From a virus, in IMG/VR virus record IMGVR_UViG_3300000553_000177: a stretch of 32,874 nt of DNA, one strand, 5' to 3'. How positions within the stretch are numbered: the stretch's first letter is position 1; the number at the start of each line of letters is the position of its first letter. The position numbers and the translations under genes were made by a program. This document shows positions 1 through 32,874 of this stretch, piece after piece. The notes under the pieces were generated by a model. It searched no databases. It saw nothing but the letters and a program-made list of their open reading frames with translations, and was not told where the DNA came from.

Positions 1-58
1 TAGTAAGTCACAAGGAAAAAATCTATATAACGTTAAGTATAATGAAGAATTTTTTATC

Positions 59-196
59 ATGCCAAGAAGAAAATTTGATTTTGGTGAGAACTCAACAGTA
101 TTTTGGAAAAATGAAATTATACACTGGTCAGAAAATATAGAAGACCTTATACCATTCGTGGAACTCTATAATGATATGCTTAAATATAATCTATAA
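59..196 (+). CDS. small ORF (45 aa from the ATG; the frame is open to the window edge, so it may be 5' partial). It ends ...MLKYNL* and is convergent with the family A gene
   Basis: ATG at 59; ends atg ctt aaa tat aat cta taa; no in-frame stop upstream to position 2. Confidence 0.3.
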   Translation: MPRRKFDFGENSTVFWKNEIIHWSENIEDLIPFVELYNDMLKYNL

Positions 197-562
197 TTAC
201 AGATTATACTTGTCAGATACCCGGGAATAATTTCGGTTAGCATTTTTTAACATCTTAAACTCATCCAATGCACTCTCAAAATTATCAAAAATACCCTTAA
301 CCTTAATATACTTGATTAAAGCAGATTCAAAATAAACCTTATTATTATAATCAAAACCCTTAACAAAATAATATTTACTATGTCCACACCATCCATTCCA
401 ACCGGCTACACAATATACATCATCAAATTTACCAAAATATAAATTATTATTATAGTAAAATTCGAATATAACAAACTTACCTATTAAAGACCGAAAATAT
501 TCCATCAACTTTTCATCCACTTCATCCACAAATTCATCAAAATTTTCCTTTATATACATCAT
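197..562 (-). CDS. family A small protein (121 aa), MMYIKENFDEF...SDKYNL
   Basis: ORF track; conserved N-terminal and C-terminal family motifs; ATGA overlap with the upstream gene at 559-562. Confidence 0.6.
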   Translation of the reverse strand: MMYIKENFDEFVDEVDEKLMEYFRSLIGKFVIFEFYYNNNLYFGKFDDVYCVAGWNGWCGHSKYYFVKGFDYNNKVYFESALIKYIKVKGIFDNFESALDEFKMLKNANRNYSRVSDKYNL

Positions 563-888
563 AAATTGTATTTTTTTACATCTAAAAGAATTTGTAAAAA
601 TTCCCTAACTTCTTCCAAATCATTAGAAGAATATACAAGATCAAACCTATTATCTTTTATATAATCATTAATATACTCAGAATCATGCGTTACACTACCA
701 CCATTATAAGAATCATCATTAGTATCAATTTGATAACCTTTCAAATTTTTCCAAATAATACACTTAAAATGATCACCACCAATATAACGATAAATCTCAT
801 AATAACCTTCTAATCTATTATATATAAGATGAAATTTCACTTGATTATCAATCAAACCTAACTCTTCATATAACTTTAAATACTTCAT
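559..888 (-). CDS. family A small protein (109 aa), MKYLKLYEE...KKYNL
   Basis: ORF track; junction GCAAAAAAATACAATTTATGAAGTATTTAAAG upstream. Confidence 0.65.
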   Translation of the reverse strand: MKYLKLYEELGLIDNQVKFHLIYNRLEGYYEIYRYIGGDHFKCIIWKNLKGYQIDTNDDSYNGGSVTHDSEYINDYIKDNRFDLVYSSNDLEEVREFLQILLDVKKYNL

Positions 889-968
889 AAATTGTATTTT
901 TTTGCAGTTAAAATTAATTCACACCTTTCTATTAGTTTATCAAGATCCTTATATTTTATAAAATATAC
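885..968 (-). pseudogene. C-terminal remnant of a family A gene (...DKLIERCELILTAKKYNL*) with no start codon; a collapsed cassette
   Basis: manual translation of the minus strand; the AKKYNL+TGA overlaps the ATG of the 559..888 gene; an in-frame TAG lies about 27 codons upstream. Confidence 0.35.
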
Positions 969-1044
969 TCTACCATTTACTTCATCCCTCTCTTTGTGAG
1001 ATAAAGGTTTAATAATATCTTCTTCAAAAATTTTAGCAATATTG

Positions 1045-1323
1045 TTAATAATAAAAATATTCTTGTAAAAAACTACTAAAATCCTTTTCCCAATAATCTA
1101 AACAATTCTCTAATTGAAATATAGCCTGTCTAGGATATTTATCCTTTCCATAAGATATATAAAAACATATCCTTGATGTATTATCGATATTCTCTATACC
1201 ATAATTATCTCCTATATCATAATGATATCCTTTTACGTCTTTATACGCATCATTTAATACCAAAACCAATTCGTTAAACTTATTCTGATAATTTATACTT
1301 TCATATAATTTTAAATACTTCAT
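1045..1323 (-). CDS. family A small protein (92 aa), MKYLKLYESI...
   Basis: ORF track; N-terminal motif; ATGA overlap at 1320-1323. Confidence 0.55.
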   Translation of the reverse strand: MKYLKLYESINYQNKFNELVLVLNDAYKDVKGYHYDIGDNYGIENIDNTSRICFYISYGKDKYPRQAIFQLENCLDYWEKDFSSFLQEYFYY

Positions 1324-1703
1324 AAATTATATTTTTTTGCTTCCTCTTTCATTCTACATTCTTCTTCCTCCTCAGCAGTCAATACTATTATACCCTTATA
1401 TTCATAGCCTAAAATTTCAAATGACTTAACATTACCAGAAAATGTCCAAGAATATTTATCATCCCTAATACCCAATTCATTATTATCAATAGATATAACC
1501 GCTTCAGTTATATTTATATTCATATTCTGTAATAAATTCTCATATTGATCAATAAATTTTTTTTGCCTAACCTTCGGCATACCTATTTTATCCAACTTCG
1601 CAATAATAAATGTTATAGATGGCTTTAATATTATCTCCCAACAAACTCCTATCGGATTATAATAACTAACCTCAAATGTTTTAATATATTTCAAAGTTCT
1701 CAT
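1320..1703 (-). CDS. family A small protein (127 aa), MRTLKYIKTFE...AKKYNL
   Basis: ORF track; motifs; ATGA overlaps on both sides. Confidence 0.65.
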   Translation of the reverse strand: MRTLKYIKTFEVSYYNPIGVCWEIILKPSITFIIAKLDKIGMPKVRQKKFIDQYENLLQNMNINITEAVISIDNNELGIRDDKYSWTFSGNVKSFEILGYEYKGIIVLTAEEEEECRMKEEAKKYNL

Positions 1704-2014
1704 AAATTGTACTTTTTTGCATCATCCACCAACTCCCGAATAAAATTGTTTGCAAACATATAACAAATTTTACCATCATTATCAATAACAGAAATTATAT
1801 CATGTTCATAGTCAACCTCATCCTTCACAATACTACTATTGTTGTACACATGAAGTACTACATACTTCTTTCCAGTAGTTAATCTATCCCACCTCATATG
1901 AAAACCATCAATTAAATTAAAAATAACAATATCACCAGACCTAATACCGTAATAATTACTATTGTTATTGTCCATCATACTCTCAAATCTCTTAACATAT
2001 TTCATGTGTTTCAT
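1700..2014 (-). CDS. family A small protein (104 aa), MKHMKYVKRFE...AKKYNL; the first gene of array 1
   Basis: ORF track; motifs. Confidence 0.65.
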   Translation of the reverse strand: MKHMKYVKRFESMMDNNNSNYYGIRSGDIVIFNLIDGFHMRWDRLTTGKKYVVLHVYNNSSIVKDEVDYEHDIISVIDNDGKICYMFANNFIRELVDDAKKYNL

Positions 2015-2029
2015 ATTCTATATATAAAT

Positions 2030-2330
2030 TTTTTTAATATAAAAAAACTCCCTGATTTTTTTCAAAATTTTTCCCCAAAAAAAAATTTTGATTTTAAATA
2101 TATACAAAAATCACTATTTATAAAATCTACCGGATTTTTCCCCAAAAAAAAAATTTGATTTTCATATTTTAAGAATTGTGGCCACGCATAGGAAGTATTG
2201 GAAAATTTCCAAAAAAAATTGAATATTTGAGTTGGAAGTGAATATTAGAAGGGTGAATGTTGGAAGAACGGCAAAATTTTCATGACCCCACCATACATAC
2301 ATACATACATATGTACACCTATGCTCTCGG
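2030..2330. repeat. repeat-rich upstream region of array 1: two direct repeats of about 28 bp of TTTTCCCCAAAAAAAAATTTGATTTT (2068-2095 and 2136-2164) and a (CATA)6 microsatellite (2292-2316)
   Basis: read directly from the sequence. Confidence 0.7.
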
Positions 2331-2484
2331 ACACTTCTCACCAGGATTTAACAAGAATTTTCCTGACTCAATGAAGGTTGTAAAAGTTTATAAAAAAATT
2401 TAGGAAAGTTGGTGAGCTAACTCACCTTAGGTCTTCAGCCAGAAAAAATTATAATTCTGGCCAATCTTAATTAATATATAATCT

Positions 2485-2781
2485 ATGCCTATCTATAAAC
2501 CACCCAGAATAAGACATACACCATATGGTATATCACTATCACCAGTATCATTAGATAACTTTAAATACCTGGTGGGTATGAATGTTAATGAGATATTATT
2601 ATTTGATGATGGTACAGATGAGCATTTAGAACAAGGTCGTACTATATTACCAAGACATTATTTTATATTCGTAGGTAATAAAGATGGTGAAATGCAATTC
2701 AAACCCTATGAACCCAATCAGTATCGCATAGTAGTAAATATCTATCAAGATATTATTACAATGATAGAGTCTATTGGTTAA
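2485..2781 (+). CDS. hypothetical protein (98 aa)
   Basis: ORF track; no recognisable domain. Confidence 0.4.
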   Translation: MPIYKPPRIRHTPYGISLSPVSLDNFKYLVGMNVNEILLFDDGTDEHLEQGRTILPRHYFIFVGNKDGEMQFKPYEPNQYRIVVNIYQDIITMIESIG

Positions 2782-2945
2782 ATTTCTTTCTAATGAGATA
2801 GTATAGGAATGAATTGAATGCTATTAATATCAATATACCACCTACTATTATATAGTTAGGTTGTCCTATTACTAATGTTCCTGCAGTATATCCTGATACT
2901 GCACACCAGATATAATATGCTATTAGTCCTGTCTTACTCATATGA

Positions 2946-3203
2946 TTAGTCCTCCTTTTTAATATTATTTAACTTCTTCTTGTGTACATACTTTTCTATG
3001 AACCCTATGGGCATCTTATCTAAAAACTTATGCCATTCTTCTTCTTCTTCGTGTTTTATTTGTTGTTTTCTTATGTACTTCTTAATGAACCGTTTCACCA
3101 TCCGTAACTCCTCCCCAATTTCATCTTCCAAATGAACATATTTTAATGAAATCATCCTTCTTCGTATATATAACTTGTCCCGTTGGCTGTCGGGCGCAAG
3201 CAT
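2946..3203 (-). CDS. hypothetical charged protein (85 aa)
   Basis: ORF track; K/E-rich; no recognisable domain. Confidence 0.3.
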   Translation of the reverse strand: MLAPDSQRDKLYIRRRMISLKYVHLEDEIGEELRMVKRFIKKYIRKQQIKHEEEEEWHKFLDKMPIGFIEKYVHKKKLNNIKKED

Positions 3204-3255
3204 TCATAAATTTCCTTTCATAAATTAATTAATATAATAACATATTTAAAATTAA

Positions 3256-3295
3256 AAAAGCCACTCAAAATTATTCATATTGGGTGGCTTTTTCC
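3256..3295. terminator. hairpin AGCCAC...GTGGCT followed by TTTTT; on the minus strand it is followed by a TTTTTTAATTTT run, so it reads as a terminator in both orientations
   Basis: 6-bp GC-containing stem, loop of about 19 nt, T-run. Confidence 0.4.
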
Positions 3296-3299
3296 AGAC

Positions 3300-3850
3300 T
3301 TACGTAAGTCTTAACTTACATAGTTGGGTCAAAGGGTTATGACCATTTTTACGAACTTCCAAGACTTAATAACTCCCACTGATGTAAGTTTCGTATGAAG
3401 TTGAAGGTGCTTCCAAACCAAGGGTTATGTGTTATCCTCTAAACAGATTTACTTTATTTGAGGTCTGTAAATCATACCTACAGAATATCATCTGCATGAA
3501 ACTCTCCTTTTATGGTAGAAAAAAGAGTAAGAAAACCTTAAGTGTTTCACGTTTCACTCTTAATAACGGATATCTTATTTAAGCTAATCTTCACCAGCCA
3601 ATCCAATATTGGATTCCAATAAAGGATTTATAAGGTTCAGTTATCTGTCTGGTAGATAACGCCCTGCCTATCTCTCGCGGTTAGACATCCTACTTTATTG
3701 ATAAAGTCTTTTAGTTGACTGCCAATTCTTTTTTAGGCGAACTGGATTCAAACCTCAAGTTAAGATTCACGTTTTCTTTCCGTCGAAATATATACGTTAT
3801 TAAGATGAATAATTTAACTTATGATAAATATAGTCCCGATTTTAAAAAAG
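3300..3850. other. ORF-free island of about 550 bp with visibly higher GC than its flanks; candidate structured ncRNA or a decayed gene
   Basis: no ORF of 60 aa or more in any frame; stops in all frames; local palindromes (GACTTACGTAAGTC at 3296-3309); repeated AAGGGTTATG. Confidence 0.25.
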
Positions 3851-3852
3851 GT

Positions 3853-4188
3853 TTAAGAATTTTTTGAAAATTTATCCGAAATTAGATTATAACATAATCC
3901 ACAAATAAAACCTTCAATAATTTCTAATGCCGCTTTATTTATATCAATTAAATTAAATAATAAAGTTATTATTAACATTAAAAAAATAGTAATGCCCATA
4001 CTAATAAAAAAAATACTTAATTTTAAATCAGGTATTTCTTTATTATAATAAATTTTTAATGCCGTCAAGAATACTGAAATAGTAATCCATCCATTAAAAA
4101 AGGATAAATTAAAACCAGTAAGGTTTTGTAATCCTGATATAATCAAAAATGATACAAATGACCATAATAAACTTTTAACAATTTTCAT
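3853..4188 (-). CDS. small integral membrane protein (111 aa, about 3 TM segments)
   Basis: ORF track; hydrophobic segments. Confidence 0.5.
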   Translation of the reverse strand: MKIVKSLLWSFVSFLIISGLQNLTGFNLSFFNGWITISVFLTALKIYYNKEIPDLKLSIFFISMGITIFLMLIITLLFNLIDINKAALEIIEGFICGLCYNLISDKFSKNS

Positions 4189-4194
4189 AGGATT

Positions 4195-4752
4195 TTAATA
4201 TTTAATTCTTAATTCTTCTGGTTTTAAACCAAACTTATCAGCAATTTCTTGTATTGATAATTCAGTTATTACTGATTTTTTAGGTTCATTAATATCTACT
4301 GCATATTTCCAGGTTGCAAGCGTAGTTGAATTAGGTATTTCAGAAATATAATAAGTTCTATCATTATAATTAAATTCACCTATTACATTTCTTTCTAAGT
4401 ATGGTATTGTTTCATTGTATGGTATTGTTTCACCTGCTTTTTCATCCGTCCTAGTCCAATCACTAACTAACATTTGTTTAGGATAAATATTATACTTATA
4501 CATATCTTCAACACTTAAAACCAACACTGGTACACTATTGTCTTTAAAATATTTATAATCGTAGCAATTAAACAAACCATTAATGTTGCCATAATAATAA
4601 TTATTATCACCAGCAACCTTGGAATTTAATCCAAATTTTTTACCAACATCAACACCTTTATCTTTAAACCATTGCACAATTTTCTTACCATCTTCAGGAT
4701 AATGTGATTTAACTACTAAATTATTGAGATTTTTATTTTTTTGAATTTCCAT
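4195..4752 (-). CDS. hypothetical protein (185 aa)
   Basis: ORF track; long ORF in AT-rich DNA. Confidence 0.55.
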   Translation of the reverse strand: MEIQKNKNLNNLVVKSHYPEDGKKIVQWFKDKGVDVGKKFGLNSKVAGDNNYYYGNINGLFNCYDYKYFKDNSVPVLVLSVEDMYKYNIYPKQMLVSDWTRTDEKAGETIPYNETIPYLERNVIGEFNYNDRTYYISEIPNSTTLATWKYAVDINEPKKSVITELSIQEIADKFGLKPEELRIKY

Positions 4753-4950
4753 AAATTAATCTTGTTAAGTTTACATATTATTATATGCATTTTTAAATTG
4801 TTTATAACCCTTTAATTTAATTCCATACGAATTAGCAATACGCTTCACAATGTATAAAACTACTAACACTCCGAAAATAATCATAATCGTCATCATAAAA
4901 ACTCCTTTTACCTTATTTCTACAAATATACAAATTTATTTTGAATTAAAA

Positions 4951-4983
4951 AAATAAAAGGTCAGGGGAAAAAACACTATTTCC
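4951..4983. repeat. copy 1 of a 33-bp direct repeat, AAATAAAAGGTCAGGGGAAAAAACACTATTTCC
   Basis: near-identical copy at 5128-5160. Confidence 0.5.
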
Positions 4984-5050
4984 TTAACCTACCATCATCC
5001 ATTATGGTGTGTGTCCACATATAGATTTATTAATTAGTTAAGATTATTTA

Positions 5051-5088
5051 AAATAAAAAGAGTAGTCTTGATTAAGCTACTCTTTTTG
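5051..5088. terminator. bidirectional intrinsic terminator: AAGAGTAG-loop-CTACTCTT flanked by A-runs and T-runs
   Basis: 8-bp stem with T-run downstream on both strands. Confidence 0.55.
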
Positions 5089-5127
5089 ACACTTTATAAA
5101 TTAAGTGAAATTTATAAGGTATAATTT

Positions 5128-5160
5128 TAAATAAAAGGTCGGGGTAAAAATCACTTTTTT
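5128..5160. repeat. copy 2 of the 33-bp direct repeat, AAATAAAAGGTCGGGGTAAAAATCACTTTTTTA, immediately 3' of the lipoprotein gene
   Basis: matches 4951-4983 at about 28 of 33 positions. Confidence 0.5.
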
Positions 5161-5518
5161 ACTTATGAGGTCTATTAGGTTTTAAAGGATTTTTGGATTT
5201 AACTGTAAAAGTGTTGGTTGATTTTGTATAGAATACTTGTACTCCACCTTGATCACCGGCATTAACATTTACATAAACATCATCAAGATATCCATAACCT
5301 TCAACATAAATAGTAGCATAACCACCACCAGCATCAACAGTAAAACTTGGGCTACCGAAAGGATTAGCACTCATATTATAACCATTCCAATTTACATCTA
5401 CATAATAATTCACACTATTATCAATATAAAATGTGCCTTGTGGTTTTTTACAACCAGTAAATAATATAAGTGTCATTGCAATAAATAATACACTTACTAA
5501 AGTAATTAGTTTTCTCAT
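5159..5518 (-). CDS. lipoprotein (119 aa): signal peptide, then lipobox LFTGC
   Basis: N-terminal MRKLITLVSVLFIAMTLILFTGC; type II signal peptide with a Cys-containing lipobox. Confidence 0.6.
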   Translation of the reverse strand: MRKLITLVSVLFIAMTLILFTGCKKPQGTFYIDNSVNYYVDVNWNGYNMSANPFGSPSFTVDAGGGYATIYVEGYGYLDDVYVNVNAGDQGGVQVFYTKSTNTFTVKSKNPLKPNRPHK

Positions 5519-5640
5519 AATTTTGAATTTTTTTTTAGATTTATCTATAATATATAATATTGAATATTATAATAATAGTTTTAATTATTTCTGGGAGTTC
5601 CTTATTTAGAATAATTCTAAATAAGAAAAATAAGCATTAA

Positions 5641-5668
5641 AAAACCCTCCTAATAGAGGGTTTTTTAA
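5641..5668. terminator. intrinsic terminator: CCCTC-CTAATA-GAGGG followed by TTTTTT
   Basis: hairpin plus T-run directly after the 3' end of gene 5672..5896; A-run on the other side. Confidence 0.7.
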
Positions 5669-5671
5669 TTT

Positions 5672-5896
5672 TTAAGTTTGATTTCCTTTTTTAATTAACA
5701 TAATTATTAGTGCGACAATAGCTGCAAAATCAAAAAAATATAAGCCAGTGATATCAACTGGTACACCTGTTGATCGTTCAGATATTCCAACAATTACACC
5801 AATAAAAAATGCGATACCAATAGGTAGTAAAGCTGTCCATTTCCATCCATTGCGCCAAGCAAAAATGGTTAATACAATTTCAATTAAAAATAACAT
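5672..5896 (-). CDS. small membrane protein (74 aa, 2 TM segments)
   Basis: ORF track; hydrophobic; a terminator follows. Confidence 0.55.
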   Translation of the reverse strand: MLFLIEIVLTIFAWRNGWKWTALLPIGIAFFIGVIVGISERSTGVPVDITGLYFFDFAAIVALIIMLIKKGNQT

Positions 5897-5944
5897 AAGA
5901 AAGAAGTTTATAAGGTTTATAATTTATAAATATATTAATAAATA

Positions 5945-6142
5945 TTAATTTAGTTTATTTTTTATTTTTATATATGTTCCATTAATGATAATAAGCAATC
6001 CAAAAATTGAAATACTATATATGATACAATCACACCAATATTCAAAATTACTTGGTGTTGCTGTTCTCCAATCAAAATATATAGTCTCAATAATGCTCAG
6101 TATGAACGCAATCAACATTATGAAAAATCCAATTCTTATCAT
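5945..6142 (-). CDS. small membrane protein; start revised to the internal Met (MIRIGFFIML...), giving about 65 aa
   Basis: the N-terminal extension of the 5945..6265 ORF is a translation of the 11-bp tandem repeats (QRFPNAFQTLSKRFP), which is unlikely to be coding. Confidence 0.4.
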   Translation of the reverse strand: MIRIGFFIMLIAFILSIIETIYFDWRTATPSNFEYWCDCIIYSISIFGLLIIINGTYIKIKNKLN

Positions 6143-6184
6143 ATTACAAATATAAAAATACTTTTTTTTATAAAAAAAAGTGAT

Positions 6185-6228
6185 TGGAAAGCGTTTGGAA
6201 AGTGTTTGGAAAGCGTTTGGAAAGCGTT
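6185..6228. repeat. four tandem 11-bp repeats, TGGAAAGCGTT x4 (one unit has C>T)
   Basis: read directly; the period is one helical turn. Confidence 0.85.
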
Positions 6229-6289
6229 GATATGAGAGCAATTGAGGATGGTATTTTAGAATCATAAATATTTTCCCATACCACTGTCA

Positions 6290-6480
6290 GCCATCCAAGG
6301 TTCCCTGGAAGCCTTTGTTTATATACTGTTTAAAAACCCCTCCATTTTTCTCCACTTTTCTCCATTTTTTCTTCAAATTTAGGTTAATTTCGCCACAATT
6401 TGGTAAGATTTTTTGTTATATTTTTGCCGTTTAAGAAGGAATACGATTTAATGTTTCATATCGGTTCATATCGGATTGTT
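6290..6480. repeat. cluster of short tandem duplications: TTCTCCAYTTTT x3, TTCATATCGG x2, ATTGTTCCTA x2
   Basis: read directly; intergenic. Confidence 0.6.
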
Positions 6481-6532
6481 CCTAATTGTTCCTAAGGTTC
6501 AGAGGTTATCGTTTCACGAAATCTGTGATTAC

Positions 6533-6856
6533 TCACAGATTATATTTTTTTGTCATTTTATACAATTCAAGTTCTTCTGGTGTTGGTATAGTTAGTTCTG
6601 ATTCTTCATGTTTTGTATTTGGTGGATCGATATCGAGTATATATACTGGTATTGGTGTTACATTCAATGTAATTATAAATGTTTGTTTAATTATTTCGCC
6701 TATATTATCTGTTTGTATTAATTTAACTATTTGGCCTTCTTTATAATTGAATTTTAATATATTATAAGGATACATTTCACTTTTTGAAGGAATTTTAACA
6801 GTTTTAGGTTTAAAGAAGTCGGTTAAGAAATTTTCATATTGTTTTATATGGTACAT
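6533..6856 (-). CDS. family A small protein (107 aa), MYHIKQYENF...TKKYNL; the last gene of array 2. A hairpin overlaps its stop codon
   Basis: ORF track; motifs; hairpin TCTGTGA-TTAC-TCACAGA at 6523-6540. Confidence 0.6.
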   Translation of the reverse strand: MYHIKQYENFLTDFFKPKTVKIPSKSEMYPYNILKFNYKEGQIVKLIQTDNIGEIIKQTFIITLNVTPIPVYILDIDPPNTKHEESELTIPTPEELELYKMTKKYNL

Positions 6857-6857
6857 A

Positions 6858-7151
6858 TTATAGATTGTATTTTGACATATTATCTGCTATTTCTTTAACT
6901 TTCACTTTTGCTTCTTTATATGTATAGATTGGAATGTTATATGTTTGTGCTTTTTTTTCTTTGAGTGTACCTTGTCCTTTATATTGAACTATGAGCATAT
7001 TTGTTTTTTTATTAAGTGTAGAGTGTTTGAAACCATTTTCTTCCATGAATGAGAAGAATTCGGCTTTAGTCGAGAAGGTTGGTTTTGGTGCTCCTGAGCA
7101 TTCGAATGTATAGTGGTCTTCAAAGTCTTCGAATAATTTTAAGTGTTTCAT
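6858..7151 (-). CDS. family A small protein (97 aa), MKHLKLFEDF...MSKYNL
   Basis: ORF track; motifs. Confidence 0.65.
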   Translation of the reverse strand: MKHLKLFEDFEDHYTFECSGAPKPTFSTKAEFFSFMEENGFKHSTLNKKTNMLIVQYKGQGTLKEKKAQTYNIPIYTYKEAKVKVKEIADNMSKYNL

Positions 7152-7211
7152 ATTGGTAATTATTTTTTATATGCGTCTTTAATAGATGCGTCTTTAATTT
7201 ATAGGTTATCG

Positions 7212-7303
7212 TTACAGATTATATTTTGATGCTATTATTTTAGCTTCTAAATTTTTTTCAAATAACTTGTATCGTTAGATTCGTATATTTTAATATATTT
7301 CAT
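7212..7303 (-). pseudogene. collapsed family A cassette: an 18-codon minigene MKYIKIYESNDTSYLKKI* followed by an orphan ...ASKYNL* end motif
   Basis: manual translation; the ATGA overlap with gene 7300..7626 is retained and the middle of the cassette is deleted. Confidence 0.45.
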
Positions 7304-15706: not shown

Positions 15707-17077
15707 TTAAAGATTATATTTCTCAGAATCAATAAGATAATCATATTCATCTTCAATTTTAGGATTAAGAATATTGTGAGTACACAAAAATTTAAATTTT
15801 GTTGTCATAGGACTTTTATAATCATCCTTATCAAATCCATAAATATCTTTTTCTATGAACCATTGTTGAAATTCAAATGATTTGAACCATTGTAAAGTAT
15901 TATTATTCAATTCAATAGCAAGTCCAAAAAGGGTATATCTGCTTCTATCATAATCTAATTGAACTGTAAATTCACCTACAAAATCCGATAATTCTTTTTT
16001 CTTTTTGATTAATTCTAAATTATCAATTACAATCAATTTTGGAAAGATTTCATCAGGAGAATTAATATAATTTGTACAAACATTACTTACTATACTATTA
16101 ACTTCTTCAAAGTTACCTAGATTTTTATATTTTAAATCACCATATTCAAATTCATAAGAAAATTCATCAGAATCATAGATATTTTCTAATAAATCTTTGA
16201 AAGTTTTAACTTTCAAATTATGTTTTTTTATATAATCTATAATTTCTTGATAATTAAATGATAATTCTAAATTTTTCTTTGCATCATTACTATTTTCAAC
16301 ACTAAAAGGCAAAAGTTCAATTATTTGTTCGGCTGCTTTTTCAACTGCTCTTTCATTCTCCATTTCTATTTCACTCTTAATGTCTTTCAAATCTTCTTTC
16401 AATCCTAATTTTAAAAATAGTTCATAAATAGAACCTTCTTCTTCTGGATCTATATCAAAATCAAATGTTTCACCCAATATTTTAACTTCACTAAGTGTAT
16501 TGCCAGATAAATATGATTGAATATAATCATATTCATTATCATCCATTTCGTATGTATAATTATTATAATAGGATGAAATTTGCAACAAATAATTAATTAT
16601 ACCTTCTTCTATATTCATCATATTTTCTAAATCTCTAGAATTTATTAGAATAGTAAAATCAGATTCATTAAGAAAGTTACGATCATAATATTTGTATTTA
16701 ATCTCATAATCATCTTTATCCAATCCAATATAGTCTAAAACTTTTTCATAATTATCTTCAGTAATAGTAGATAAAATAACATCTAGATTTTCGGTCTGTT
16801 CTTCGACACTTTCATCAATAGGATTGTTCTTTAGATATTCTGCTTGTTTTAATTTTTTGAAATTCAAATCTTTAAATTTATGATTCTTTTGATTAATAGT
16901 TTTAATAATTTCAGAACGATTTTTCATATTTCGTTCGTCTGGCAATCTTTTTTTTAAAGCTTTAAGACCTTTTTGTAATACTTGTAAACTCTTATCAATA
17001 TTCTTTTTAATCTTAAAAGGCTTATGAGAATTTATTTTTATCGGAGTAAAATTTTCGTATGTTTTTATATATTTCAT
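15707..17077 (-). CDS. large family A member (456 aa), MKYIKTYENF...DSEKYNL
   Basis: ORF track; family termini enclosing a long acidic, repeat-poor body. Confidence 0.6.
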   Translation of the reverse strand: MKYIKTYENFTPIKINSHKPFKIKKNIDKSLQVLQKGLKALKKRLPDERNMKNRSEIIKTINQKNHKFKDLNFKKLKQAEYLKNNPIDESVEEQTENLDVILSTITEDNYEKVLDYIGLDKDDYEIKYKYYDRNFLNESDFTILINSRDLENMMNIEEGIINYLLQISSYYNNYTYEMDDNEYDYIQSYLSGNTLSEVKILGETFDFDIDPEEEGSIYELFLKLGLKEDLKDIKSEIEMENERAVEKAAEQIIELLPFSVENSNDAKKNLELSFNYQEIIDYIKKHNLKVKTFKDLLENIYDSDEFSYEFEYGDLKYKNLGNFEEVNSIVSNVCTNYINSPDEIFPKLIVIDNLELIKKKKELSDFVGEFTVQLDYDRSRYTLFGLAIELNNNTLQWFKSFEFQQWFIEKDIYGFDKDDYKSPMTTKFKFLCTHNILNPKIEDEYDYLIDSEKYNL

Positions 17078-17101
17078 TAAGATTAATCATTTTTACAATT
17101 A

Positions 17102-17530
17102 TCACAGATTATATTTTTCTGCATTCATATATAATTCTAATTCTTCTGATGTTAAATTTGGATATTTTAAATATAAATGATATGCTAAAAGTGCATCTTC
17201 TCTATTGTCTGTACTATATAGAAGGCCTTCGCTCATATATCTTTTCCAAAATGACAAACTCACTATATTACCATAATATTCATCATAATCTTTTTTACCC
17301 GTAAAAAAATCTTTAAAAGAATCCATACCTTTACTTGAATTTATTATTATTCTATATAAGATATACAGCGGGTGTTCTTTCAAAAAGTTAGGATTGAGCA
17401 TTATAACAGCTAATTTATAAGATTTATTTTCAAAATAATTTTTAATTCTCCACAAATAATATTTTTTATCAATATTAACTTTTTTGTATTTTGATTCAAA
17501 CAATAGTTCATATCTTTTTATAAATTTCAT
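17102..17530 (-). CDS. family A protein (142 aa), MKFIKRYELL...AEKYNL
   Basis: ORF track; motifs; ATGA overlap at 17527-17530. Confidence 0.6.
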   Translation of the reverse strand: MKFIKRYELLFESKYKKVNIDKKYYLWRIKNYFENKSYKLAVIMLNPNFLKEHPLYILYRIIINSSKGMDSFKDFFTGKKDYDEYYGNIVSLSFWKRYMSEGLLYSTDNREDALLAYHLYLKYPNLTSEELELYMNAEKYNL

Positions 17531-17772
17531 TCTTTACTTTTTAATTTGTGATGTACATAAGTTTTAATATGTTTATATATTGGTTTTGAATGAGTTAAAT
17601 CTATTCCATAATTATTGAAAATAAAATGAATAATAAATTCGATAACATGATCTTCTGTTATAGTTTTATGTGTTTTTTCAATATGTTTTAATGCTTTACG
17701 GAATGATTTTTTAATAATATTCCAATCAAAATTCATTAAACTTTCATTATATTTAGCATATTTAGTTATCAT
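17527..17772 (-). CDS. small protein (81 aa) starting MITKYAKYNESLMNFDW; a degenerate junction is embedded in-frame (apparent fusion)
   Basis: GCTAAATATAATGAAAGTTTAATGAA resembles the family A junction. Confidence 0.45.
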   Translation of the reverse strand: MITKYAKYNESLMNFDWNIIKKSFRKALKHIEKTHKTITEDHVIEFIIHFIFNNYGIDLTHSKPIYKHIKTYVHHKLKSKE

Positions 17773-18005
17773 AAATTATATTTTTTTACATCTCTTGAAA
17801 AATCTAATCTTTTTTTCAATTTTTTTAATTTTTCAATGATTTTTTCAATATCAATTTTTTCTAATGGAACTTTGCCGAAACCACTTATAGCCATATCTAA
17901 TATTATCATTTGTTCTCTAACTTTAGATGATAGTTTTTGAGTGATTTCATCATGCTCACTTCTATTAGATGGTTTAAATTTTTCATTGAATCTTTCTATT
18001 TTCAT
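17769..18005 (-). CDS. family A small protein (78 aa), MKIERFNEKF...VKKYNL
   Basis: ORF track; motifs. Confidence 0.6.
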   Translation of the reverse strand: MKIERFNEKFKPSNRSEHDEITQKLSSKVREQMIILDMAISGFGKVPLEKIDIEKIIEKLKKLKKRLDFSRDVKKYNL

Positions 18006-18232
18006 AAATTATATTTTTTTGCCTCCAAACGATTTTTTAATTCTTTCAATTTCTCTATTAAATTATCAATCTTATTGGAAGAAAGTTCATTTTCATCAAT
18101 ATTGAAATCTATTATAATATCTACCATATAAATATCCATTAAAATTATATCTGTTCTAATTTCATTTGCTAATTTTTGTAAATCTAAATCAAAATGAATT
18201 TCTGATTCATTAAATTTCCTAATTTTCATCAT
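18002..18232 (-). CDS. family A small protein (76 aa), MMKIRKFNESE...AKKYNL; a paralog of 17769..18005
   Basis: ORF track; shared ...IEKLKELKNRL / IEKLKKLKKRL segment. Confidence 0.6.
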   Translation of the reverse strand: MMKIRKFNESEIHFDLDLQKLANEIRTDIILMDIYMVDIIIDFNIDENELSSNKIDNLIEKLKELKNRLEAKKYNL

Positions 18233-18564
18233 AGATTATATTTTTTTGCATCTACTTCGTACTCTTCTATAAAATATCCAGAATCTAAACCTATAAAATG
18301 ATTATCATCCGTTAAAACTACAAAACATCTACCTGAAAGCATTACACCAGTTTCAAATTCAGCATACAACCTATATAATTTACCTTTAGTTAATTCCTTA
18401 GGTGCATCGTCATTACAATAAACATTTCTTAAAAACTTATCATTTTCAAGATTGAAAGGATTAAATTTTGTTTTAAGCCTAATTTGTTGCATAGATAGTC
18501 CTCTTGGACTTCTTTTAGATGATATTGCCTCATTTAAATTTTCATAATCAATCAAATGTTTCAT
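18229..18564 (-). CDS. family A small protein (111 aa), MKHLIDYENL...AKKYNL; the first gene of array 3
   Basis: ORF track; motifs. Confidence 0.6.
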   Translation of the reverse strand: MKHLIDYENLNEAISSKRSPRGLSMQQIRLKTKFNPFNLENDKFLRNVYCNDDAPKELTKGKLYRLYAEFETGVMLSGRCFVVLTDDNHFIGLDSGYFIEEYEVDAKKYNL

Positions 18565-18652
18565 ATTTTTAACAACTAATTTTTAATTTATCTATATATT
18601 AAAATCTAATATTATTTTTTTAATATATAGAAAAATTTTGTAACTTTGTGAC

Positions 18653-19087
18653 ATGAATAAAAATAAGTATAACCTCTTTATAGACGACGAGCGTTTTCCG
18701 AACAAAGATGTTCCGGCAAGTGATAGTGTTTTTCACCTTACAGGTGATAATAAATATCGAGATTTAAAATGGATAATTGTTAGAAATTTTGGAGATTTCG
18801 TTAAAATTATTGAAGAAAGAGGTTTACCGTTGAGGTGCTCGATGGACCATGATTTAAATGATTTTCATTATTATCATTATCAGACTTATACAGTATATAC
18901 AGGAAAAATTGATTATACAGTTGTTGAAGGTACAGGACTTGAATGTGCTAAATGGCTCATTAACTATTTGATGGATAATGATTTAGATGCACCCGAAATT
19001 TTGATACATACTCAAAATACCGTTGGTGCTGAGAATATAAGAATGTTATTTAACGATTATGAAAAATCAAGAATTATTACATTATAA
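18653..19087 (+). CDS. hypothetical protein (144 aa) whose N-terminus, MNKNKYNLFIDDE, carries a KYNL/junction-like sequence in plus orientation
   Basis: ORF track; AAAAATAAGTATAACCTCTTTATAGAC resembles the junction. Confidence 0.5.
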   Translation: MNKNKYNLFIDDERFPNKDVPASDSVFHLTGDNKYRDLKWIIVRNFGDFVKIIEERGLPLRCSMDHDLNDFHYYHYQTYTVYTGKIDYTVVEGTGLECAKWLINYLMDNDLDAPEILIHTQNTVGAENIRMLFNDYEKSRIITL

Positions 19088-19373
19088 AAATTTTTATATT
19101 GGTGATTATTTTATTATAATCACAACTCCTGGTATATGGAATAGTTCAATGAATAATAATTGTCCACTAAATAGTAATATATCTTATCCTTATAAAGGAA
19201 GAATTAAAAATATATTGGCAAGTCAAGTGTATGGAAAAGTAATAATAGGAATGACAGAAGGTATATATGGATGGTCTTTAAGTTATTTAGTAGGAAAAGG
19301 TTTAATTATTCATGATGTAATAAAACAAAGAAAAGTAAAATTAATGAAAATAAAACAAGATTATGAAAAATAA
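19059..19373 (+). CDS. family B small protein, tail KQRKVKLMKIKQDYEK (the likely start is the internal Met near 19149)
   Basis: ORF track; the 5' end overlaps the previous gene. Confidence 0.45.
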   Translation: MKNQELLHYKNFYIGDYFIIITTPGIWNSSMNNNCPLNSNISYPYKGRIKNILASQVYGKVIIGMTEGIYGWSLSYLVGKGLIIHDVIKQRKVKLMKIKQDYEK

Positions 19374-19437
19374 AGACATGTTAGGTGAAATTGGTGATAA
19401 ATAATTTGTTGGAATATTAATAAAAATCAAAAATAAA

Positions 19438-20061
19438 ATGAAAATTCGTTGTGGATTCGTTAGTAATAGTAGCAGCAGTTCATTTATCATAAATGCTATT
19501 GATGGTTTTTCAACCGTAAAAAATGTTGCTGAATATATTATGGATAATGTTAGTTATAAAAGCTATATAACTGAACGAAAAACTTTAGAAAGTATTGATC
19601 CTGATACACCAGTTCATTTCAACGTTGGTGGTGAAGAAACTTATATACGTAAAGTTGATAATAAAATAGTCATAGTAACAACACAAAATATTACTTTTAA
19701 TTTATTTCATGAAAAATGTCTTGATAAAAAAGACTTAACAGAAGATTTTTATAGACAATTTGATTTTATTGAATCAGATGAAGATTATCCTCTTGAAGAA
19801 GGTGAGGAATATGAAATAATTAAAATGGATGATCCTAGAAACTTTACATATTTCTATGGTAAATTTGATGATTTTAATATATTGAAATATAATATTCTTG
19901 GTAAACATACATACTTACAGAAGGGTTGTCCCAGATGCAAAACATCATTTGCATCTGGTTGGAGACTAAAAGGTGGGAGAAGAATTTGTGATTGTCAAGT
20001 ACAAAAATATAAAGACAGAATAACTAGGAAAGAAAAAATAATGAAAATCAATGAAAAATAG
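19438..20061 (+). CDS. family B protein (207 aa), MKIRCGFVSNSSSSSFI..., tail RKEKIMKINEK; a paralog of the next gene
   Basis: ORF track; N-terminus shared with 20051. Confidence 0.55.
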   Translation: MKIRCGFVSNSSSSSFIINAIDGFSTVKNVAEYIMDNVSYKSYITERKTLESIDPDTPVHFNVGGEETYIRKVDNKIVIVTTQNITFNLFHEKCLDKKDLTEDFYRQFDFIESDEDYPLEEGEEYEIIKMDDPRNFTYFYGKFDDFNILKYNILGKHTYLQKGCPRCKTSFASGWRLKGGRRICDCQVQKYKDRITRKEKIMKINEK

Positions 20062-20650
20062 AATAGGATTTGTAAGTAATTCATCTTCAAGTAGTTTTAT
20101 TGTTTTAAAAGATGCAATAACTGGTAAGCAAAAGGATATGATAGTAAATTTTTCAGAGTGGGCTAAATTTTTTATAGCACTTGATGAAGAAAAGAATTAT
20201 AAAGATGCTAAGGAATATGCAACTGAAATGGAATTATATCAAAGTGATGAATATTCAGAACAAAGTAACACTAGATTAAAATATAAATTTGAATATTATG
20301 ATGATGGATATTGGCATTTTGAAGAAACTGATGATTATATTTTTGGTGCAACCACAATGGACAATTTTGGAATGGACGAATATTTTAATTATATTAAAAT
20401 TGATCCTGATTATGTAAGATGGGATGAAGGTTGGAATGATGATCCATCACAAAAAGATCTTGAATTTATCAAAAATAAAAAACAAAGGTATCGTAAATAT
20501 AAATCGCGGTTGCAATTACTGGTGGTGAAGCTCGGTATGTCCTTAACAAGGAAACTGGTGAGATTACACTATTTGTTGGTCCAAAAATGTTTATTCCAGA
20601 TCCTCGCAAAGAAGTTATTGTTAAGAGGGTACTTGATGAGAAATCAGTAA
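20051..20650 (+). CDS. paralog of 19438 (MKNRIGFVSNSSSSSFIV...). The 3' ~150 nt of this ORF runs out of frame across the MVP fragment, so it is probably chimeric or disrupted
   Basis: ORF track; a second reading frame over 20503-20748 encodes an MVP repeat. Confidence 0.4.
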   Translation: MKNRIGFVSNSSSSSFIVLKDAITGKQKDMIVNFSEWAKFFIALDEEKNYKDAKEYATEMELYQSDEYSEQSNTRLKYKFEYYDDGYWHFEETDDYIFGATTMDNFGMDEYFNYIKIDPDYVRWDEGWNDDPSQKDLEFIKNKKQRYRKYKSRLQLLVVKLGMSLTRKLVRLHYLLVQKCLFQILAKKLLLRGYLMRNQ

Positions 20651-20748
20651 AATTATGGTTTCCTGATAGTATTGATGCAGCACAGCACAATAAACAATTA
20701 GAATCTGAAATGAATCTAAATGGAATGCTAGTGTATGTCCATTATTAA
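20503..20748 (+). pseudogene. isolated fragment of an MVP N-terminal repeat (81 codons, no start)
   Basis: ITGGEARYVLNKETGEITLFVGPKMFIPDPRKEVIVKRV matches the MVP repeat [27 protein letters not shown]; locally elevated GC. Confidence 0.5.
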
Positions 20749-20769
20749 TAAAAACAAGGTTAATTCTTT

Positions 20770-21054
20770 ATGAAAGATAATTATATAGTATGTTGTAAGA
20801 ATGTTGATGAATCGGTAAAGATTCATAAGTTTTTATTTTTGAATGGTATATATTGGAGGGATACAAGGGATGTTATTAGGAGTGGTACTAGATGGTTATG
20901 GTTAAGGATAAGTCAGGGACAAATACAAGCGTGTGGTGAGTCTTACAGATATTTAGATGGTTATTATGAGCATATTAATATATGTGATTACACATTTATA
21001 ACGGTAGATAAGTTAATGAGAAAATTAAAATTGCAGAGATTAAATGAGATATGA
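20770..21054 (+). CDS. family B small protein (94 aa), MKDNYIVCCKNVDES..., tail MRKLKLQRLNEI
   Basis: ORF track. Confidence 0.55.
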   Translation: MKDNYIVCCKNVDESVKIHKFLFLNGIYWRDTRDVIRSGTRWLWLRISQGQIQACGESYRYLDGYYEHINICDYTFITVDKLMRKLKLQRLNEI

Positions 21055-21374
21055 AGATAGATGTGAAGATTGGTGAGTTAGACAAGATGGCATATGATTT
21101 ATATGTTGATGCGACAATGAGAGCGAATAAAATATTATGTAAGAAGAACAAGTTGATATATGTCAAAGTTGATTTAATAACTGTTTTAAAGAAAGGTGAA
21201 TACTATGATATTACTTATCCAGTTGAAAGATTAGTTTGTGTAAGGTATGGTCCAGGTAAGCATGATATAATGTTATTTAATGACGGTTATTATGGTTATG
21301 AATCTATTTGGGAATATTTTTATACGGTAAAGGAATCAAGGAGAATGAAATTAAAAAGATTGTTGTTGATATGA
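21051..21374 (+). CDS. family B small protein (107 aa), tail ESRRMKLKRLLLI
   Basis: ORF track; ATGA overlap. Confidence 0.55.
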   Translation: MKIDVKIGELDKMAYDLYVDATMRANKILCKKNKLIYVKVDLITVLKKGEYYDITYPVERLVCVRYGPGKHDIMLFNDGYYGYESIWEYFYTVKESRRMKLKRLLLI

Positions 21375-21595
21375 TAAGAAAAGGACAAAAGGTTGTATTT
21401 GTGAGCACTATATTATCTCCCAGTTTGAGAGATATGATGCATTTAACTTATGATAAGGTTTATACGGTTACTACTGATTTTATTGAGGGGAACAATAATT
21501 ATTTACATCTTATTGATGATGCTCACCAAGATGTGGATTTTCTATTGATACATATAAATTTGAAAGATTATCAGAGTTTAGAAGAAAGAAATTAG
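21371..21595 (+). CDS. small protein (MIRKGQKVVFVS...). The start is taken at the ATGA overlap with the previous gene. The RRKKLEKLN tail is reached only after a frame change near 21575, so a frameshift or pseudogene is possible
   Basis: manual reading: AGAAGAAAGAAATTAGAAAAATTGAAT encodes RRKKLEKLN in another frame just before the next ATG. Confidence 0.35.
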   Translation: MIRKGQKVVFVSTILSPSLRDMMHLTYDKVYTVTTDFIEGNNNYLHLIDDAHQDVDFLLIHINLKDYQSLEERN

Positions 21596-21610
21596 AAAAA
21601 TTGAATTGTT

Positions 21611-22030
21611 ATGAACATATTTGAAAAGTTAAATGTTCCTGAGAACACTAATGGATTTATTAATAAGCAAGTGATATGTATAAAGGATAAGAAATTTATA
21701 TATGCACAGGTTAATAGTGAAAAGAAACCTTATAGATTAGTAAGGTGGAGATTTCTTGTTGGTAAAGAAAGTTTTATAAAGGATACTAGGAGATATAGAA
21801 TTGGTTCACTTATGAGGTGTTATGAACATAGTGCTATAAAGAGATTTATTAATAGATGTAGGAGAATATATTCTAATAAACTTGTATCAGATTATCCTTG
21901 GAAATGTGATATAATTGATAATAAAGGTCGGTTTATCATAATGAATTGTGAGAAAGCGTTAAAATATTTTCGAGTTGTTGATTTACAAGATATTAGGCAA
22001 AAGAAATTATTAAACTTGAAATCATTATAG
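21611..22030 (+). CDS. family B protein (139 aa), tail IRQKKLLNLKSL; its 3' end overlaps the 3' end of a convergent family A gene by 6 nt
   Basis: ORF track. Confidence 0.55.
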   Translation: MNIFEKLNVPENTNGFINKQVICIKDKKFIYAQVNSEKKPYRLVRWRFLVGKESFIKDTRRYRIGSLMRCYEHSAIKRFINRCRRIYSNKLVSDYPWKCDIIDNKGRFIIMNCEKALKYFRVVDLQDIRQKKLLNLKSL

Positions 22031-22330
22031 ATTATATTTTGTTGCATTGAGTTCTAATTCATATTCTTCTATTTCATCTTCATGTAGTTTTCTTTCTATT
22101 TGGTCATGTCTACACCATAGAGTTAGACCTTTACTAAATTGAACTGCGTAAGGTACATTACTATAATCATTATAAATTATTTTAGCACTTCTAGAATCTT
22201 CGAAAGATTTTAAAAATTCTCTCTTTATTAACACATAATCATCTACTTTATAATTAATAATATCTAGAAATTCTGGGTTCTCGTCATACCACCCTGCGGG
22301 AGATTCGTACATTTTTAAGTGTTTCATCAT
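22025..22330 (-). CDS. family A small protein (101 aa), MMKHLKMYESP...ATKYNL
   Basis: ORF track. Confidence 0.6.
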   Translation of the reverse strand: MMKHLKMYESPAGWYDENPEFLDIINYKVDDYVLIKREFLKSFEDSRSAKIIYNDYSNVPYAVQFSKGLTLWCRHDQIERKLHEDEIEEYELELNATKYNL

Positions 22331-22644
22331 AGATTATATTTTTTTGCATCTATTTTTATTTGTAATTCATCTAGAAGATCTTGAATATCATCTGATTGCA
22401 TAACAATATTATTTAATAAATTTTTTTCATCACAAGGTTGTGTTTCTTCATCATTATATTCATTTATAAGAACTAACCATGGTGTAAGAGTATATCTTTT
22501 TGCTATATAGTATTCTTTTTTATCATGTGCTGTAATTTCCCATATATAATACCAATACCATATAGTATCTTGTCCTATACTTTCTTCAAGTAGGAATTGT
22601 TTAGGCTTTATCTTCAGTTTCTCAAATAATTTAATATGTTTCAT
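22327..22644 (-). CDS. family A small protein (105 aa), MKHIKLFEKL...AKKYNL
   Basis: ORF track. Confidence 0.6.
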   Translation of the reverse strand: MKHIKLFEKLKIKPKQFLLEESIGQDTIWYWYYIWEITAHDKKEYYIAKRYTLTPWLVLINEYNDEETQPCDEKNLLNNIVMQSDDIQDLLDELQIKIDAKKYNL

Positions 22645-23009
22645 AAGTTATATTTTGCTGCATCTACATACATTTGTATGTCTTCTTTATTTTGAGAATA
22701 GTATGCTATATTATTTCTTGTAACATTTTCAGCAAAGTATTCTGTTGTATCATCTTTATAATTTCTGATAGTGAATTTAGATTCAAATTCTGGTGGCACA
22801 TATTCATATTGTACTATATATTTAGTTTTATTATTATCTGCTGGAAAAATATTAAATATTTGACCAATATTTGTATTTAGAAAATTTATAAATGCTGAAT
22901 TTGTTACTATATTATTAGTTTGTAAGATAACATAATCATCTATTTCTGGTAGTGAACCATGAACTTTATTCCATTTATTTTCATTTTCGTACAATTTAAT
23001 ATATTTCAT
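22641..23009 (-). CDS. family A protein (122 aa), MKYIKLYENENKWNKV...AAKYNL
   Basis: ORF track; its first 16 aa plus the junction are identical to those of 23214..23501. Confidence 0.6.
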   Translation of the reverse strand: MKYIKLYENENKWNKVHGSLPEIDDYVILQTNNIVTNSAFINFLNTNIGQIFNIFPADNNKTKYIVQYEYVPPEFESKFTIRNYKDDTTEYFAENVTRNNIAYYSQNKEDIQMYVDAAKYNL

Positions 23010-23501
23010 AGGTTATATTTTTTTGTTACCATGTGGATACTATTCTCTTCTAAGTATTTACGAATTTCATCACGATTTTTCTTAATATTTATTGGTTGAT
23101 ATTCATATCCAAAAATCGCTGTACTTGTTTTAGATTTCGGTGTTATTATATCCATTGTTGTATTATACTGAAAATTACCAAGAAATGGATCTGCATTGTA
23201 ATCAATTAAAATCTTAGCAACTAGCAGCACTCATTAAAGGAGTCCATTTACCTGTATCTTGAATATCTTCTGGATTTGCACCATGTTCTAACATATATTT
23301 TACAACTTCAAAATTATTCATTCTAGTCGCCCAATTTAATGTTCCACAAAAATTTGGATCAGCACCATTTTCAATTGCCAATTTAATTTTATCAAAATTC
23401 ATATACCATTTATCAGCACCTATTTTGAAATGTGTCCATGTTGCAGCATGAAGAACTTTATTCCATTTATTTTCATTTTCGTACAATTTAATATATTTCA
23501 T
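23006..23501 (-). pseudogene. ankyrin-repeat family A member split by a frameshift near 23214-23232 (ORFs 23214..23501 and 23006..23230)
   Basis: ANK consensus GADPNFCGTLNWA..., ...VVKYMLEHGANPEDIQDTGKWTPLMSAA, then LLVAKILIDYNADP in the other frame; ends ...TKKYNL. Confidence 0.5.
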
Positions 23502-23588
23502 AGGTTATATTTTTTTCTGTGGTATGCTGTGGTATAAAGTTCATAAATATATTTCTTACTTCGGTTGCTGGTTTTATATTTGTGAAAA

Positions 23589-24029
23589 TCACAAATTATA
23601 TTTTATTGCATCTACATATGTATCTACGTCTTCTTTATTGTGTGAGTAGAAGAATATATTTTCTTCTGGTATCCATCTTCTATATGTTATTTTTGAATTT
23701 TCTTTTCTAATATATCTTATACTATTATAAAGTCTTGCTGGAGTTGCTATGTTTTTTTCCCAAAAATATTCCTCAAACAAATATTTAAATTTTGGTGGCA
23801 CAGTATCATATTCTATTTGGTATGCATTTCTGTTATTTTGTTCGAAATTGTCTATCTTCTTGGTTATATTACATATATTAGTTCCTATAAATTTTTTGAA
23901 TTCGGGATCAAAAGAAGGTTCTAAAAGAGGATGGTCATTTTTATTTATAAGAGAAGATACGATGGCATAGTCATAAATTTGTGGTTTAGATTTATTTTTA
24001 TATTCATTTAATTTCATTAGGTATTTCAT
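23589..24029 (-). CDS. family A protein (146 aa), MKYLMKLNEY...AIKYNL; a hairpin overlaps its stop
   Basis: ORF track; hairpin GTGA-AAA-TCAC at 23582-23592. Confidence 0.6.
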   Translation of the reverse strand: MKYLMKLNEYKNKSKPQIYDYAIVSSLINKNDHPLLEPSFDPEFKKFIGTNICNITKKIDNFEQNNRNAYQIEYDTVPPKFKYLFEEYFWEKNIATPARLYNSIRYIRKENSKITYRRWIPEENIFFYSHNKEDVDTYVDAIKYNL

Positions 24030-24030
24030 A

Positions 24031-24318
24031 TTATAAATTATATTTATTTACATCTTCTATATATTCTAGTTCTTTTCTGTTTTTGGAGTATTCAATTATG
24101 TCTTCTCTTTTAAAATAAATAATTCTATTACCAGATACGATGGCATATTCGGGTGTATTATATGCTATATATCTTATTTTAATAATTTTTCCTATAATAA
24201 AATTAGATTTTTCACGGTACTGCCAAAGCACTCGGTCATCGTAAACGATAACATAATCATCAATTTGGGGTGGAGTTTCTTTTTTTTCGAATATAATAAA
24301 GGGTGTTATATGTTTCAT
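24031..24318 (-). CDS. family A small protein (95 aa), MKHITPFIIFE...VNKYNL
   Basis: ORF track. Confidence 0.55.
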   Translation of the reverse strand: MKHITPFIIFEKKETPPQIDDYVIVYDDRVLWQYREKSNFIIGKIIKIRYIAYNTPEYAIVSGNRIIYFKREDIIEYSKNRKELEYIEDVNKYNL

Positions 24319-24320
24319 TG

Positions 24321-24728
24321 TTATAGATTATATTTTAGAGTATCTCTCCATAGTTCAAAGTCATTTAGTTTATTTATAAAGTTAAAGGTTTCTGTGTATT
24401 TAAAATAAAAATCTTCACCATTATGGATTGGTAAAATCGTTTTCATAAATGTTACAAGGTCTTTCATTTGGTCACTATATGTTTTTGCATCATCGTTCAT
24501 TACGAATGATTTGAAATTTCTATTATCTGTTATTAATGTGCTTAATTTGTATTTTGAATTTGTAAAAACAATGGCGGCATATTCGTCACTTGTTTCTTTT
24601 TTTATTTCAAATTCAAATTCATTTGTAATTTCAATTATTTTTTCATATAGTTGTATTAGTAATGGATTTGTTTCATCATATGATAATTTTTCATAAACTT
24701 TTTGATAAATCGTTTTAATATATTTCAT
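24321..24728 (-). CDS. family A protein (135 aa), MKYIKTIYQK...TLKYNL; the first gene of array 4
   Basis: ORF track. Confidence 0.6.
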   Translation of the reverse strand: MKYIKTIYQKVYEKLSYDETNPLLIQLYEKIIEITNEFEFEIKKETSDEYAAIVFTNSKYKLSTLITDNRNFKSFVMNDDAKTYSDQMKDLVTFMKTILPIHNGEDFYFKYTETFNFINKLNDFELWRDTLKYNL

Positions 24729-24765
24729 TCATTTATATATAAAATTTTTATTTTAGGAAAAAGAG

Positions 24766-25026
24766 TTGTATATTTATTATATGGGAGTAATTTGTGAGAA
24801 TTATAGTAAATGTAAATTAATAGAAGGTTTTGGTCCTTTTGTTTGTAGACATCATTTTGAGCATGATTATCAAAATGCTTGTGATGTATCAAATTGTGGT
24901 TGGTTAAAACATATTTTGATAAATGATAAGTCATTAAAGATAAAGATTAATTATATTGCGGTTTGTGTAGATTATAATAGGTTAGTAAGGAAGGAAAAGT
25001 TAAAGAGGATTAATGAAAAATTATAA
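24766..25026 (+). CDS. Cys-rich family B small protein (86 aa), tail VRKEKLKRINEKL
   Basis: ORF track. Confidence 0.5.
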   Translation: MYIYYMGVICENYSKCKLIEGFGPFVCRHHFEHDYQNACDVSNCGWLKHILINDKSLKIKINYIAVCVDYNRLVRKEKLKRINEKL

Positions 25027-25280
25027 AAGGTAATTATATCATACAATGTAAGAATGTTGATGAATCTATAAAGGTTCAAAAAATTTTATTTTCTGTTGGT
25101 TCAATTGTTAATCTTAGGTATGGTTGGTTAAGAATAAGTGAATCTAAAATTATAGCGTTAGGAGAGCCTTACAAACATTTGTATTGTTTTTATATTAACA
25201 TTAAGAATTATAAATATATGACTGCTAATATGTTAATGCGGAAAATAAAATTGGAGAAGTTAAAATCAATTAATATATGA
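25013..25280 (+). pseudogene. paralog of 20770..21054 (KGNYIIQCKNVDESIKVQ...MRKIKLEKLKSINI) with an insertion of about 13 nt after ATGAAA that shifts the frame; no in-frame ATG
   Basis: manual translation; compare ATGAAAGATAATTATATAGTATGTTGTAAG (20769) with ATGAAAAATTATAAAAGGTAATTATATCATACAATGTAAG (25013). Confidence 0.45.
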
Positions 25281-25465
25281 AGAAGGAAAAGTTAATATGT
25301 GAGTATAGTGATAAGTGTACTGTTGGTGTTAAGTGTGTACATTATCTTGTACATGATAAGACAACAGGTTGTGGTCACTTTGGTTGTGATCAGGTGGATA
25401 ATGCAGTTTGTGTGAGTATTAAAGAGATAAGGAAGAGAAAGTTAGAGAAGTTAAATTCATTATAA
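25277..25465 (+). CDS. Cys-rich family B small protein (62 aa), tail IRKRKLEKLNSL
   Basis: ORF track; ATGA overlap. Confidence 0.5.
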   Translation: MKKEKLICEYSDKCTVGVKCVHYLVHDKTTGCGHFGCDQVDNAVCVSIKEIRKRKLEKLNSL

Positions 25466-25783
25466 ATTGTATTTATTAGCGTCAAGTCTCATTTCAACAT
25501 ATTGTACGGCTTCTTGTATATAATTAGTTTGAAAAACAATATTAATGACATTGGAGGGACAGCGAAAAGAAGTGTCATAATCAATTTTTTTTAGTTTGGT
25601 GTTTTTGTCAGGATAAAAGTCACAGTATAGTTTGGGCCAGGTTGAGTATCTTTTGATTATAATAAAATCATTATCTTCTGGTATAAATTTTAATATTTCA
25701 TATATATCAAAATGAGTTTCTACTTCTTCTTCTACTATAAATTTTTCATAATTAGAATTTTCGAATGTTTTTAAGTATTTCAT
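25460..25783 (-). CDS. isolated family A small protein (107 aa), MKYLKTFENS...ANKYNL
   Basis: ORF track. Confidence 0.6.
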   Translation of the reverse strand: MKYLKTFENSNYEKFIVEEEVETHFDIYEILKFIPEDNDFIIIKRYSTWPKLYCDFYPDKNTKLKKIDYDTSFRCPSNVINIVFQTNYIQEAVQYVEMRLDANKYNL

Positions 25784-25836
25784 AGAAATTATATATAAAA
25801 ATTTTTTATTAAATTATTTTTTATTATATTTAGATT

Positions 25837-26154
25837 ATGAAAATGTTTAAAATAGAAGAAGGTTTGGTATTATACTGTAAGAAGGACACTCATATTTTTA
25901 ATAAAGAAAAGATAAATAAAGGATCGGAGTGTAAAATTGTTGCAGTTCAAAGATCTACTATATTTTTTGATAACACTTGCCAAATAGATTATGATAAAAA
26001 GGGACTTGCTATAAGTATTAAGAAAAATGGATCTGATTTTTCTTTATTATTTATGAGCTTTAGGAGCTATGACTACGAGTATATTTGGGATCATTTTATA
26101 CTAGAGGAATTATATTTAAGGAAGCAAAAACTAAAAAGGCTGAGTAGTTTATGA
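25837..26154 (+). CDS. family B small protein (105 aa), tail LRKQKLKRLSSL
   Basis: ORF track. Confidence 0.55.
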   Translation: MKMFKIEEGLVLYCKKDTHIFNKEKINKGSECKIVAVQRSTIFFDNTCQIDYDKKGLAISIKKNGSDFSLLFMSFRSYDYEYIWDHFILEELYLRKQKLKRLSSL

Positions 26155-26176
26155 ACTATATTAATAAGGAAGAATT

Positions 26177-26776
26177 ATGAGAAAAATTAGTTTTTTTATT
26201 CGTAGTAATAATATTGAGGATTATAAAGAGTTTATAATCTTAGCTGATCGGTATGGGTTTAATACTAGTAATTTAGAAAATTTAAGAATAGATGATCAGG
26301 GAAAACTTTTTGTAAAAAAGTTTGGTGTTCGTTTCCAACCGATTGGAATTGGAATCATCAGTGATATACCTGATCATGTTGTGGACACAAAATTTGATCT
26401 ATGTTCAAGGGTTTTTTTGGCTTATGAAAATTATGACATTGCAAGGGAAGTATTAAAATCATCTGATATGGAAAAATATATTAGGATTTATAAACATAGA
26501 CTTAGAAAATTCAAACATCATATTCAAGGATTATTAAAAGATAAATTAAAGAAGTATCCATATTTTGAGATTGGTGAGGAGGTTTATAGTGACATGGATG
26601 TTAAATATCGTTGGATAAAAGAGTTGGGTTATACTTATTTTGTAATATTGGGTTATACTTATTTTAGTAGTGGTTGGGAAATAAGAACACAGAAAGGTTA
26701 TTCTTTTTTTGAGACTTTGAATCCTAGGTATAAGAAGAAAATTCGTAAGTATAAGTTGAAGAAAATTGGTTTATAG
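26177..26776 (+). CDS. family B protein (199 aa), tail IRKYKLKKIGL
   Basis: ORF track. Confidence 0.55.
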   Translation: MRKISFFIRSNNIEDYKEFIILADRYGFNTSNLENLRIDDQGKLFVKKFGVRFQPIGIGIISDIPDHVVDTKFDLCSRVFLAYENYDIAREVLKSSDMEKYIRIYKHRLRKFKHHIQGLLKDKLKKYPYFEIGEEVYSDMDVKYRWIKELGYTYFVILGYTYFSSGWEIRTQKGYSFFETLNPRYKKKIRKYKLKKIGL

Positions 26777-26784
26777 AATATTTT

Positions 26785-27090
26785 ATGATTTTAAAAATTG
26801 GAGATATAGTTAGGGTTAAATCAATCCAGTGGTATAACAAGAATAAAAAATATTGTGTACATGGTCCTGGCCCGTATGGATTTGTAGTCAAGAATACAAC
26901 AGTTAATTTTACAGACCATATGAGTACATATTGTGGTAAAATTGGTATCGTTGTTGGTTATTTACCTTTTGGTTATGATATTCAATTTGAAGATGAATCT
27001 CAATATTATCGTTACGTATGGACAAATGATATGTTGGATTTGGAGAAGTTAATACGTAAGAAAAAATTAGAAAAGATTAAAAAAATGTAA
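26785..27090 (+). CDS. family B small protein (101 aa), subfamily GD.V.VKS..WYNKNK, tail IRKKKLEKIKKM
   Basis: ORF track; paralog of 31249..31530 and 31791..32063. Confidence 0.55.
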   Translation: MILKIGDIVRVKSIQWYNKNKKYCVHGPGPYGFVVKNTTVNFTDHMSTYCGKIGIVVGYLPFGYDIQFEDESQYYRYVWTNDMLDLEKLIRKKKLEKIKKM

Positions 27091-27093
27091 AAT

Positions 27094-27393
27094 ATGAAAG
27101 TAAATGATATTATAATTTGCAAAAAAAATTATAAAATTTATAAAAAACATGCGAGATATAAAATCACAAATATAATTATCAATGATTCTATATTTCATCA
27201 AGATTGGATAGTATGTGGGGACGCAGGTATGCGAGCCCAGTTTGGTTTTGGTTTGCATTTTTCTTTGATAGAAGTAGAAAATTGTAATTATTTTTATAAT
27301 TATTTTTATACTTTGAAGGAATATCGTAAATTGAAATTAGGGAGAATAAATGAGAGTTCATTTAGAAATAAATGGAGAAAAATATGGTTTTAA
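27094..27393 (+). CDS. family B small protein (99 aa), tail YRKLKLGRINESS
   Basis: ORF track. Confidence 0.5.
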   Translation: MKVNDIIICKKNYKIYKKHARYKITNIIINDSIFHQDWIVCGDAGMRAQFGFGLHFSLIEVENCNYFYNYFYTLKEYRKLKLGRINESSFRNKWRKIWF

Positions 27394-27599
27394 TATGTGT
27401 ACATTCGGCTAAAGGTTTTACTATTGGTAAAATATATAATAACTTTAAAAATTCTCATGTGTCTGCGGATTTTTTTGTTGGCACTGATGATAACGGTAAA
27501 TCTATTTGGGCACTTAAAGAATATTTTACACCACTATCTTTACATAGAAAATTAAAATTAAAAAAATTAGATGGCATTAGTGAGAGCAAAGATCTATAG
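27372..27599 (+). CDS. family B small protein (75 aa), tail HRKLKLKKLDGISESKDL; converges on an orphan family A KYNL end motif
   Basis: ORF track; GATCTATAGATTATATTTTT is a palindromic Leu-stop junction. Confidence 0.5.
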   Translation: MEKNMVLICVHSAKGFTIGKIYNNFKNSHVSADFFVGTDDNGKSIWALKEYFTPLSLHRKLKLKKLDGISESKDL

Positions 27600-27718
27600 A
27601 TTATATTTTTCCATTTCTTTTTTAAGTTTAAGATCTATTATCATATGTTATTAGATATTCCTTGTAAGGGAATGTAGCCGTACGGTCGTTTATTTGTAAA
27701 ATTTGTCCTATTCTATTT

Positions 27719-27928
27719 TTAATCACTACCTGCTTTGGATGCATTTATGTGTGATTCACTAAATCCGTGTGAAGAACTATGTGAACTTGAAGATGAATGT
27801 GAAGAAAATGAATGTGAAGATGAGGAAGAATGTGAAGAAGATGAACTGTGTCCACCGCCACCTCCTCTTGGAAAAAGGGGTGATGTAATCATAAACATAA
27901 ATGCAATAATAATACTAATTTTTTTCAT
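27719..27928 (-). CDS. secreted His/Ser-rich low-complexity protein (start taken at MKKISIIIAFMFMITSPLF)
   Basis: signal peptide, then G5-(HSSSSS)n repeats; the antisense Glu/Cys-rich ORF is a mirror artefact. Confidence 0.45.
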   Translation of the reverse strand: MKKISIIIAFMFMITSPLFPRGGGGGHSSSSSHSSSSSHSFSSHSSSSSHSSSHGFSESHINASKAGSD

Positions 27929-28159
27929 ATTGTTTTTTTTAAGTGAGTGAATATTAATTAAACATGATTGAATAAACAACAATAGTAACAACTGTTGTCA
28001 CGAACAAAATTGCAACAACTAGCTGCAAATTGCTAACCAAAACTTCCTTTTCTAATACATTTTTCATATTTGTTTTCGTTTATAATGCAAAGATAAGGAA
28101 AATTATTAAAAGAAAAAAAAATAAAAGGGAGTCTTTTGAACTCCCTTATAATAAGAACA

Positions 28160-28924
28160 TTAAATTTCTATTTGTTGAACAACCCAAAAATCACTTGCTA
28201 AATTTTTATTTGTCAAATAAGAATAAGGAATATAAAAATATCCTTTATCACCCCAACTTGTTCCCCAGCTATTCATTGTAATAAACCATTGTTTAGTATC
28301 ATCATATCCACAGCACATTACAGCGTGGCCACCGAGTATTGATTCATATGGTCCTGGCATTGGAACTATACCAGTTTTTGCTACAGAGTCACTTTCAAAT
28401 GATGAGTAAACAGTAAACCCATAAACAAAAGGAAATCCACTAGCAAGTGTACCTTTCATTTGATCTAAAGTTTGGGTAACCGCTTGATATTTAACTGCTT
28501 GATGTAATAACGCTTCTGTGTAGGATTTGGTTGTAGGTTTAGTTTTAAATTTACTTATAATATATGGCCATGTAGTTTCAGTACAAGCACCTTGTAGATT
28601 TAGTGTTTTAATACCATCACGAATTTCAGCACCTGCATCTTGTTTTACTGTTCCTTCAATAACTCTTTCATTATAATAAATAAATAGTCTTGATGGTTCA
28701 AATTGAATTTTAGATTTTTGTTTAATTTGATCAAAACGATGTGCAGCTGCGATTGCATTTGCAGTACATGATCCTAAATTTGATTGATCCACAACGGGTG
28801 GACAATTTGTTCTCAAATCAATTTTAGGTGGTAAAGATTTTAATATGCTTTCTGAGACTGTAAATTGATAATCTCTAAAATCTGGAATTTGTGGCTTCCA
28901 GCCATACCTTTGAATTTTTCTCAT
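28160..28924 (-). CDS. papain-like cysteine peptidase (C1 family), no signal peptide
   Basis: Q...GSC (DQSNLGSCTANAIAAA), His (GGHAVMCCGYDD) and Asn/Trp (NSWGTSWGDKGYFY) active-site motifs. Confidence 0.65.
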   Translation of the reverse strand: MRKIQRYGWKPQIPDFRDYQFTVSESILKSLPPKIDLRTNCPPVVDQSNLGSCTANAIAAAHRFDQIKQKSKIQFEPSRLFIYYNERVIEGTVKQDAGAEIRDGIKTLNLQGACTETTWPYIISKFKTKPTTKSYTEALLHQAVKYQAVTQTLDQMKGTLASGFPFVYGFTVYSSFESDSVAKTGIVPMPGPYESILGGHAVMCCGYDDTKQWFITMNSWGTSWGDKGYFYIPYSYLTNKNLASDFWVVQQIEI

Positions 28925-29032
28925 TTTTTATATTTTTCTTGTATATATATTTTTAAATGAGTCAATGAAGCAAAAGTGTAAAAAATACTTTAACTTTGTT
29001 CATAAATTTTTGTTCACGGGTGTTATTTATAA

Positions 29033-29441
29033 TTCTGGAGCATTAAAGAAGATGAAAAACAAGCAATTGAAAATCACTTATAAATTATATTTTTCTATAT
29101 CTCTTTGAAATGGATATGAAGTGGATAGGGTTTTTAAAGAAGTTGCTAGTGGAATGAATGATAATAGAAAAGAATTAAATAAATTACTTGAAATTAAATA
29201 TAAATATATAGTTATAGAACATAAAGATAGGTTAACTAGATTTGGCTTTAATTACTTGGAAACTTTATTGTTCAGACTAGGAACAGAAATAATAGTAATC
29301 AATAGGGATAGAGAAGATGAAACAGATTTAATTAAAGATTTTATATCAATTATCACATCATATTGCTGTAGATTATATGGAATGAGACGATGTGAAACAA
29401 AAAAAGAAAAAATATTAGAGGTAATAAATGATAACCATTAA
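29033..29441 (+). pseudogene. tnpA: IS607-family serine recombinase TnpA: an N-terminally truncated and disrupted remnant. The C-terminal ~105 aa are intact from a GTG at 29121
   Basis: NGYEVDRVFKEVASGMNDNRKELNKLL...IVIEHKDRLTRFGFNYLE...SIITSYCCRLYGMRR matches the IS607 TnpA C-terminal region. The upstream frame (..KEDEKQAIENHL*) is interrupted by a 20-25 bp junction-motif-like insert at 29079-29103. Confidence 0.6.
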
Positions 29442-30723
29442 ATTAAAATACAAATCCAACACTGATTTTCAGGATTTTCTTTCAAACCTTCAAAGACAAT
29501 TCTCCAATGTCTATAGATATAGTTATAATAGATTTTATGATGGTTTATCAAAAAAAGAAATTTACCACCTCATTCCATCTCTAAACAACGTAGAACTCAT
29601 TAAAGGTAGATTAATTAATGATTGTATTGATTTTGCTTACAGATTATATGAAAAAGATAAAAAATCAAACCATAAATCAATCTTCGGCGGTAAAAAGAAT
29701 TTCATCCTGAAATGTAAAGAAAAATTAACAAATGAACAATTTTCACAGAAAAGGTTAATATCGTTATATTTTCAAGGTGAAACTGCTAGATCAGGTAATA
29801 GAAATTTTAACCTTGATATCCTTAATAACACAATAACATTTAAATATAATAAACAATTCCATTTTGATTTATCTGTTAAACCATCTAAAAACCAACTAAA
29901 ACAATTAATCGAACTTCAGGATCTATGTAATCAAAAGAAATCAAAATTTACAATCACTTTAAGTCATGAATTTATTAATATTAGTTTTGAACCAACAAAG
30001 CATGAAGTGATTGATTTAATTGATGATAGGTTTGTTGGAATTGATTTAAATCCAACAAATATTGGAATGTCCATTTGTAATTCCAAGATGGAAGTGATTG
30101 ATAGTTATGATTTTGAATTCTCTGAAATCATAAACAAGATAAAAAAATCAAAGGTAGCAAGTAATTCCAAGGAAATGAAATATTTGAATAATAAATTGGA
30201 TTATGAAATATTGAATATAAGTAAAAAAATATCAGGCATATCCAAACATTATAAATGTAAATTTATATTTATAGAGGATCTAGAATTTAAAAGTAAAAAT
30301 GAATGGAATAACAGGTTATTAAAGAATTTATGGAAAAGAAATATTTTCATTCAGAATTTAGAAAAGAGATGTGGGATAGCCAATCAGAGGTTATTCAAGG
30401 TTAATCCGGCATATAGTTCATTTATAGGTAATTGTATGTATGATATTGTAGATCCTGTAAATTCTAGTATGGAAATTTCTAGAAGGGGTTATGAAATAAT
30501 AATAAATAAGTCAAAGAAATTTTATCCAGTAGTTTGGTTAAAAGAGTCATTAAAACACCAATGGAAGGAAAAGGTTAGTGATATACCAGATAGTTGGAAA
30601 GAGTTATTCGATTTAGTAAAAAACTTGAAATTGAGTTATCGAGTTTCATTAAAGGAGGATGTAAATGATTTTAATGTTTTTAGTAAAAAAGTTAGGATGT
30701 ATGATATTTATCAATTTTCTTGA
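29428..30723 (+). CDS. tnpB: IS607-type TnpB (OrfB / Fanzor-like RuvC nuclease), 431 aa
   Basis: RuvC-I GIDLNPTN, RuvC-II FIFIEDLEF and a later D in a degenerate zinc-finger region; position after tnpA; AGAGG 8 nt before the ATG. Confidence 0.6.
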   Translation: MITIKLKYKSNTDFQDFLSNLQRQFSNVYRYSYNRFYDGLSKKEIYHLIPSLNNVELIKGRLINDCIDFAYRLYEKDKKSNHKSIFGGKKNFILKCKEKLTNEQFSQKRLISLYFQGETARSGNRNFNLDILNNTITFKYNKQFHFDLSVKPSKNQLKQLIELQDLCNQKKSKFTITLSHEFINISFEPTKHEVIDLIDDRFVGIDLNPTNIGMSICNSKMEVIDSYDFEFSEIINKIKKSKVASNSKEMKYLNNKLDYEILNISKKISGISKHYKCKFIFIEDLEFKSKNEWNNRLLKNLWKRNIFIQNLEKRCGIANQRLFKVNPAYSSFIGNCMYDIVDPVNSSMEISRRGYEIIINKSKKFYPVVWLKESLKHQWKEKVSDIPDSWKELFDLVKNLKLSYRVSLKEDVNDFNVFSKKVRMYDIYQFS

Positions 30724-30806
30724 TAAAGTCATATTTTTCTATATTTTTTCTAACTCTATTGAATAATAAACTTTATTATCTTTTTGATATTTTGTTTTGA
30801 AAAACT

Positions 30807-31154
30807 TCAAATAATTGTACCAATTTCTAAAACAACACCATTTGTTGAAGTATCAGTAAATATAATTACATTGTCATCTTCATCTTTATCCATTTCTCCC
30901 ATCACTTCATGCTCAGGAAAATAATTTGTAACTTTATCATTACATATAATAATATCACTACAACATGAACGATAACCATCACTTGGATCTTCTGTTGCTT
31001 TGTATGTTATTCCATCTAATATAAATGTAACAACTGTAGCATCTTCATCCTCTTCTGATTCGGTTGTTATGTCAACACCAGATAACATATGTAAACCAAC
31101 TAAACTTTTTAATTCAACTATATTATAGTTTTCAAATAATTTTATATATTTCAT
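30807..31154 (-). CDS. family A-like protein (115 aa), MKYIKLFENY...; C-terminal motif lost; degenerate junction downstream (TACAATTATTTGAAGT)
   Basis: ORF track; N-terminal motif; downstream ATG mutated to ATT. Confidence 0.5.
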   Translation of the reverse strand: MKYIKLFENYNIVELKSLVGLHMLSGVDITTESEEDEDATVVTFILDGITYKATEDPSDGYRSCCSDIIICNDKVTNYFPEHEVMGEMDKDEDDNVIIFTDTSTNGVVLEIGTII

Positions 31155-31248
31155 TTTGTTATATATAAATTTTTTTATTTTAAAAATATTTAATATATTT
31201 GTTTAATATGGAATATAAAGATATGGAATACGATTTTAAAGAAATTGA

Positions 31249-31530
31249 ATGAGTGCAGGATATAAATATAAGATAGGTGATGTTGTTTATATCAAAGATT
31301 TAAATTGGTTCAAAAAACATCAGGGATGGGAATTTGGTGTAATGTTTATCAGCAAATCTATGTTTGAACATTGCGGTAAAAAGGCAATTATCACTAATGA
31401 ATTTGGTGGTTATAAATATGTGGTAGATATAGATAATCGCCATATTTATGCTGAGAAAATGTTTGAAACATTACGAGATGTTAGAAAAAATAAATTAAAT
31501 AAATGGACTTCAGTAAGATACAACACATAA
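31249..31530 (+). CDS. family B small protein (93 aa), subfamily GDVVYIKDL.WF, tail VRKNKLNKWTSVRYNT
   Basis: ORF track. Confidence 0.5.
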   Translation: MSAGYKYKIGDVVYIKDLNWFKKHQGWEFGVMFISKSMFEHCGKKAIITNEFGGYKYVVDIDNRHIYAEKMFETLRDVRKNKLNKWTSVRYNT

Positions 31531-31805
31531 GTTTTACAACTGCTAAAGAGGCAGTTATAGTTGCTAAATTTCTTCAAAGCCTTGACTATAAGATTAAAAA
31601 AGAATATTTGAAAGAATCCTTCTATGAATGTAATTTACCTTTTGGTAATTTTGAAATTGCTCTTCTCTACTACTATTATGGATTCACTAAGCTTGGAAAC
31701 GGGGAATGGCGTTGTTCTAATGATGGTGGTGTTATATTTACATATTCAACAAAGGCTAAACATTTAATTAGAAGAGAAAAATTGAAAAGGTTAAACAGTT
31801 TGTAA
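31503..31805 (+). CDS. family B small protein (100 aa), tail IRREKLKRLNSL
   Basis: ORF track. Confidence 0.5.
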   Translation: MDFSKIQHISFTTAKEAVIVAKFLQSLDYKIKKEYLKESFYECNLPFGNFEIALLYYYYGFTKLGNGEWRCSNDGGVIFTYSTKAKHLIRREKLKRLNSL

Positions 31806-32063
31806 CTTTTTAAGTTTCATTTTTCTCATAGTTTTTAAATCATCCAACATATAATCTTGAAATACCCATTCATCACCTGCTATATCCAATAGGTAAAAAT
31901 CAGAATGGGCTGCTGTAACTTGTGCTCGCATGCCACAATACTGTTTCATTTCAGAAGTGAAACAATGTTGACCTTGCCGGCTAATACAATCATCAAAATC
32001 TTTGTTTTTATTATACCATTTCAAAGATTTTATAACAACAACATCACCCTCCTTGTATTTCAT
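31791..32063 (-). CDS. family B small protein (90 aa), MKYKEGDVVVIKSLKWYNKNK..., tail MRKMKLKKLQTV
   Basis: ORF track; paralog of 26785..27090. Confidence 0.55.
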   Translation of the reverse strand: MKYKEGDVVVIKSLKWYNKNKDFDDCISRQGQHCFTSEMKQYCGMRAQVTAAHSDFYLLDIAGDEWVFQDYMLDDLKTMRKMKLKKLQTV

Positions 32064-32367
32064 TTGTTATTTTTTTAAGTTTCTGCTTTCTAATAAGTTG
32101 TTCGTATGTAATCCTCTTATAATCAGTAATATCTGTGGCATTTTTAAATATGATATCCATATCTTTCATTGTCTTATATTTCATATCACAACTTTTACCT
32201 GTTAAAATATAAACATATTTCATATTTTTAAAAATTGATATGTTAAATTTTTTCAGTTGATGATTTCTTTGTAAATCATCCCAATAATAACCAAAACTAA
32301 ATAAATATTTTTGCAATTGAATAACATCAGAAACCTTTGTCTTTATTATAAGTTGTTTAAGTTTCAT
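32044..32367 (-). CDS. family B small protein (107 aa), tail IRKQKLKKITNEIQGG; a paralog of 12664..12981
   Basis: ORF track; shared LQKYLFSFGYYW segment. Confidence 0.55.
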   Translation of the reverse strand: MKLKQLIIKTKVSDVIQLQKYLFSFGYYWDDLQRNHQLKKFNISIFKNMKYVYILTGKSCDMKYKTMKDMDIIFKNATDITDYKRITYEQLIRKQKLKKITNEIQGG

Positions 32368-32678
32368 TTTATTTTAGTTTTAAGTTGCAATAATGCCTCT
32401 TTAATTGCTTCTTTGTCAAGATTATCAATGTTTTCAAGTAAAAAATCAATATCTATTTCTATAAGTTTTTTTAATTTGGCTTTTCTCTGTAATTTAAGAT
32501 TTTTCTTTTTATCTAAAATTGTTGGTGGTGCACTTTCTTCCTTTTCCTTTAATGGCGTAACATATCCACCACTACCCCAACCATAAAAACCTTTAACATT
32601 ATTTGCAGCGTGTTCTAATACTTCTTTAAAGGTGCCTTCAAAGTTGCCAAGAAACGCATTACTATGATGTCCACCCAA
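32364..32678 (-). CDS. protein with an internal family B-type segment (LKLQRKAKLKKLIEIDIDF) followed by an extra K/E-rich C-terminal domain. The N-terminal frame is open upstream (possible alternative start)
   Basis: ORF track; the in-frame upstream sequence ...GEDPNCDLGGHHSNAF has no ATG before a TAA at about 32753. Confidence 0.4.
   Translation of the reverse strand: MGGHHSNAFLGNFEGTFKEVLEHAANNVKGFYGWGSGGYVTPLKEKEESAPPTILDKKKNLKLQRKAKLKKLIEIDIDFLLENIDNLDKEAIKEALLQLKTKIK

Positions 32679-32874: not shown

Follow-up and report, generated by a model that had tools for sequence, protein, structure and literature searches.

The window, a 32,874-nucleotide stretch of viral DNA (IMG/VR record IMGVR_UViG_3300000553_000177), carries about 26 members of a gene family that we call family A. 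Four tandem arrays and two singletons, all on the minus strand, lie where an earlier note on this DNA had placed them. Array 1, the exemplar (197-2014), is read from its ORFs, translations and stop/start junctions as genes 1700-2014, 1320-1703, 885-1323 (1045-1323 plus 885-1097, on account of a frameshift), 559-888 and 197-562. Tail to tail with it, on the plus strand at 2-196, is the 3' part of a further family A gene, which ends in MLKYNL-stop and has a full-length copy in contig L037. Array 2 (6533-8573) comprises 8283-8573, 7969-8272, 7660-7962, 7300-7626 (a Tudor/SH3-like barrel with a C-terminal helix), a remnant at 7212-7299, 6858-7151 (BRCT-like) and 6533-6856. Array 3 (15707-18564) comprises 18229-18564, 18002-18232, 17769-18005, the untagged 17527-17772, 17102-17530 and 15707-17077, and array 4 (22025-24728) comprises 24321-24728, 24031-24318, 23589-24029, a remnant at 23498-23602, an ankyrin cassette at 23006-23501, 22641-23009, 22327-22644 and 22025-22330. 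The singleton at 25460-25783 has both tags described below and the one at 30807-31154 has the N-terminal tag only. Two further minus-strand features are an isolated remnant of the C-terminal tag (TDAKKYNL-stop, 15274-15300) and a borderline member that ends in RKYNV and is without the N-terminal tag (11445-11849). In all, three members are frameshifted (885-1323; 7969-8272, by 1 nt inside its N-terminal tag; and 23006-23501), and the remnants at 7212-7299, 15274-15300 and 23498-23602 are dead.

Family A proteins have in common a short tag at either end. The N-tag, of about 8-10 residues, reads M-K-[YH]-[IL]-K-x-[FY]-E or takes the variant form MITxFKIFE, and its positions in tagged ORFs are conserved at 100% (M), 90% (K), 94% ([YH]), 98% ([IL]), 91% (K), 99% ([YF], after the free position x) and 95% (E). 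The C-tag, of about 13 residues, reads [DE]-h-E-h-x-h-[DN]-A-x-K-Y-N-L and is predicted to be helical; its last four residues (K 98%, Y 99%, N 100%, L 88%) form an almost invariant KYNL that is strictly C-terminal. In the window 31 ORFs terminate in KYN[LIMV]-stop (30 of them on the minus strand), where shuffled sequence gives 0.41. For the strict N-tag (MK[YH][IL]K.[FY]E) the count is 13 and the expectation 0, and for the junction DNA pattern 8 matches compare with 0.09 expected. The claim that every gene carries both tags holds for most of them, but 17527-17772 has neither, 30807-31154 lacks the C-tag, and 17769-18005, 18002-18232 and 197-562 have variant N-tags.

What had been described as a conserved junction is simply the place where the C-tag of a gene meets the N-tag of the gene that follows, in most cases through an ATGA overlap of stop and start of the kind that gives translational coupling. 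The overlap of the TGA stop with the next ATG, previously stated as general, applies to about half of the stops in the window (12 junctions) and to 45 of 70 junctions in the wider set, and not to the remainder. Termini are most alike between neighbouring genes. Even where there is no junction, in singletons and at the ends of arrays, both tags are kept. In two AF2 models the N-tag is unpacked and of low confidence, and the C-tag forms the terminal helix. The huge phage LR756500 has the same N-tag on LRR proteins that bear a different C-tag, so the two tags would seem to act independently.

The bodies between the tags mostly give proteins of 75-170 aa, with one of 456 aa (15707-17077), and are mostly acidic (median pI 5.1). 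A member may have as its body one of several mutually unrelated domains of the interaction type: a beta-barrel with top matches to Tudor/KOW/SH3-like folds, a BRCT-like alpha/beta domain, or ankyrin repeats. The BRCT-like assignment rests on a fold search together with a sub-threshold Pfam match, and the profile of that group gave only insignificant APOBEC matches among PDB sequences. Although these different folds agree with the view that the bodies are mutually unrelated, that view goes too far for several members, which form weak subfamilies (25460 with 7969, 2e-13; 22641 with 23589, 1e-8; 22025 with 7300 and 24031; 17769 with 18002). Some of these paralogs, such as the last pair, are adjacent.

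A single promoter-like motif, TTTATATATA, stands 4-9 nt before the first ATG of each array, without exception in the window and in contigs L005, L009, L010 and L013. On the minus strand, AAAATTTATATATA lies at 2019-2032, with 4 nt separating it from the ATG at the head of array 1, and again at 8582-8595 upstream of array 2, and AAATTTTATATATA lies at 24734-24747 upstream of array 4; the singletons have promoter-like motifs at 25790-25805 and 31160-31173. Since each array has one motif at its head and no terminator-like sites inside it, the arrays fit single operons. In LR756501 and the window, 15-23% of ORF starts are preceded by a motif of this class, compared with about 1% of random windows. 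A scan for the sigma-70 consensus found fewer sites than in shuffles. The occurrence of the motif class before the portal and protease/scaffold genes in LR756501 and L024 leads us to suspect that TTTATATATA is a late promoter.

The contig is evidently a fragment of a huge phage of the Mahaphage clade, with predicted Bacteroidetes hosts. Its MVP-like protein (13074-14360) matches the huge phages LR756500 and LR756501 at 47-51%, and the contig L024 has family A genes and a T4-like portal on one molecule (Portal_T4 match, 1.8e-63). That portal is 62% identical to its counterpart in a 735-kb phage, 47-50% to those in 634-642-kb phages and 32% to those in Lak phages; the 735-kb and 634-642-kb phages belong to the Mahaphage clade and have Bacteroidetes as predicted hosts (PMC7162821). 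Head genes are absent from the window, and searches for tRNAs and Rfam families found none.

In these phages, family A amounts to a very large multigene family, as yet without annotation. Searches of Pfam, PHROGs and NCBIfam with about 25 members gave nothing above threshold, with the sole exception of the ankyrin cassette (23214-23501). Megablast of 20 kb of the window against GenBank phages and tblastn of one member against 50,697 phage records found no match, and a word-indexed protein search returned 24 relatives with no informative name, three of them labelled 'hypothetical protein' only. The junction DNA pattern had 0 matches among 185,579 species genomes and is found in contigs, 75 from metagenomes and 8 from IMG/VR. 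Within 0.57 Mb of loci, 262 unique ORFs have both tags and 225 more combine KYNL with other N-tags, and the profile of one beta-barrel subfamily matched 3,155 protein clusters. Related contigs contain unbroken runs of 27-45 small genes; wherever the sequence could be made out, almost all of them carry tags. A family A gene is absent from the first 88 kb sampled of the 735-kb phage LR756501.

The earlier note took the junction to be conserved at the nucleotide level and not only in the protein, and the codons do not bear this out. Synonymous choice in the tags equals that of the gene bodies or is more varied (TAC 21% in tags against 10% in bodies, AAC 24% against 13%), TTA, CTA and CTG are all used for the tag leucine, and the sole constraint at the nucleotide level is NTA+TGA at junctions with an overlapping ATG. 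Comparison of synonymous with non-synonymous change, as that note had proposed, reveals no silent-site conservation beyond the encoded tags and codon bias: the last five codons of six orthologous pairs show 8 synonymous differences and not one that is non-synonymous. The folding of five overlap junctions was no better than that of shuffles (z -2.1 to +1.3). These comparisons show, at the level of sequence, that the tags are maintained by selection on the protein rather than on DNA or RNA. Given that tag DNA is not conserved beyond coding, that tags persist without a junction and that integron-like machinery is absent, we regard the junction as two selected protein termini with incidental homology. 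Recoding of the stop codon or a polyprotein was rejected, as read-through of TGA meets another stop within 2-4 codons, and so was -1 frameshifting at A AAA AAA, where TAA follows two codons on in the -1 frame. A diversity-generating retroelement or hypermutation locus was likewise dismissed, the window having no RT and no TR/VR pair and the orthologous bodies being under purifying selection (dN/dS 0.10-0.47).

Comparison of related phages shows cassettes that have been gained, lost and replaced, with endpoints in the tag-coding junctions. Array 2 has 7 cassettes against 21 in its collinear counterpart in L013. Four of the five indel breakpoints between the window and L013 lie in junctions, one is imprecise and left a remnant behind, and the count is to be read knowing that survivorship partly predicts endpoints at gene boundaries and that BLAST alignments extend into the tags wherever crossover occurred. 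In L017 and L018, cassettes of array 3 are replaced or absent between flanks that are 84-89% identical. Array content is thus not identical across relatives, a constancy that would have spoken against exchange. The ankyrin cassette of array 4 is bracketed by the copies of a 64-nt perfect direct repeat, both on the minus strand: the copy at 22961-23024 covers the C-tag codons (from KKYNL), the stop/start and the first 16 codons of a gene, and the copy at 23453-23516 supplies the junction and N-tag of the ankyrin cassette. Among 41 within-contig pairs of junctions, exact tracts are 28-65 nt long, and in most pairs the bodies share at most 7-19 nt. The idea that junctions act as recombination handles is therefore right in that cassette content changes and breakpoints fall in junctions, but the DNA is not conserved beyond coding need and nothing like integron machinery accompanies it.

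Two of the alternatives place selection on the junction as nucleic acid, and the evidence just described bears on both. The model of the earlier note, in which the junction of about 40 bp is itself selected as an attC- or PeSL-like recombination site with the protein ends as a by-product, would account for cassette indels and replacements that end in junctions, for the perfect repeat around the ankyrin cassette and for identity tracts limited to junctions within contigs, and in T4-like phages the PeSL give an example of shuffling by way of short conserved flanks (PMC4122927). We nonetheless think it improbable, given that silent sites vary in the tags at least as freely as in the bodies, that nucleotides vary where amino acids are invariant, that tags are kept where there is no junction to maintain, that junction DNA is unstructured and that one deletion endpoint lies clearly outside a junction. 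There is also no integrase, the only recombinase in the window being a truncated serine resolvase domain of the IS607 type (29121-29441) beside TnpB. Another possibility is a signal in RNA, whereby an A/U-rich junction would be optimised for termination-reinitiation and for starts in a host that dispenses with Shine-Dalgarno sequences, with peptide conservation as a consequence. The frequency of ATGA overlaps (45 of 70 junctions) and the lack of structure in junction RNA and DNA are compatible with such a signal, and the Bacteroidetes host phylum favours A-rich, unstructured start regions. Against this, synonymous codons ending in G or C (TAC, AAC, CTG) are enriched in the tags rather than avoided, the conserved feature is amino-acid identity and not base composition, and the C-tag is kept without a following gene just as the N-tag is kept without a preceding one; we therefore consider an RNA-level origin very improbable.

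From the perspective of known systems, the arrays resemble integrons in having unidirectional, promoterless cassettes, a promoter at the array head and content that differs between relatives. Their cassette boundaries lie instead inside overlapping ORF ends, and no tyrosine integrase (IntI), attI or attC hairpin was found in the window. The attC analogy thus fails for want of an integrase and of attC-like hairpins at the junctions, and the analogy with contingency genes fails as well, as no simple-sequence contingency tracts are involved. A closer likeness is to the PeSL of hyperplastic regions in T4-like phages, which are also short conserved flanks of small variable ORFs with the endpoints of indels and replacements inside them (PMC4122927, PMC2839356). 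PeSL differ in being an intergenic early promoter and stem-loop, whereas the family A junction is coding, unstructured and conserved only via its peptides.

Phage T4 has a capsid-targeting sequence (CTS) on diverse internal proteins, and its Alt protein has propeptides at both termini (PMC3012670, PMC9026906). Like family A, the T4 CTS proteins are small and otherwise unrelated and have an N-terminal tag of about ten residues that ends in Glu; they form a variable anti-defence repertoire, to which family A may be likened, and the two Alt propeptides recall tags at both ends. The gp20-type portal and gp21-type prohead protease of T4 also have equivalents here, in related contigs. Family A differs in that its N-tag has no sequence homology to the CTS (MKTYQEFIAE), in the added invariant C-terminal KYNL tag, in its acidic rather than basic proteins, in arrays with tens of genes instead of a few, and in being known from genes alone. 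No homology to the T4 CTS or internal proteins was found above threshold in Pfam, PHROG and NCBIfam or by tblastn among the 50,697 phage records. In the giant phage SPN3US, a 20-member head paralog family includes the diverged paralogs gp53 and gp54 with identical N-termini (PMC5694885). Such head and ejection families (SPN3US family B, the phiKZ inner-body proteins) are, like family A, large tandem paralog families of big genomes whose member number varies between relatives, and in SPN3US a T4-like protease trims the conserved N-termini of diverged bodies at x-x-E (PMC5694885). The members of those families are homologous over their whole length and have been found in heads by mass spectrometry, whereas the bodies of family A, seen only as genes, have different folds and a second, C-terminal tag.

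The explanation that we prefer, and to which we would give about an even chance, is that the selected protein tags are address or processing signals common to a repertoire of accessory effector proteins, with the tag DNA serving as incidental recombination homology. The 30-60 bp of similarity in tag-coding DNA would then permit unequal or homologous recombination by which arrays expand, contract and reshuffle. In the specific form that we favour, tagged proteins would enter the prohead, be trimmed after Glu by an encoded prohead protease of the T4/phiKZ type, and be delivered together with the DNA. This form is tentative, and we put it at appreciably less than an even chance. The glutamate at position 8 is conserved at 95%, and the variant MITxFKIFE contains the [IL]-x-E recognised in T4 (the site rules used were [L/I]-x-E for T4 and [S/A/G]-x-E for phiKZ-like phages). 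In related phages an S77/S80 prohead protease and a scaffold with 11-13 'Y[IL]AE' repeats form a single fusion protein; in L024 this is a 789-aa protease-scaffold with a Peptidase_S80/S77 match, and LR756501 has the same gene set, so that gp20-type portal, gp21-type protease and scaffold are found in related contigs and not in the window. Between its portal and its protease, L024 carries two family A genes. In LR756501 the portal adjoins the protease with no family A gene between them, so the L024 placement may be an insertion rather than a functional linkage. Counting against head targeting, the putative cleavage site of the N-tag has L or I at P3 in about 29% and Thr in 46% of canonical tags, and Thr does not fit the T4 rule; there would be no precedent for 27-45 different cargo proteins encoded in a run; and the strictly terminal, near-invariant KYNL is without counterpart in the T4 system.

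The same tags could be handles for a role outside the capsid, either as a docking or oligomerisation interface for one hub protein of phage or host, or as terminal degrons, with ClpXP- or tail-specific-protease-type recognition of ...KKYNL-COOH and of the N-terminal motif setting effector lifetime. ClpX is known to recognise motifs at the C-terminus, for example RRKKAI in MuA, and the strictly terminal position of KYNL suggests that a free carboxyl end is recognised. The pairing of the N-tag with another C-tag in LR756500, the acidic bodies, which would be less expected of DNA-bound internal proteins than of DNA mimics or effectors in the cytoplasm, and the C-terminal basic motif that the 22 genes of family B also have point in the same direction. 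The promoter-like motif common to head genes, the T4-type head protease/scaffold system of the clade and the direct precedent of giant-phage head paralog families all argue the other way, and we regard a non-capsid handle as a doubtful but real possibility. Family A might also be an ordinary paralogous family that arose by tandem duplication of one gene, its ends being part of a common fold and its middles having diverged beyond recognition. It does have the features of a tandem multigene family, or genomic accordion (7 against 21 collinear cassettes, adjacent paralog pairs, runs of 27-45 genes), with copy number varying accordingly, several weakly related bodies, one very large beta-barrel subfamily and the most similar termini between neighbours. 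We give this only a small chance in view of the clearly different architectures (beta-barrel, alpha/beta BRCT-like, ankyrin and the 456-aa protein), the N-tag that is unpacked in either structure model and occurs on LRR proteins with another C-tag, and the ankyrin cassette, which obtained its N-tag via the 64-nt identical tract.

Returning to address signals, we consider it unlikely, though worth stating, that the Mahaphage clade uses a general bipartite code of N- and C-tags by which unrelated small domains, dozens to hundreds of them (Tudor-like, BRCT-like, ankyrin, LRR), are loaded into the giant capsid or another compartment of the phage and delivered to the host. As the tags of adjoining genes touch and overlap, the code could double as integrase-free, in-frame cassette exchange, and any captured domain would be 'plugged in' ready-tagged. 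Most genes of huge phages are without known function. If the tags are address signals, a simple sequence rule would pick out probable host-manipulating or anti-defence proteins, portable tags would be at hand for loading cargo into very large capsids, and the way in which these genomes grow would be explained. The comparative data suggest in addition that short conserved coding ends drive array expansion and contraction without a dedicated recombinase. The Plasmodium PEXEL, oomycete RxLR and secretion-system effectors are unrelated or fast-evolving proteins with a short terminal address motif, often cleaved, and are encoded in expanded, recombining clusters. Their likeness to family A is one of analogy only, as kingdoms and machinery differ.

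Family B, a second family in the window, consists of 22 genes defined by a C-terminal basic motif. Families A and B, both defined by their tags, together make up about 50 of the 94 listed window ORFs of at least 60 aa.

The four arrays of family A (197-2014, 6533-8573, 15707-18564 and 22025-24728) and the two singletons (25460-25783 and 30807-31154) lie on the - strand at the coordinates first assigned to them. These small genes have variable bodies between a shared N-terminal tag (M-K-[YH]-[IL]-K-x-[FY]-E) and a shared C-terminal tag ending K-Y-N-L-stop. The six-frame translation of the window contains 31 instances of KYN[LIMV]-stop (0.41 in shuffles) and 13 of the strict N-terminal motif (none in shuffles); a 20-nt pattern for the junction, where the C-tag codons of one gene abut the N-tag codons of the next, matches eight times (0.09 expected). 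Twenty-one intact members bear both tags. The earlier note's statement that every gene is tagged was too strong, given one member with the N-tag only (30807-31154), an untagged gene embedded in an array (17527-17772), a partial member (2-196, + strand), three members with single frameshifts (885-1323, 7969-8272 and 23006-23501) and several dead remnants. The frameshifted members could be pseudogenes or assembly errors; a T-run hosts at least one of the three frameshifts. The conserved C-terminus is real and, at about 13 residues with predicted helical structure, longer than the six residues originally recognized. At 180-215, two convergent family A genes meet tail to tail (…AAATATAATCTATAA|TTACAGATTATACTT…), so their KYNL-stop codons make an 8-bp inverted repeat.

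The family extends well beyond the window, and none of the models in Pfam, PHROGs or NCBIfam covers it. Exact matches to the 26-nt junction pattern are present in 75 metagenome contigs and 8 contigs of IMG/VR, and in none of 185,579 species genomes. Within 0.57 Mb of fetched loci there are 262 unique ORFs with both tags and 225 more that end in KYNL behind other N-termini, most commonly MIT[QKNE]FKIFE; the C-tag is near-invariant (K 98%, Y 99%, N 100%, L 88%). Related contigs carry 27-45 small genes in unbroken runs, nearly all of them tagged where the DNA is readable. Against 1.84 billion representatives, a profile of the barrel subfamily alone matches 3,155 clusters at E<=1e-3, of which 792 reach E<=1e-10.

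The bodies had been described as mutually unrelated. Several unrelated folds do exist, but when only the bodies are compared by BLASTP, 25460 pairs with 7969 (2e-13), 22641 with 23589 (1e-8), 22025 with 7300 and 24031, and 17769 with 18002. The AlphaFold model of 7300-7626 (12 relatives; mean pLDDT 69) has a barrel of five strands and then a C-terminal helix, with residues 1-10 unpacked and of low confidence; the PDB structures nearest to it are Tudor, chromo, KOW and SH3-like barrels, but no match reaches significance. The model of 6858-7151 is alpha/beta (pLDDT 74), again with a low-confidence N-tag and with a long helix at the protein end. Its top fold matches are all BRCT domains (Dbf4, RFC1, LigA and PARP4; E 5e-3 to 0.1), and the BRCT match in Pfam falls below threshold (E 0.019). 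The gene at 23214-23501 encodes an ankyrin-repeat protein, and the 456-aa product of 15707-17077 has no recognizable domain. In the huge phage LR756500 (~11706-15077; locus L011, 27009-30380), five tandem genes carry a family-A-type N-tag, as MKYIKEYEEF in four and MKFILEYKVF in the fifth; four of the five end in another C-tag, NADDFGF[FL]DN-stop, and two bodies contain leucine-rich repeats. Given the barrel, BRCT-like, ankyrin and leucine-rich-repeat bodies, the N-tag is modular and is borne on several unrelated protein-interaction folds.

Conservation of the junction at the nucleotide level, as the earlier note had it, does not hold up: codon usage and ortholog pairs reveal nothing beyond the encoded peptides. 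Tags were compared with the bodies of the same genes in a non-redundant set of 70 tagged genes, drawn from the window and from contigs related to it. C-tag Lys is AAA in 96% of tags (87% in bodies), C-tag Tyr is TAC in 21% (10%), C-tag Asn is AAC in 24% (13%) and N-tag Tyr7 is TAC in 42% (10%); codons for the final Leu are TTA, CTA and CTG, and the other N-tag positions tested do not depart clearly from background codon use. The sole nucleotide-level constraint is that Leu is NTA and the stop TGA where the next ATG overlaps, as it does in 45 of the 70 genes; the non-overlapping genes mostly end in TAA. Six window genes were paired with their orthologs in the related contigs L013 or L017; over the five terminal codons these pairs show eight synonymous differences and no non-synonymous ones, and body dN/dS is 0.10-0.47. 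The first and last genes of arrays and the singletons keep both tags although there is no junction there, and junction DNA folds no better than shuffled sequence. From these codon, ortholog, array-end and folding results, the conserved entity is a pair of peptide tags, of which the junction is the mere juxtaposition, and it is as protein that the tags are under selection.

Selection of the junction as DNA, in the manner of integron or PeSL sites, is therefore unlikely: the silent sites contradict it, no integrase was found in the window and the junction lacks structure. We consider it about equally improbable that family A is a single diverged fold, given the differing architectures and the modular N-tag. 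A reinitiation signal at the RNA level is more doubtful still and would be very surprising, since synonymous codons ending in G or C are enriched in the tags, which also occur where there is no neighbouring gene.

Exchange of cassettes at the junctions, also proposed in the earlier note, is real: instead of identical arrays, the related contigs L013, L017 and L018 reveal cassette gain, loss and replacement. L013 (from ENA) is collinear with window 2000-8900 at ~70-80% nucleotide identity; where array 2 of the window has 7 cassettes, L013 has 21, and the order of the shared cassettes is unchanged. Of the five indels between them, four change partner within the junction, a count to be read knowing that boundary-respecting deletions are the likeliest to survive and that tag regions align wherever the crossover occurred. 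The fifth fused the start of one cassette out of frame to the end of another, giving the remnant at 7212-7299. In L017 and L018, cassettes of array 3 are replaced, duplicated or missing between flanks that are 84-89% identical, and a 211-aa ORF of L017 has its 5' end in common with the 456-aa gene (88.6% over 280 nt) and still ends in QKYNL. A perfect 64-nt repeat in the window (22961-23024 and 23453-23516) spans the KKYNL codons to codon 16; its copies bracket the ankyrin cassette, and the sequence on both sides is unrelated. This repeat is the product of recent junction-limited recombination or conversion, and shows a route by which an unrelated domain gains the tag. Among 478 junctions, 41 within-contig pairs have exact common tracts of 28-65 nt, and in most of these pairs the common tracts of the upstream bodies are at most 7-19 nt. 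The shorter junction tracts can be explained by the tags and codon bias; those of at least 38 nt not easily.

The window has a G+C content of 26% and tightly packed short ORFs. Its ATGA overlaps and operon-like arrangement are in keeping with a phage, not with a giant virus of eukaryotes. The identical contig is present in JGI freshwater metagenome 3300020724 (Ga0214244_1000099) and in SRA assemblies; megablast against GenBank phages returned no matches. Several non-family-A genes are preceded by TAnnTTTG, presumably the Bacteroidetes -7 promoter element, which is consistent with a Bacteroidetes host. A 428-aa protein (13074-14360, - strand) with major-vault-protein shoulder/SPFH-like and Vault_3 repeat domains has matching ORFs, at 47-51% identity, in the huge phages LR756500 (462 kb) and LR756501/3 (735 kb). 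L024, a related metagenome contig with family A genes, encodes a T4-type portal (Portal_T4, 1.8e-63) that is 62% identical to that of the 735-kb phage, 47-50% to those of 634-642-kb phages, 38% to that of LR756500 and 32% to those of Lak phages. The portal-matched huge phages belong to the Mahaphage clade, and Bacteroidetes are the predicted hosts of its largest members (PMC7162821).

At each array head in the window, AAAWTTTATATATA sits 4-9 nt 5' of the ATG. This promoter-like motif lies at 2019-2032, 8582-8595, 24734-24747, 25790-25805 and 31160-31173, with a weaker version 5' of 18564 (the head of array 3) and a further TT[TA]ATATATA site at 15674-15687; array heads in the relatives L005, L009, L010 and L013 bear the same motif. 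In related huge phages, TT[TA]ATATATA stands ~20-25 nt 5' of portal, protease/scaffold and other genes, and variants precede the capsid-size ORF. Motifs of this class are found 5' of the portal and protease/scaffold genes in LR756501 (locus L095, upstream of 21969, 23913 and 28282) and L024 (upstream of 7352, 3163 and 2513). In LR756501 and the window, 15-23% of ORF starts have the motif in the 50 nt before them, compared with ~1% of random windows; it may be the phage's own promoter, perhaps of a late class. Gene joints within arrays are ATGA overlaps or very short spacers, and no terminator-like sites were found inside arrays. Given the motifs at their heads, we infer from sequence that the arrays are single transcription units with a phage-specific promoter class common to head genes; internal genes are probably translationally coupled. 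In array 2, conserved double hairpins (AATCTGTGA-GTAA-TCACAGATT plus a second small stem; folding z = -3.7 and -5.3) start within the final Leu and stop codons of two family A genes (6510-6541 and 7632-7665, - strand). These genes use the Leu codon CTG, elsewhere 1% in gene bodies. The hairpins, which lie within the array or at its end, may serve in termination or RNA processing. Shortly 5' of lead genes in non-family-A blocks are TAnnTTTG elements (TATCTTTG, TAAATTTG, TAACTTTG; upstream of 11353, 11849, 12981, 18653 and 31249; e.g., 11347-11407, 11842-11902 and 28060-28120), which suggests that these blocks form a different, early temporal class.

Different folds stand between the same tags, the layout is operon-like and cassettes turn over at junctions. 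We suspect that the tags are address or processing signals on a repertoire of small accessory proteins, and that the DNA encoding them supplies incidental homology for recombination; this broader claim of protein-level handles we consider distinctly probable. In our preferred model, family A proteins would enter the prohead and then be trimmed after Glu. This head-targeting step is tentative and more probably wrong than right. It is preferred because the N-tag ends in Glu (95% conserved), with the MITxFKIFE variant agreeing with I-x-E, and because of the clade's T4/phiKZ-type prohead protease (Peptidase_S80 4.5e-6, S77 1.2e-4). The protease is fused to a scaffold-like region (L024 144-2513; L095 23913-26336) of 11-13 tandem 14-residue repeats, x-Y-S-E-Y-I-A-E-N-L-D-x-x-I, each of which carries a candidate cleavage site (Y[IL]AE) matching the T4 [L/I]-x-E rule. 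Two family A genes sit between the portal and protease genes in L024, the promoter-like motif is common to array heads and head genes, and there are precedents. T4 internal proteins, a diverse anti-defence set, have a 10-residue CTS as their sole common part, and in Alt both termini are propeptides (PMC3012670, PMC9026906). The head proteins of giant phage SPN3US include a family of 20 paralogs, and the paralogs gp53 and gp54, although down to 34% identity, have identical N-terminal 15-mers (PMC5694885).

Against head targeting, P3 is Thr in 46% of canonical tags, family A bodies are acidic (median pI 5.1), LR756501 has no family A gene between portal and protease, and the invariant terminal KYNL has no counterpart in T4. 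The main alternative, that the tags have a hub-binding or degron role outside the capsid, is in our estimate also doubtful, slightly more so than head targeting. Family A combines three known ideas, namely CTS-like tags on diverse proteins, giant-phage families of head paralogs and T4-like short-flank shuffling. We did not find the combined form described: an unannotated family of thousands of members with N- and C-terminal tags on unrelated folds. It is striking and widespread, with tags abutting in ATGA overlaps and arrays that reach tens of genes in the largest known phage clade; its proposed function is argued by analogy.

A C-terminal tag also defines another family, B, whose genes lie within 9444-32367, mostly on the + strand (e.g., 14391-14997, 19059-22030, 24781-27599 and 31249-32367). 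Its 22 genes have [RK]-[RK]-x-K-[LI]-x-x-[LI] at the C-terminus, with 0-14 residues after it (0.3 expected by shuffling), lack a common N-terminus and have more basic bodies (median pI 8.5). Families A and B together make up ~50 of the 94 listed window ORFs of at least 60 aa. Between the arrays lie genes for a stand-alone receiver-domain protein (15311-15667, -), a cREC_REC (cyclic-phosphate processing receiver) protein (18653-19087, +) and a papain-family C1 peptidase (28160-28924, -). Adjacent paralogs at 19438-20061 and 20051-20650 (+) start MK(I/N)R.GFVSNSSSSSFI and align with phrog_7397 (unknown function) at its N-terminus; L017 has this pair too. An IS607-like pair (29121-30723, +) comprises an ORF for a truncated serine recombinase (resolvase) and another, of 431 aa, that we take to be TnpB/OrfB by size and position, Pfam giving no match. 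The pair directly adjoins an orphan family A C-tag remnant (...DIEKYNL-stop; 29078-29110, -), as though a cassette had been the target of its insertion. In a neighbouring family contig (L023/L003, 2647-8771), ClpB-like AAA+ ATPase ORFs are split by intein/LAGLIDADG elements. DUF7487 proteins, which at a guess may be homing endonucleases, are inserted beside family A genes in L024 and the related contig L056.

Follow-up and report, generated by a model that had tools for sequence, protein, structure and literature searches.

Among the closest known counterparts of the genes considered here is the vault shell of rat, human and rabbit (PDB 4V60, 4HL8, 9BW5, 9Z4W), whose eukaryotic MVP has its whole architecture in common with their full-length phage relatives: beta-rich repeats arrayed in the N-terminal part, then an SPFH-like shoulder domain and a long cap helix. 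Homologues of MVP have also been reported in two human-gut Caudoviricetes, ctOa11 and ct2Ri15, tailed-phage metagenomic genomes whose genes are related to bacterial MVP-like proteins (bioRxiv 10.1101/2023.11.10.566534). Vault proteins go unmentioned in the text of Al-Shayeb et al. 2020 (PMC7162821). We found unannotated MVP-like ORFs in the GenBank 'uncultured phage' genomes LR756500, LR756501 and LR756503 (462-735 kb), with 47-51% identity to the pieces described below, and relatives in IMG/VR, on contigs of up to 501 kb, with 34-85% identity to them.

Here we analyse a stretch of 32,874 nucleotides of viral DNA (IMG/VR record IMGVR_UViG_3300000553_000177; hereafter the window), in which an isolated MVP repeat fragment had been noticed from the letters alone. 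The window carries no hallmark gene and no tRNA gene; from its relatives and its few PHROG matches, it most likely belongs to a large or huge phage. We consider it very probable that the patch is a young relic of an MVP-like gene of such a phage, left by one inversion and one deletion in whichever order. We see in it the usual kind of gene breakage rather than an element of a new kind, and the history of the locus is thereby reduced to two events in a gene that related large phages still have intact.

The open frame at 20503-20748 (+) consists of 81 sense codons without a start, followed by TAA (translation IAVAITGGEARYVLNKETGEITLFVGPKMFIPDPRKEVIVKRVLDEKSVKLWFPDSIDAAQHNKQLESEMNLNGMLVYVHY, then stop), just as the original prediction had described it, and a frame of such size would be expected here by chance with a probability of about 1e-3 given the local composition. 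Its MVP-derived portion is 20506-20730 (+) only (225 bases, 75 codons), which corresponds to residues 319-393 of full-length phage MVP-like proteins and has no start codon; the first codon and the final five (VYVHY) are non-MVP sequence. In tblastn searches, residues 319-393 of homologue P0096 aligned to 20506-20730 (+) with 84% identity (E=1.3e-36), in agreement with the proposed identity of the frame as an MVP repeat, and the same interval was matched by P0004, P0002, P0031, P0012 and P0060 (E 1e-17 to 1e-36). The 75 residues are 80-85% identical to the full-length MVP-like proteins of close relatives (803-819 aa), and 78-85% identical to loci L009-L019. The locally GC-richer patch that had been noted is also real: its 36.4% GC compares with 26.2% and 28.4% on its two sides and with 26.7% for the window as a whole, and is close to the 35.8% of the half-MVP gene. 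Judged by these alignments, 20506-20730 is a genuine piece of an MVP repeat region.

The 81-aa frame alone returned zero Pfam families at E<=10, and its best phmmer match among PDB MVP chains reached only E ~0.5. These two tests are uninformative because the phage MVP repeats are too divergent. A profile search had been named as the test that could refute the MVP reading; on the fragment alone it would have failed to show an MVP repeat, and it is the tblastn alignment with close full-length homologues (E ~1e-36) that decides the question. As the Pfam Vault repeat models do not match the fragment, its family membership is reached via transitive homology and fold.

A search with the 428-aa ORF described below recovered 96 homologues, several of them longer than the query and containing the fragment region. 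A profile built from 13 full-length sequences matched vault MVP chains at E 5e-36; in this alignment the beginning of the fragment falls near MVP residues 378-409, with a weak domain-level E of 0.37. On the basis of the rat vault structure, we take these residues to be the repeat before the last one. The human R3 peptide with which the fragment had originally been compared is only a paralogous repeat, the equivalent in the profile search being this next-to-last one. The AlphaFold model of relative P0031 (mean pLDDT 73.4) aligned in Foldseek with vault structures over ~760 columns (E 8e-33) and with the murine R1-R7 crystal structure (E 2e-14, TM 0.59). In this model, the region equivalent to the fragment is predicted as six short strands (a beta-rich repeat) and two short helices, then a disordered linker; further on, the shoulder is followed by a helix at 621-731. 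Pfam gave no Vault match in the N-terminal half of a full-length relative and recognised the last repeat only (Vault_3, L011 residues 445-502). On profile and predicted structure taken together, the gene family is MVP-like over its whole length. Its phage members are 70-90% identical where neighbouring genes share ~40%; these little-studied genes are well conserved yet can be lost or truncated.

The second piece is a C-terminal MVP-like gene of 428 aa at 13074-14360 (-), made of nine leader codons and then MVP residues 393 to the end, that is, the linker, the last repeat, the shoulder and the cap helix. It matches the Pfam families MVP_shoulder (PF11978, E 7.9e-28) and Vault_3 (E 7.9e-8), and is 72-77% identical to intact relatives. 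It lies 6.1 kb from the fragment on the opposite strand, as had been stated (about 6 kb). The tblastn search with full-length MVP proteins that had been suggested located two colinear pieces: P0096 residues 393-429 fall at 14333-14223 (-), P0004, P0002, P0031, P0012 and P0060 map in the same fashion, and MVP residues 1-318 were undetectable in the window at E<=10. When joined, the two pieces give a gap-free colinear alignment to full-length proteins (…ESEMNLNGML followed by GELGGRSNAYVTD…), the fragment and the C-terminal half meeting to the nucleotide at Leu393/Gly394. On this fit they are two pieces of one ancestral gene. The claim that the ancestral MVP gene was broken up and scattered holds to this extent; 'scattered' says too much for two pieces, a single two-break inversion and the absence of codons 1-318.

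The new leader of the C-terminal half, MLTLGYMQR (14334-14360), contains two ATGs and is drawn from the juxtaposed spacer. A strong terminator-like hairpin (12-bp stem, then a T run) lies just downstream of the gene at 13022-13050 (-). Promoter-like sites near the new start are not enriched (58, against 64 expected from shuffled sequence). With its new ATG and retained hairpin, the intact 428-codon C-terminal half may still be expressed and working.

The relatives provide the ancestral arrangement. The fragment region is followed directly by the C-terminal half on one strand in 17/17 IMG/VR relatives, and 12 checked IMG/VR loci carry a single intact ORF of 803-912 aa. In L001 (an 85.9-kb ENA contig), L011, L012 and L019, the order is a 456-like gene (-), B1/B2-like genes of family B (+), a 128-aa gene (+) and MVP (+), with homologues of window 11914-12453, 10583-11377 and 9444-9947 on the 3' side of MVP. 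The window keeps the internal order 456 (-) … B1 (+), B2 (+), fragment (+); the C-terminal half is flipped relative to this block, and the downstream genes (179-aa, 264-aa, 167-aa) are colinear with it. One two-break inversion of 14334-20730 (6.4 kb) restores colinearity with the relatives, and because these keep the parts contiguous and ordered, the orientation in the window is the derived one. The inverted segment, delimited by order and orientation against L001, L011, L012 and L019, holds the 134-, 70- and 91-aa genes, a response-regulator receiver gene, the 456-aa gene, five small KYNL-tailed genes, a cREC_REC gene, a 104-aa gene, B1, B2 and the MVP fragment. The receiver gene is a stand-alone one (PF00072, E 7e-9; 15311-15667, -), and the cREC_REC gene lies at 18653-19087 (+) (PF20274, E 6.6e-17; phrog_1479).

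The original prediction had further proposed that the arrays of cassettes had been built into an older locus or across it. This is not borne out by the relatives, where the same family-B genes, in the same order, already stand directly upstream of the intact MVP (L001, L011, L012, L019). Insertion of family-A or family-B cassettes into MVP was likewise considered and rejected: family-B genes flank intact MVP in relatives, and the array is a pre-existing neighbour.

Both inversion junctions lie on CTAG. The left one (14330-14333) reads on the coding strand …CAA CGC CTAG GTG AAC…, and the right one (20728-20731) reads …GGA ATG CTAG TGT ATG…. The window contains fewer copies of this palindrome than would be expected (37, against 78.5). 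No inverted repeats pairing the two breakpoints were found beyond chance AT-rich matches, the ends sharing only the 4-nt CTAG. The inversion would have broken the MVP gene after codon 393 and, at its other end, the short intergenic stretch that separates the 134-aa gene from the 94-aa gene, the reconstructed ancestral junctions being …AATGGAATGCTAGGTGAACTCGG… and …TATGCAACGCCTAGTGTATGTCC…. This second breakpoint is reconstructed rather than observed, since IMG/VR yielded no relatives of these two genes, and the 'empty' distal site expected of the ancestor (…CAACGC CTAG TGTATG…) was absent from all relatives looked at. The presence of CTAG at both breaks suggests joining through microhomology, and a crossover within it would be the simplest mechanism.

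The deletion junction (20503-20505) was read at the base level, in DNA and protein, against L001, L011, L012, L009 and L013. It joins the 3' end of B2 (…CGT AAA TAT AAA T) to MVP codon 319 (GCG GTT GCA…). With respect to L001, ~1.5 kb is missing: B2 has lost its stop and the codons just before it, and the 128-aa gene is gone together with MVP codons 1-318. The deletion would accordingly have begun near the end of B2, within the RKxKL motif of its tail, and have extended as far as MVP codon 318. The cut lies within the C-terminal R-K-x-K-L-x-K-[LI] motif of B2, after RKYK; a B2 paralogue at 26177-26776 ends in RKYKLKKIGL before its stop. Comparison of the fragment boundaries with family junction motifs, another suggested check, therefore places the left boundary on the family-B motif. 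B2 (20051-20650, +; 199 aa) is homologous to the B2 of relatives over residues 1-153 and, having lost its own stop codon to the deletion, ends in 46 codons read out of frame from the MVP fragment; the original prediction had correctly seen this ORF reading through the patch in another frame. B1 (19438-20061, +) and B2 are tandem paralogues that start MK(I/N)R(C/I)GFVSNSSSSSFI(I/V). B1 matches phrog_7397 (unknown function, E 2.5e-6), both are without a Pfam match, and their homologues adjoin the MVP gene in L001, L011 and L012.

From an ancestral order of the 456-aa gene (-), B1 (+), B2 (+), the 128-aa gene (+) and MVP (+, ~800 codons), the inversion and the deletion would represent two illegitimate-recombination events. 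Their outcome would be a start-less remnant of codons 319-393, the loss of codons 1-318, and codons 393 to the end persisting as a 428-codon ORF 6.1 kb away on the other strand, which would have gained an in-frame ATG and nine codons from newly adjacent sequence. As to the recombinational turbulence that had been claimed for the region, the two lesions do show illegitimate recombination, and we do not extend the claim beyond them.

Several other explanations were weighed against this history. A similarity arising by chance, with the frame at 20503-20748 unrelated to any MVP gene, would fit the lack of Pfam matches at E<=10 for the fragment alone and the E of ~0.5 to PDB MVP chains. We nevertheless give it practically no credence: at least six full-length MVP-like proteins are 80-85% identical to the 75 residues (E down to 1e-36), the abutment with the half-MVP is exact, and the GC content is like that of the MVP gene and unlike that of the flanks. 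An assembly chimera masking a real genome with an intact contiguous MVP is highly improbable for different reasons. Contig L003 (JGI 3300020724) is 99.89% identical to the window, with three indels elsewhere, and contains all three junctions. The left inversion junction is also present in L004 (ENA ERZ27271927) and L005 (Logan), from other samples, so that it is identical in four assemblies, and the right inversion and deletion junctions are found in both the window and L003 despite the three indels by which these differ. A chimera also fails to explain the clean 4-nt overlap and the loss of 318 codons. What speaks for it is that L004, an independent assembly of the same strain, ends (at the equivalent of window 20467) 36-38 bp before the deletion junction, which could be a branch in the assembly graph; this end may also reflect population heterogeneity at the deletion junction. 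The indels themselves are an 18-bp tandem duplication (TTGTATGGTATTGTTTCA) at 4415-4432 in the window, absent from L003, and differences of 2 bp at 3678 and 3 bp at 4605.

The segment might instead be a programmed, reversible invertible element, a phase-variation switch turning MVP on and off, given that the inversion disrupts the coding sequence precisely and that the palindromic core CTAG lies at both ends. We regard this as scarcely plausible. The two ends share 4 bp only, long inverted repeats are absent at the boundaries, and even with the segment turned round again the gene would lack codons 1-318 and a start. Pfam and PHROGs revealed neither a recombinase nor an invertase among the scanned larger genes of the segment and the gene beyond its right end: the larger ORFs of 13074-21374, all but three small ones of the segment (81, 78 and 75 aa), matched only Response_reg, cREC_REC and families of unknown function. 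The inverted state is carried by four assemblies, and no contig with the restored junction (…GGAATGCTAGGTGAACTCGG…) was found in the collections scanned, which are also without this lineage. Exact-match scans gave 0 hits in IMG/VR for the right inversion and deletion junctions and 0 in JGI metagenome contigs for the inverted or restored junction; because both collections lack the lineage of the window, these scans are uninformative on heterogeneity. We find it very unlikely, if somewhat less so than a switch, that the fragment is a partial duplicate, or a recombination patch from a co-infecting relative, rather than the part that the local gene now lacks. Phage genomes are often mosaic, the window covers only part of the genome, and the fragment is 81-84% identical to relatives, against 71-77% for the C-terminal half. 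However, intact relatives are also more identical to each other in this region (84-89%, against 71-79%), the fragment ends at the exact codon where the C-terminal half begins, with only CTAG common to both, and it adjoins B2 in the ancestral order and orientation of relatives. The breakage of one local gene by an inversion and a deletion hence remains the preferred reading.

With no start codon and out of frame with B2, the fragment is regarded as non-functional. It contains no stop or frameshift, and its dN/dS against intact relatives (0.06-0.14) resembles that among intact genes (0.03-0.18), so that none of the signs of neutral decay (stops, frameshifts, raised dN/dS) is seen, at saturated dS. 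The nearest relatives are saturated at synonymous sites (dS ~1), and for this reason the two events cannot be dated or ordered. These sequence comparisons fit a recent event, the break being young relative to the divergence from any available relative. As the window is part of a genome, an intact second MVP copy or the N-terminal 318 codons could lie elsewhere in it.

The closest relative of the C-terminal half, L026 (JGI 3300028623 contig Ga0257141_1021817, 95-1164; 93% amino-acid and 85% nucleotide identity), is itself truncated. Its order is a B2-like gene, a 132-aa gene and then the remainder of MVP, entered via an ATGA overlap (MMGEFGGRSNAY…), with Met392 directly after the stop of the 132-aa gene, indicating an independent clean deletion of MVP codons 1-391. 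The boundary lies 1-3 codons from the inversion break of the window, a closeness that purely random breakage does not predict. The left ends of the two deletions, in B2 of the window and in the 132-aa gene of L026, both fall in the last codons of genes with an R-K-x-K-L-x-K-[LI] tail, and the region of this motif may be prone to recombination. Such coincidences, to which the endpoint of P0002 (below) can be added, might stem from local fragility or from truncations at domain boundaries being selected, and with n=2 they are a lead only. That the C-terminal module (linker, last repeat, shoulder and cap helix) works as a free-standing 'short MVP', and that the breaks are non-random, seems to us rather doubtful, although two lineages made this module independently, the window through its inversion at Leu393/Gly394 and L026 through its deletion.

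Other candidate lesions were seen among the homologues. P0002 (511 aa; ENA ERZ1426824, a 3,655-bp contig) starts with MISVILIVLLST, resembling the first 12 residues of the 128-aa gene of L001 (MISIILILLLFI), and continues as MVP from about residue 308, near the deletion endpoint of the window at 319. It is a third independent N-terminal truncation, in this case with a hydrophobic leader joined on in frame, and a GIY-YIG endonuclease gene follows closely on its downstream side. In L007 (1900-1920; also L008), a conserved Trp of an MVP-like gene that is otherwise full-length, and 92% identical to that of L009, is replaced by an in-frame TGA (FPLWPGQ to FPL-stop-PGQ), which splits the call into 121 + 594 aa and is either a nonsense mutation or the mark of a phage reading TGA as Trp. 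In L001 (9960-10005; also L002), an A-run that follows …EMSRK contains a 1-nt shift, which splits the MVP-like gene into 437 + 368 aa; the sequence is identical in two assemblies, and represents a real lesion or a homopolymer error. L026 has a frameshift near residue 208, possibly an assembly error. The frameshifts and stops of L001, L007, L026 and L027 could be due to sequencing error or recoding as well as to true lesions, and many database homologues of 400-600 aa on long contigs (L001, L007, L027) were not counted as independent truncations, since frameshifts, assembly errors or recoded stops are possible there. The 'short' MVPs P0001 and P0003, which start M-[LF]-G-E-[IL]-G-G, were rejected as instances of the same break: they are contig-edge truncations whose few upstream bases still encode MVP.

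Two kinds of C-terminal tail recur among the ORFs of the window. Of the 75 ORFs that start with ATG and reach 60 aa or more, 21 end exactly in K-[YF]-N-[LM]-stop, mostly KYNL, all 21 on the minus strand (for example 197-562, 6533-6856, 15707-17077, 17102-17530, 22025-22330, 24321-24728 and 25460-25783). Its codons vary synonymously (Leu TTA/CTA/CTG/CTT/TTG, Tyr TAT/TAC, Asn AAT/AAC), so that conservation is at the peptide level, and the stop often overlaps the ATG of the next gene. This set is probably what the original prediction had called family A. The second tail, [LI]-R-K-x-K-L-x-K-[LI], lies three to nine residues before the stop in 22 of the 75 ORFs, also with synonymous codon variation. 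Examples on the plus strand are 14391-14795, 14785-14997, 19438-20061, 20770-21054, 21051-21374, 25837-26154, 26177-26776 and 31503-31805, and on the minus strand 11914-12453. It occurs in relatives too (in L001, …YRKEKLDNI-stop in B2 and …LRKEKLEKLEKI-stop in the 128-aa gene), an unexplained C-terminal peptide tag common to otherwise unrelated small proteins.

Set against eukaryotic MVP, the genes considered here are phage-borne and their full-length members only 16-20% identical, with N-terminal repeats too divergent for the Pfam Vault repeat models and any assembly of their products into vault-like particles hypothetical; the gene of the window is in addition split and without codons 1-318. 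The genes of ctOa11 and ct2Ri15 are described as intact, and the lineage of the window is set beside them by description only; unlike these human-gut phages, it was recovered from environmental metagenomes, and the contigs with which it groups are much larger. The IMG/VR MVP-like genes that were checked are intact as well, whereas the copy in the window is inverted and truncated, its stand-alone C-terminal half offering a natural truncation for testing the shoulder and cap-helix part alone. The fragment is otherwise like ordinary remnants of microhomology-mediated inversion and deletion, being truncated at both ends, start-less, internal to a gene that is intact in relatives, and marked by a short (4-nt) junction homology. 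It differs from ordinary gene remnants in its lack of visible decay, and in that the other half of the gene persists as an intact ORF with an acquired start.

Follow-up and report, generated by a model that had tools for sequence, protein, structure and literature searches.

The window, that is, the whole stretch of 32,874 nucleotides analysed here, has a GC content of about 26% and carries an array of about two dozen small genes on the minus strand. The encoded proteins start with M-K-Y/H-I/L-K-x-F/Y-E and end with K-(K)-Y-N-L, and ATGA overlaps are frequent in the array. Related loci, with a GC content of 23–28%, contained the same type of gene array. The segment described here comprises, read along the minus strand, gene U (23589..24029), a 72-nt spacer (23517..23588), an ankyrin-repeat gene (23006..23501) and gene A (22641..23009), which encodes a protein of 122 aa. 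Genes that open an array, namely those without an overlapping upstream gene (minus-strand starts at 8573, 25783, 2014, and 24728), carried the motif AAAAAWTTTATATATA about 8–10 nt before the ATG (region of about 8–25 nt), while genes inside an array have a 'AAAAAATATAAYYT' KYNL junction instead. The motif AAAAAWTTTATATATA may be a promoter.

Two copies of an exact direct repeat of 64 nt were found on the minus strand, at 22961..23024 (R1) and 23453..23516 (R2), with 100% identity and a start-to-start distance of 492 nt. The original prediction had announced an identity of 66 bp at these positions. The repeat is exact and the string quoted for it was correct, but the string has 64 letters, and the bases past the repeat end diverge (GT at 23025–23026 and CT at 23517–23518). 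On the coding strand, each copy consists of AAAAAAATATAACCT, ATG, 15 codons and the first base of codon 17, C. In protein terms, this corresponds to a 'KKYNL*' leader of 15 nt and an ATGA stop/start overlap, followed by MKYIKLYENENKWNKV. R1 contains the final five codons and the stop codon of the ankyrin gene, the ATGA overlap and codons 1–16 of gene A plus 1 nt. R2 contains a 15-nt 'KKYNL*'-like leader that has no upstream ORF start, and codons 1–16 of the ankyrin gene plus 1 nt. The span had been predicted to be a junction plus the first 16 codons, which agrees with this content except for the additional nucleotide of codon 17.

The 64-nt repeat was the longest among the exact repeats in the 32.9-kb window. 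When the 5' junctions of 25 family genes were compared in register (300 pairs), the exact runs showed a median of 7 nt, a 95th percentile of 13 nt, and a second maximum of 31 nt, versus 64 nt at this locus, and the 64-nt identity is far above chance level. The next-longest exact repeat in the window, a junction match of 31 nt between 18224–18254 and 22322–22352, belongs to two non-adjacent family genes 4 kb apart and contains 'DAKKYNL*' plus 'MMK'. Neighbouring genes in related loci also had exact junction runs in common, of 34–47 nt, for example the ankyrin gene of locus L015 and its downstream neighbour, and the genes at 14187 and 14640 of locus L012. Given these runs and the family-wide conservation of the junction and the first eight codons, selection could have kept the identity because the two genes use a common functional signal at the N-terminus or in the region of translation initiation, with no recent recombination. 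We regard this as very improbable, since the runs in the related loci do not go beyond the conserved tag, whereas the repeat in the window continues for a further 25 nt. Moreover, the extra codons (NENKWNKV) were present in none of the best 149 of 244 relatives of gene A, and the identity is perfect at all synonymous sites and ends abruptly.

No hairpin was found in the repeat (fold of -1 kcal/mol, z = -0.26). Between 22300 and 24400 there were 13 promoter-like sites versus 20.5 +/- 4.3 in shuffles, and none of them was repeat-specific on the coding strand; no terminator-like sites were found at the locus. With promoter, terminator and hairpin signals all lacking, the idea that the repeat is a regulatory or structured element was dropped. 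The 72-nt spacer between gene U and R2 showed no enrichment of promoters or terminators either. The idea that a family gene once lay there and left its decayed C-terminus as the spacer was unsupported, the identity of the spacer to 23 real C-termini (0.30) being at the random level. A 15-nt inverted repeat (14/15) pairs 22959–22973, at the gene-A-specific end of R1 (TGGAATAAAGTTCAT), with 23530–23544 in the spacer upstream of R2. It is probably due to chance in AT-rich DNA, though it is situated at the breakpoint.

The ankyrin gene on the minus strand is split by a frameshift into two ORFs, 23214–23501 (95 aa) and 23006–23230 (74 aa). Only the first of these, 23214..23501, had been given as the gene in the original prediction, and its coordinates were incomplete. 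The assignment to the ankyrin repeats itself is confirmed by significant Pfam matches to Ank_2 (3.3e-08), Ank_4 (3.6e-08), and Ank (1.4e-07). Intact homologues of 169–178 aa spanned both ORF pieces with 60–71% identity, and the AF2 model of one of them (P0002; pLDDT 91) was mostly helical, consistent with ankyrin repeats. Alignment of the DNA with three intact homologue genes showed that 17 nt are missing from the window, at a point between 23222 and 23221. Since a deletion of 17 nt shifts the reading frame, the ankyrin gene is a pseudogene. The frameshift was identical, base for base, in every contig reaching that point. The unique ankyrin body between the repeats occupies 23025..23452 on the minus strand (428 nt) and makes up, together with one repeat copy, a presence/absence unit of 492 bp. 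The 428 nt consist of ankyrin coding sequence alone, and a recombinase gene was absent from them.

Another ankyrin-like gene split into overlapping ORFs (61 aa and 93 aa) was observed at 5279–5681 of the related array L011. The neighbours of this gene have the alternative N-terminal tag 'MI.SFKIFE', and the orthologous ankyrin protein P0001 bears the same tag in place of MKYIK. The distribution of this tag suggests that N-terminal tags may be exchanged among neighbouring genes.

The two genes that share the repeat had been predicted to be paralogs with unrelated remaining parts. The second half of this statement was borne out, the body of gene A and the ankyrin body being unrelated (BLASTP E=25). 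The paralogy was not, except in the family-wide terminal tags, and the true paralog of gene A is gene U (32% identity, E=3e-12), which lies on the far side of the ankyrin cassette and is the direct neighbour of gene A in the ankyrin-less variant described below. A simple tandem duplication was ruled out by the end of the identity at 64 nt and the unrelated bodies. Gene A belongs to the small-gene family with MKY start and KYNL end and falls into its PQIGDYV subfamily. With an exhaustive phmmer search, 244 representatives of its family were obtained at E<=1e-3, with the consensus MKYIK.YE...PQIGDYVIC...NIGQ...SKNKEDLE.Y..A.KYNL. The KYNL C-terminus was present in 106 of the best 149 of these 244 relatives. 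No Pfam or PHROG family matched gene A, and a word-indexed protein search with it returned the self-match only.

The shared codons differ in their distribution between the two families. Eighteen ankyrin homologues (P0001-P0019) begin with 'MKYIKLFEN..DWNKVLxxATWT', in which W13 and L17 are nearly invariant, and TGGAATAAAGTTCTT was identical at the DNA level in L014. The motif WNK[VI]L was confined to the 8 ankyrin genes when 97 family-type ORFs, taken from the window and from 11 related loci, were compared. The pattern W[NDE][KEQ][VIL] was found within the first 35 aa in 0 of the best 149 of the 244 gene A relatives. This distribution points to the shared 16 codons being native to the ankyrin lineage and foreign to the family of gene A. 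Because the motif occurs in the ankyrin homologues and is absent from the relatives of gene A, gene A is the predicted recipient, a chimera with an ankyrin-type N-terminus (MKYIKLYENENKWNKV) and a body of the type 'PQIGDYV...NIGQ...SKNKEDxE.Y..A.KYNL'. A weak similarity between the N-termini of gene A and gene U had initially hinted that the repeat belonged to gene A. The candidate explanation built on this, namely a repeat native to gene A with the ankyrin body inserted under a long target duplication, was ruled out since the 16 codons are ankyrin-native.

The same codons bear on the possibility that the repeats are the target-site duplication of a mobile element, or that the ankyrin body is the cargo of an integron- or homing-type cassette. 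A discrete insert does lie between direct repeats, and an IS607-like resolvase fragment with a TnpB-like gene is located 6 kb away. We give this explanation almost no credence, because 64 nt far exceeds known target duplications, the supposed duplicated target holds ankyrin-native coding sequence, the repeat lacks a hairpin, and the unit between the copies lacks a recombinase gene.

The position of the breakpoint was compared with the predicted structures. In the AlphaFold model of the ankyrin homologue P0002, residues 1–8, the tag MKYIKLFE, are disordered and residues 10–21 form a confident helix. The repeat ends after residue 16, within this predicted first ankyrin helix. A sharp mosaic boundary had been predicted, and the identity does stop abruptly between unrelated bodies. 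The accompanying claim of an N-terminal module did not stand, since the end of the repeat cuts inside the helix of residues 10–21 and the right-hand boundary is, according to the model, not a module border. A boundary within a helix would fit an illegitimate breakpoint better than an exchange of functional modules. In the AF2 model of gene A (pLDDT 85), residues 1–20 are of low confidence, in blocks with pLDDT 55–62, and the folded core starts at about residue 25. The foreign residues would lie in a floppy tail of gene A, a plausible reason for the chimera being tolerated. A fold search with the model of gene A against the PDB gave no significant match; the best hits were weak SH3/BAH-like barrels (E=0.045, TM 0.40).

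Public assemblies were searched by looking up the exact proteins. At 100% identity, the ankyrin-bearing arrangement was recovered from at least nine further samples, which came from ENA (ERZ272718xx-9xx, with ERZ27271870, -872 and -927 among them) and from JGI (3300020707, 3300020711, 3300020724). Since both repeat copies occurred with the same flanks in these independent assemblies, it was ruled out that the repeat is an assembly artefact. One contig of 1964 bp from one sample (L003; ERZ27271907 k141_63533) had a different arrangement, in which 24216->23453 of the window is joined to 23024->21761. Its two alignments with the window overlap by the 64 nt, leaving a single repeat copy at the join. 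L003 lacks exactly 492 bp, that is, the ankyrin body and one repeat copy, and has no other difference from the window; its flanks are 100% identical to it over 700 and 1200 nt, and the 72-nt spacer is unchanged in both haplotypes. Both states, R-ank-R-A and R-A, occur in nature, the latter represented by this one 1964-bp contig. The cassette-like behaviour foreseen in the original prediction was thus observed, as the part missing from L003 is precisely the stretch enclosed by the repeats together with one of their copies.

There might be no polymorphism at all, with L003 being an assembly or library artefact produced by template switching across the 64-nt repeat or by a chimeric read from a sample of low coverage, and the repeat being the fossil of ectopic copying. 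L003 is a single short contig from a single sample, and contigs from other samples stop in or beside the repeats, an indication that the repeat disturbs assemblies: L007 stops exactly at 22961, the last base of R1, the Logan contigs L043 and L046 both end at 23487 in R2, and L044 ends at 23491. The ends of L043 and L046 are read as a repeat-induced assembly break at a short k-mer, and breaks at the repeats, taken alone, are no proof of haplotype mixtures. We nevertheless judge an artefact decidedly unlikely. The name k141 was read as a final k-mer of 141, with which the 64-nt repeat would be spanned, and a false join would need real junction-spanning k-mers. L003 is clean on both sides over the 700 and 1200 nt, with no competing branch, and no ankyrin-bearing contig was returned from sample ERZ27271907. 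The odd tail of another contig (L008, 1339–1360) was also considered as a sequence variant and ruled out, as it is Illumina adapter (AGATCGGAAGAGCGTCGTGTAGG).

We consider it fairly likely that an illegitimate join made both the chimera and the repeats, and that homologous recombination across the repeats interconverts the two haplotypes. At the start, an ankyrin-family gene would have been located upstream of a gene of the 'PQIGDYV' family. The 5' end of the ankyrin gene, consisting of the 15-nt leader, the start codon and the 16 codons, would then have been joined onto the body of the downstream gene. The upstream side of this join would be anchored in the family-wide conserved junction, and its downstream side would lie at a non-homologous point, ankyrin codon 17. 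The outcome would be a chimeric yet intact gene A and 64-bp direct repeats bracketing the ankyrin body. Two routes could lead to the observed states. The first would begin with ectopic copying or template switching in cis, and recombination of the two 64-bp copies would then produce the deletion. In the second, an in-frame deletion would fuse ankyrin codon 16/17 to gene A, and an unequal crossover located at the conserved junction would then restore the ankyrin gene. By either route, the two haplotypes would be related through recombination across the repeat. Homologous recombination or replication slippage between the 64-bp copies would interconvert them, and excision would release or lose a unit of 492 bp. 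Because the repeat includes the stop/start overlap, both states keep all frames and translational coupling. Loss of the ankyrin gene should cost nothing, since it is already inactivated by the 17-nt frameshifting deletion.

A recent conversion or swap had been proposed for this segment. It held in so far as the junction and N-terminal segment appear to have been copied recently between neighbours, but the copying would have been one-way, from the ankyrin gene to gene A, and not a swap. Gene conversion in its classical form was not upheld, since the tract has homology on its upstream side only.

The haplotypes could also be read in the opposite order. The ankyrin-less R-geneA arrangement would be the older one, the ankyrin cassette would have entered before gene A, either as a small circle in a Campbell-type integration or through unequal crossover of co-infecting genomes, via the conserved junction, and the repeats would be products of insertion instead of the substrate of deletion. 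The arrangement is symmetrical, and the empty site holds one repeat, exactly as in the model for PeSL (promoter-early stem-loop) cassettes, whose process is proposed to be reversible (PMC2839356). Creation of the chimera by an in-frame deletion and later re-insertion through homology would be mechanistically simple. The 'KKYNL*' leader also precedes the ankyrin start without an upstream ORF, as if the cassette had brought its own junction. We consider this order unlikely. The N-terminus of gene A is predicted to be ankyrin-derived, which places the ankyrin gene next to gene A, or recombining with it, before any ankyrin-less chimera existed, and the ankyrin-bearing state is commoner, in at least nine other samples versus one. 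This order would alter merely the sequence of the last step. The ancestral haplotype expected from an illegitimate join, an ankyrin gene followed by gene A with its original N-terminus, was not found among the recovered contigs; nor was a circle, a tandem array or a second independent deletion seen among them. Taken together, the locus is a recent recombination scar that is also a hinge for gene loss and gain.

Recombination of this kind has precedents in T4-type phages, in which recombination requires <50 bp of homology (PMC2839356). The functionally closest case is that of the PeSL cassettes of these phages (Arbiol et al. 2010, PMC2839356; Comeau et al. 2014, PMC4122927). As with PeSLs, dispersed conserved stretches of tens of nucleotides surround small accessory ORFs in plastic genome regions, near relatives differ by an ORF and one copy of the element, and an empty site holds a single element, as found in L003. 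In RB49, for example, PeSLs stand on both sides of ORF192, while phi1 carries a single PeSL at that site (PMC2839356). In both cases there is no dedicated recombinase, and the neighbouring genes stay functional after excision or insertion. PeSLs are intergenic and consist of a sigma-70-like promoter and a terminator stem-loop, whereas the homology at this locus is coding sequence over a stop/start overlap. The 64-nt repeat is not a PeSL, because the promoter and stem-loop that define PeSLs are both absent from it. One of the repeat copies at this locus, unlike a PeSL, would itself be born of a chimeric gene fusion. Mini-circles excised between flanking conserved elements have been demonstrated in T4-type phages (PMC2839356).

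The locus also resembles the short-homology events of T4 (Srikant, Guegler and Laub 2022, PMC9391042), in which direct repeats surround accessory genes and precise loss is possible. Recombination between short direct repeats in T4 quickly gives tandem gain or precise loss of accessory genes, and segments are amplified or deleted via short homologies within a few passages (PMC9391042). Those cases involve microhomologies of 6–10 bp under laboratory selection, whereas here a perfect repeat of 64 bp was associated with a natural polymorphism and no amplification was seen. As in ectopic gene conversion or concerted evolution in tandem families, there is a perfect tract in diverged neighbours and the donor and recipient can be identified. 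Unlike in two-sided gene conversion, the tract has homologous sequence upstream only, in the family junction, the downstream parts being unrelated. Integron cassettes share with the locus the gain or loss of promoterless ORF units at a defined junction with expression still possible. Unlike in integrons, there is no attC-like fold and no integrase at the locus, and the exchange point lies inside coding sequence. No Pfam match to an integrase was found among the scanned window proteins, the nearest recombinase being the truncated IS607-like resolvase 6 kb away. The locus also differs from the target-site duplication of a transposon, as the 64-nt repeat includes the ankyrin-native codons and the insert is the ankyrin body only. 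The locus is instructive, but it is no new kind of system. Added to the original prediction are the direction of copying, from the ankyrin gene to its neighbour, a breakpoint that does not coincide with a module border, the finding that the ankyrin gene is a pseudogene, and an indel of 492 bp that occurs naturally.

The event taken alone is an ordinary recombination footprint. The locus offers a dated and base-precise case in which an accessory array is remodelled, a chimeric gene is born and a repeat renders a dead neighbour removable. It is possible, although on balance doubtful, that the conserved stop/start junction (..K-K-Y-N-L-stop/M-K-Y-I-K..) is a built-in in-frame recombination linker besides being a protein feature. 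If so, small gene bodies, unrelated to one another and numbering in the hundreds, could be removed, added and given new heads through the linker with frames and translational coupling kept. It would be the coding-sequence counterpart of PeSLs and integron sites in AT-rich, probably huge-phage, genomes, and one linker event, caught soon after it occurred, would be seen in the 64-bp repeat and its natural excision variant. If the junction generally serves as homology, PeSL-like modular shuffling would be extended from intergenic cassettes to in-frame coding linkers, which would help to explain how unrelated small genes come to stand by the dozen in arrays and to have the same termini. A search of the literature on 'KYNL' gave nothing relevant.

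The contig carrying an ankyrin homologue with 48% identity encodes S1, NusG, TK (thymidine kinase), a gene of the PolyA_pol family (Pfam PF01743) and a tRNA-synthetase fragment. Given this gene content, the source genome is probably that of a large or huge uncultivated phage. PHROG gave two matches in the window, both weak and of unknown function. No match was obtained among INPHARED phages by blastn with 22000–24100, or in IMG/VR by alignment searches with gene A and the ankyrin gene, and a 26-nt pattern from the repeat was not found in IMG/VR or in JGI metagenome contigs, the JGI set evidently being without the carrier samples. Three independent contigs of 32,874, 31,893, and 31,516 bp end within 14 nt of window position 32874, and their other ends differ (1, about 996, and about 1359, respectively). 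This suggests a repeat boundary or a genome terminus near 32874; no terminal repeat was found within the window.

Several other features of the window were observed. Interspersed with the 'KYNL' arrays, and often on the other strand, are members of a second small-gene family, whose bodies are unrelated and which share the basic C-terminal motif R-K-x-K-L-x-K-(L/I)-(N/S/T)-x-(I/L). Examples are found on the plus strand at 19059–19373, 20770–21054, 21051–21374, 24766–25026, 25277–25465, 25837–26154, 26177–26776, 26785–27090, and 31249–31805, and on the minus strand at 9999–10473, 12664–12981, and 31791–32367. The IS607-like pair on the plus strand (29121–30723) consists of a serine-recombinase (Resolvase) ORF of 106 aa overlapping a TnpB-like ORF of 431 aa (PF27229 SSO2105_N). 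The protein encoded by the ORF at 27719–27991 on the minus strand begins like a signal peptide and continues with a Gly5 run and then a long low-complexity tract of Ser and His (HSSSSSHSSSSSHSFSSHSSSSSHSSSHG). Also on the minus strand, 13074–14360 encodes a protein of 428 aa that matches the Major Vault Protein shoulder (7.9e-28) and has Vault_3 repeats and a weak match to SPFH/Band 7. A vault-type protein is unusual on a phage-like contig.

Follow-up and report, generated by a model that had tools for sequence, protein, structure and literature searches.

Ankyrin (ANK) repeats are a generic protein-binding scaffold. In phages, they are enriched among those associated with symbionts (10.1101/608950; PMC9203015), and two described Ankyphage ANK proteins carry signal peptides (10.1101/608950). 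In T4-type phages, hyperplastic regions contain small novel ORFs that are shuffled through repeated flanking motifs, designated PeSLs (PMC2839356, PMC4122927), and the T4 internal proteins (IPI, IPII, IPIII, and Alt), while otherwise unrelated, share a short N-terminal capsid-targeting sequence (PMC3012670, PMC5694885). Deletion and frameshift pseudogenes of multigene families in large viruses represent a further, more ordinary point of comparison.

We analyzed an ANK-repeat gene located on the minus strand of a 32,874-nt stretch of viral DNA (hereafter, the window). Like the ANK genes of Ankyphages (ANKp) and of Wolbachia phage WO, it appears to be a small accessory gene of a tailed phage and presents ANK Pfam signatures. 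It differs from the Ankyphage genes in that no N-terminal signal was found in its family, its relation to phage WO is merely generic (30% identity to a WO fragment), and it differs from both in its terminal tags, its setting in a tandem array, and its probable state as a pseudogene. With T4-type hyperplastic regions, the window shares long runs of small, fast-evolving, mostly orphan genes, as well as hairpins that close gene runs. As for PeSLs, where boundary repeats offer homology for insertion, deletion, and replacement, a 64-nt junction repeat flanks a cassette here; unlike PeSLs, the repeated boundary is coding (C- and N-terminal peptides, conserved at the protein level) and is not an intergenic promoter with a stem-loop. 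Nothing essential separates the locus from ordinary pseudogenes of large-virus multigene families; it presents an out-of-frame internal deletion, both halves are recognizable, and other array members are also truncated. The locus is best regarded as an ordinary pseudogene of a viral multigene family, with a defective phage-encoded ANK protein, and taken alone it would be a recently dead accessory gene. Its value is that it captures turnover, dated and at good resolution, in an undescribed and very large family whose small proteins carry terminal tags; these proteins represent approximately a quarter of the ORFs in this AT-rich large-phage lineage, and this tagged multigene family merits attention in its own right. 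The locus shows that the tags can frame a standard protein-binding fold, that array junctions recombine, and that small deletions remove array members.

A split ankyrin-repeat gene and its relatives

The gene is part of a group designated here as family A, a tagged small-protein family of this phage lineage that corresponds to no curated family. The small proteins of family A are unrelated in their middle parts and share an N-terminus of the form MK[YH][IL]Kx[FY]E and a C-terminus of the form [KN]KYN[LI]; their genes are arranged head-to-tail in long co-directional arrays, often with ATGA stop/start overlaps. The ANK gene presents both termini, as the first-pass annotation of the window had noted (MKYIKLYE at the start and TKKYNL at the end), and it has same-strand neighbours that overlap by ATGA.

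This single gene is divided between two ORFs of 95 and 74 aa that lie in different frames and share 17 nt (Table 1). The 95-aa ORF reads MKYIKLYENENKWNKV...TPLMSAASC*, with the start MKYIKLYENENKWNKVLHAATW... and the end ...GKWTPLMSAASC*; from the N-terminal tag it runs through a pair of capping helices and ANK repeat 2 into repeat 3, of which it encodes only the first helix before a premature stop. The 74-aa ORF, read from its GTG, contains ..LLVAKILIDYNADP... and ..VLLVAKILIDYNADPFLGNFQ... and ends IHMVTKKYNL*; it resumes repeat 3 at the second helix (VAKILIDYNADP) and continues through a fourth repeat, which is degenerate, and a pair of C-terminal helices to the KKYNL tag with its stop codon.

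Table 1. Coordinates of the ANK gene fragments, the lesion, and adjacent features in the window.
Feature	Position	Strand	Description and basis
5' ANK fragment	23214..23501	-	95 codons + TAA; ORF list, Pfam, 77.5% aa identity to P0001 gene
3' ANK fragment	23006..23230	-	+1 frame, 74 codons from GTG; ORF list, alignment, open frame
17-nt deletion junction	23220..23221 (ambiguous by 1-2 nt)	-	DNA alignments to L008, L031, and L009; protein alignment
Premature TAA	23214..23216	-	Created by the frame change
Upstream repeat copy	23453..23516	.	On the minus strand: ..KKYNL*, ATG, then 16 codons MKYIKLYENENKWNKV
Downstream repeat copy	22961..23024	.	Real C-terminus of the ANK gene and first 16 codons of the neighbour
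Downstream neighbour, family A, 122 aa	22641..23009	-	ORF list, repeat, comparison with L009
Spacer upstream of ANK gene, 87 nt	23502..23588	-	Sequence; fold

The locus carries a genuine ANK-repeat gene, in agreement with the assignment made in the first-pass annotation. The 95-aa ORF alone scored above the Pfam curated cut-offs (given in parentheses) for Ank_2 (34.4 bits; 27.3), Ank_4 (33.9 bits; 22.7), Ank (31.8 bits; 21.1), and Ank_3 (31.0 bits; 22.3), and an artificially joined product matched Ank_2 at 1e-9 over residues 36-108. The AlphaFold (AF2) model of P0001, the closest relative and an intact homologue, presented a pLDDT of 89.5 and paired helices (36-44, 54-60/64-72, and 88-95/98-106) representing stacked helix-turn-helix repeats of approximately 33 residues. 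When this model was used as a Foldseek query, the top matches were DARPins (TM up to 0.81 on the target), along with viral ANK proteins, the best viral structural match being an "ANK domain containing protein" from an uncultured Caudovirales phage.

A homologue search against a collection of 5.8 billion proteins identified 19 clear relatives (P0001-P0019) with 41-71% identity and lengths of 148-221 aa; none of the intact alleles found in this collection exceeded 71% identity. One relative, P0007, is the same 95-aa stump, and all others (at least 17 homologues) are single ORFs. In intact relatives, which have approximately 170 aa, a pair of capping helices precedes two canonical repeats; a degenerate fourth repeat follows, and two further helices form the C-terminal part. 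The gene encoding P0001 is located at positions 5001-5510 of contig L008 and presents 81% nt identity to the window gene. A scan of IMG/VR with P0001 found no relative, and a protein-guided scan of JGI metagenome contigs identified one partial homologue with 63% identity (L031). A gapped exact pattern that does match the window returned neither the intact nor the deleted allele from the JGI contigs, a collection that evidently does not contain the phage. Among GenBank phages, the sole match to the ANK query was the WO fragment, over 53% of the query.

The relatives start with MKYIKxFEN or MITxFKIFEN and end with (K/R)(K/R)YNL, and all complete ones carry family A-type termini. The first-pass annotation had described the ANK protein as embedded in the family A scaffold, which hints at a recent domain insertion; since all 17 close homologues compared have the same kind of termini, the ANK genes instead represent an established sub-family of family A. 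These members are conserved across several diverged phages and are, therefore, functional or useful there.

The deletion and the readings of the break

In DNA alignments, the window gene presented a single 17-nt gap as compared to L008 and L031 and, at the identical spot, a 29-nt gap as compared to L009, which carries an insertion there. Homologues read ...KWTPLMSAA-xD-GYV(D/E)I-AKILIDY..., and the window jumps from SAAS to (L)VAKILIDY. The deleted codons are those for C/N/S-D-G-Y-V-D/E-I in intact homologues, residues that, in the P0001 model, span the turn between the two helices of the third repeat (88-95 and 98-106), together with the last part of the first helix and the first part of the second. 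As aligned against intact homologues, the lesion is an out-of-frame internal deletion and not a one-base slip. The earlier description of a gene split by a frameshift near 23214-23232 was thus accurate as to the change of frame and its position, the junction being found at 23220/23221, with the correction that the event is not a single-base frameshift.

Nine contigs are recorded as encoding the stump protein, and seven of these loci (from two JGI and five ENA samples) were retrieved. All seven contigs, each from a different sample, were 100% identical to the window over the approximately 700 nt compared, lesion included; the deletion allele is the only allele recovered, in eight assemblies including the window, and an intact allele may exist as a minority variant. 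As compared to the P0001 gene, dN/dS was 0.22 in the upstream half and 0.15 in the downstream half, a signature of purifying selection, and the downstream frame contains no further stop despite a sequence with 27% GC. Because both halves present low dN/dS and the downstream frame is still open, the deletion appears to be young. We consider the gene to be a fresh pseudogene, recently inactivated in this phage population, with a probability of roughly 0.7; pseudogenization was one of three explanations proposed at the outset. The 17-nt deletion inside repeat 3 would have shifted the frame and created the premature stop, so that the product would be at most the 95-aa stump, and the loss would be recent, with both halves still resembling constrained coding sequence and the lesion present in every contig recovered.

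The other two explanations initially proposed, a sequencing error and a programmed shift, fared poorly. Metagenomic contigs can carry indels, and a sister contig (L006) ends in Illumina adapter sequence; however, exactly the same broken sequence recurs in seven other contigs, which derive from seven samples and were assembled by two pipelines, and the lesion comprises 17 nt in non-repetitive sequence, without a homopolymer slip. A one-off assembly error is, therefore, excluded for practical purposes, and an intact true genome hidden behind an artefact is extremely improbable. Programmed +1 ribosomal frameshifting, which would join both ORFs into a full-length protein, could be suggested by the overlap of the two ORFs, by the downstream frame that stays open to the family A C-terminus, and by the presence of a second family A ANK gene in L008 that is likewise split. 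The split in L008 represents a different lesion, however, and the intact homologues encode the region in one frame that is 17 nt longer. Even a shifted product would still miss six conserved residues, the (C/N)DGYV(D/E)I segment of repeat 3, and the overlap that precedes the TAA (GCU GCU AGU UGC UAA) presented no slippery or stop-adjacent re-pairing site, as none of its codons has a tRNA that re-pairs in +1. With unsplit homologues, six residues still missing, and no +1 re-pairing site, we reject programmed frameshifting, which has hardly any probability left.

The gene may also be split and yet functional, such that the 95-aa stump, possibly with a 74-aa piece re-initiated at the GTG at 23230, keeps or alters binding and the deletion represents a truncation that is tolerated or has even been favoured by selection. 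Each piece is an intact ORF, dN/dS is low in both, and the deletion allele is the sole allele seen. The stump contains approximately 2.5 repeats, scores above the Ank_2 cut-off, and might keep some binding, and the GTG overlaps the end of the upstream ORF, 14 nt before its stop, so that re-initiation is possible in principle. ANK stacks normally require a C-terminal cap for stability; the stump, however, stops after the first helix of repeat 3 and lacks this cap, judging from the helix positions in the P0001 model. In addition, a pseudogene of very recent origin would be expected to show low dN/dS just as well, and the split architecture is absent from the homologues found, except for P0007, which is the same allele. 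We thus regard a functional split gene as unlikely, and recent pseudogenization as the preferred reading.

Decay similar to that of the window ANK gene is visible elsewhere in related contigs. An extra G within a GGGG run splits the second family A ANK gene in L008 (positions 4279-4681), and L009 carries a truncated paralogue of 50 aa.

The probable phage lineage and the likely role of the intact protein

The window encodes a 428-aa protein with MVP-shoulder and vault repeat domains (positions 13074-14360), which is 47-51% identical to ORFs in the huge-phage genomes LR756500 (462 kb), LR756501, and LR756503 (735,411 bp). The size of 735,411 bp agrees with that of the 735-kb huge phage described by Al-Shayeb et al. 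2020, where the largest genomes are predicted to infect Bacteroidetes (PMC7162821). Within LR756500 and LR756501, the 40-kb stretches inspected contained no family A genes, and the link to the Mahaphage clade (PMC7162821) consists of one shared protein, between a 32.9-kb window that contains no terminase or capsid gene and genomes of >200 kb. An exact-pattern scan of IMG/VR for the family A junction gave 17 stretches, located in viral contigs that reach 243 kb; these stretches presented 22-29% GC, and nearly all hold family A runs. Contigs with family A genes encode Portal_T4 (3.7e-63; directly beside family A genes in L015), gp32, a 5'-3' exonuclease, DNA polB, and intein-bearing ClpB-like ATPases, and contig L009 also encodes S1, NusG, thymidine kinase, CCA-adding enzyme, and a tRNA-synthetase fragment. 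No GenBank phage matched when 24.9 kb of the window were searched by megablast, and no tRNAs were found in the window. Because of the shared MVP-shoulder protein and the presence of family A arrays in viral contigs, the element is best described as a large AT-rich (~26% GC) T4-related or huge bacteriophage, an assignment drawn from relatives, as the window itself holds no capsid, terminase, or portal gene as a phage hallmark.

Origin from a giant eukaryotic virus was considered in view of the low GC content, many ANK hits in NCLDV, and an NCLDV contig (L011) among the distant hits. This origin was rejected; identity to the L011 hit is only 27%, family A genes are absent from the L011 contig, and the contigs with family A genes carry a T4 portal and gp32 and have genes that overlap by ATGA.

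The intact ANK protein is most likely a cytoplasmic, dispensable accessory protein that would bind a bacterial or phage protein during infection. Across 19 members of the ANK family, the maximum 10-residue Kyte-Doolittle hydropathy in the N-terminus was ≤1.23, far below the values of signal peptides or transmembrane segments, neither of which was found in these members. The first-pass annotation had proposed that the cassette system can carry eukaryote-targeting domains, but the element appears to be a bacteriophage whose ANK family has no signal peptide or transmembrane segment. A survey for other eukaryotic-like domains, as had been suggested there, gave no LRR, F-box, or U-box domain in any of the 66 other window ORFs scanned, and Pfam searches with 46 other window ORFs returned only CYTH and DUF5416 hits.

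One may still ask whether the protein is a eukaryote-targeting effector as in symbiont phages (e.g., Ankyphage ANKp and Wolbachia phage WO), which would imply that the phage host lives with or inside a eukaryote. The enrichment of ANK repeats in symbiont-associated phages and the WO fragment as sole GenBank phage hit point in this direction. Since ANK repeats are a generic binding scaffold, however, a eukaryotic target is assumed rather than found. No member of the ANK family has a signal peptide, in contrast to the two Ankyphage proteins, the related contigs are those of T4-like or huge phages whose published huge-phage relatives are predicted to infect Bacteroidetes, further eukaryote-like domains are absent from the window ORFs scanned, and the gene is dispensable here. 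Beyond the fold and the 30%-identity WO hit, the effector role is unsupported, and we consider it highly unlikely.

Terminal tags and probable recombination at array junctions

Within the window, 22 further ORFs end with K-Y-N-[LMV]; all are located on the minus strand, have 76-456 aa, and mostly start with MK[YH][IL]Kx[FY]E. Across the window family A ORFs, the terminal Leu is encoded by CTG, TTA, CTA, CTT, or TTG and the Tyr by TAT or TAC; because these codons vary, the termini are conserved at the protein and not at the DNA level. When 19 related loci were included along with the window, 118 of 509 ORFs ended with [YF]N[LIVM], as compared to a background tripeptide frequency of 0.4%, and 67 of these 118 also started with the strict motif MK[YH..][ILMV]Kx[FY][ED] in residues 1-8. 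For P0001, AF2 models the N-terminal tag as disordered (residues 1-7; pLDDT <50) and places the C-terminal tag at the end of the last helix, so that the tags are predicted to be appendages outside the ANK fold. Among ten other small family A or family B ORFs searched against Pfam, nine matched no family and the remaining one gave sub-threshold noise; two family A proteins had no tblastn match among GenBank phages, and a literature search returned nothing relevant on a KYNL motif or on ANK anti-defence proteins.

The propeptide of T4-type internal proteins ends in a prohead-protease motif, (L/I)-x-E, and is removed, and the protein is found in virions. The T4 capsid-targeting sequence represents the most interesting analogy for the N-terminal tag, an analogy only; here too a short N-terminal peptide is shared by unrelated proteins, related contigs carry T4-type head genes, and the tag is disordered in the AF2 model. 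Unlike T4 internal proteins, family A also presents a conserved C-terminal peptide and has dozens of members per genome. The match to the protease site is weak; residues 6-8 of the ANK protein are L-Y-E, and residue 6, the P3 position of a putative L/I-x-E, varies family-wide (T, K, L, or Q). By this analogy, the family A termini might be address tags, and not relics, that send dozens of unrelated small proteins to the prohead or to another form of delivery, a speculative suggestion that we hold to be doubtful. The N-terminal MKxIKxFE, perhaps along with the C-terminal KKYNL, would then direct proteins that are injected with the DNA, and this rapidly evolving set of injected proteins would act against the defences of the host. 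Among them, the ANK protein would serve as a binder, and its loss from this strain would reflect the absence of its target. If the tags are indeed delivery signals, family A would be a rich source of phage effectors.

A perfect direct repeat of 64 nt (100% identity; spacing of 492 nt) was identified by repeat search and brackets exactly one cassette, that of the ANK gene. On the coding strand, it reads AAAAAAATATAACCT-ATG, followed by the first 16 codons, MKYIKLYENENKWNKV; other cassette junctions are merely 62-78% alike. The first 16 residues of the ANK gene product and of its downstream 122-aa neighbour are, therefore, identical, and the start of the neighbour overlaps the ANK stop (ATGA, in CTATGA). 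A homologue search with the neighbour returned only the protein itself. W13 and L17 (WNKxL motif) are nearly invariant in the ANK homologues, while WNKV(L) is absent from relatives of the neighbour, in which other sequences precede a conserved P-x-I-x-DYVI motif. Since WNKxL is conserved in the ANK family and absent from the neighbour's relatives, the 5' end of the ANK gene and the junction were probably copied onto the neighbour, and not in the opposite direction, by recent gene conversion or unequal recombination. A recent event of this kind would have transferred the junction and the first 16 ANK codons to the next gene, and the 64-nt repeat may thus illustrate the junction-homology recombination that would shuffle and erode family A arrays.

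The diverged locus L009 contains an ANK homologue (48% identity), followed by the truncated paralogue and by a 36%-identical homologue of the neighbour. Because the order of ANK gene and neighbour is also present in this diverged locus, it is old. Four adjacent genes in L009 start with MITKFKIYE, three of which continue with N and one with V; as these four genes start alike, homogenization of junctions is general in the arrays.

At the end of the spacer that precedes the ANK gene lies an orphan ..RKKYNL* remnant, which has no ORF attached and overlaps the upstream repeat copy. A promoter and terminator consensus scan around the locus gave fewer promoter-like sites than shuffled sequences and no promoter signal. 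The spacer begins with the 3' arm of a hairpin (23578-23596; -6.3 kcal/mol, z = -3.25 by folding) within which lies the stop codon of the upstream gene (23589-24029). Hairpins that close gene runs were identified at this position as well as at ~6519-6540 and ~7646-7665, with z from -3.3 to -5.3.

Family A arrays and the hairpins that end them

A total of 23 family A genes, whose bodies are unrelated (76–456 aa), were found across the whole window, for example in the minus-strand runs listed in the table below. They are recognized by their termini (N-terminal MK[YH][IL]Kx[FY]E and C-terminal KYN[LMV]), which are conserved at the protein level, and no Pfam or PHROG family covers them. Viral contigs from IMG/VR are also full of family A genes; one of these (L029) carries 20 members within 13.8 kb. 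Three short hairpins were identified, each of which encloses the terminal codons, stop included, of the gene that closes a family A run (e.g., AUUUGUGA-UUU-UCACAAAU). These run-end hairpins have folding energies ranging from −6.3 to −10.9 kcal/mol, with z scores between −3.3 and −5.3; they recall the stem-loops of T4 PeSL cassettes and may represent terminators or processing sites.

Features identified in the window (runs of families A and B are examples, apart from the minus-strand family B entry)
Feature	Position	Strand	Description
Short hairpin	23578–23596	minus	
Short hairpin	about 6519–6540	minus	
Short hairpin	about 7646–7665	minus	
Family A runs	197–2014, 6533–8573, 15707–18564, 22025–25783	minus	
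Family B	14785–15253, 19059–21374, 24766–27599, 31249–31805	plus	
Family B	31791–32678	minus	
428-aa protein	13074–14360	minus	Major Vault Protein shoulder domain (7.9e-28) plus vault repeat domains; long coiled C-terminus
Receiver domain	15311–15667	minus	Stand-alone response-regulator receiver (7e-9)
cREC_REC protein	18653–19087	plus	'Cyclic-phosphate processing receiver' domain (6.6e-17); phrog_1479
Two paralogues side by side	19438–20650	plus	Start M-K-x-R-x-GFVSNSSSSSFI; phrog_7397 (2.5e-6)
90-aa protein	27719–27991	minus	Hydrophobic N-terminus; Gly run, then HSSSSS repeats
Papain-family cysteine protease	28160–28924	minus	Peptidase_C1 (8.5e-16); adjoins the 90-aa HSSSSS-repeat protein
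IS607-like pair	29121–30723	plus	Serine-recombinase fragment overlapping a 431-aa ORF

Repeats and decay at ankyrin and neighbouring cassettes

The family A ankyrin-repeat gene lies within a 492-bp cassette exactly delimited by a perfect 64-nt direct repeat (window 22961–23024 and 23453–23516), owing to which the first 16 codons of this gene are identical to those of its downstream neighbour. The repeat is probably the product of gene conversion that recently took place between cassette junctions, and it provides a substrate for loop-out of the ankyrin cassette. Among the contigs with the same broken locus, the 3′ end of L005 coincides precisely with that of the 64-nt repeat, and L006 carries Illumina adapter sequence (AGATCGGAAGAGCGTCGTGTAGG) at its end (about 1340–1360); both ends are assembly edge effects at this locus.

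The contig that carries the closest intact homologue (L008) contains a second family A ankyrin gene (4279–4681), which is unrelated to the first and is split too, owing to an additional G within a GGGG run; this second split may be a genuine frameshift or else a read error in the one Logan assembly. In a diverged contig with homologues of both the ankyrin gene and its downstream neighbour (L009, 10599–12022), four neighbouring genes have the start MITKFKIYE in common, followed by N in three of them and V in the other, and one of the four, 50 aa long, is a truncated paralogue of the gene after it; the 5′ ends of cassettes here are evolving in concert and decaying.

The first-pass annotation had proposed that the cassette system can carry eukaryote-targeting domains, and had named LRR among those to be sought besides ankyrin repeats. 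Such a domain was found in the lineage: an 804-aa leucine-rich-repeat protein (LRR_8, 6e-53) adjoins a family A array on a 55-kb IMG/VR contig (L022, 7417–9831). This protein is without family A tags, so eukaryote-like repeats exist in the phage lineage, yet outside the tagged family.

Family B and other genes

A second small-protein family, family B, has a common C-terminal basic motif, R/K-x-(x)-K-L-x-K/R-L/I (e.g., ..RKEKLKRINE..), matched by about 21 ORFs in the window, most of which are encoded on the other strand from family A; family B is present in L008 and in IMG/VR loci as well.

The 428-aa protein is vault/SPFH-like and conserved among huge phages: it shows 47–51% identity to ORFs located towards one end of the huge-phage genome records LR756500, LR756501, and LR756503. 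The stand-alone receiver and the cREC_REC protein are signalling-type domains within the phage accessory region. In the IS607-like pair, the recombinase fragment is truncated (106 aa; Resolvase, 2e-7, with the match beginning at profile position 34), and the 431-aa ORF has TnpB-like features without a Pfam match; OrfB_IS605/Cas12f-like TNB proteins are present in related IMG/VR loci. In a 163-kb viral contig carrying family A (L014), inteins that bear LAGLIDADG endonuclease domains interrupt two ClpB/AAA+ ATPase genes (3625–9749).

Follow-up and report, generated by a model that had tools for sequence, protein, structure and literature searches.

The window, meaning the whole analysed stretch of 32,874 nucleotides, holds about 30 genes for small proteins that share a C-terminal tail (variants and decayed copies included). 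The tail spans about 15 residues and follows the consensus [ST]-x-K-E-φ-R-K-x-K-L-x-x-[IL]-N, where φ is a hydrophobic residue. Every range in which such genes had originally been predicted holds members (9444-10473, 11914-12981, 14337-15253, 19059-22030, 24766-27599 and 31249-32678), and the two membrane proteins said to carry the tail, at 9444-9947 and 11914-12453, do so. In the following list, each tail runs to the stop codon unless stated otherwise.

2946..3203, minus: variant member from the ORF list, ending FIEKYVHKKKLNNIKKED, with His replacing the fixed Arg; resembles the IE.Y-φ-RKKKL..IN tails of relatives
9444..9947, minus: member anchored by an N-terminal transmembrane segment, tail EESIKELRKQKLDKLKEFGEKI; the L009 and L015 orthologues share 42-45% overall identity with it and retain the EWLESE..RKQKL tail
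9999..10310, minus: SH3-like 'CKK' member, tail YFYDNQEIRRMKLKKLSEIF; close homologue P0014
10291..10473, minus: member, 60 aa, tail ISLKEERKLKLKKIGYEQPNH
11914..12453, minus: member with several hydrophobic (membrane) segments, tail DTLKEERKNKLEKLQKIMK; terminator-like hairpin 3' of the stop; orthologues in L008, L009 and L015
12664..12981, minus: member, tail FLRKSKRKEKLTKINAR
14391..14795, plus: member, tail CTTKELRKSKLNKLNKNVG; its final tail codons contain the ATG of the next gene
14495..14548, minus: orphan tail remnant of only 18 codons, LDIKTNRRMKLERINNL, adjoining the rearranged MVP-like gene
14785..14997, plus: member, 70 aa, tail ISMIRKLKLKKIEKSKN
14978..15279, plus: frameshifted member, body ORF 14978-15253; tail ISLQQERKIKLKKINFL in another frame, from 15226 to the stop at 15277-15279
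19059..19373, plus: member, tail DVIKQRKVKLMKIKQDYEK
19438..20061, plus: member, 207 aa, GFVSNSSSSSF-type body, tail DRITRKEKIMKINEK; N-terminus matches phrog_7397 (function unknown)
20051..20650, plus: GFVSNSSSSSF paralogue, tail lost, reading into a displaced MVP-like gene fragment; its orthologue (L009, 7899-8321) still ends KQKYRKKKIDKINNTDNEL
20770..21054, plus: KNVDES-type member, tail VDKLMRKLKLQRLNEI
21051..21374, plus: SH3-like 'CKK' member, tail YFYTVKESRRMKLKRLLLI
21371..21624, plus: frameshifted member, body starting MIRKGQKVVFVS; tail ERLSEFRRKKLEKLNCYEHI in another frame
21611..22030, plus: variant member, 139 aa, tail VDLQDIRQKKLLNLKSL; without a co-directional gene downstream
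24781..25026, plus: Cys-rich member, tail YNRLVRKEKLKRINEKL
25030..25256, plus: KNVDES-type member without ATG start, probably decaying, tail ANMLMRKIKLEKLKSINI
25277..25465, plus: Cys-rich member, 62 aa, tail VSIKEIRKRKLEKLNSL; convergent with a minus-strand gene and hence without a downstream gene
25837..26154, plus: member, tail ILEELYLRKQKLKRLSSL
26177..26776, plus: member, 199 aa, tail RYKKKIRKYKLKKIGL
26785..27090, plus: GD.V.VKS..WYNKNK-type member, tail DLEKLIRKKKLEKIKKM
27094..27393, plus: SH3-like 'CKK' member, tail YFYTLKEYRKLKLGRINES ending 14 residues short of the stop; 37% identity to its L015 orthologue
27372..27599, plus: member, 75 aa, tail PLSLHRKLKLKKLDGISESKDL, closing its array
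31249..31530, plus: variant member, tail ETLRDVRKNKLNKWTSVRYNT
31503..31805, plus: member, tail AKHLIRREKLKRLNSL; 15-nt overlap at the 3' end with the convergent member 31791-32063
31791..32063, minus: GD.V.VKS..WYNKNK-type member, tail DDLKTMRKMKLKKLQTV
32044..32367, minus: member, tail YEQLIRKQKLKKITNEIQGG
32364..32678, minus: member with an internal motif, NLKLQRKAKLKKLIEIDID, 32 residues before the stop

A different family of the same window, family A, shows a loose N-terminal likeness to the T4 sequence MKTYQEFIAE.

Occurrence, position and selection of the tail motif

The strict regular expression R[KR].KL.[KR][LI] matched 25 times in the six-frame translation of the window, and 23 of these matches lay 2-9 residues ahead of a stop codon; dinucleotide-preserving shuffles of the window (n=200) yielded a mean of 0.02 matches and a maximum of one, and residue shuffling inside the 81 best ORFs gave an expectation of 0.017. 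The motif and its C-terminal position, as first predicted, are therefore real. A compositional artefact should occur internally as often as at C-termini; within the gene set, 19 of 21 matches were terminal, whereas terminal sites make up 9% of the possible motif positions. Among 346 tails, the codons of the fixed Arg (AGA 62%, CGT 18%, AGG 11%, CGA 7%, CGG 3%) track the Arg background (64/15/13/5/2 in the same order), and those of the fixed Leu (TTA, TTG, CTT, CTA, CTG) likewise approximate background usage; since synonymous codons follow the background, the family B tail motif is under selection at the protein level and is conserved as protein, not as nucleotide sequence, in keeping with the original prediction. 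Canonical tails without a co-directional gene downstream account for 6 of 27 window tails (as read from the ORF map), which argues against an artefact of translational coupling.

The tail ends between 1 and 14 residues short of the C-terminus, and some copies are internal; in the two-domain fusion proteins P0015 and P0016 a tail follows each domain, so that a free C-terminus is not needed. These observations bear on the possibility that the tail is a protease, unfoldase or chaperone tag (a ClpX-type degron, or a mark of phage Hsp70 clients) that times or limits early proteins. The basic motif near the C-terminus, a phage Hsp70 gene in L021 with tail genes on both flanks, and a papain-family peptidase gene within the window (28160-28924) would suit such a role. 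However, ClpX-type basic C-terminal degrons use the free terminus, and DnaK-type binding sites require a hydrophobic core of 4-5 residues; the variable spacing and internal copies of the tail, and its lack of such a core, make this function quite improbable.

The phage and its relatives

The window covers part of the genome of a huge, AT-rich phage that has T4-type genes and is related to the 735-kb 'Mahaphage' genomes. In the phage collection, its MVP-like gene matched only the huge phages LR756500/LR756501; the topoisomerase II of a related contig shares 51.6% identity with LR756501, followed by T4-like and jumbo phages, and a Gp23-family capsid protein (E 4.8e-32) is encoded on contig L035, with a canonical tail gene some 4 kb away. 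These three genes point to a huge phage and away from a host-associated bacterium as the source of the DNA; the tail-bearing clade probably consists of Mahaphage relatives infecting Bacteroidetes. The window comes from a phage whose genes overlap in operon-like fashion, and its host is therefore bacterial.

In related phages the tail occurs on about 470 distinct small proteins; the densest arrays carry 37-38 tails per 18-20 kb and reach about 40 genes. Judging from same-sample contigs of 330 kb and 168 kb, at least three separate tail-bearing regions probably belong to one phage, and the number of tail genes in a genome would run from tens to probably more than 100. A tail profile searched against 1.84 billion representative proteins retrieved only 13 matches, all of them small proteins with the tail at a domain end or protein end; relatives of the tail were absent from 185,579 bacterial and archaeal genomes (GTDB) and from GenBank phages. 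The tail was missing from the negative control regions: some 80 kb surrounding the MVP homologue of LR756500/LR756501 (GC 24% and 32%) contained no tails, and 16 other gp23-type head loci (about 260 kb, GC 23-32%) contained no C-terminal tails. The tail is restricted to one clade of AT-rich huge phages. Pfam scans of 195 members and PHROG scans of five found no family covering it, which agrees with the initial impression that it fits no described motif; it has the look of an address tag not described before.

The predicted helix and the bodies that carry it

The fixed tail residues Arg(0), Lys(+3), Leu(+4) and Ile/Leu(+7) would occupy one face of a helix. AlphaFold2 models of two members place a C-terminal helix (pLDDT about 75-85) at residues 87-100 of 26785..27090, after an SH3-like barrel (mean pLDDT 71.5; the fold matches are SH3-like proteins), and at residues 88-102 of 9999..10310, after a β-rich body; the tail is thus predicted to be a single α-helix in fixed register. 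The frequencies of S/T(-5) and E(-2) fit a capping box, and in roughly half of the tails the Arg is immediately preceded by [LIV]-K-E, a string that resembles a φ-x-E site but also fits the helix capping box. The helix is strongly hydrophilic (mean hydrophobicity -0.49, net charge +3 over 15 residues), with a mean hydrophobic moment of 0.20, and the bodies are near neutral in charge. The combination of a C-terminal helix, Lys/Arg residues and Leu/Ile at intervals might suggest membrane targeting of the MinD/FtsA type; however, such helices have a high hydrophobic moment and a sizeable apolar face, whereas both tail values lie below those of the reference membrane-targeting sequences compared, and 17 members already have transmembrane anchors, so that this role appears very improbable.

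After removal of the tails, BLAST joined only two small groups among the window bodies, and 446 bodies from relatives fell into 203 clusters, including 165 singletons. One SH3-like superfamily nevertheless comprises 176 of the 446 (39%), and part of the pattern is therefore ordinary paralogy. The same tail core occurs across the clusters, among them transmembrane-anchored, zinc-ribbon and GFVSNSSSSSF types and a homologue of the anti-Thoeris protein Tad3 (E 2.8e-23), and 17 tail proteins have membrane segments. The tail is found on non-homologous bodies; the diversity first described, membrane proteins included, holds, and the description of the bodies as unrelated has to be corrected for the 39% in one superfamily.

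It is possible, if doubtful, that the helix is a structural or oligomerisation element, capping or pairing the barrel of an explosively diversifying SH3-like family without any addressing function, and that other bodies gained it by fusion and recombination in the tightly overlapping tandem arrays. The large superfamily (its members start MKVGDK..CKK, with the strand YFYT immediately before the helix), the retention of a helix by each domain of P0015 and P0016, and fold matches to SH3-plus-helix proteins all fit this explanation; so does the best, non-significant match of the tail profile in the PDB, the purely structural last helix (α5) of HRas, FYTLVREIRQHKL (E~1). Yet the Arg/Lys/Leu register is the same on transmembrane anchors, helical 'IENYLRKKKL' proteins, zinc ribbons and the Tad3 homologue; the fixed Arg and Lys would sit at core positions, which is unusual in packing or coiled-coil helices, and the helix is very hydrophilic for such a role.

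The charge of the tail on near-neutral bodies could also indicate a basic helix that binds nucleic acid and tethers its carriers to phage or host DNA, RNA or ribosomes, with passive co-packaging with DNA as a possible consequence. The best Foldseek matches in the PDB were eL21-type ribosomal SH3-plus-basic-helix proteins and Spt5 KOW (E ~0.03), and the internal proteins of T4 are strongly basic, with lysines that contact DNA (PMC3012670). These fold matches are weak, however, and Pfam scans of members found no known nucleic-acid-binding domain; non-specific phosphate binding needs neither the fixed Leu(+4) and Ile/Leu(+7) nor an invariant Arg-x-x-Lys register, and nucleic-acid binding is on balance unlikely to be what the tail serves.

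A candidate docking helix and its counterparts in known systems

The explanation preferred here, a tentative one that draws on analogy, is that a portable helix docks fast-evolving accessory proteins on a common receptor, most plausibly the procapsid or scaffold. The module, a predicted C-terminal helix, is carried by hundreds of fast-evolving small accessory phage proteins; since the same face is fixed on unrelated bodies, it probably docks all members onto one common acidic receptor, and the tail would act as an address tag for this shared partner. By analogy only, the most plausible receptor would be the interior of a procapsid under assembly, or else the scaffolding core; the phage might pre-load the procapsid with varied small host-takeover and counter-defence proteins, which would be injected together with the DNA. 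The T4 internal-protein locus and the C-terminal helix of the P22 scaffolding protein serve as precedents for this proposal. The seventeen tail proteins with membrane segments are awkward for this proposal, being ill-suited to capsid cargo. The original alternative of a packaging, nucleic-acid-binding or recognition tail is viable and comes close to this docking explanation. Within the window and on the fetched stretches of its closest relatives no head genes were found; the protease-scaffold protein of the nearest readable head module (L063) does not end in the tail, and T4-type late promoters are not enriched. The arrays flank the MVP-like gene, whose copy in the window is inverted as well as truncated; this weighs against one alternative receptor and makes the neighbourhood a weak guide here.

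The tail had first been read as a C-terminal translocation signal of a type IV or other secretion system. Like the Dot/Icm and VirB/D4 signals, which are C-terminal and often positively charged, it tags diverse small proteins; however, those signals are disordered, compositional, located at the extreme C-terminus, bacterial, and dependent on a cognate apparatus and coupling protein, whereas the tail is a predicted fixed-register helix that may be internal, and its genome is that of a phage. No secretion-system component turned up in Pfam when the larger proteins of the window and some 30 large ORFs from related loci were scanned, and homologues are missing from the GTDB genomes searched; the secretion reading is unsupported and can be regarded as extremely improbable. 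The tail string R-K-x-K-L formally fits a monopartite nuclear localization signal (K-K/R-x-K/R, c-Myc type KRVKLD), but the host is bacterial and the tail is helical with fixed hydrophobic positions.

The coat-binding domain of the P22 scaffolding protein gp8 (residues ~283-303), which ends DVETYRKLKAKLKGIR, offers a closer local resemblance. Each is a basic helix at the C-terminus, a predicted one in the case of the tail; many tails contain the P22 string Y-R-K-L-K unchanged, and the Y/φ-R-K-x-K spacing is common to both. In P22, the partners of R293 and K296 are D14/E15/E18 of the coat N-arm, and Y292 touches R101 (PMC9965877); R293 and K296 (i, i+3), whose salt bridges with the acidic patch of the N-arm are a P22 feature, correspond to the two invariant tail residues. 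At the level of sequence this likeness amounts to five residues within a Lys-rich setting and lacks statistical significance, and a PDB search with the tail profile at E<=10 missed gp8. The P22 domain is a helix-turn-helix of one scaffolding protein, whereas the tail is modelled as a single helix, tags hundreds of proteins, and has in Leu(+4) and Ile/Leu(+7) residues without counterpart in gp8.

Encapsulin and microcompartment cargo peptides share the logic of a short terminal peptide that docks diverse cargo inside a protein shell, which in encapsulins has the HK97 fold. The highly charged tail differs from encapsulin peptides, whose extended chains abound in Gly, Ser and Leu, and from microcompartment peptides, which are hydrophobic amphipathic helices (compare the tail moment of 0.20); no shell genes were among the Pfam matches of the larger window proteins and the large related-locus ORFs.

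The T4 capsid-targeting sequence, MKTYQEFIAE (PMC8442874), is an N-terminal stretch of about ten residues, not basic, and removed by the prohead protease, whereas the tail is C-terminal, basic and predicted to be helical, and its family is far larger than the set encoded at the polymorphic T4 internal-protein locus. Directing proteins into the prohead, with cleavage there, is a feature of the T4 sequence. In both, a short terminal peptide is all that otherwise unrelated, fast-evolving small proteins have in common, as the 203 clusters and 165 singletons at the hypervariable tail loci illustrate; contigs of the tail clade also carry T4-type genes, for a Gp23-family capsid protein on L035 and for topoisomerase II on a related contig, and both sets of carriers include counter-defence factors, IPI* in T4 and the Tad3 homologue in the tail family.

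Occurrence and conservation of the C-terminal tail

The window has a G+C content of 26% and is tightly filled with small ORFs. Its six-frame translation contains 25 matches to the strict pattern R[KR].KL.[KR][LI], all but two of which (23) lie 2–9 residues before a stop codon; dinucleotide-preserving shuffles of the window yield a mean of 0.02 matches, and residue shuffling inside the 81 best ORFs yields 0.017. In this 81-ORF set, 19 of 21 matches are terminal, compared to the 9% of possible positions that lie near a C-terminus. The shuffles, together with AT-rich controls (0 C-terminal tails in 80 kb of the huge-phage GenBank records LR756500/LR756501 and 16 other gp23-type head loci), rule out a compositional artefact of A-rich codons.

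Family B members are present in every range where the original prediction had placed them; the window holds approximately 30, counting frameshifted, ATG-less and orphan-remnant copies as well as variants in which single positions of the tail are replaced by His, Gln or Trp. The decaying copies (14978–15279, 21371–21624, 25030–25256, 20051–20650, and 14495–14548) comprise two to three frameshifted genes with the tail in a different frame, one gene without ATG, one without the tail, and one orphan remnant of 18 codons, which points to fast gene birth and death in the family B arrays. At the fixed positions of 346 tails from the window and its relatives, codon usage tracks the background: the Arg codons AGA/CGT/AGG/CGA/CGG account for 62/18/11/7/3% (background 64/15/13/5/2), and the TTR and CTN boxes are both in use for the fixed Leu, roughly at background. 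The tail is therefore under selection as a protein, as had been proposed at the outset. In many cases the last codons of the tail contain the ATG of the following gene (e.g., AAT GAA); a nucleotide signal or translational coupling was considered and rejected in view of the background codon usage and of six window tails that have no co-directional gene downstream.

An alignment of 147 distinct tails, numbered from the fixed Arg (0), gives the consensus Y/F(-8) F(-7) Y(-6) T/S(-5) x K(-3) E(-2) φ(-1) R(0) K(+1) x K(+3) L(+4) x K(+6) I/L(+7) N(+8) (φ, hydrophobic residue); conservation at 0, +3, +4, and +7 is partly by construction, these positions being fixed in the regular expression. The stop codon usually follows 3–6 residues beyond +7. 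The Ser/Thr at -5 and Glu at -2 match a helix capping box, and on a helical wheel the positions -4, 0, +3, +4, +7, and +11 share one face. AlphaFold2 predicts a β-barrel body followed by a terminal helix, at residues 87–100 for 26785–27090 (mean pLDDT 71.5) and at residues 88–102 for 9999–10310 (mean pLDDT 65); in both models the helix is exactly the tail and has the best local confidence. Apart from the tail, family B proteins are near neutral; the tail, with a net charge of +3, turns them basic. Binding of nucleic acid by the tail is unlikely, and a role as degron or chaperone tag very unlikely. The helix is strongly hydrophilic, and its mean hydrophobicity (-0.49) and hydrophobic moment (0.20) argue against a membrane-binding segment, so that membrane targeting is highly improbable.

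Protein bodies and distribution

After removal of the tail, 446 bodies form 203 BLAST clusters. The biggest is an SH3-like family of 176 members (39%), which typically starts with MKVGDK..CKK and has YFYT as its last strand; in the window this type is found at four positions.

9999–10310, SH3-like body
21051–21374, SH3-like body
25837–26154, SH3-like body
27094–27393, SH3-like body

Fold searches with the better model returned SH3-like proteins only (Mind bomb repeats, ribosomal eL21-type proteins, Spt5 KOW, and uncharacterised phage proteins), with weak scores. Further body types are helical ('...IENYLRKKKLEIINKK') or contain GFVSNSSSSSF; membrane segments occur in 17 bodies, and at least two CxxC pairs in nine. 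One clear Pfam match emerged among 195 members, a 205-aa homologue of the anti-Thoeris protein Tad3 on the related locus L057 (E 2.8e-23), which continues into an extension and the tail; by annotation, Tad3 inhibits type I Thoeris defence. The description of the bodies as unrelated thus holds in part: 165 of the 446 are singletons, and 39% belong to a single SH3-like family. The tail is therefore two things at once, a conserved terminus shared by many paralogues of one large family and a module carried by non-homologous proteins.

Nine IMG/VR loci reached via the gene resembling major vault protein (the MVP-like gene; 71–77% identity) contain 1–22 motif matches per 14–21 kb, nearly all of them C-terminal tails; orthologues of a membrane member of the window found there retain 'EWLESE..IKE.RKQKL' at only 42–45% protein identity. 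A HMMER tail profile gave 13 matches at E ≤ 0.001 in 1.84 billion representative proteins, all in proteins of 46–172 aa where the tail is C-terminal or, in two two-domain fusions, closes each domain; a 27-kb contig reached from one of them carries approximately 37–40 tail genes in 14 kb, on a single strand and with overlaps of 11–17 nt. Pattern scans added seven further IMG/VR loci, among them two separate regions of one 330-kb contig, and 36 metagenome loci, where tail density reaches 38 per 20 kb; in total, the survey gathered approximately 470 distinct tail proteins. In a word-index homologue search, one member as query retrieved itself alone, and the tail alignment retrieved nine proteins, all of the same clade. 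Tail relatives were absent from GTDB (185,579 bacteria and archaea, one genome per species), tblastn with three members as queries gave no match in 50,697 GenBank phage records, and neither a Pfam scan of the 195 members nor a PHROG scan of five placed a family over the tail. The literature searched held nothing relevant on a matching motif or on vault proteins in phages; none of the curated families, solved structures and papers searched describes the tail, which appears to be new.

Phage origin and gene neighborhood

The stretch was recovered in independent JGI, ENA and Logan metagenome assemblies, in contigs of approximately 7–32 kb. By tblastn against the 50,697 GenBank phage records, the MVP-like protein matches only LR756500 (462 kb) and LR756501/LR756503 (735 kb), at 47–51% identity; genomes of >634 kb reportedly belong to the 'Mahaphage' clade, with Bacteroidetes as predicted hosts (Al-Shayeb et al., 2020; PMC7162821). 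The 735-kb records are equal in size to the largest genome of that study and, judged by size, probably represent its genomes. Related contigs carry genes for RtcB, Hsp70, a GIY-YIG endonuclease, TnpB and a type II topoisomerase, the latter closest to LR756501 (51.6%) and then to T4-like and jumbo phages. On the related locus L035, a canonical tail gene lies approximately 4 kb from the gene for a Gp23-family major capsid protein (Pfam E 4.8e-32) and a Rad50-like gene; co-directional gene runs are long, with overlaps of 4–28 nt, a prokaryotic-virus layout. Based on the MVP-like and topoisomerase matches, the Gp23-family gene and the overlapping gene layout, the window is part of a huge-phage genome that includes T4-type genes and does not derive from a host-associated bacterium. 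The original prediction had likened the tail to type IV or other secretion signals of such bacteria; this parallel fails on a phage element in which no secretion apparatus was seen among the proteins scanned against Pfam, and on a tail that is helical, fixed in register, and also present in internal copies, leaving a secretion signal extremely improbable. A eukaryotic giant virus with a nuclear localisation signal was considered because Hsp70, RtcB, MVP and topoisomerase II are present, and was rejected based on the phage topoisomerase matches, the Gp23-family capsid protein and the operon-style overlaps. Scans of the window for tRNAs and Rfam families found nothing.

In relatives, the MVP-like gene product has 803–819 aa. 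In the window, the gene is split, and the layout upstream of it is identical in independent assemblies.

13074–14360, minus strand, MVP-like protein of 428 aa, Pfam MVP_shoulder and Vault_3
14333–13104, minus strand, MVP-like fragment, residues 391–798
20506–20721, plus strand, MVP-like fragment, residues 318–389

The absence of residues 1–317 and the opposite strands of the two fragments imply that this N-terminal part was deleted and a stretch of approximately 6.4 kb (about 14334–20721) inverted. Family B is probably not the cargo of an adjacent MVP-like (vault or SPFH-type) cage: approximately 27 window tails are intact although this gene is truncated and split, LR756500/LR756501 have the MVP-like gene without tails within ±20 kb, and tail arrays are also found far from it.

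Family A, on the minus strand (197–8573, 15707–18564, 22025–24728, and 25460–25783), comprises 27 ORFs with the end [KR]-Y-N-[LMIV], in most cases K-Y-N-L, and the start MK[YH][LI]K[LT][YF]E is found in at least 13 ORFs. Its C-terminal module ('EE-I-E-x-Y ... A-K-K-Y-N-L') is acidic and the family B tail basic. Family A accompanies family B in the closest related loci (L008, L009, L015) and is absent from the fetched stretches of L010, L013, and L014. Several runs have the near-palindromic motif TTATATATAAA (24732–24743, 25788–25799, 31158–31169, 15670–15681, 2017–2028, and 8581–8591) in a short divergent intergenic region, 3–8 nt 5' of the start codon that opens their first minus-strand gene; with one mismatch allowed this motif has 29 matches against 16 expected, and it may be a promoter or translation-initiation element. 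The T4 late promoter TATAAATA is not enriched (16 observed, 15 expected). Other features of the window are as follows.

~11880–11913, terminator-like G+C-rich hairpin and T run after the stop of 11914–12453 (CCCTTCGGAGG TTTTTTTT, coding strand)
~13000–13045, terminator-like G+C-rich hairpin and T run after the stop of the MVP-like gene (AAAAACCATCTCTGATGGAGATGGTTTTT)
15311–15667, minus strand, stand-alone response-regulator receiver domain
18653–19087, plus strand, cREC_REC (cyclic-phosphate processing receiver) protein
27719–27991, minus strand, 90-aa ORF with N-terminal hydrophobic segment, then Gly run and Ser/His repeats (HSSSSSHSSSSSHSFSSHSSSSSHSSSHG)
28160–28924, minus strand, papain-family cysteine peptidase (Peptidase_C1, E 8.5e-16)
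29121–30723, plus strand, 106-aa ORF and overlapping 431-aa ORF, no Pfam match at E ≤ 0.01

The layout of the last pair is reminiscent of an IS607/IS605-type resolvase fragment followed by TnpB; two related loci (L014, L018) have clear OrfB_IS605/Cas12f-like TnpB genes beside their tail arrays. On a related 330-kb contig (L025, 13367–18338), the type II topoisomerase is encoded by two separate ORFs (599 and 634 aa); the first one closes with the start of a Hint (intein) domain, and a 285-aa ORF on the opposite strand lies in between.

Proposed docking, possible capsid loading, and phage precedents

Since the Arg-x-x-Lys-Leu-x-x-Ile/Leu face is fixed on unrelated bodies and too hydrophilic for a packing core, the tail is most simply read as a helix that docks onto a single shared partner, probably an acidic one; the same properties count against a purely structural helix, which is rather unlikely. 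The docking helix, its capsid-loading version included, is the best overall explanation and is adopted tentatively. Phage precedents in T4 and P22 suggest the procapsid as candidate partner. In the capsid-loading version, a possible but doubtful one that is drawn by analogy, the 15-residue C-terminal helix would be a modular tag for loading small proteins inside a giant T4-type procapsid, for injection with the DNA. In each genome, a set of different small proteins, numbering from tens to more than 100 and with counter-defence factors among them, would be placed by it onto acidic sites of the procapsid interior, and this packaged, fast-diversifying arsenal would enter the cell together with the DNA; a huge T4-type capsid should have very many equivalent inner sites, suiting a large repertoire of low-copy cargo. 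Tad3, the only annotated body, is a counter-defence protein. The protease-scaffold protein of the single related head module that was read has no tail, and the membrane-anchored members fit poorly with capsid loading.

Metagenomes are almost the only source of knowledge on huge phages, most of whose genes lack a functional assignment. Here, one short motif unites approximately 470 uncharacterised proteins and flags whole genomic regions as a single functional class. An address-label role of the tail would account for the deployment of a very large, quickly changing set of small effectors, and tail scanning would then be a direct route to these effectors; a further possible use of the tail is as a portable peptide that brings cargo into large capsids. 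With a different partner, an invariant interface on hundreds of proteins would still mark a central hub of the infection cycle.

The capsid-targeting sequence of T4 is MKTYQEFIAE, and its internal protein is packaged at about 1000 copies (PMC8442874). The N-terminus of family A is loosely similar (MKYIKTYENF vs. MKTYQEFIAE) and contains a φ-x-E site; a T4-like N-terminal signal on family A might work alongside the family B tail, which would represent a second, C-terminal type of capsid-targeting signal, independent of that of T4. The P22 scaffolding protein, with the C-terminus ...DVETYRKLKAKLKGIR, docks on the coat N-arm via R293 and K296, with a contribution of Y292 (PMC9965877); these residues have the same Y/φ-R-K-x-K arrangement as the invariant residues of the tail, a resemblance that is statistically not significant. 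The general kind, a short terminal peptide common to hypervariable phage accessory proteins, is already known from T4; the novel aspects of the family B tail are its C-terminal placement, its sequence, its scale, and its confinement to a clade of uncultured huge phages.

Follow-up and report, generated by a model that had tools for sequence, protein, structure and literature searches.

The window analysed here, i.e., the whole stretch of 32,874 nucleotides from the virus record IMGVR_UViG_3300000553_000177, carries at positions 29109-30757 the right-hand 1.65 kb of a 1984-bp element of the IS607 family (95% identical). It consists of a 5'-truncated tnpA gene, an intact tnpB gene whose end is overlapped by a predicted omega-RNA scaffold, and a non-coding stretch that forms the right end (RE) of the element, and it lies among paralogous genes of the "MKYIKLYE...KYNL" family (family A in the following). 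That is, the unit is an ordinary insertion sequence (IS) of the IS607 family that has been immobilised. PHROGs provides almost no annotation for the neighbouring genes; the window is therefore called phage-like on the basis of its gene layout and of where the relatives occur.

The full-length element was found elsewhere. It comprises 1984 bp, encodes a TnpA of 190 aa and a TnpB of 430 aa, and has the layout LE-tnpA-tnpB/omega-RNA-RE. In other metagenomes, identical intact copies occupy at least 6-8 sites that are unrelated to each other; nine contigs with identical 1984-bp copies provide six different left and eight different right flanks. The left junction always shows GTCT and the right terminus always CTCT, in short and probably chimeric contigs whose left and right flanks cannot be paired with each other. 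The right-end sequence is identical across the nine contigs and the flanks diverge immediately past CTCT. Together with divergent relatives, in which the boundary is kept down to 56% TnpB identity (range 56-96%), these eight right flanks define the right end of the IS between 30757 and 30758, 34 nt past the tnpB stop. The RE (30724..30757, plus strand; TAAAGTCATATTTTTCTATATTTTTTCTAACTCT, terminus ...CTAACTCT) is thereby complete in the window. The left end and its inverted repeat, present in intact copies, are absent from the window, which matches the element at ~95% identity over IS positions ~339-1984.

The tnpA remnant (29109..29441, plus strand) runs from IS position ~339 to the end of tnpA and covers TnpA residues 82-190. 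Its longest open reading frame (29121-29441, GTG start, 106 aa) corresponds to the C-terminal half of IS607 TnpA (NF033518 positions 90-186/187; 114.3 bits, cutoff 110) and also matches Pfam Resolvase. The remnant further matches the transposase PHROG 6620 at 4.8e-31, and residues 82-190 of the intact 190-aa TnpA align to 29112-29438 at 94% (tblastn). An earlier, sequence-only reading of this DNA had described the unit as IS607-type, with tnpA truncated at its 5' side and tnpB intact, and this is confirmed. It was also right about the loss of the HTH and of the catalytic Ser: the HTH, the catalytic Ser region (YTRVSS, ~residue 58) and the first 81 codons are all missing. The remnant is therefore inactive, and with both the left end and the N-terminal part of TnpA gone the window copy is evidently not an autonomous or functional IS. 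Intact tnpA copies do exist elsewhere; the 190-aa TnpA was found in the relatives L007-L015, L022 and L033.

Upstream of 29109, no tnpA homology was found. When the first 400 nt of the IS are used as a profile, the window is matched only from model position 339 (window 29109) onward, and the N-terminal 95 aa of TnpA score against 28925-29110 no better than shuffles do (85/200 shuffles reach at least the same score). The upstream frame (WSIKEDEKQAIENHL-stop) was ruled out as TnpA-derived, since it scores no better than shuffles, and its 71% DNA resemblance to 29309-29353 was taken as chance. The sequence-only reading had regarded the sequence motif left of the remnant as a 20-25 bp insert interrupting the tnpA frame. 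This cannot be maintained, since tnpA homology begins only at ~29109.

The tnpB gene (29428..30723, plus strand) is intact and full length; its product of 431 aa is 94% identical to that of the intact element. The RuvC triad D206/E283/D342 is invariant in an alignment of 25 sequences. An AlphaFold2 model (pLDDT 82.7) matches Cas12f (4e-12), the IS607 TnpB ISFba1 (8iaz; 2.4e-8), the ISDra2 TnpB (8h1j; 5e-7) and the mimivirus Fanzor2 (9b0l; 2e-6) in Foldseek searches. By its modelled structure, the protein has a RuvC-like Cas12f/TnpB fold with a D-E-D triad, and by analogy it would act as a nuclease. A C4 zinc finger between RuvC-II and RuvC-III is absent, and the whole clade has no CxxC pairs; the respective position reads NPAYSSFIGN..Y...DPVNAS throughout. 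Zinc-finger loss is documented for some TnpB branches (PMC10691335), and its absence therefore does not speak against membership in TnpB. The RIIIr-4 clade (Altae-Tran et al.), which shares the zinc-finger absence, was considered and rejected because His replaces the RuvC-III Asp there, while D342 is conserved here. Searches with the sequence gave no match in Pfam, nothing relevant in a sequence-profile search of the PDB and no match in a single-protein scan of genome contigs. A profile scan of the genome contigs returned only four distant MAG loci (Gracilibacteria, Omnitrophota, Muribaculaceae and an unclassified bacterium).

Regarding selection, dN/dS of the window tnpB relative to its relatives is 0.13-0.19. 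L021, a 99.5% variant of the locus, shares the truncation, and the two tnpB genes differ by 7 synonymous and 3 nonsynonymous changes (binomial p = 4e-4); all 10 differences are confined to 29492-30227, so gene conversion from another tnpB copy could mimic purifying selection.

The predicted omega-RNA scaffold (30525..30757, plus strand) spans the last ~66 tnpB codons and the non-coding right end. The region is conserved at the nucleotide level across 13 elements, and synonymous divergence is about fourfold depressed over the scaffold part of tnpB (dS of 0.21-0.36 in the last 71 codons vs. 0.96-1.7 in the first 360, in 5/7 comparisons). The predicted structure has eight helices, with the closing helix formed by 30685-30697 and 30737-49. 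In the consensus structure, 98.1% of the cells are paired, and 10 pairs show changes on both sides compared to 2.9 +/- 1.0 in shuffles (0/500) and 2-4 in slid controls, with the structure predicted on the same alignment that was used for counting. The single-sequence fold has a z-score of -2.55. The RNA is thus both conserved and covarying. It is predicted to be an omega-RNA-like scaffold that terminates at the flank-defined RE boundary. A hairpin UAUCAA-UUUUC-UUGAUA (30709..30725, plus strand) spans the tnpB stop codon; it is kept in elements that retain GTCATATTT and deleted in three solo tnpB relatives. Among Rfam covariance models, a cmscan of 28900-31200 (E <= 10) yielded only four chance snoRNA/miRNA matches and none to RAGATH-18. 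The scan for promoters and terminators was uninformative (fewer promoter-like sites than in shuffles); tnpB and the omega-RNA may be expressed.

The depressed dS and the compensatory changes agree with the expectation of the sequence-only reading that the 3' end of tnpB and the bases directly following it encode a structured RNA. Its guide, supposed to begin at a copy of the motif mentioned above, is displaced by our data: the guide of TnpB is by an established rule the flank adjoining the transposon end (PMC10691335, PMC10690162), and given the RE boundary the predicted guide starts at 30758. The respective segment (30758..30777, plus strand; ATTGAATAATAAACTTTATT), i.e., the first flank bases past the RE, occurs once in the window.

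We now turn to the motif itself, of which the unit had been thought to carry two near-identical copies as bounding direct repeats. An exact 14-mer (ATATTTTTCTATAT) is indeed found in the window at 29087 and 30731 only. Aligned without gaps, the two copies agree at 20/24 positions (22/25 in the sequence-only reading). Such words are not rare in DNA of 25% GC: the 1984-bp IS shares 7 distinct words of at least 14 nt with the rest of the window.

The right copy (30726-30747) lies within the IS itself, inside its right end, and is neither flank nor junction. In the conserved RNA it overlaps the closing helix on its 3' strand, and in the IS it overlaps a subterminal repeat at 30728-30744 (GTCATATTTTTCTATAT; 14-mer at 30731-30744), inverted copies of which are found in the left ends of L007, L022, L033 and L037. 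Multiple subterminal repeats in the same layout are bound by IS607-family TnpA (PMC6188088), and by analogy GTCATATTTTTCTATAT would be a TnpA-binding repeat. The GTCATATTT part is deleted together with the hairpin in the solo tnpB relatives L024, L031 and L036, where the RNA helices are kept. This pattern is consistent with that part serving the transposase.

On the minus strand, the left copy (29078-29103) encodes RDIEKYNL-stop, i.e., the standard 3' end of family A. It belongs to the gene end ...PFQRDIEKYNL-stop (29078..29110, minus strand), which holds the left 14-mer at 29087-29100. KY(N/D)(L/M/V/F) sites number 36 in the window, and ~30 of them are directly followed by a stop on the minus strand. 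In nucleotides, the left copy agrees with paralog ends in up to 28/36 positions (DFSRDVKKYNL-stop at 17772-17783); the IS right end, set in that register, reaches 23/36. As far as their sequences tell, the two motif copies hence arose separately, with the right one belonging to the end of the IS and the left one to that of a family-A gene, and the notion of a unit bounded by direct repeats dissolves. They have the 14-mer in common since the E-K-Y codons happen to match the core AGAAAAATAT of the repeat. The 14-mer lies within 20 bp of the truncation breakpoint (naive coincidence estimate ~2e-4 to 2e-2), and the two may be linked mechanistically, e.g., by a TnpA pseudo-site that influenced where the rearrangement ended.

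Alternatively, the left motif could be a relic IS end, such that the remnant would sit between two IS ends. It could go back to a tandem or circle-junction copy of which a solo right end was left, or else be a left-end repeat in inverted orientation. Right-end variants of relatives do resemble the left copy: L030 has TAAATTATATTTTCTATAT, L033 matches by eye CAATT...ATAAAT..TATATTTTTCTATAT in ~34/40 columns, and a stop codon is located directly 5' of the motif at both places. However, IS-end profiles are not significant on the left copy. With the tnpB 3' end plus RE as a profile, only the 23-nt motif is recovered there, without tnpB-like extension (E = 72), and the left-end profile (E = 6.6) does no better than at other family-A sites. 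C-terminal family-A sites at 7685-7709 and 27599-27625 match the IS-end profile equally to 29084-29106 (E = 32-72), and 120 TnpB homologs searched against 28925-29125 (tblastn) produced only scattered low-score chance matches. Given in addition the perfect RDIEKYNL-stop on the minus strand, we regard a relic IS end as quite improbable.

On the other side of the remnant, the flank (30758..30825, minus strand) encodes ...LVQLFEVFQNKISKR ending in two stops, a degenerate N-terminal fragment of family A (cf. MKHLKLFEDFED). It is out of frame with the next gene and agrees with codons 5-12 of the paralog at 7151 in 18/24 nt. This suggests, short of proof, that the right flank is probably the 5' stub of a family-A gene interrupted by the IS. 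A similar arrangement is seen in the relative L031, where MKHIKQFENFFTDLFKKNDK-stop abuts the RE. The next gene (30807..31154, minus strand) starts with MKYIKLFENYN and, as the sequence-only reading had stated, is without the C-terminal motif, i.e., the KYNL end is absent from 30807-31154. Its observation that the unit occupies the place of a family-A gene body stands as well, since the remnant lies between a 5' stub and a 3' end.

We consider the following history likely: the IS inserted into a family-A gene and a later deletion left behind tnpB, the RNA and the RE. In detail, the IS would have inserted in opposite orientation into an MKYIKLYE...KYNL paralog, ~18 codons from its start. The deletion would then have removed the left end, or first ~340 bp, of the IS as well as most of the body of the interrupted gene, stopping ~10 codons short of its stop. 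The left motif copy would thus be the ...EKYNL-stop end of the interrupted (or a neighbouring) paralog. The remnant would no longer be able to transpose, and the surviving tnpB frame, RNA scaffold and right end may form a TnpB-omega-RNA nuclease guided by the adjacent flank from 30758. Such a nuclease could cut only genomes with the uninterrupted allele beside a suitable TAM. No uninterrupted allele was found in viral contigs: a search for the empty site with the 115-aa family-A protein gave no relatives, and neither the exact right-flank pattern nor the left flank of an intact copy had a match (0 each). Which gene was interrupted, and in what order the events took place, is therefore inferred.

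The position of the remnant could also reflect a preference of the IS, i.e., the family-A 3'-end motif could be its target or homing site, recognised by TnpA through the likeness to its subterminal repeat. Such a likeness exists, given the coincidence of the repeat core with the E-K-Y codons of many family-A ends, several of which weakly match the IS-end profiles. In addition, the window copy and L031 both lie inside family-A arrays beside an N-terminal stub, and the 14-mer adjoins the breakpoint. Yet landing in a family-A gene is expected where such genes fill much of the genome, and the window copy has lost its original left junction, such that the motif now adjoining the remnant is not its insertion site. 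Furthermore, the motif is missing from the flanks of the identical intact copies as well as of L022, L023, L033 and L037, and insertions are also found in a canonical tnpB gene and beside bacterial housekeeping genes. With at least 6-8 insertion sites and the sites of divergent relatives free of the motif, we give a preferred target very little credence. The sequence-only reading had named two observations that would speak against its interpretation as a whole: flanks of other copies without the motif, which is what we found, and no detectable RNA structure at the tnpB 3' end, where a structured RNA is in fact present.

Hardly credible is its other proposal, capture and movement of the IS fragment as a gene cassette by recombination at family-A junctions: the place of the remnant between 5' stub and 3' end, the break of L021 exactly at the family-A boundary 30807/30808 and the identical N-termini of the adjacent paralogs 23009 and 23501 make junction-based recombination plausible in the array, but the right 'junction' copy is IS sequence and no two equivalent sites bound the unit, the context is the same in 6/6 contigs that carry this exact TnpB, neither a second location nor an associated recombinase was found, and insertion followed by deletion explains the layout, with L031 representing the same outcome after a larger deletion.

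The window copy can be compared to several known systems. IS607, IS1535 and CboIStron-type elements combine a serine-recombinase TnpA, carrying an N-terminal DNA-binding domain, with an overlapping downstream tnpB, as do the intact relatives found here. Like the IS607 family, the present element has no long terminal inverted repeats and carries subterminal repeats in both ends. A short word is common to left junction and right terminus, here GTCT / CTCT, compared to TGGG / TCGG in CboIStron (PMC10690162) and GG in IS607 (PMC6188088); i.e., the putative core is CT-type and AT-rich instead of GG. The window copy differs from the family by its missing left end and first 81 tnpA codons. ISCaje4 of Campylobacter phage CP220 and relatives (80-aa resolvase-like remnant plus TnpB) is similar in that it resides in a phage genome and that its truncated serine-recombinase gene adjoins, directly downstream, a full-length tnpB whose product falls into the same clade. 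The relationship is distant and the ends differ; the TnpB of ISCaje4 is 33% identical to the window TnpB over 97% of the query.

The TnpBs of ISFba1 (PDB 8iaz) and ISDra2 (8h1j) share the fold and the RuvC triad with the window TnpB, and their scaffold is likewise encoded at the tnpB 3' end up to the transposon end, with the guide taken from the flank. In contrast to these, the window TnpB has no sequence-level Pfam or PDB match and no zinc finger but an extra C-terminal region of ~80 aa that is overlapped by the RNA. The IS607 TnpB ISFba1 uses a RAGATH-18-derived reRNA (PMC11061315), whereas the window RNA matches neither RAGATH-18 nor another Rfam family. Finally, tnpA was recurrently lost with tnpB, RNA and RE kept (L023, L024, L030, L031, L034, L036-L039), ISCaje4 with its resolvase remnant and TnpB being a further case of tnpA loss, and most relatives (L024, L030, L031, L034, L036-L039) resemble solo tnpB genes (IS1341-like) in consisting of tnpB, RNA and RE without tnpA. 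The window copy has the same functional content. It differs from them by its recognisable tnpA half and thus documents an intermediate stage.

The identical intact copies elsewhere allow the ends of a decayed IS to be fixed to the base, and an apparent cassette bounded by direct repeats resolves into an IS end and a host gene end. The zinc-finger-less TnpB clade is common in large phage-like contigs and candidate-phyla bacteria, and its ~230-nt omega-RNA scaffold, for which Rfam has no model, could be curated. The repeated loss of tnpA with tnpB, RNA and right end kept fits TnpB as a homing-type selfish module. A further-reaching idea, which we consider unlikely, is that in these AT-rich, phage-like genomes the zinc-finger-less TnpB and its omega-RNA are kept past the loss of tnpA as a guide-programmed nuclease for homing or competition, and that the subterminal repeat mimics the ...EKYNL gene-end word, repeated dozens of times in the host array, and thereby biases insertion or rearrangement to such arrays. 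If true, TnpB would cut the uninterrupted paralog allele of co-infecting relatives and convert them to the IS-bearing allele.

The ends of the IS are defined by an intact relative. Its TnpB (P0001), 94% identical to that of the window, is found on nine contigs from nine JGI samples, in all cases with a complete 190-aa TnpA upstream; over 1984 bp, the only difference among the nine is one base in one copy. Their flanks (six different left, eight different right) diverge directly before GTCTAAACTCATTTTAAC... and directly after ...TGA-TAAAGTCATATTTTTCTATATTTTTTCTAACTCT, respectively. The same termini are observed in the more divergent elements L022, L023, L033, L034 and L037-L039. Since intact and divergent copies share the right terminus, we place the right boundary in the window at 30757/30758, and the right copy of the motif (30726-30747) is inside the IS.

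The motif also occurs inverted in IS left ends, i.e., as AAATATGGAAAAATATGAC in L007 (an intact copy) and as a perfect ATATAGAAAAATATGA in L037, while the left ends of L022 and L033 have two inverted copies each. Because TnpA proteins of the IS607 family are known to bind several repeats located subterminally at either end (PMC6188088), we predict GTCATATTTTTCTATAT to be a subterminal TnpA-binding repeat. On its right, the intact 1984-bp copy of L012/L007 adjoins a canonical zinc-finger-containing tnpB gene (...EYKCDWYGKNLSIIGRFDPSSKTC); here, one IS607-type element would have inserted into a different TnpB element.

The window has 25% GC and dense small genes with frequent ATGA overlaps, and is dominated by two paralog families, A and B. 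Family A (members in 197-2014, 6533-8573, 15707-18564, 22025-25783 and 30807-31154; mostly - strand) shows conserved ends, i.e., the N-terminus MKYIKLYE... (consensus MK(Y/H)(I/L)K(L/T)(Y/F)E) and the C-terminus ...(K/E)KYNL-stop, with hypervariable middles and a head-to-tail order with ATGA overlaps. KY(N/D)(L/M/V/F) sites occur 36 times in the 33-kb window, about 30 with a stop directly after; solo remnants without gene body are found at 7215-7226, 7972-7983, 15277-15288 and 27597-27608. Family B members (9999-10310, 12664-12981, 19059-21374, 24766-27599, 31249-32678; both strands) end with R(K/R)xKLKKL and a few residues. A family-B-type C-terminus (...HNEKIKIKKD) is also present in the right flank of L008, adjoining one intact IS copy elsewhere.

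Further features were observed in the window. The family-A genes 22641-23009 and 23214-23501 are identical in their first 16 codons (MKYIKLYENENKWNKV) and upstream DNA and then divergent, which points to a recent recombination or duplication event at the boundaries of family-A genes; ankyrin-like content is found in the second, which has no KYNL end. At 182-211, convergent family-A-type ends overlap in a near-palindrome (LKYNL-stop on +, 182-193; DKYNL-stop on -, 200-211). The - strand also encodes a protein of 428 aa (13074-14360) that matches the shoulder and repeat domains of Major Vault Protein (PF11978 7.9e-28, PF17795 7.9e-8) and weakly SPFH/Band 7, unusual in a phage-like contig, as well as a small predicted secreted/membrane protein in which a Gly5 run precedes His/Ser repeats (27719-27991; HSSSSSHSSSSSHSFSSHSSSSSHSSSHG).

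The unit is a real IS607-type element with truncated tnpA, as the sequence-only reading had stated. ORF 29121-29441 matches the IS607 transposase model NF033518 (positions 90-186/187; 114.3 bits, cutoff 110) as well as Pfam Resolvase. Homology begins only at IS position ~339 (window 29109), both in a pairwise alignment and with a profile built from the first 400 nt of the IS, and tblastn aligns TnpA residues 82-190 to 29112-29438. The window copy is without left end, HTH and catalytic-serine region. An independent 5' truncation in the same IS family is seen in L023 (1-600), where an unrelated ORF replaces the left end and the ~25 first tnpA codons; part of the HTH is lost, yet the catalytic-serine region is retained.

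That reading had also taken the two repeats for junction motifs, with the unit either captured and moved as a cassette by whatever acts on them or targeted to them. This interpretation is wrong. The supposed "family A junction motif" corresponds to a family-A 3' end in reverse complement; the right copy is the IS's own end, and the left copy (29078-29103) reads R-D-I-E-K-Y-N-L-stop on the - strand. It matches the paralog end DFSRDVKKYNL-stop at 28/36 nt, compared with 23/36 when the IS right end is placed in that register. As judged from its sequence, the left copy is thus a family-A 3' end. Flanks of all other element copies examined are unrelated and without the motif.

Two other origins of the left copy were considered, and tests of 28925-29108 against TnpA, TnpB and IS ends were negative for both. 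As an IS end it is not demonstrable, since profile matches are not significant (right end E = 72, left end E = 6.6), equal or higher scores are obtained at other family-A C-terminal sites, and 28925-29108 shows no similarity to TnpB C-termini. As an insert interrupting the tnpA frame it is rejected, since 28925-29108 is no closer to the TnpA N-terminus than shuffles (85/200 at least as good).

The 14-mer common to both copies (ATATTTTTCTATAT) is indeed shared. It is the reverse complement of ATA-GAA-AAA-TAT (I-E-K-Y); family-A C-termini often contain E-K-Y codons, and these coincide with the repeat core of the IS (AGAAAAATAT). Exact matches of this length are not unusual in the window: seven distinct words of at least 14 nt are shared by the IS and the remaining window sequence, and three of them involve the end repeats and sequence of family-A type. 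That the 14-mer lies within 20 bp of the breakpoint is still somewhat surprising, and a TnpA pseudo-site may have influenced the rearrangement, but the flanks of the other copies are without such a motif.

Right of the IS, the - strand reads ...LVQLFEVFQNKISKR-stop-stop in a frame different from gene 30807-31154. This reading is similar to codons 5-12 of family A (KLFEDFED), with 18/24 nt shared with the paralog at 7151. The same layout is found in another family-A array in L031/L032 (73% TnpB identity), where a stub MKHIKQFENFFTDLFKKNDK-stop adjoins the right end and the deletion left of tnpB extends to the start of the next gene. The most economical history is an insertion followed by a deletion. 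That is, the IS would have landed close to the 5' end of a family-A gene, and a deletion would have removed the IS left end together with 5' tnpA and most of the body of that gene, of which the last ~10 codons remain. No empty-site allele was found in viral contigs using a family-A protein and the exact right-flank pattern. L021 (Ga0214237_1002766), a 99.5% variant of the truncated locus, has 28820-30807 in common with the window, followed by unrelated sequence with a tRNA-synthetase-like C-terminus and a cell-wall-hydrolase-like ORF. Its break lies exactly at 30807/30808, on the conserved family-A N-terminal word, and may be a real recombination or an assembly chimera.

TnpB is intact, as had been noted. 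ORF 29428-30723 (431 aa) has no Pfam match but >1000 homologs, named IS605 OrfB/TnpB by their sources; tblastn relatives include Lak megaphages, a 462-kb uncultured phage and Campylobacter phage CP220. In an alignment of 25 family members, D206 (GIDLN), E283 (FIEDL) and D342 (DPVNAS.EI.RRG) are invariant, and CxxC pairs between RuvC-II and RuvC-III are absent from all. The AlphaFold2 model (pLDDT 82.7) matches Cas12f (E = 4e-12) and the TnpBs of IS607 ISFba1 (8iaz, 2.4e-8) and ISDra2 (8h1j, 5e-7) as well as mimivirus Fanzor2 (9b0l, 2e-6). Loss of the zinc finger is reported in some TnpB branches, among them clade RIIIr-4 with His at RuvC-III (PMC10691335), from which the window TnpB differs by D342. 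The dN/dS of tnpB vs. relatives is 0.13-0.19. Between the window and L021, which share the truncation, tnpB differs by 7 synonymous and 3 nonsynonymous changes (p = 4e-4 under neutrality). Because all ten cluster in 29492-30227, gene conversion may account for them instead of post-truncation selection.

The structured RNA expected at the tnpB 3' end is supported by conservation and covariation. Over the last ~240 nt of tnpB and the right end, 13 elements with proteins only 56-96% identical show almost no variation. In 5/7 comparisons with the window copy, dS is 0.21-0.36 for the last 71 codons vs. 0.96-1.7 for the first 360; L034 shows the same fall (0.53 at the 3' end, 5' saturated), L036 none. 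RNAalifold predicts a scaffold of eight helices, on which 98.1% of cells pair. Ten pairs have changes on both sides, compared to 2.9 +/- 1.0 in shuffles (0/500) and 2-4 with slid partners; the window sequence alone gives a fold z of -2.55. A scan of 28900-31200 matched no Rfam family, RAGATH-18 included. In the predicted closing helix, AAAAAAGUUAGGA (30685-30697) pairs with UUCUAUAUUUUUU (30737-30749), using the 3' half of the right motif. Since three solo tnpB relatives have deleted the GTCATATTT segment and the stop-codon hairpin while retaining this helix, the pattern fits a split of the right end into transposase-site and RNA functions.

The scaffold ends with ...CUAACUCU at 30757. By the established TnpB rule, guides derive from the flank immediately beyond the right end (PMC10691335, PMC10690162); the predicted guide is 30758 onward (ATTGAATAATAAACTTTATT, unique in the window), i.e., it starts 11 nt beyond the motif and not, as previously proposed, at it. 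The CboIStron scaffold ends with UCGG and so mirrors the target/TAM TGGG (PMC10690162). Here, the left junction invariably has GTCT and the right terminus CTCT, which by analogy suggests a CT core and a putative TAM with GTCT as its last bases.

The window element is a decayed IS607-family member with a TnpB/omega-RNA module, itself new but of a known kind. Its closest annotated parallel is ISCaje4 of Campylobacter phage CP220, where an 80-aa resolvase-like remnant likewise precedes TnpB. Solo tnpB genes of the same clade (L039-L041, JGI 3300077321/323/572; 66% identity) lie between a NusG-adjacent epimerase and HAD-hydrolase/NTP-transferase genes, a bacterial chromosome context, and the active 1984-bp IS is present in the same samples. 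Bacteria (Dojkabacteria and Gracilibacteria MAGs per sources) and phage-like contigs thus share the clade, which is abundant in large contigs of the phage-like kind and in MAGs of candidate phyla. What is mildly interesting is this TnpB clade, which is without zinc finger, has an uncurated omega-RNA and has repeatedly lost tnpA while keeping tnpB.
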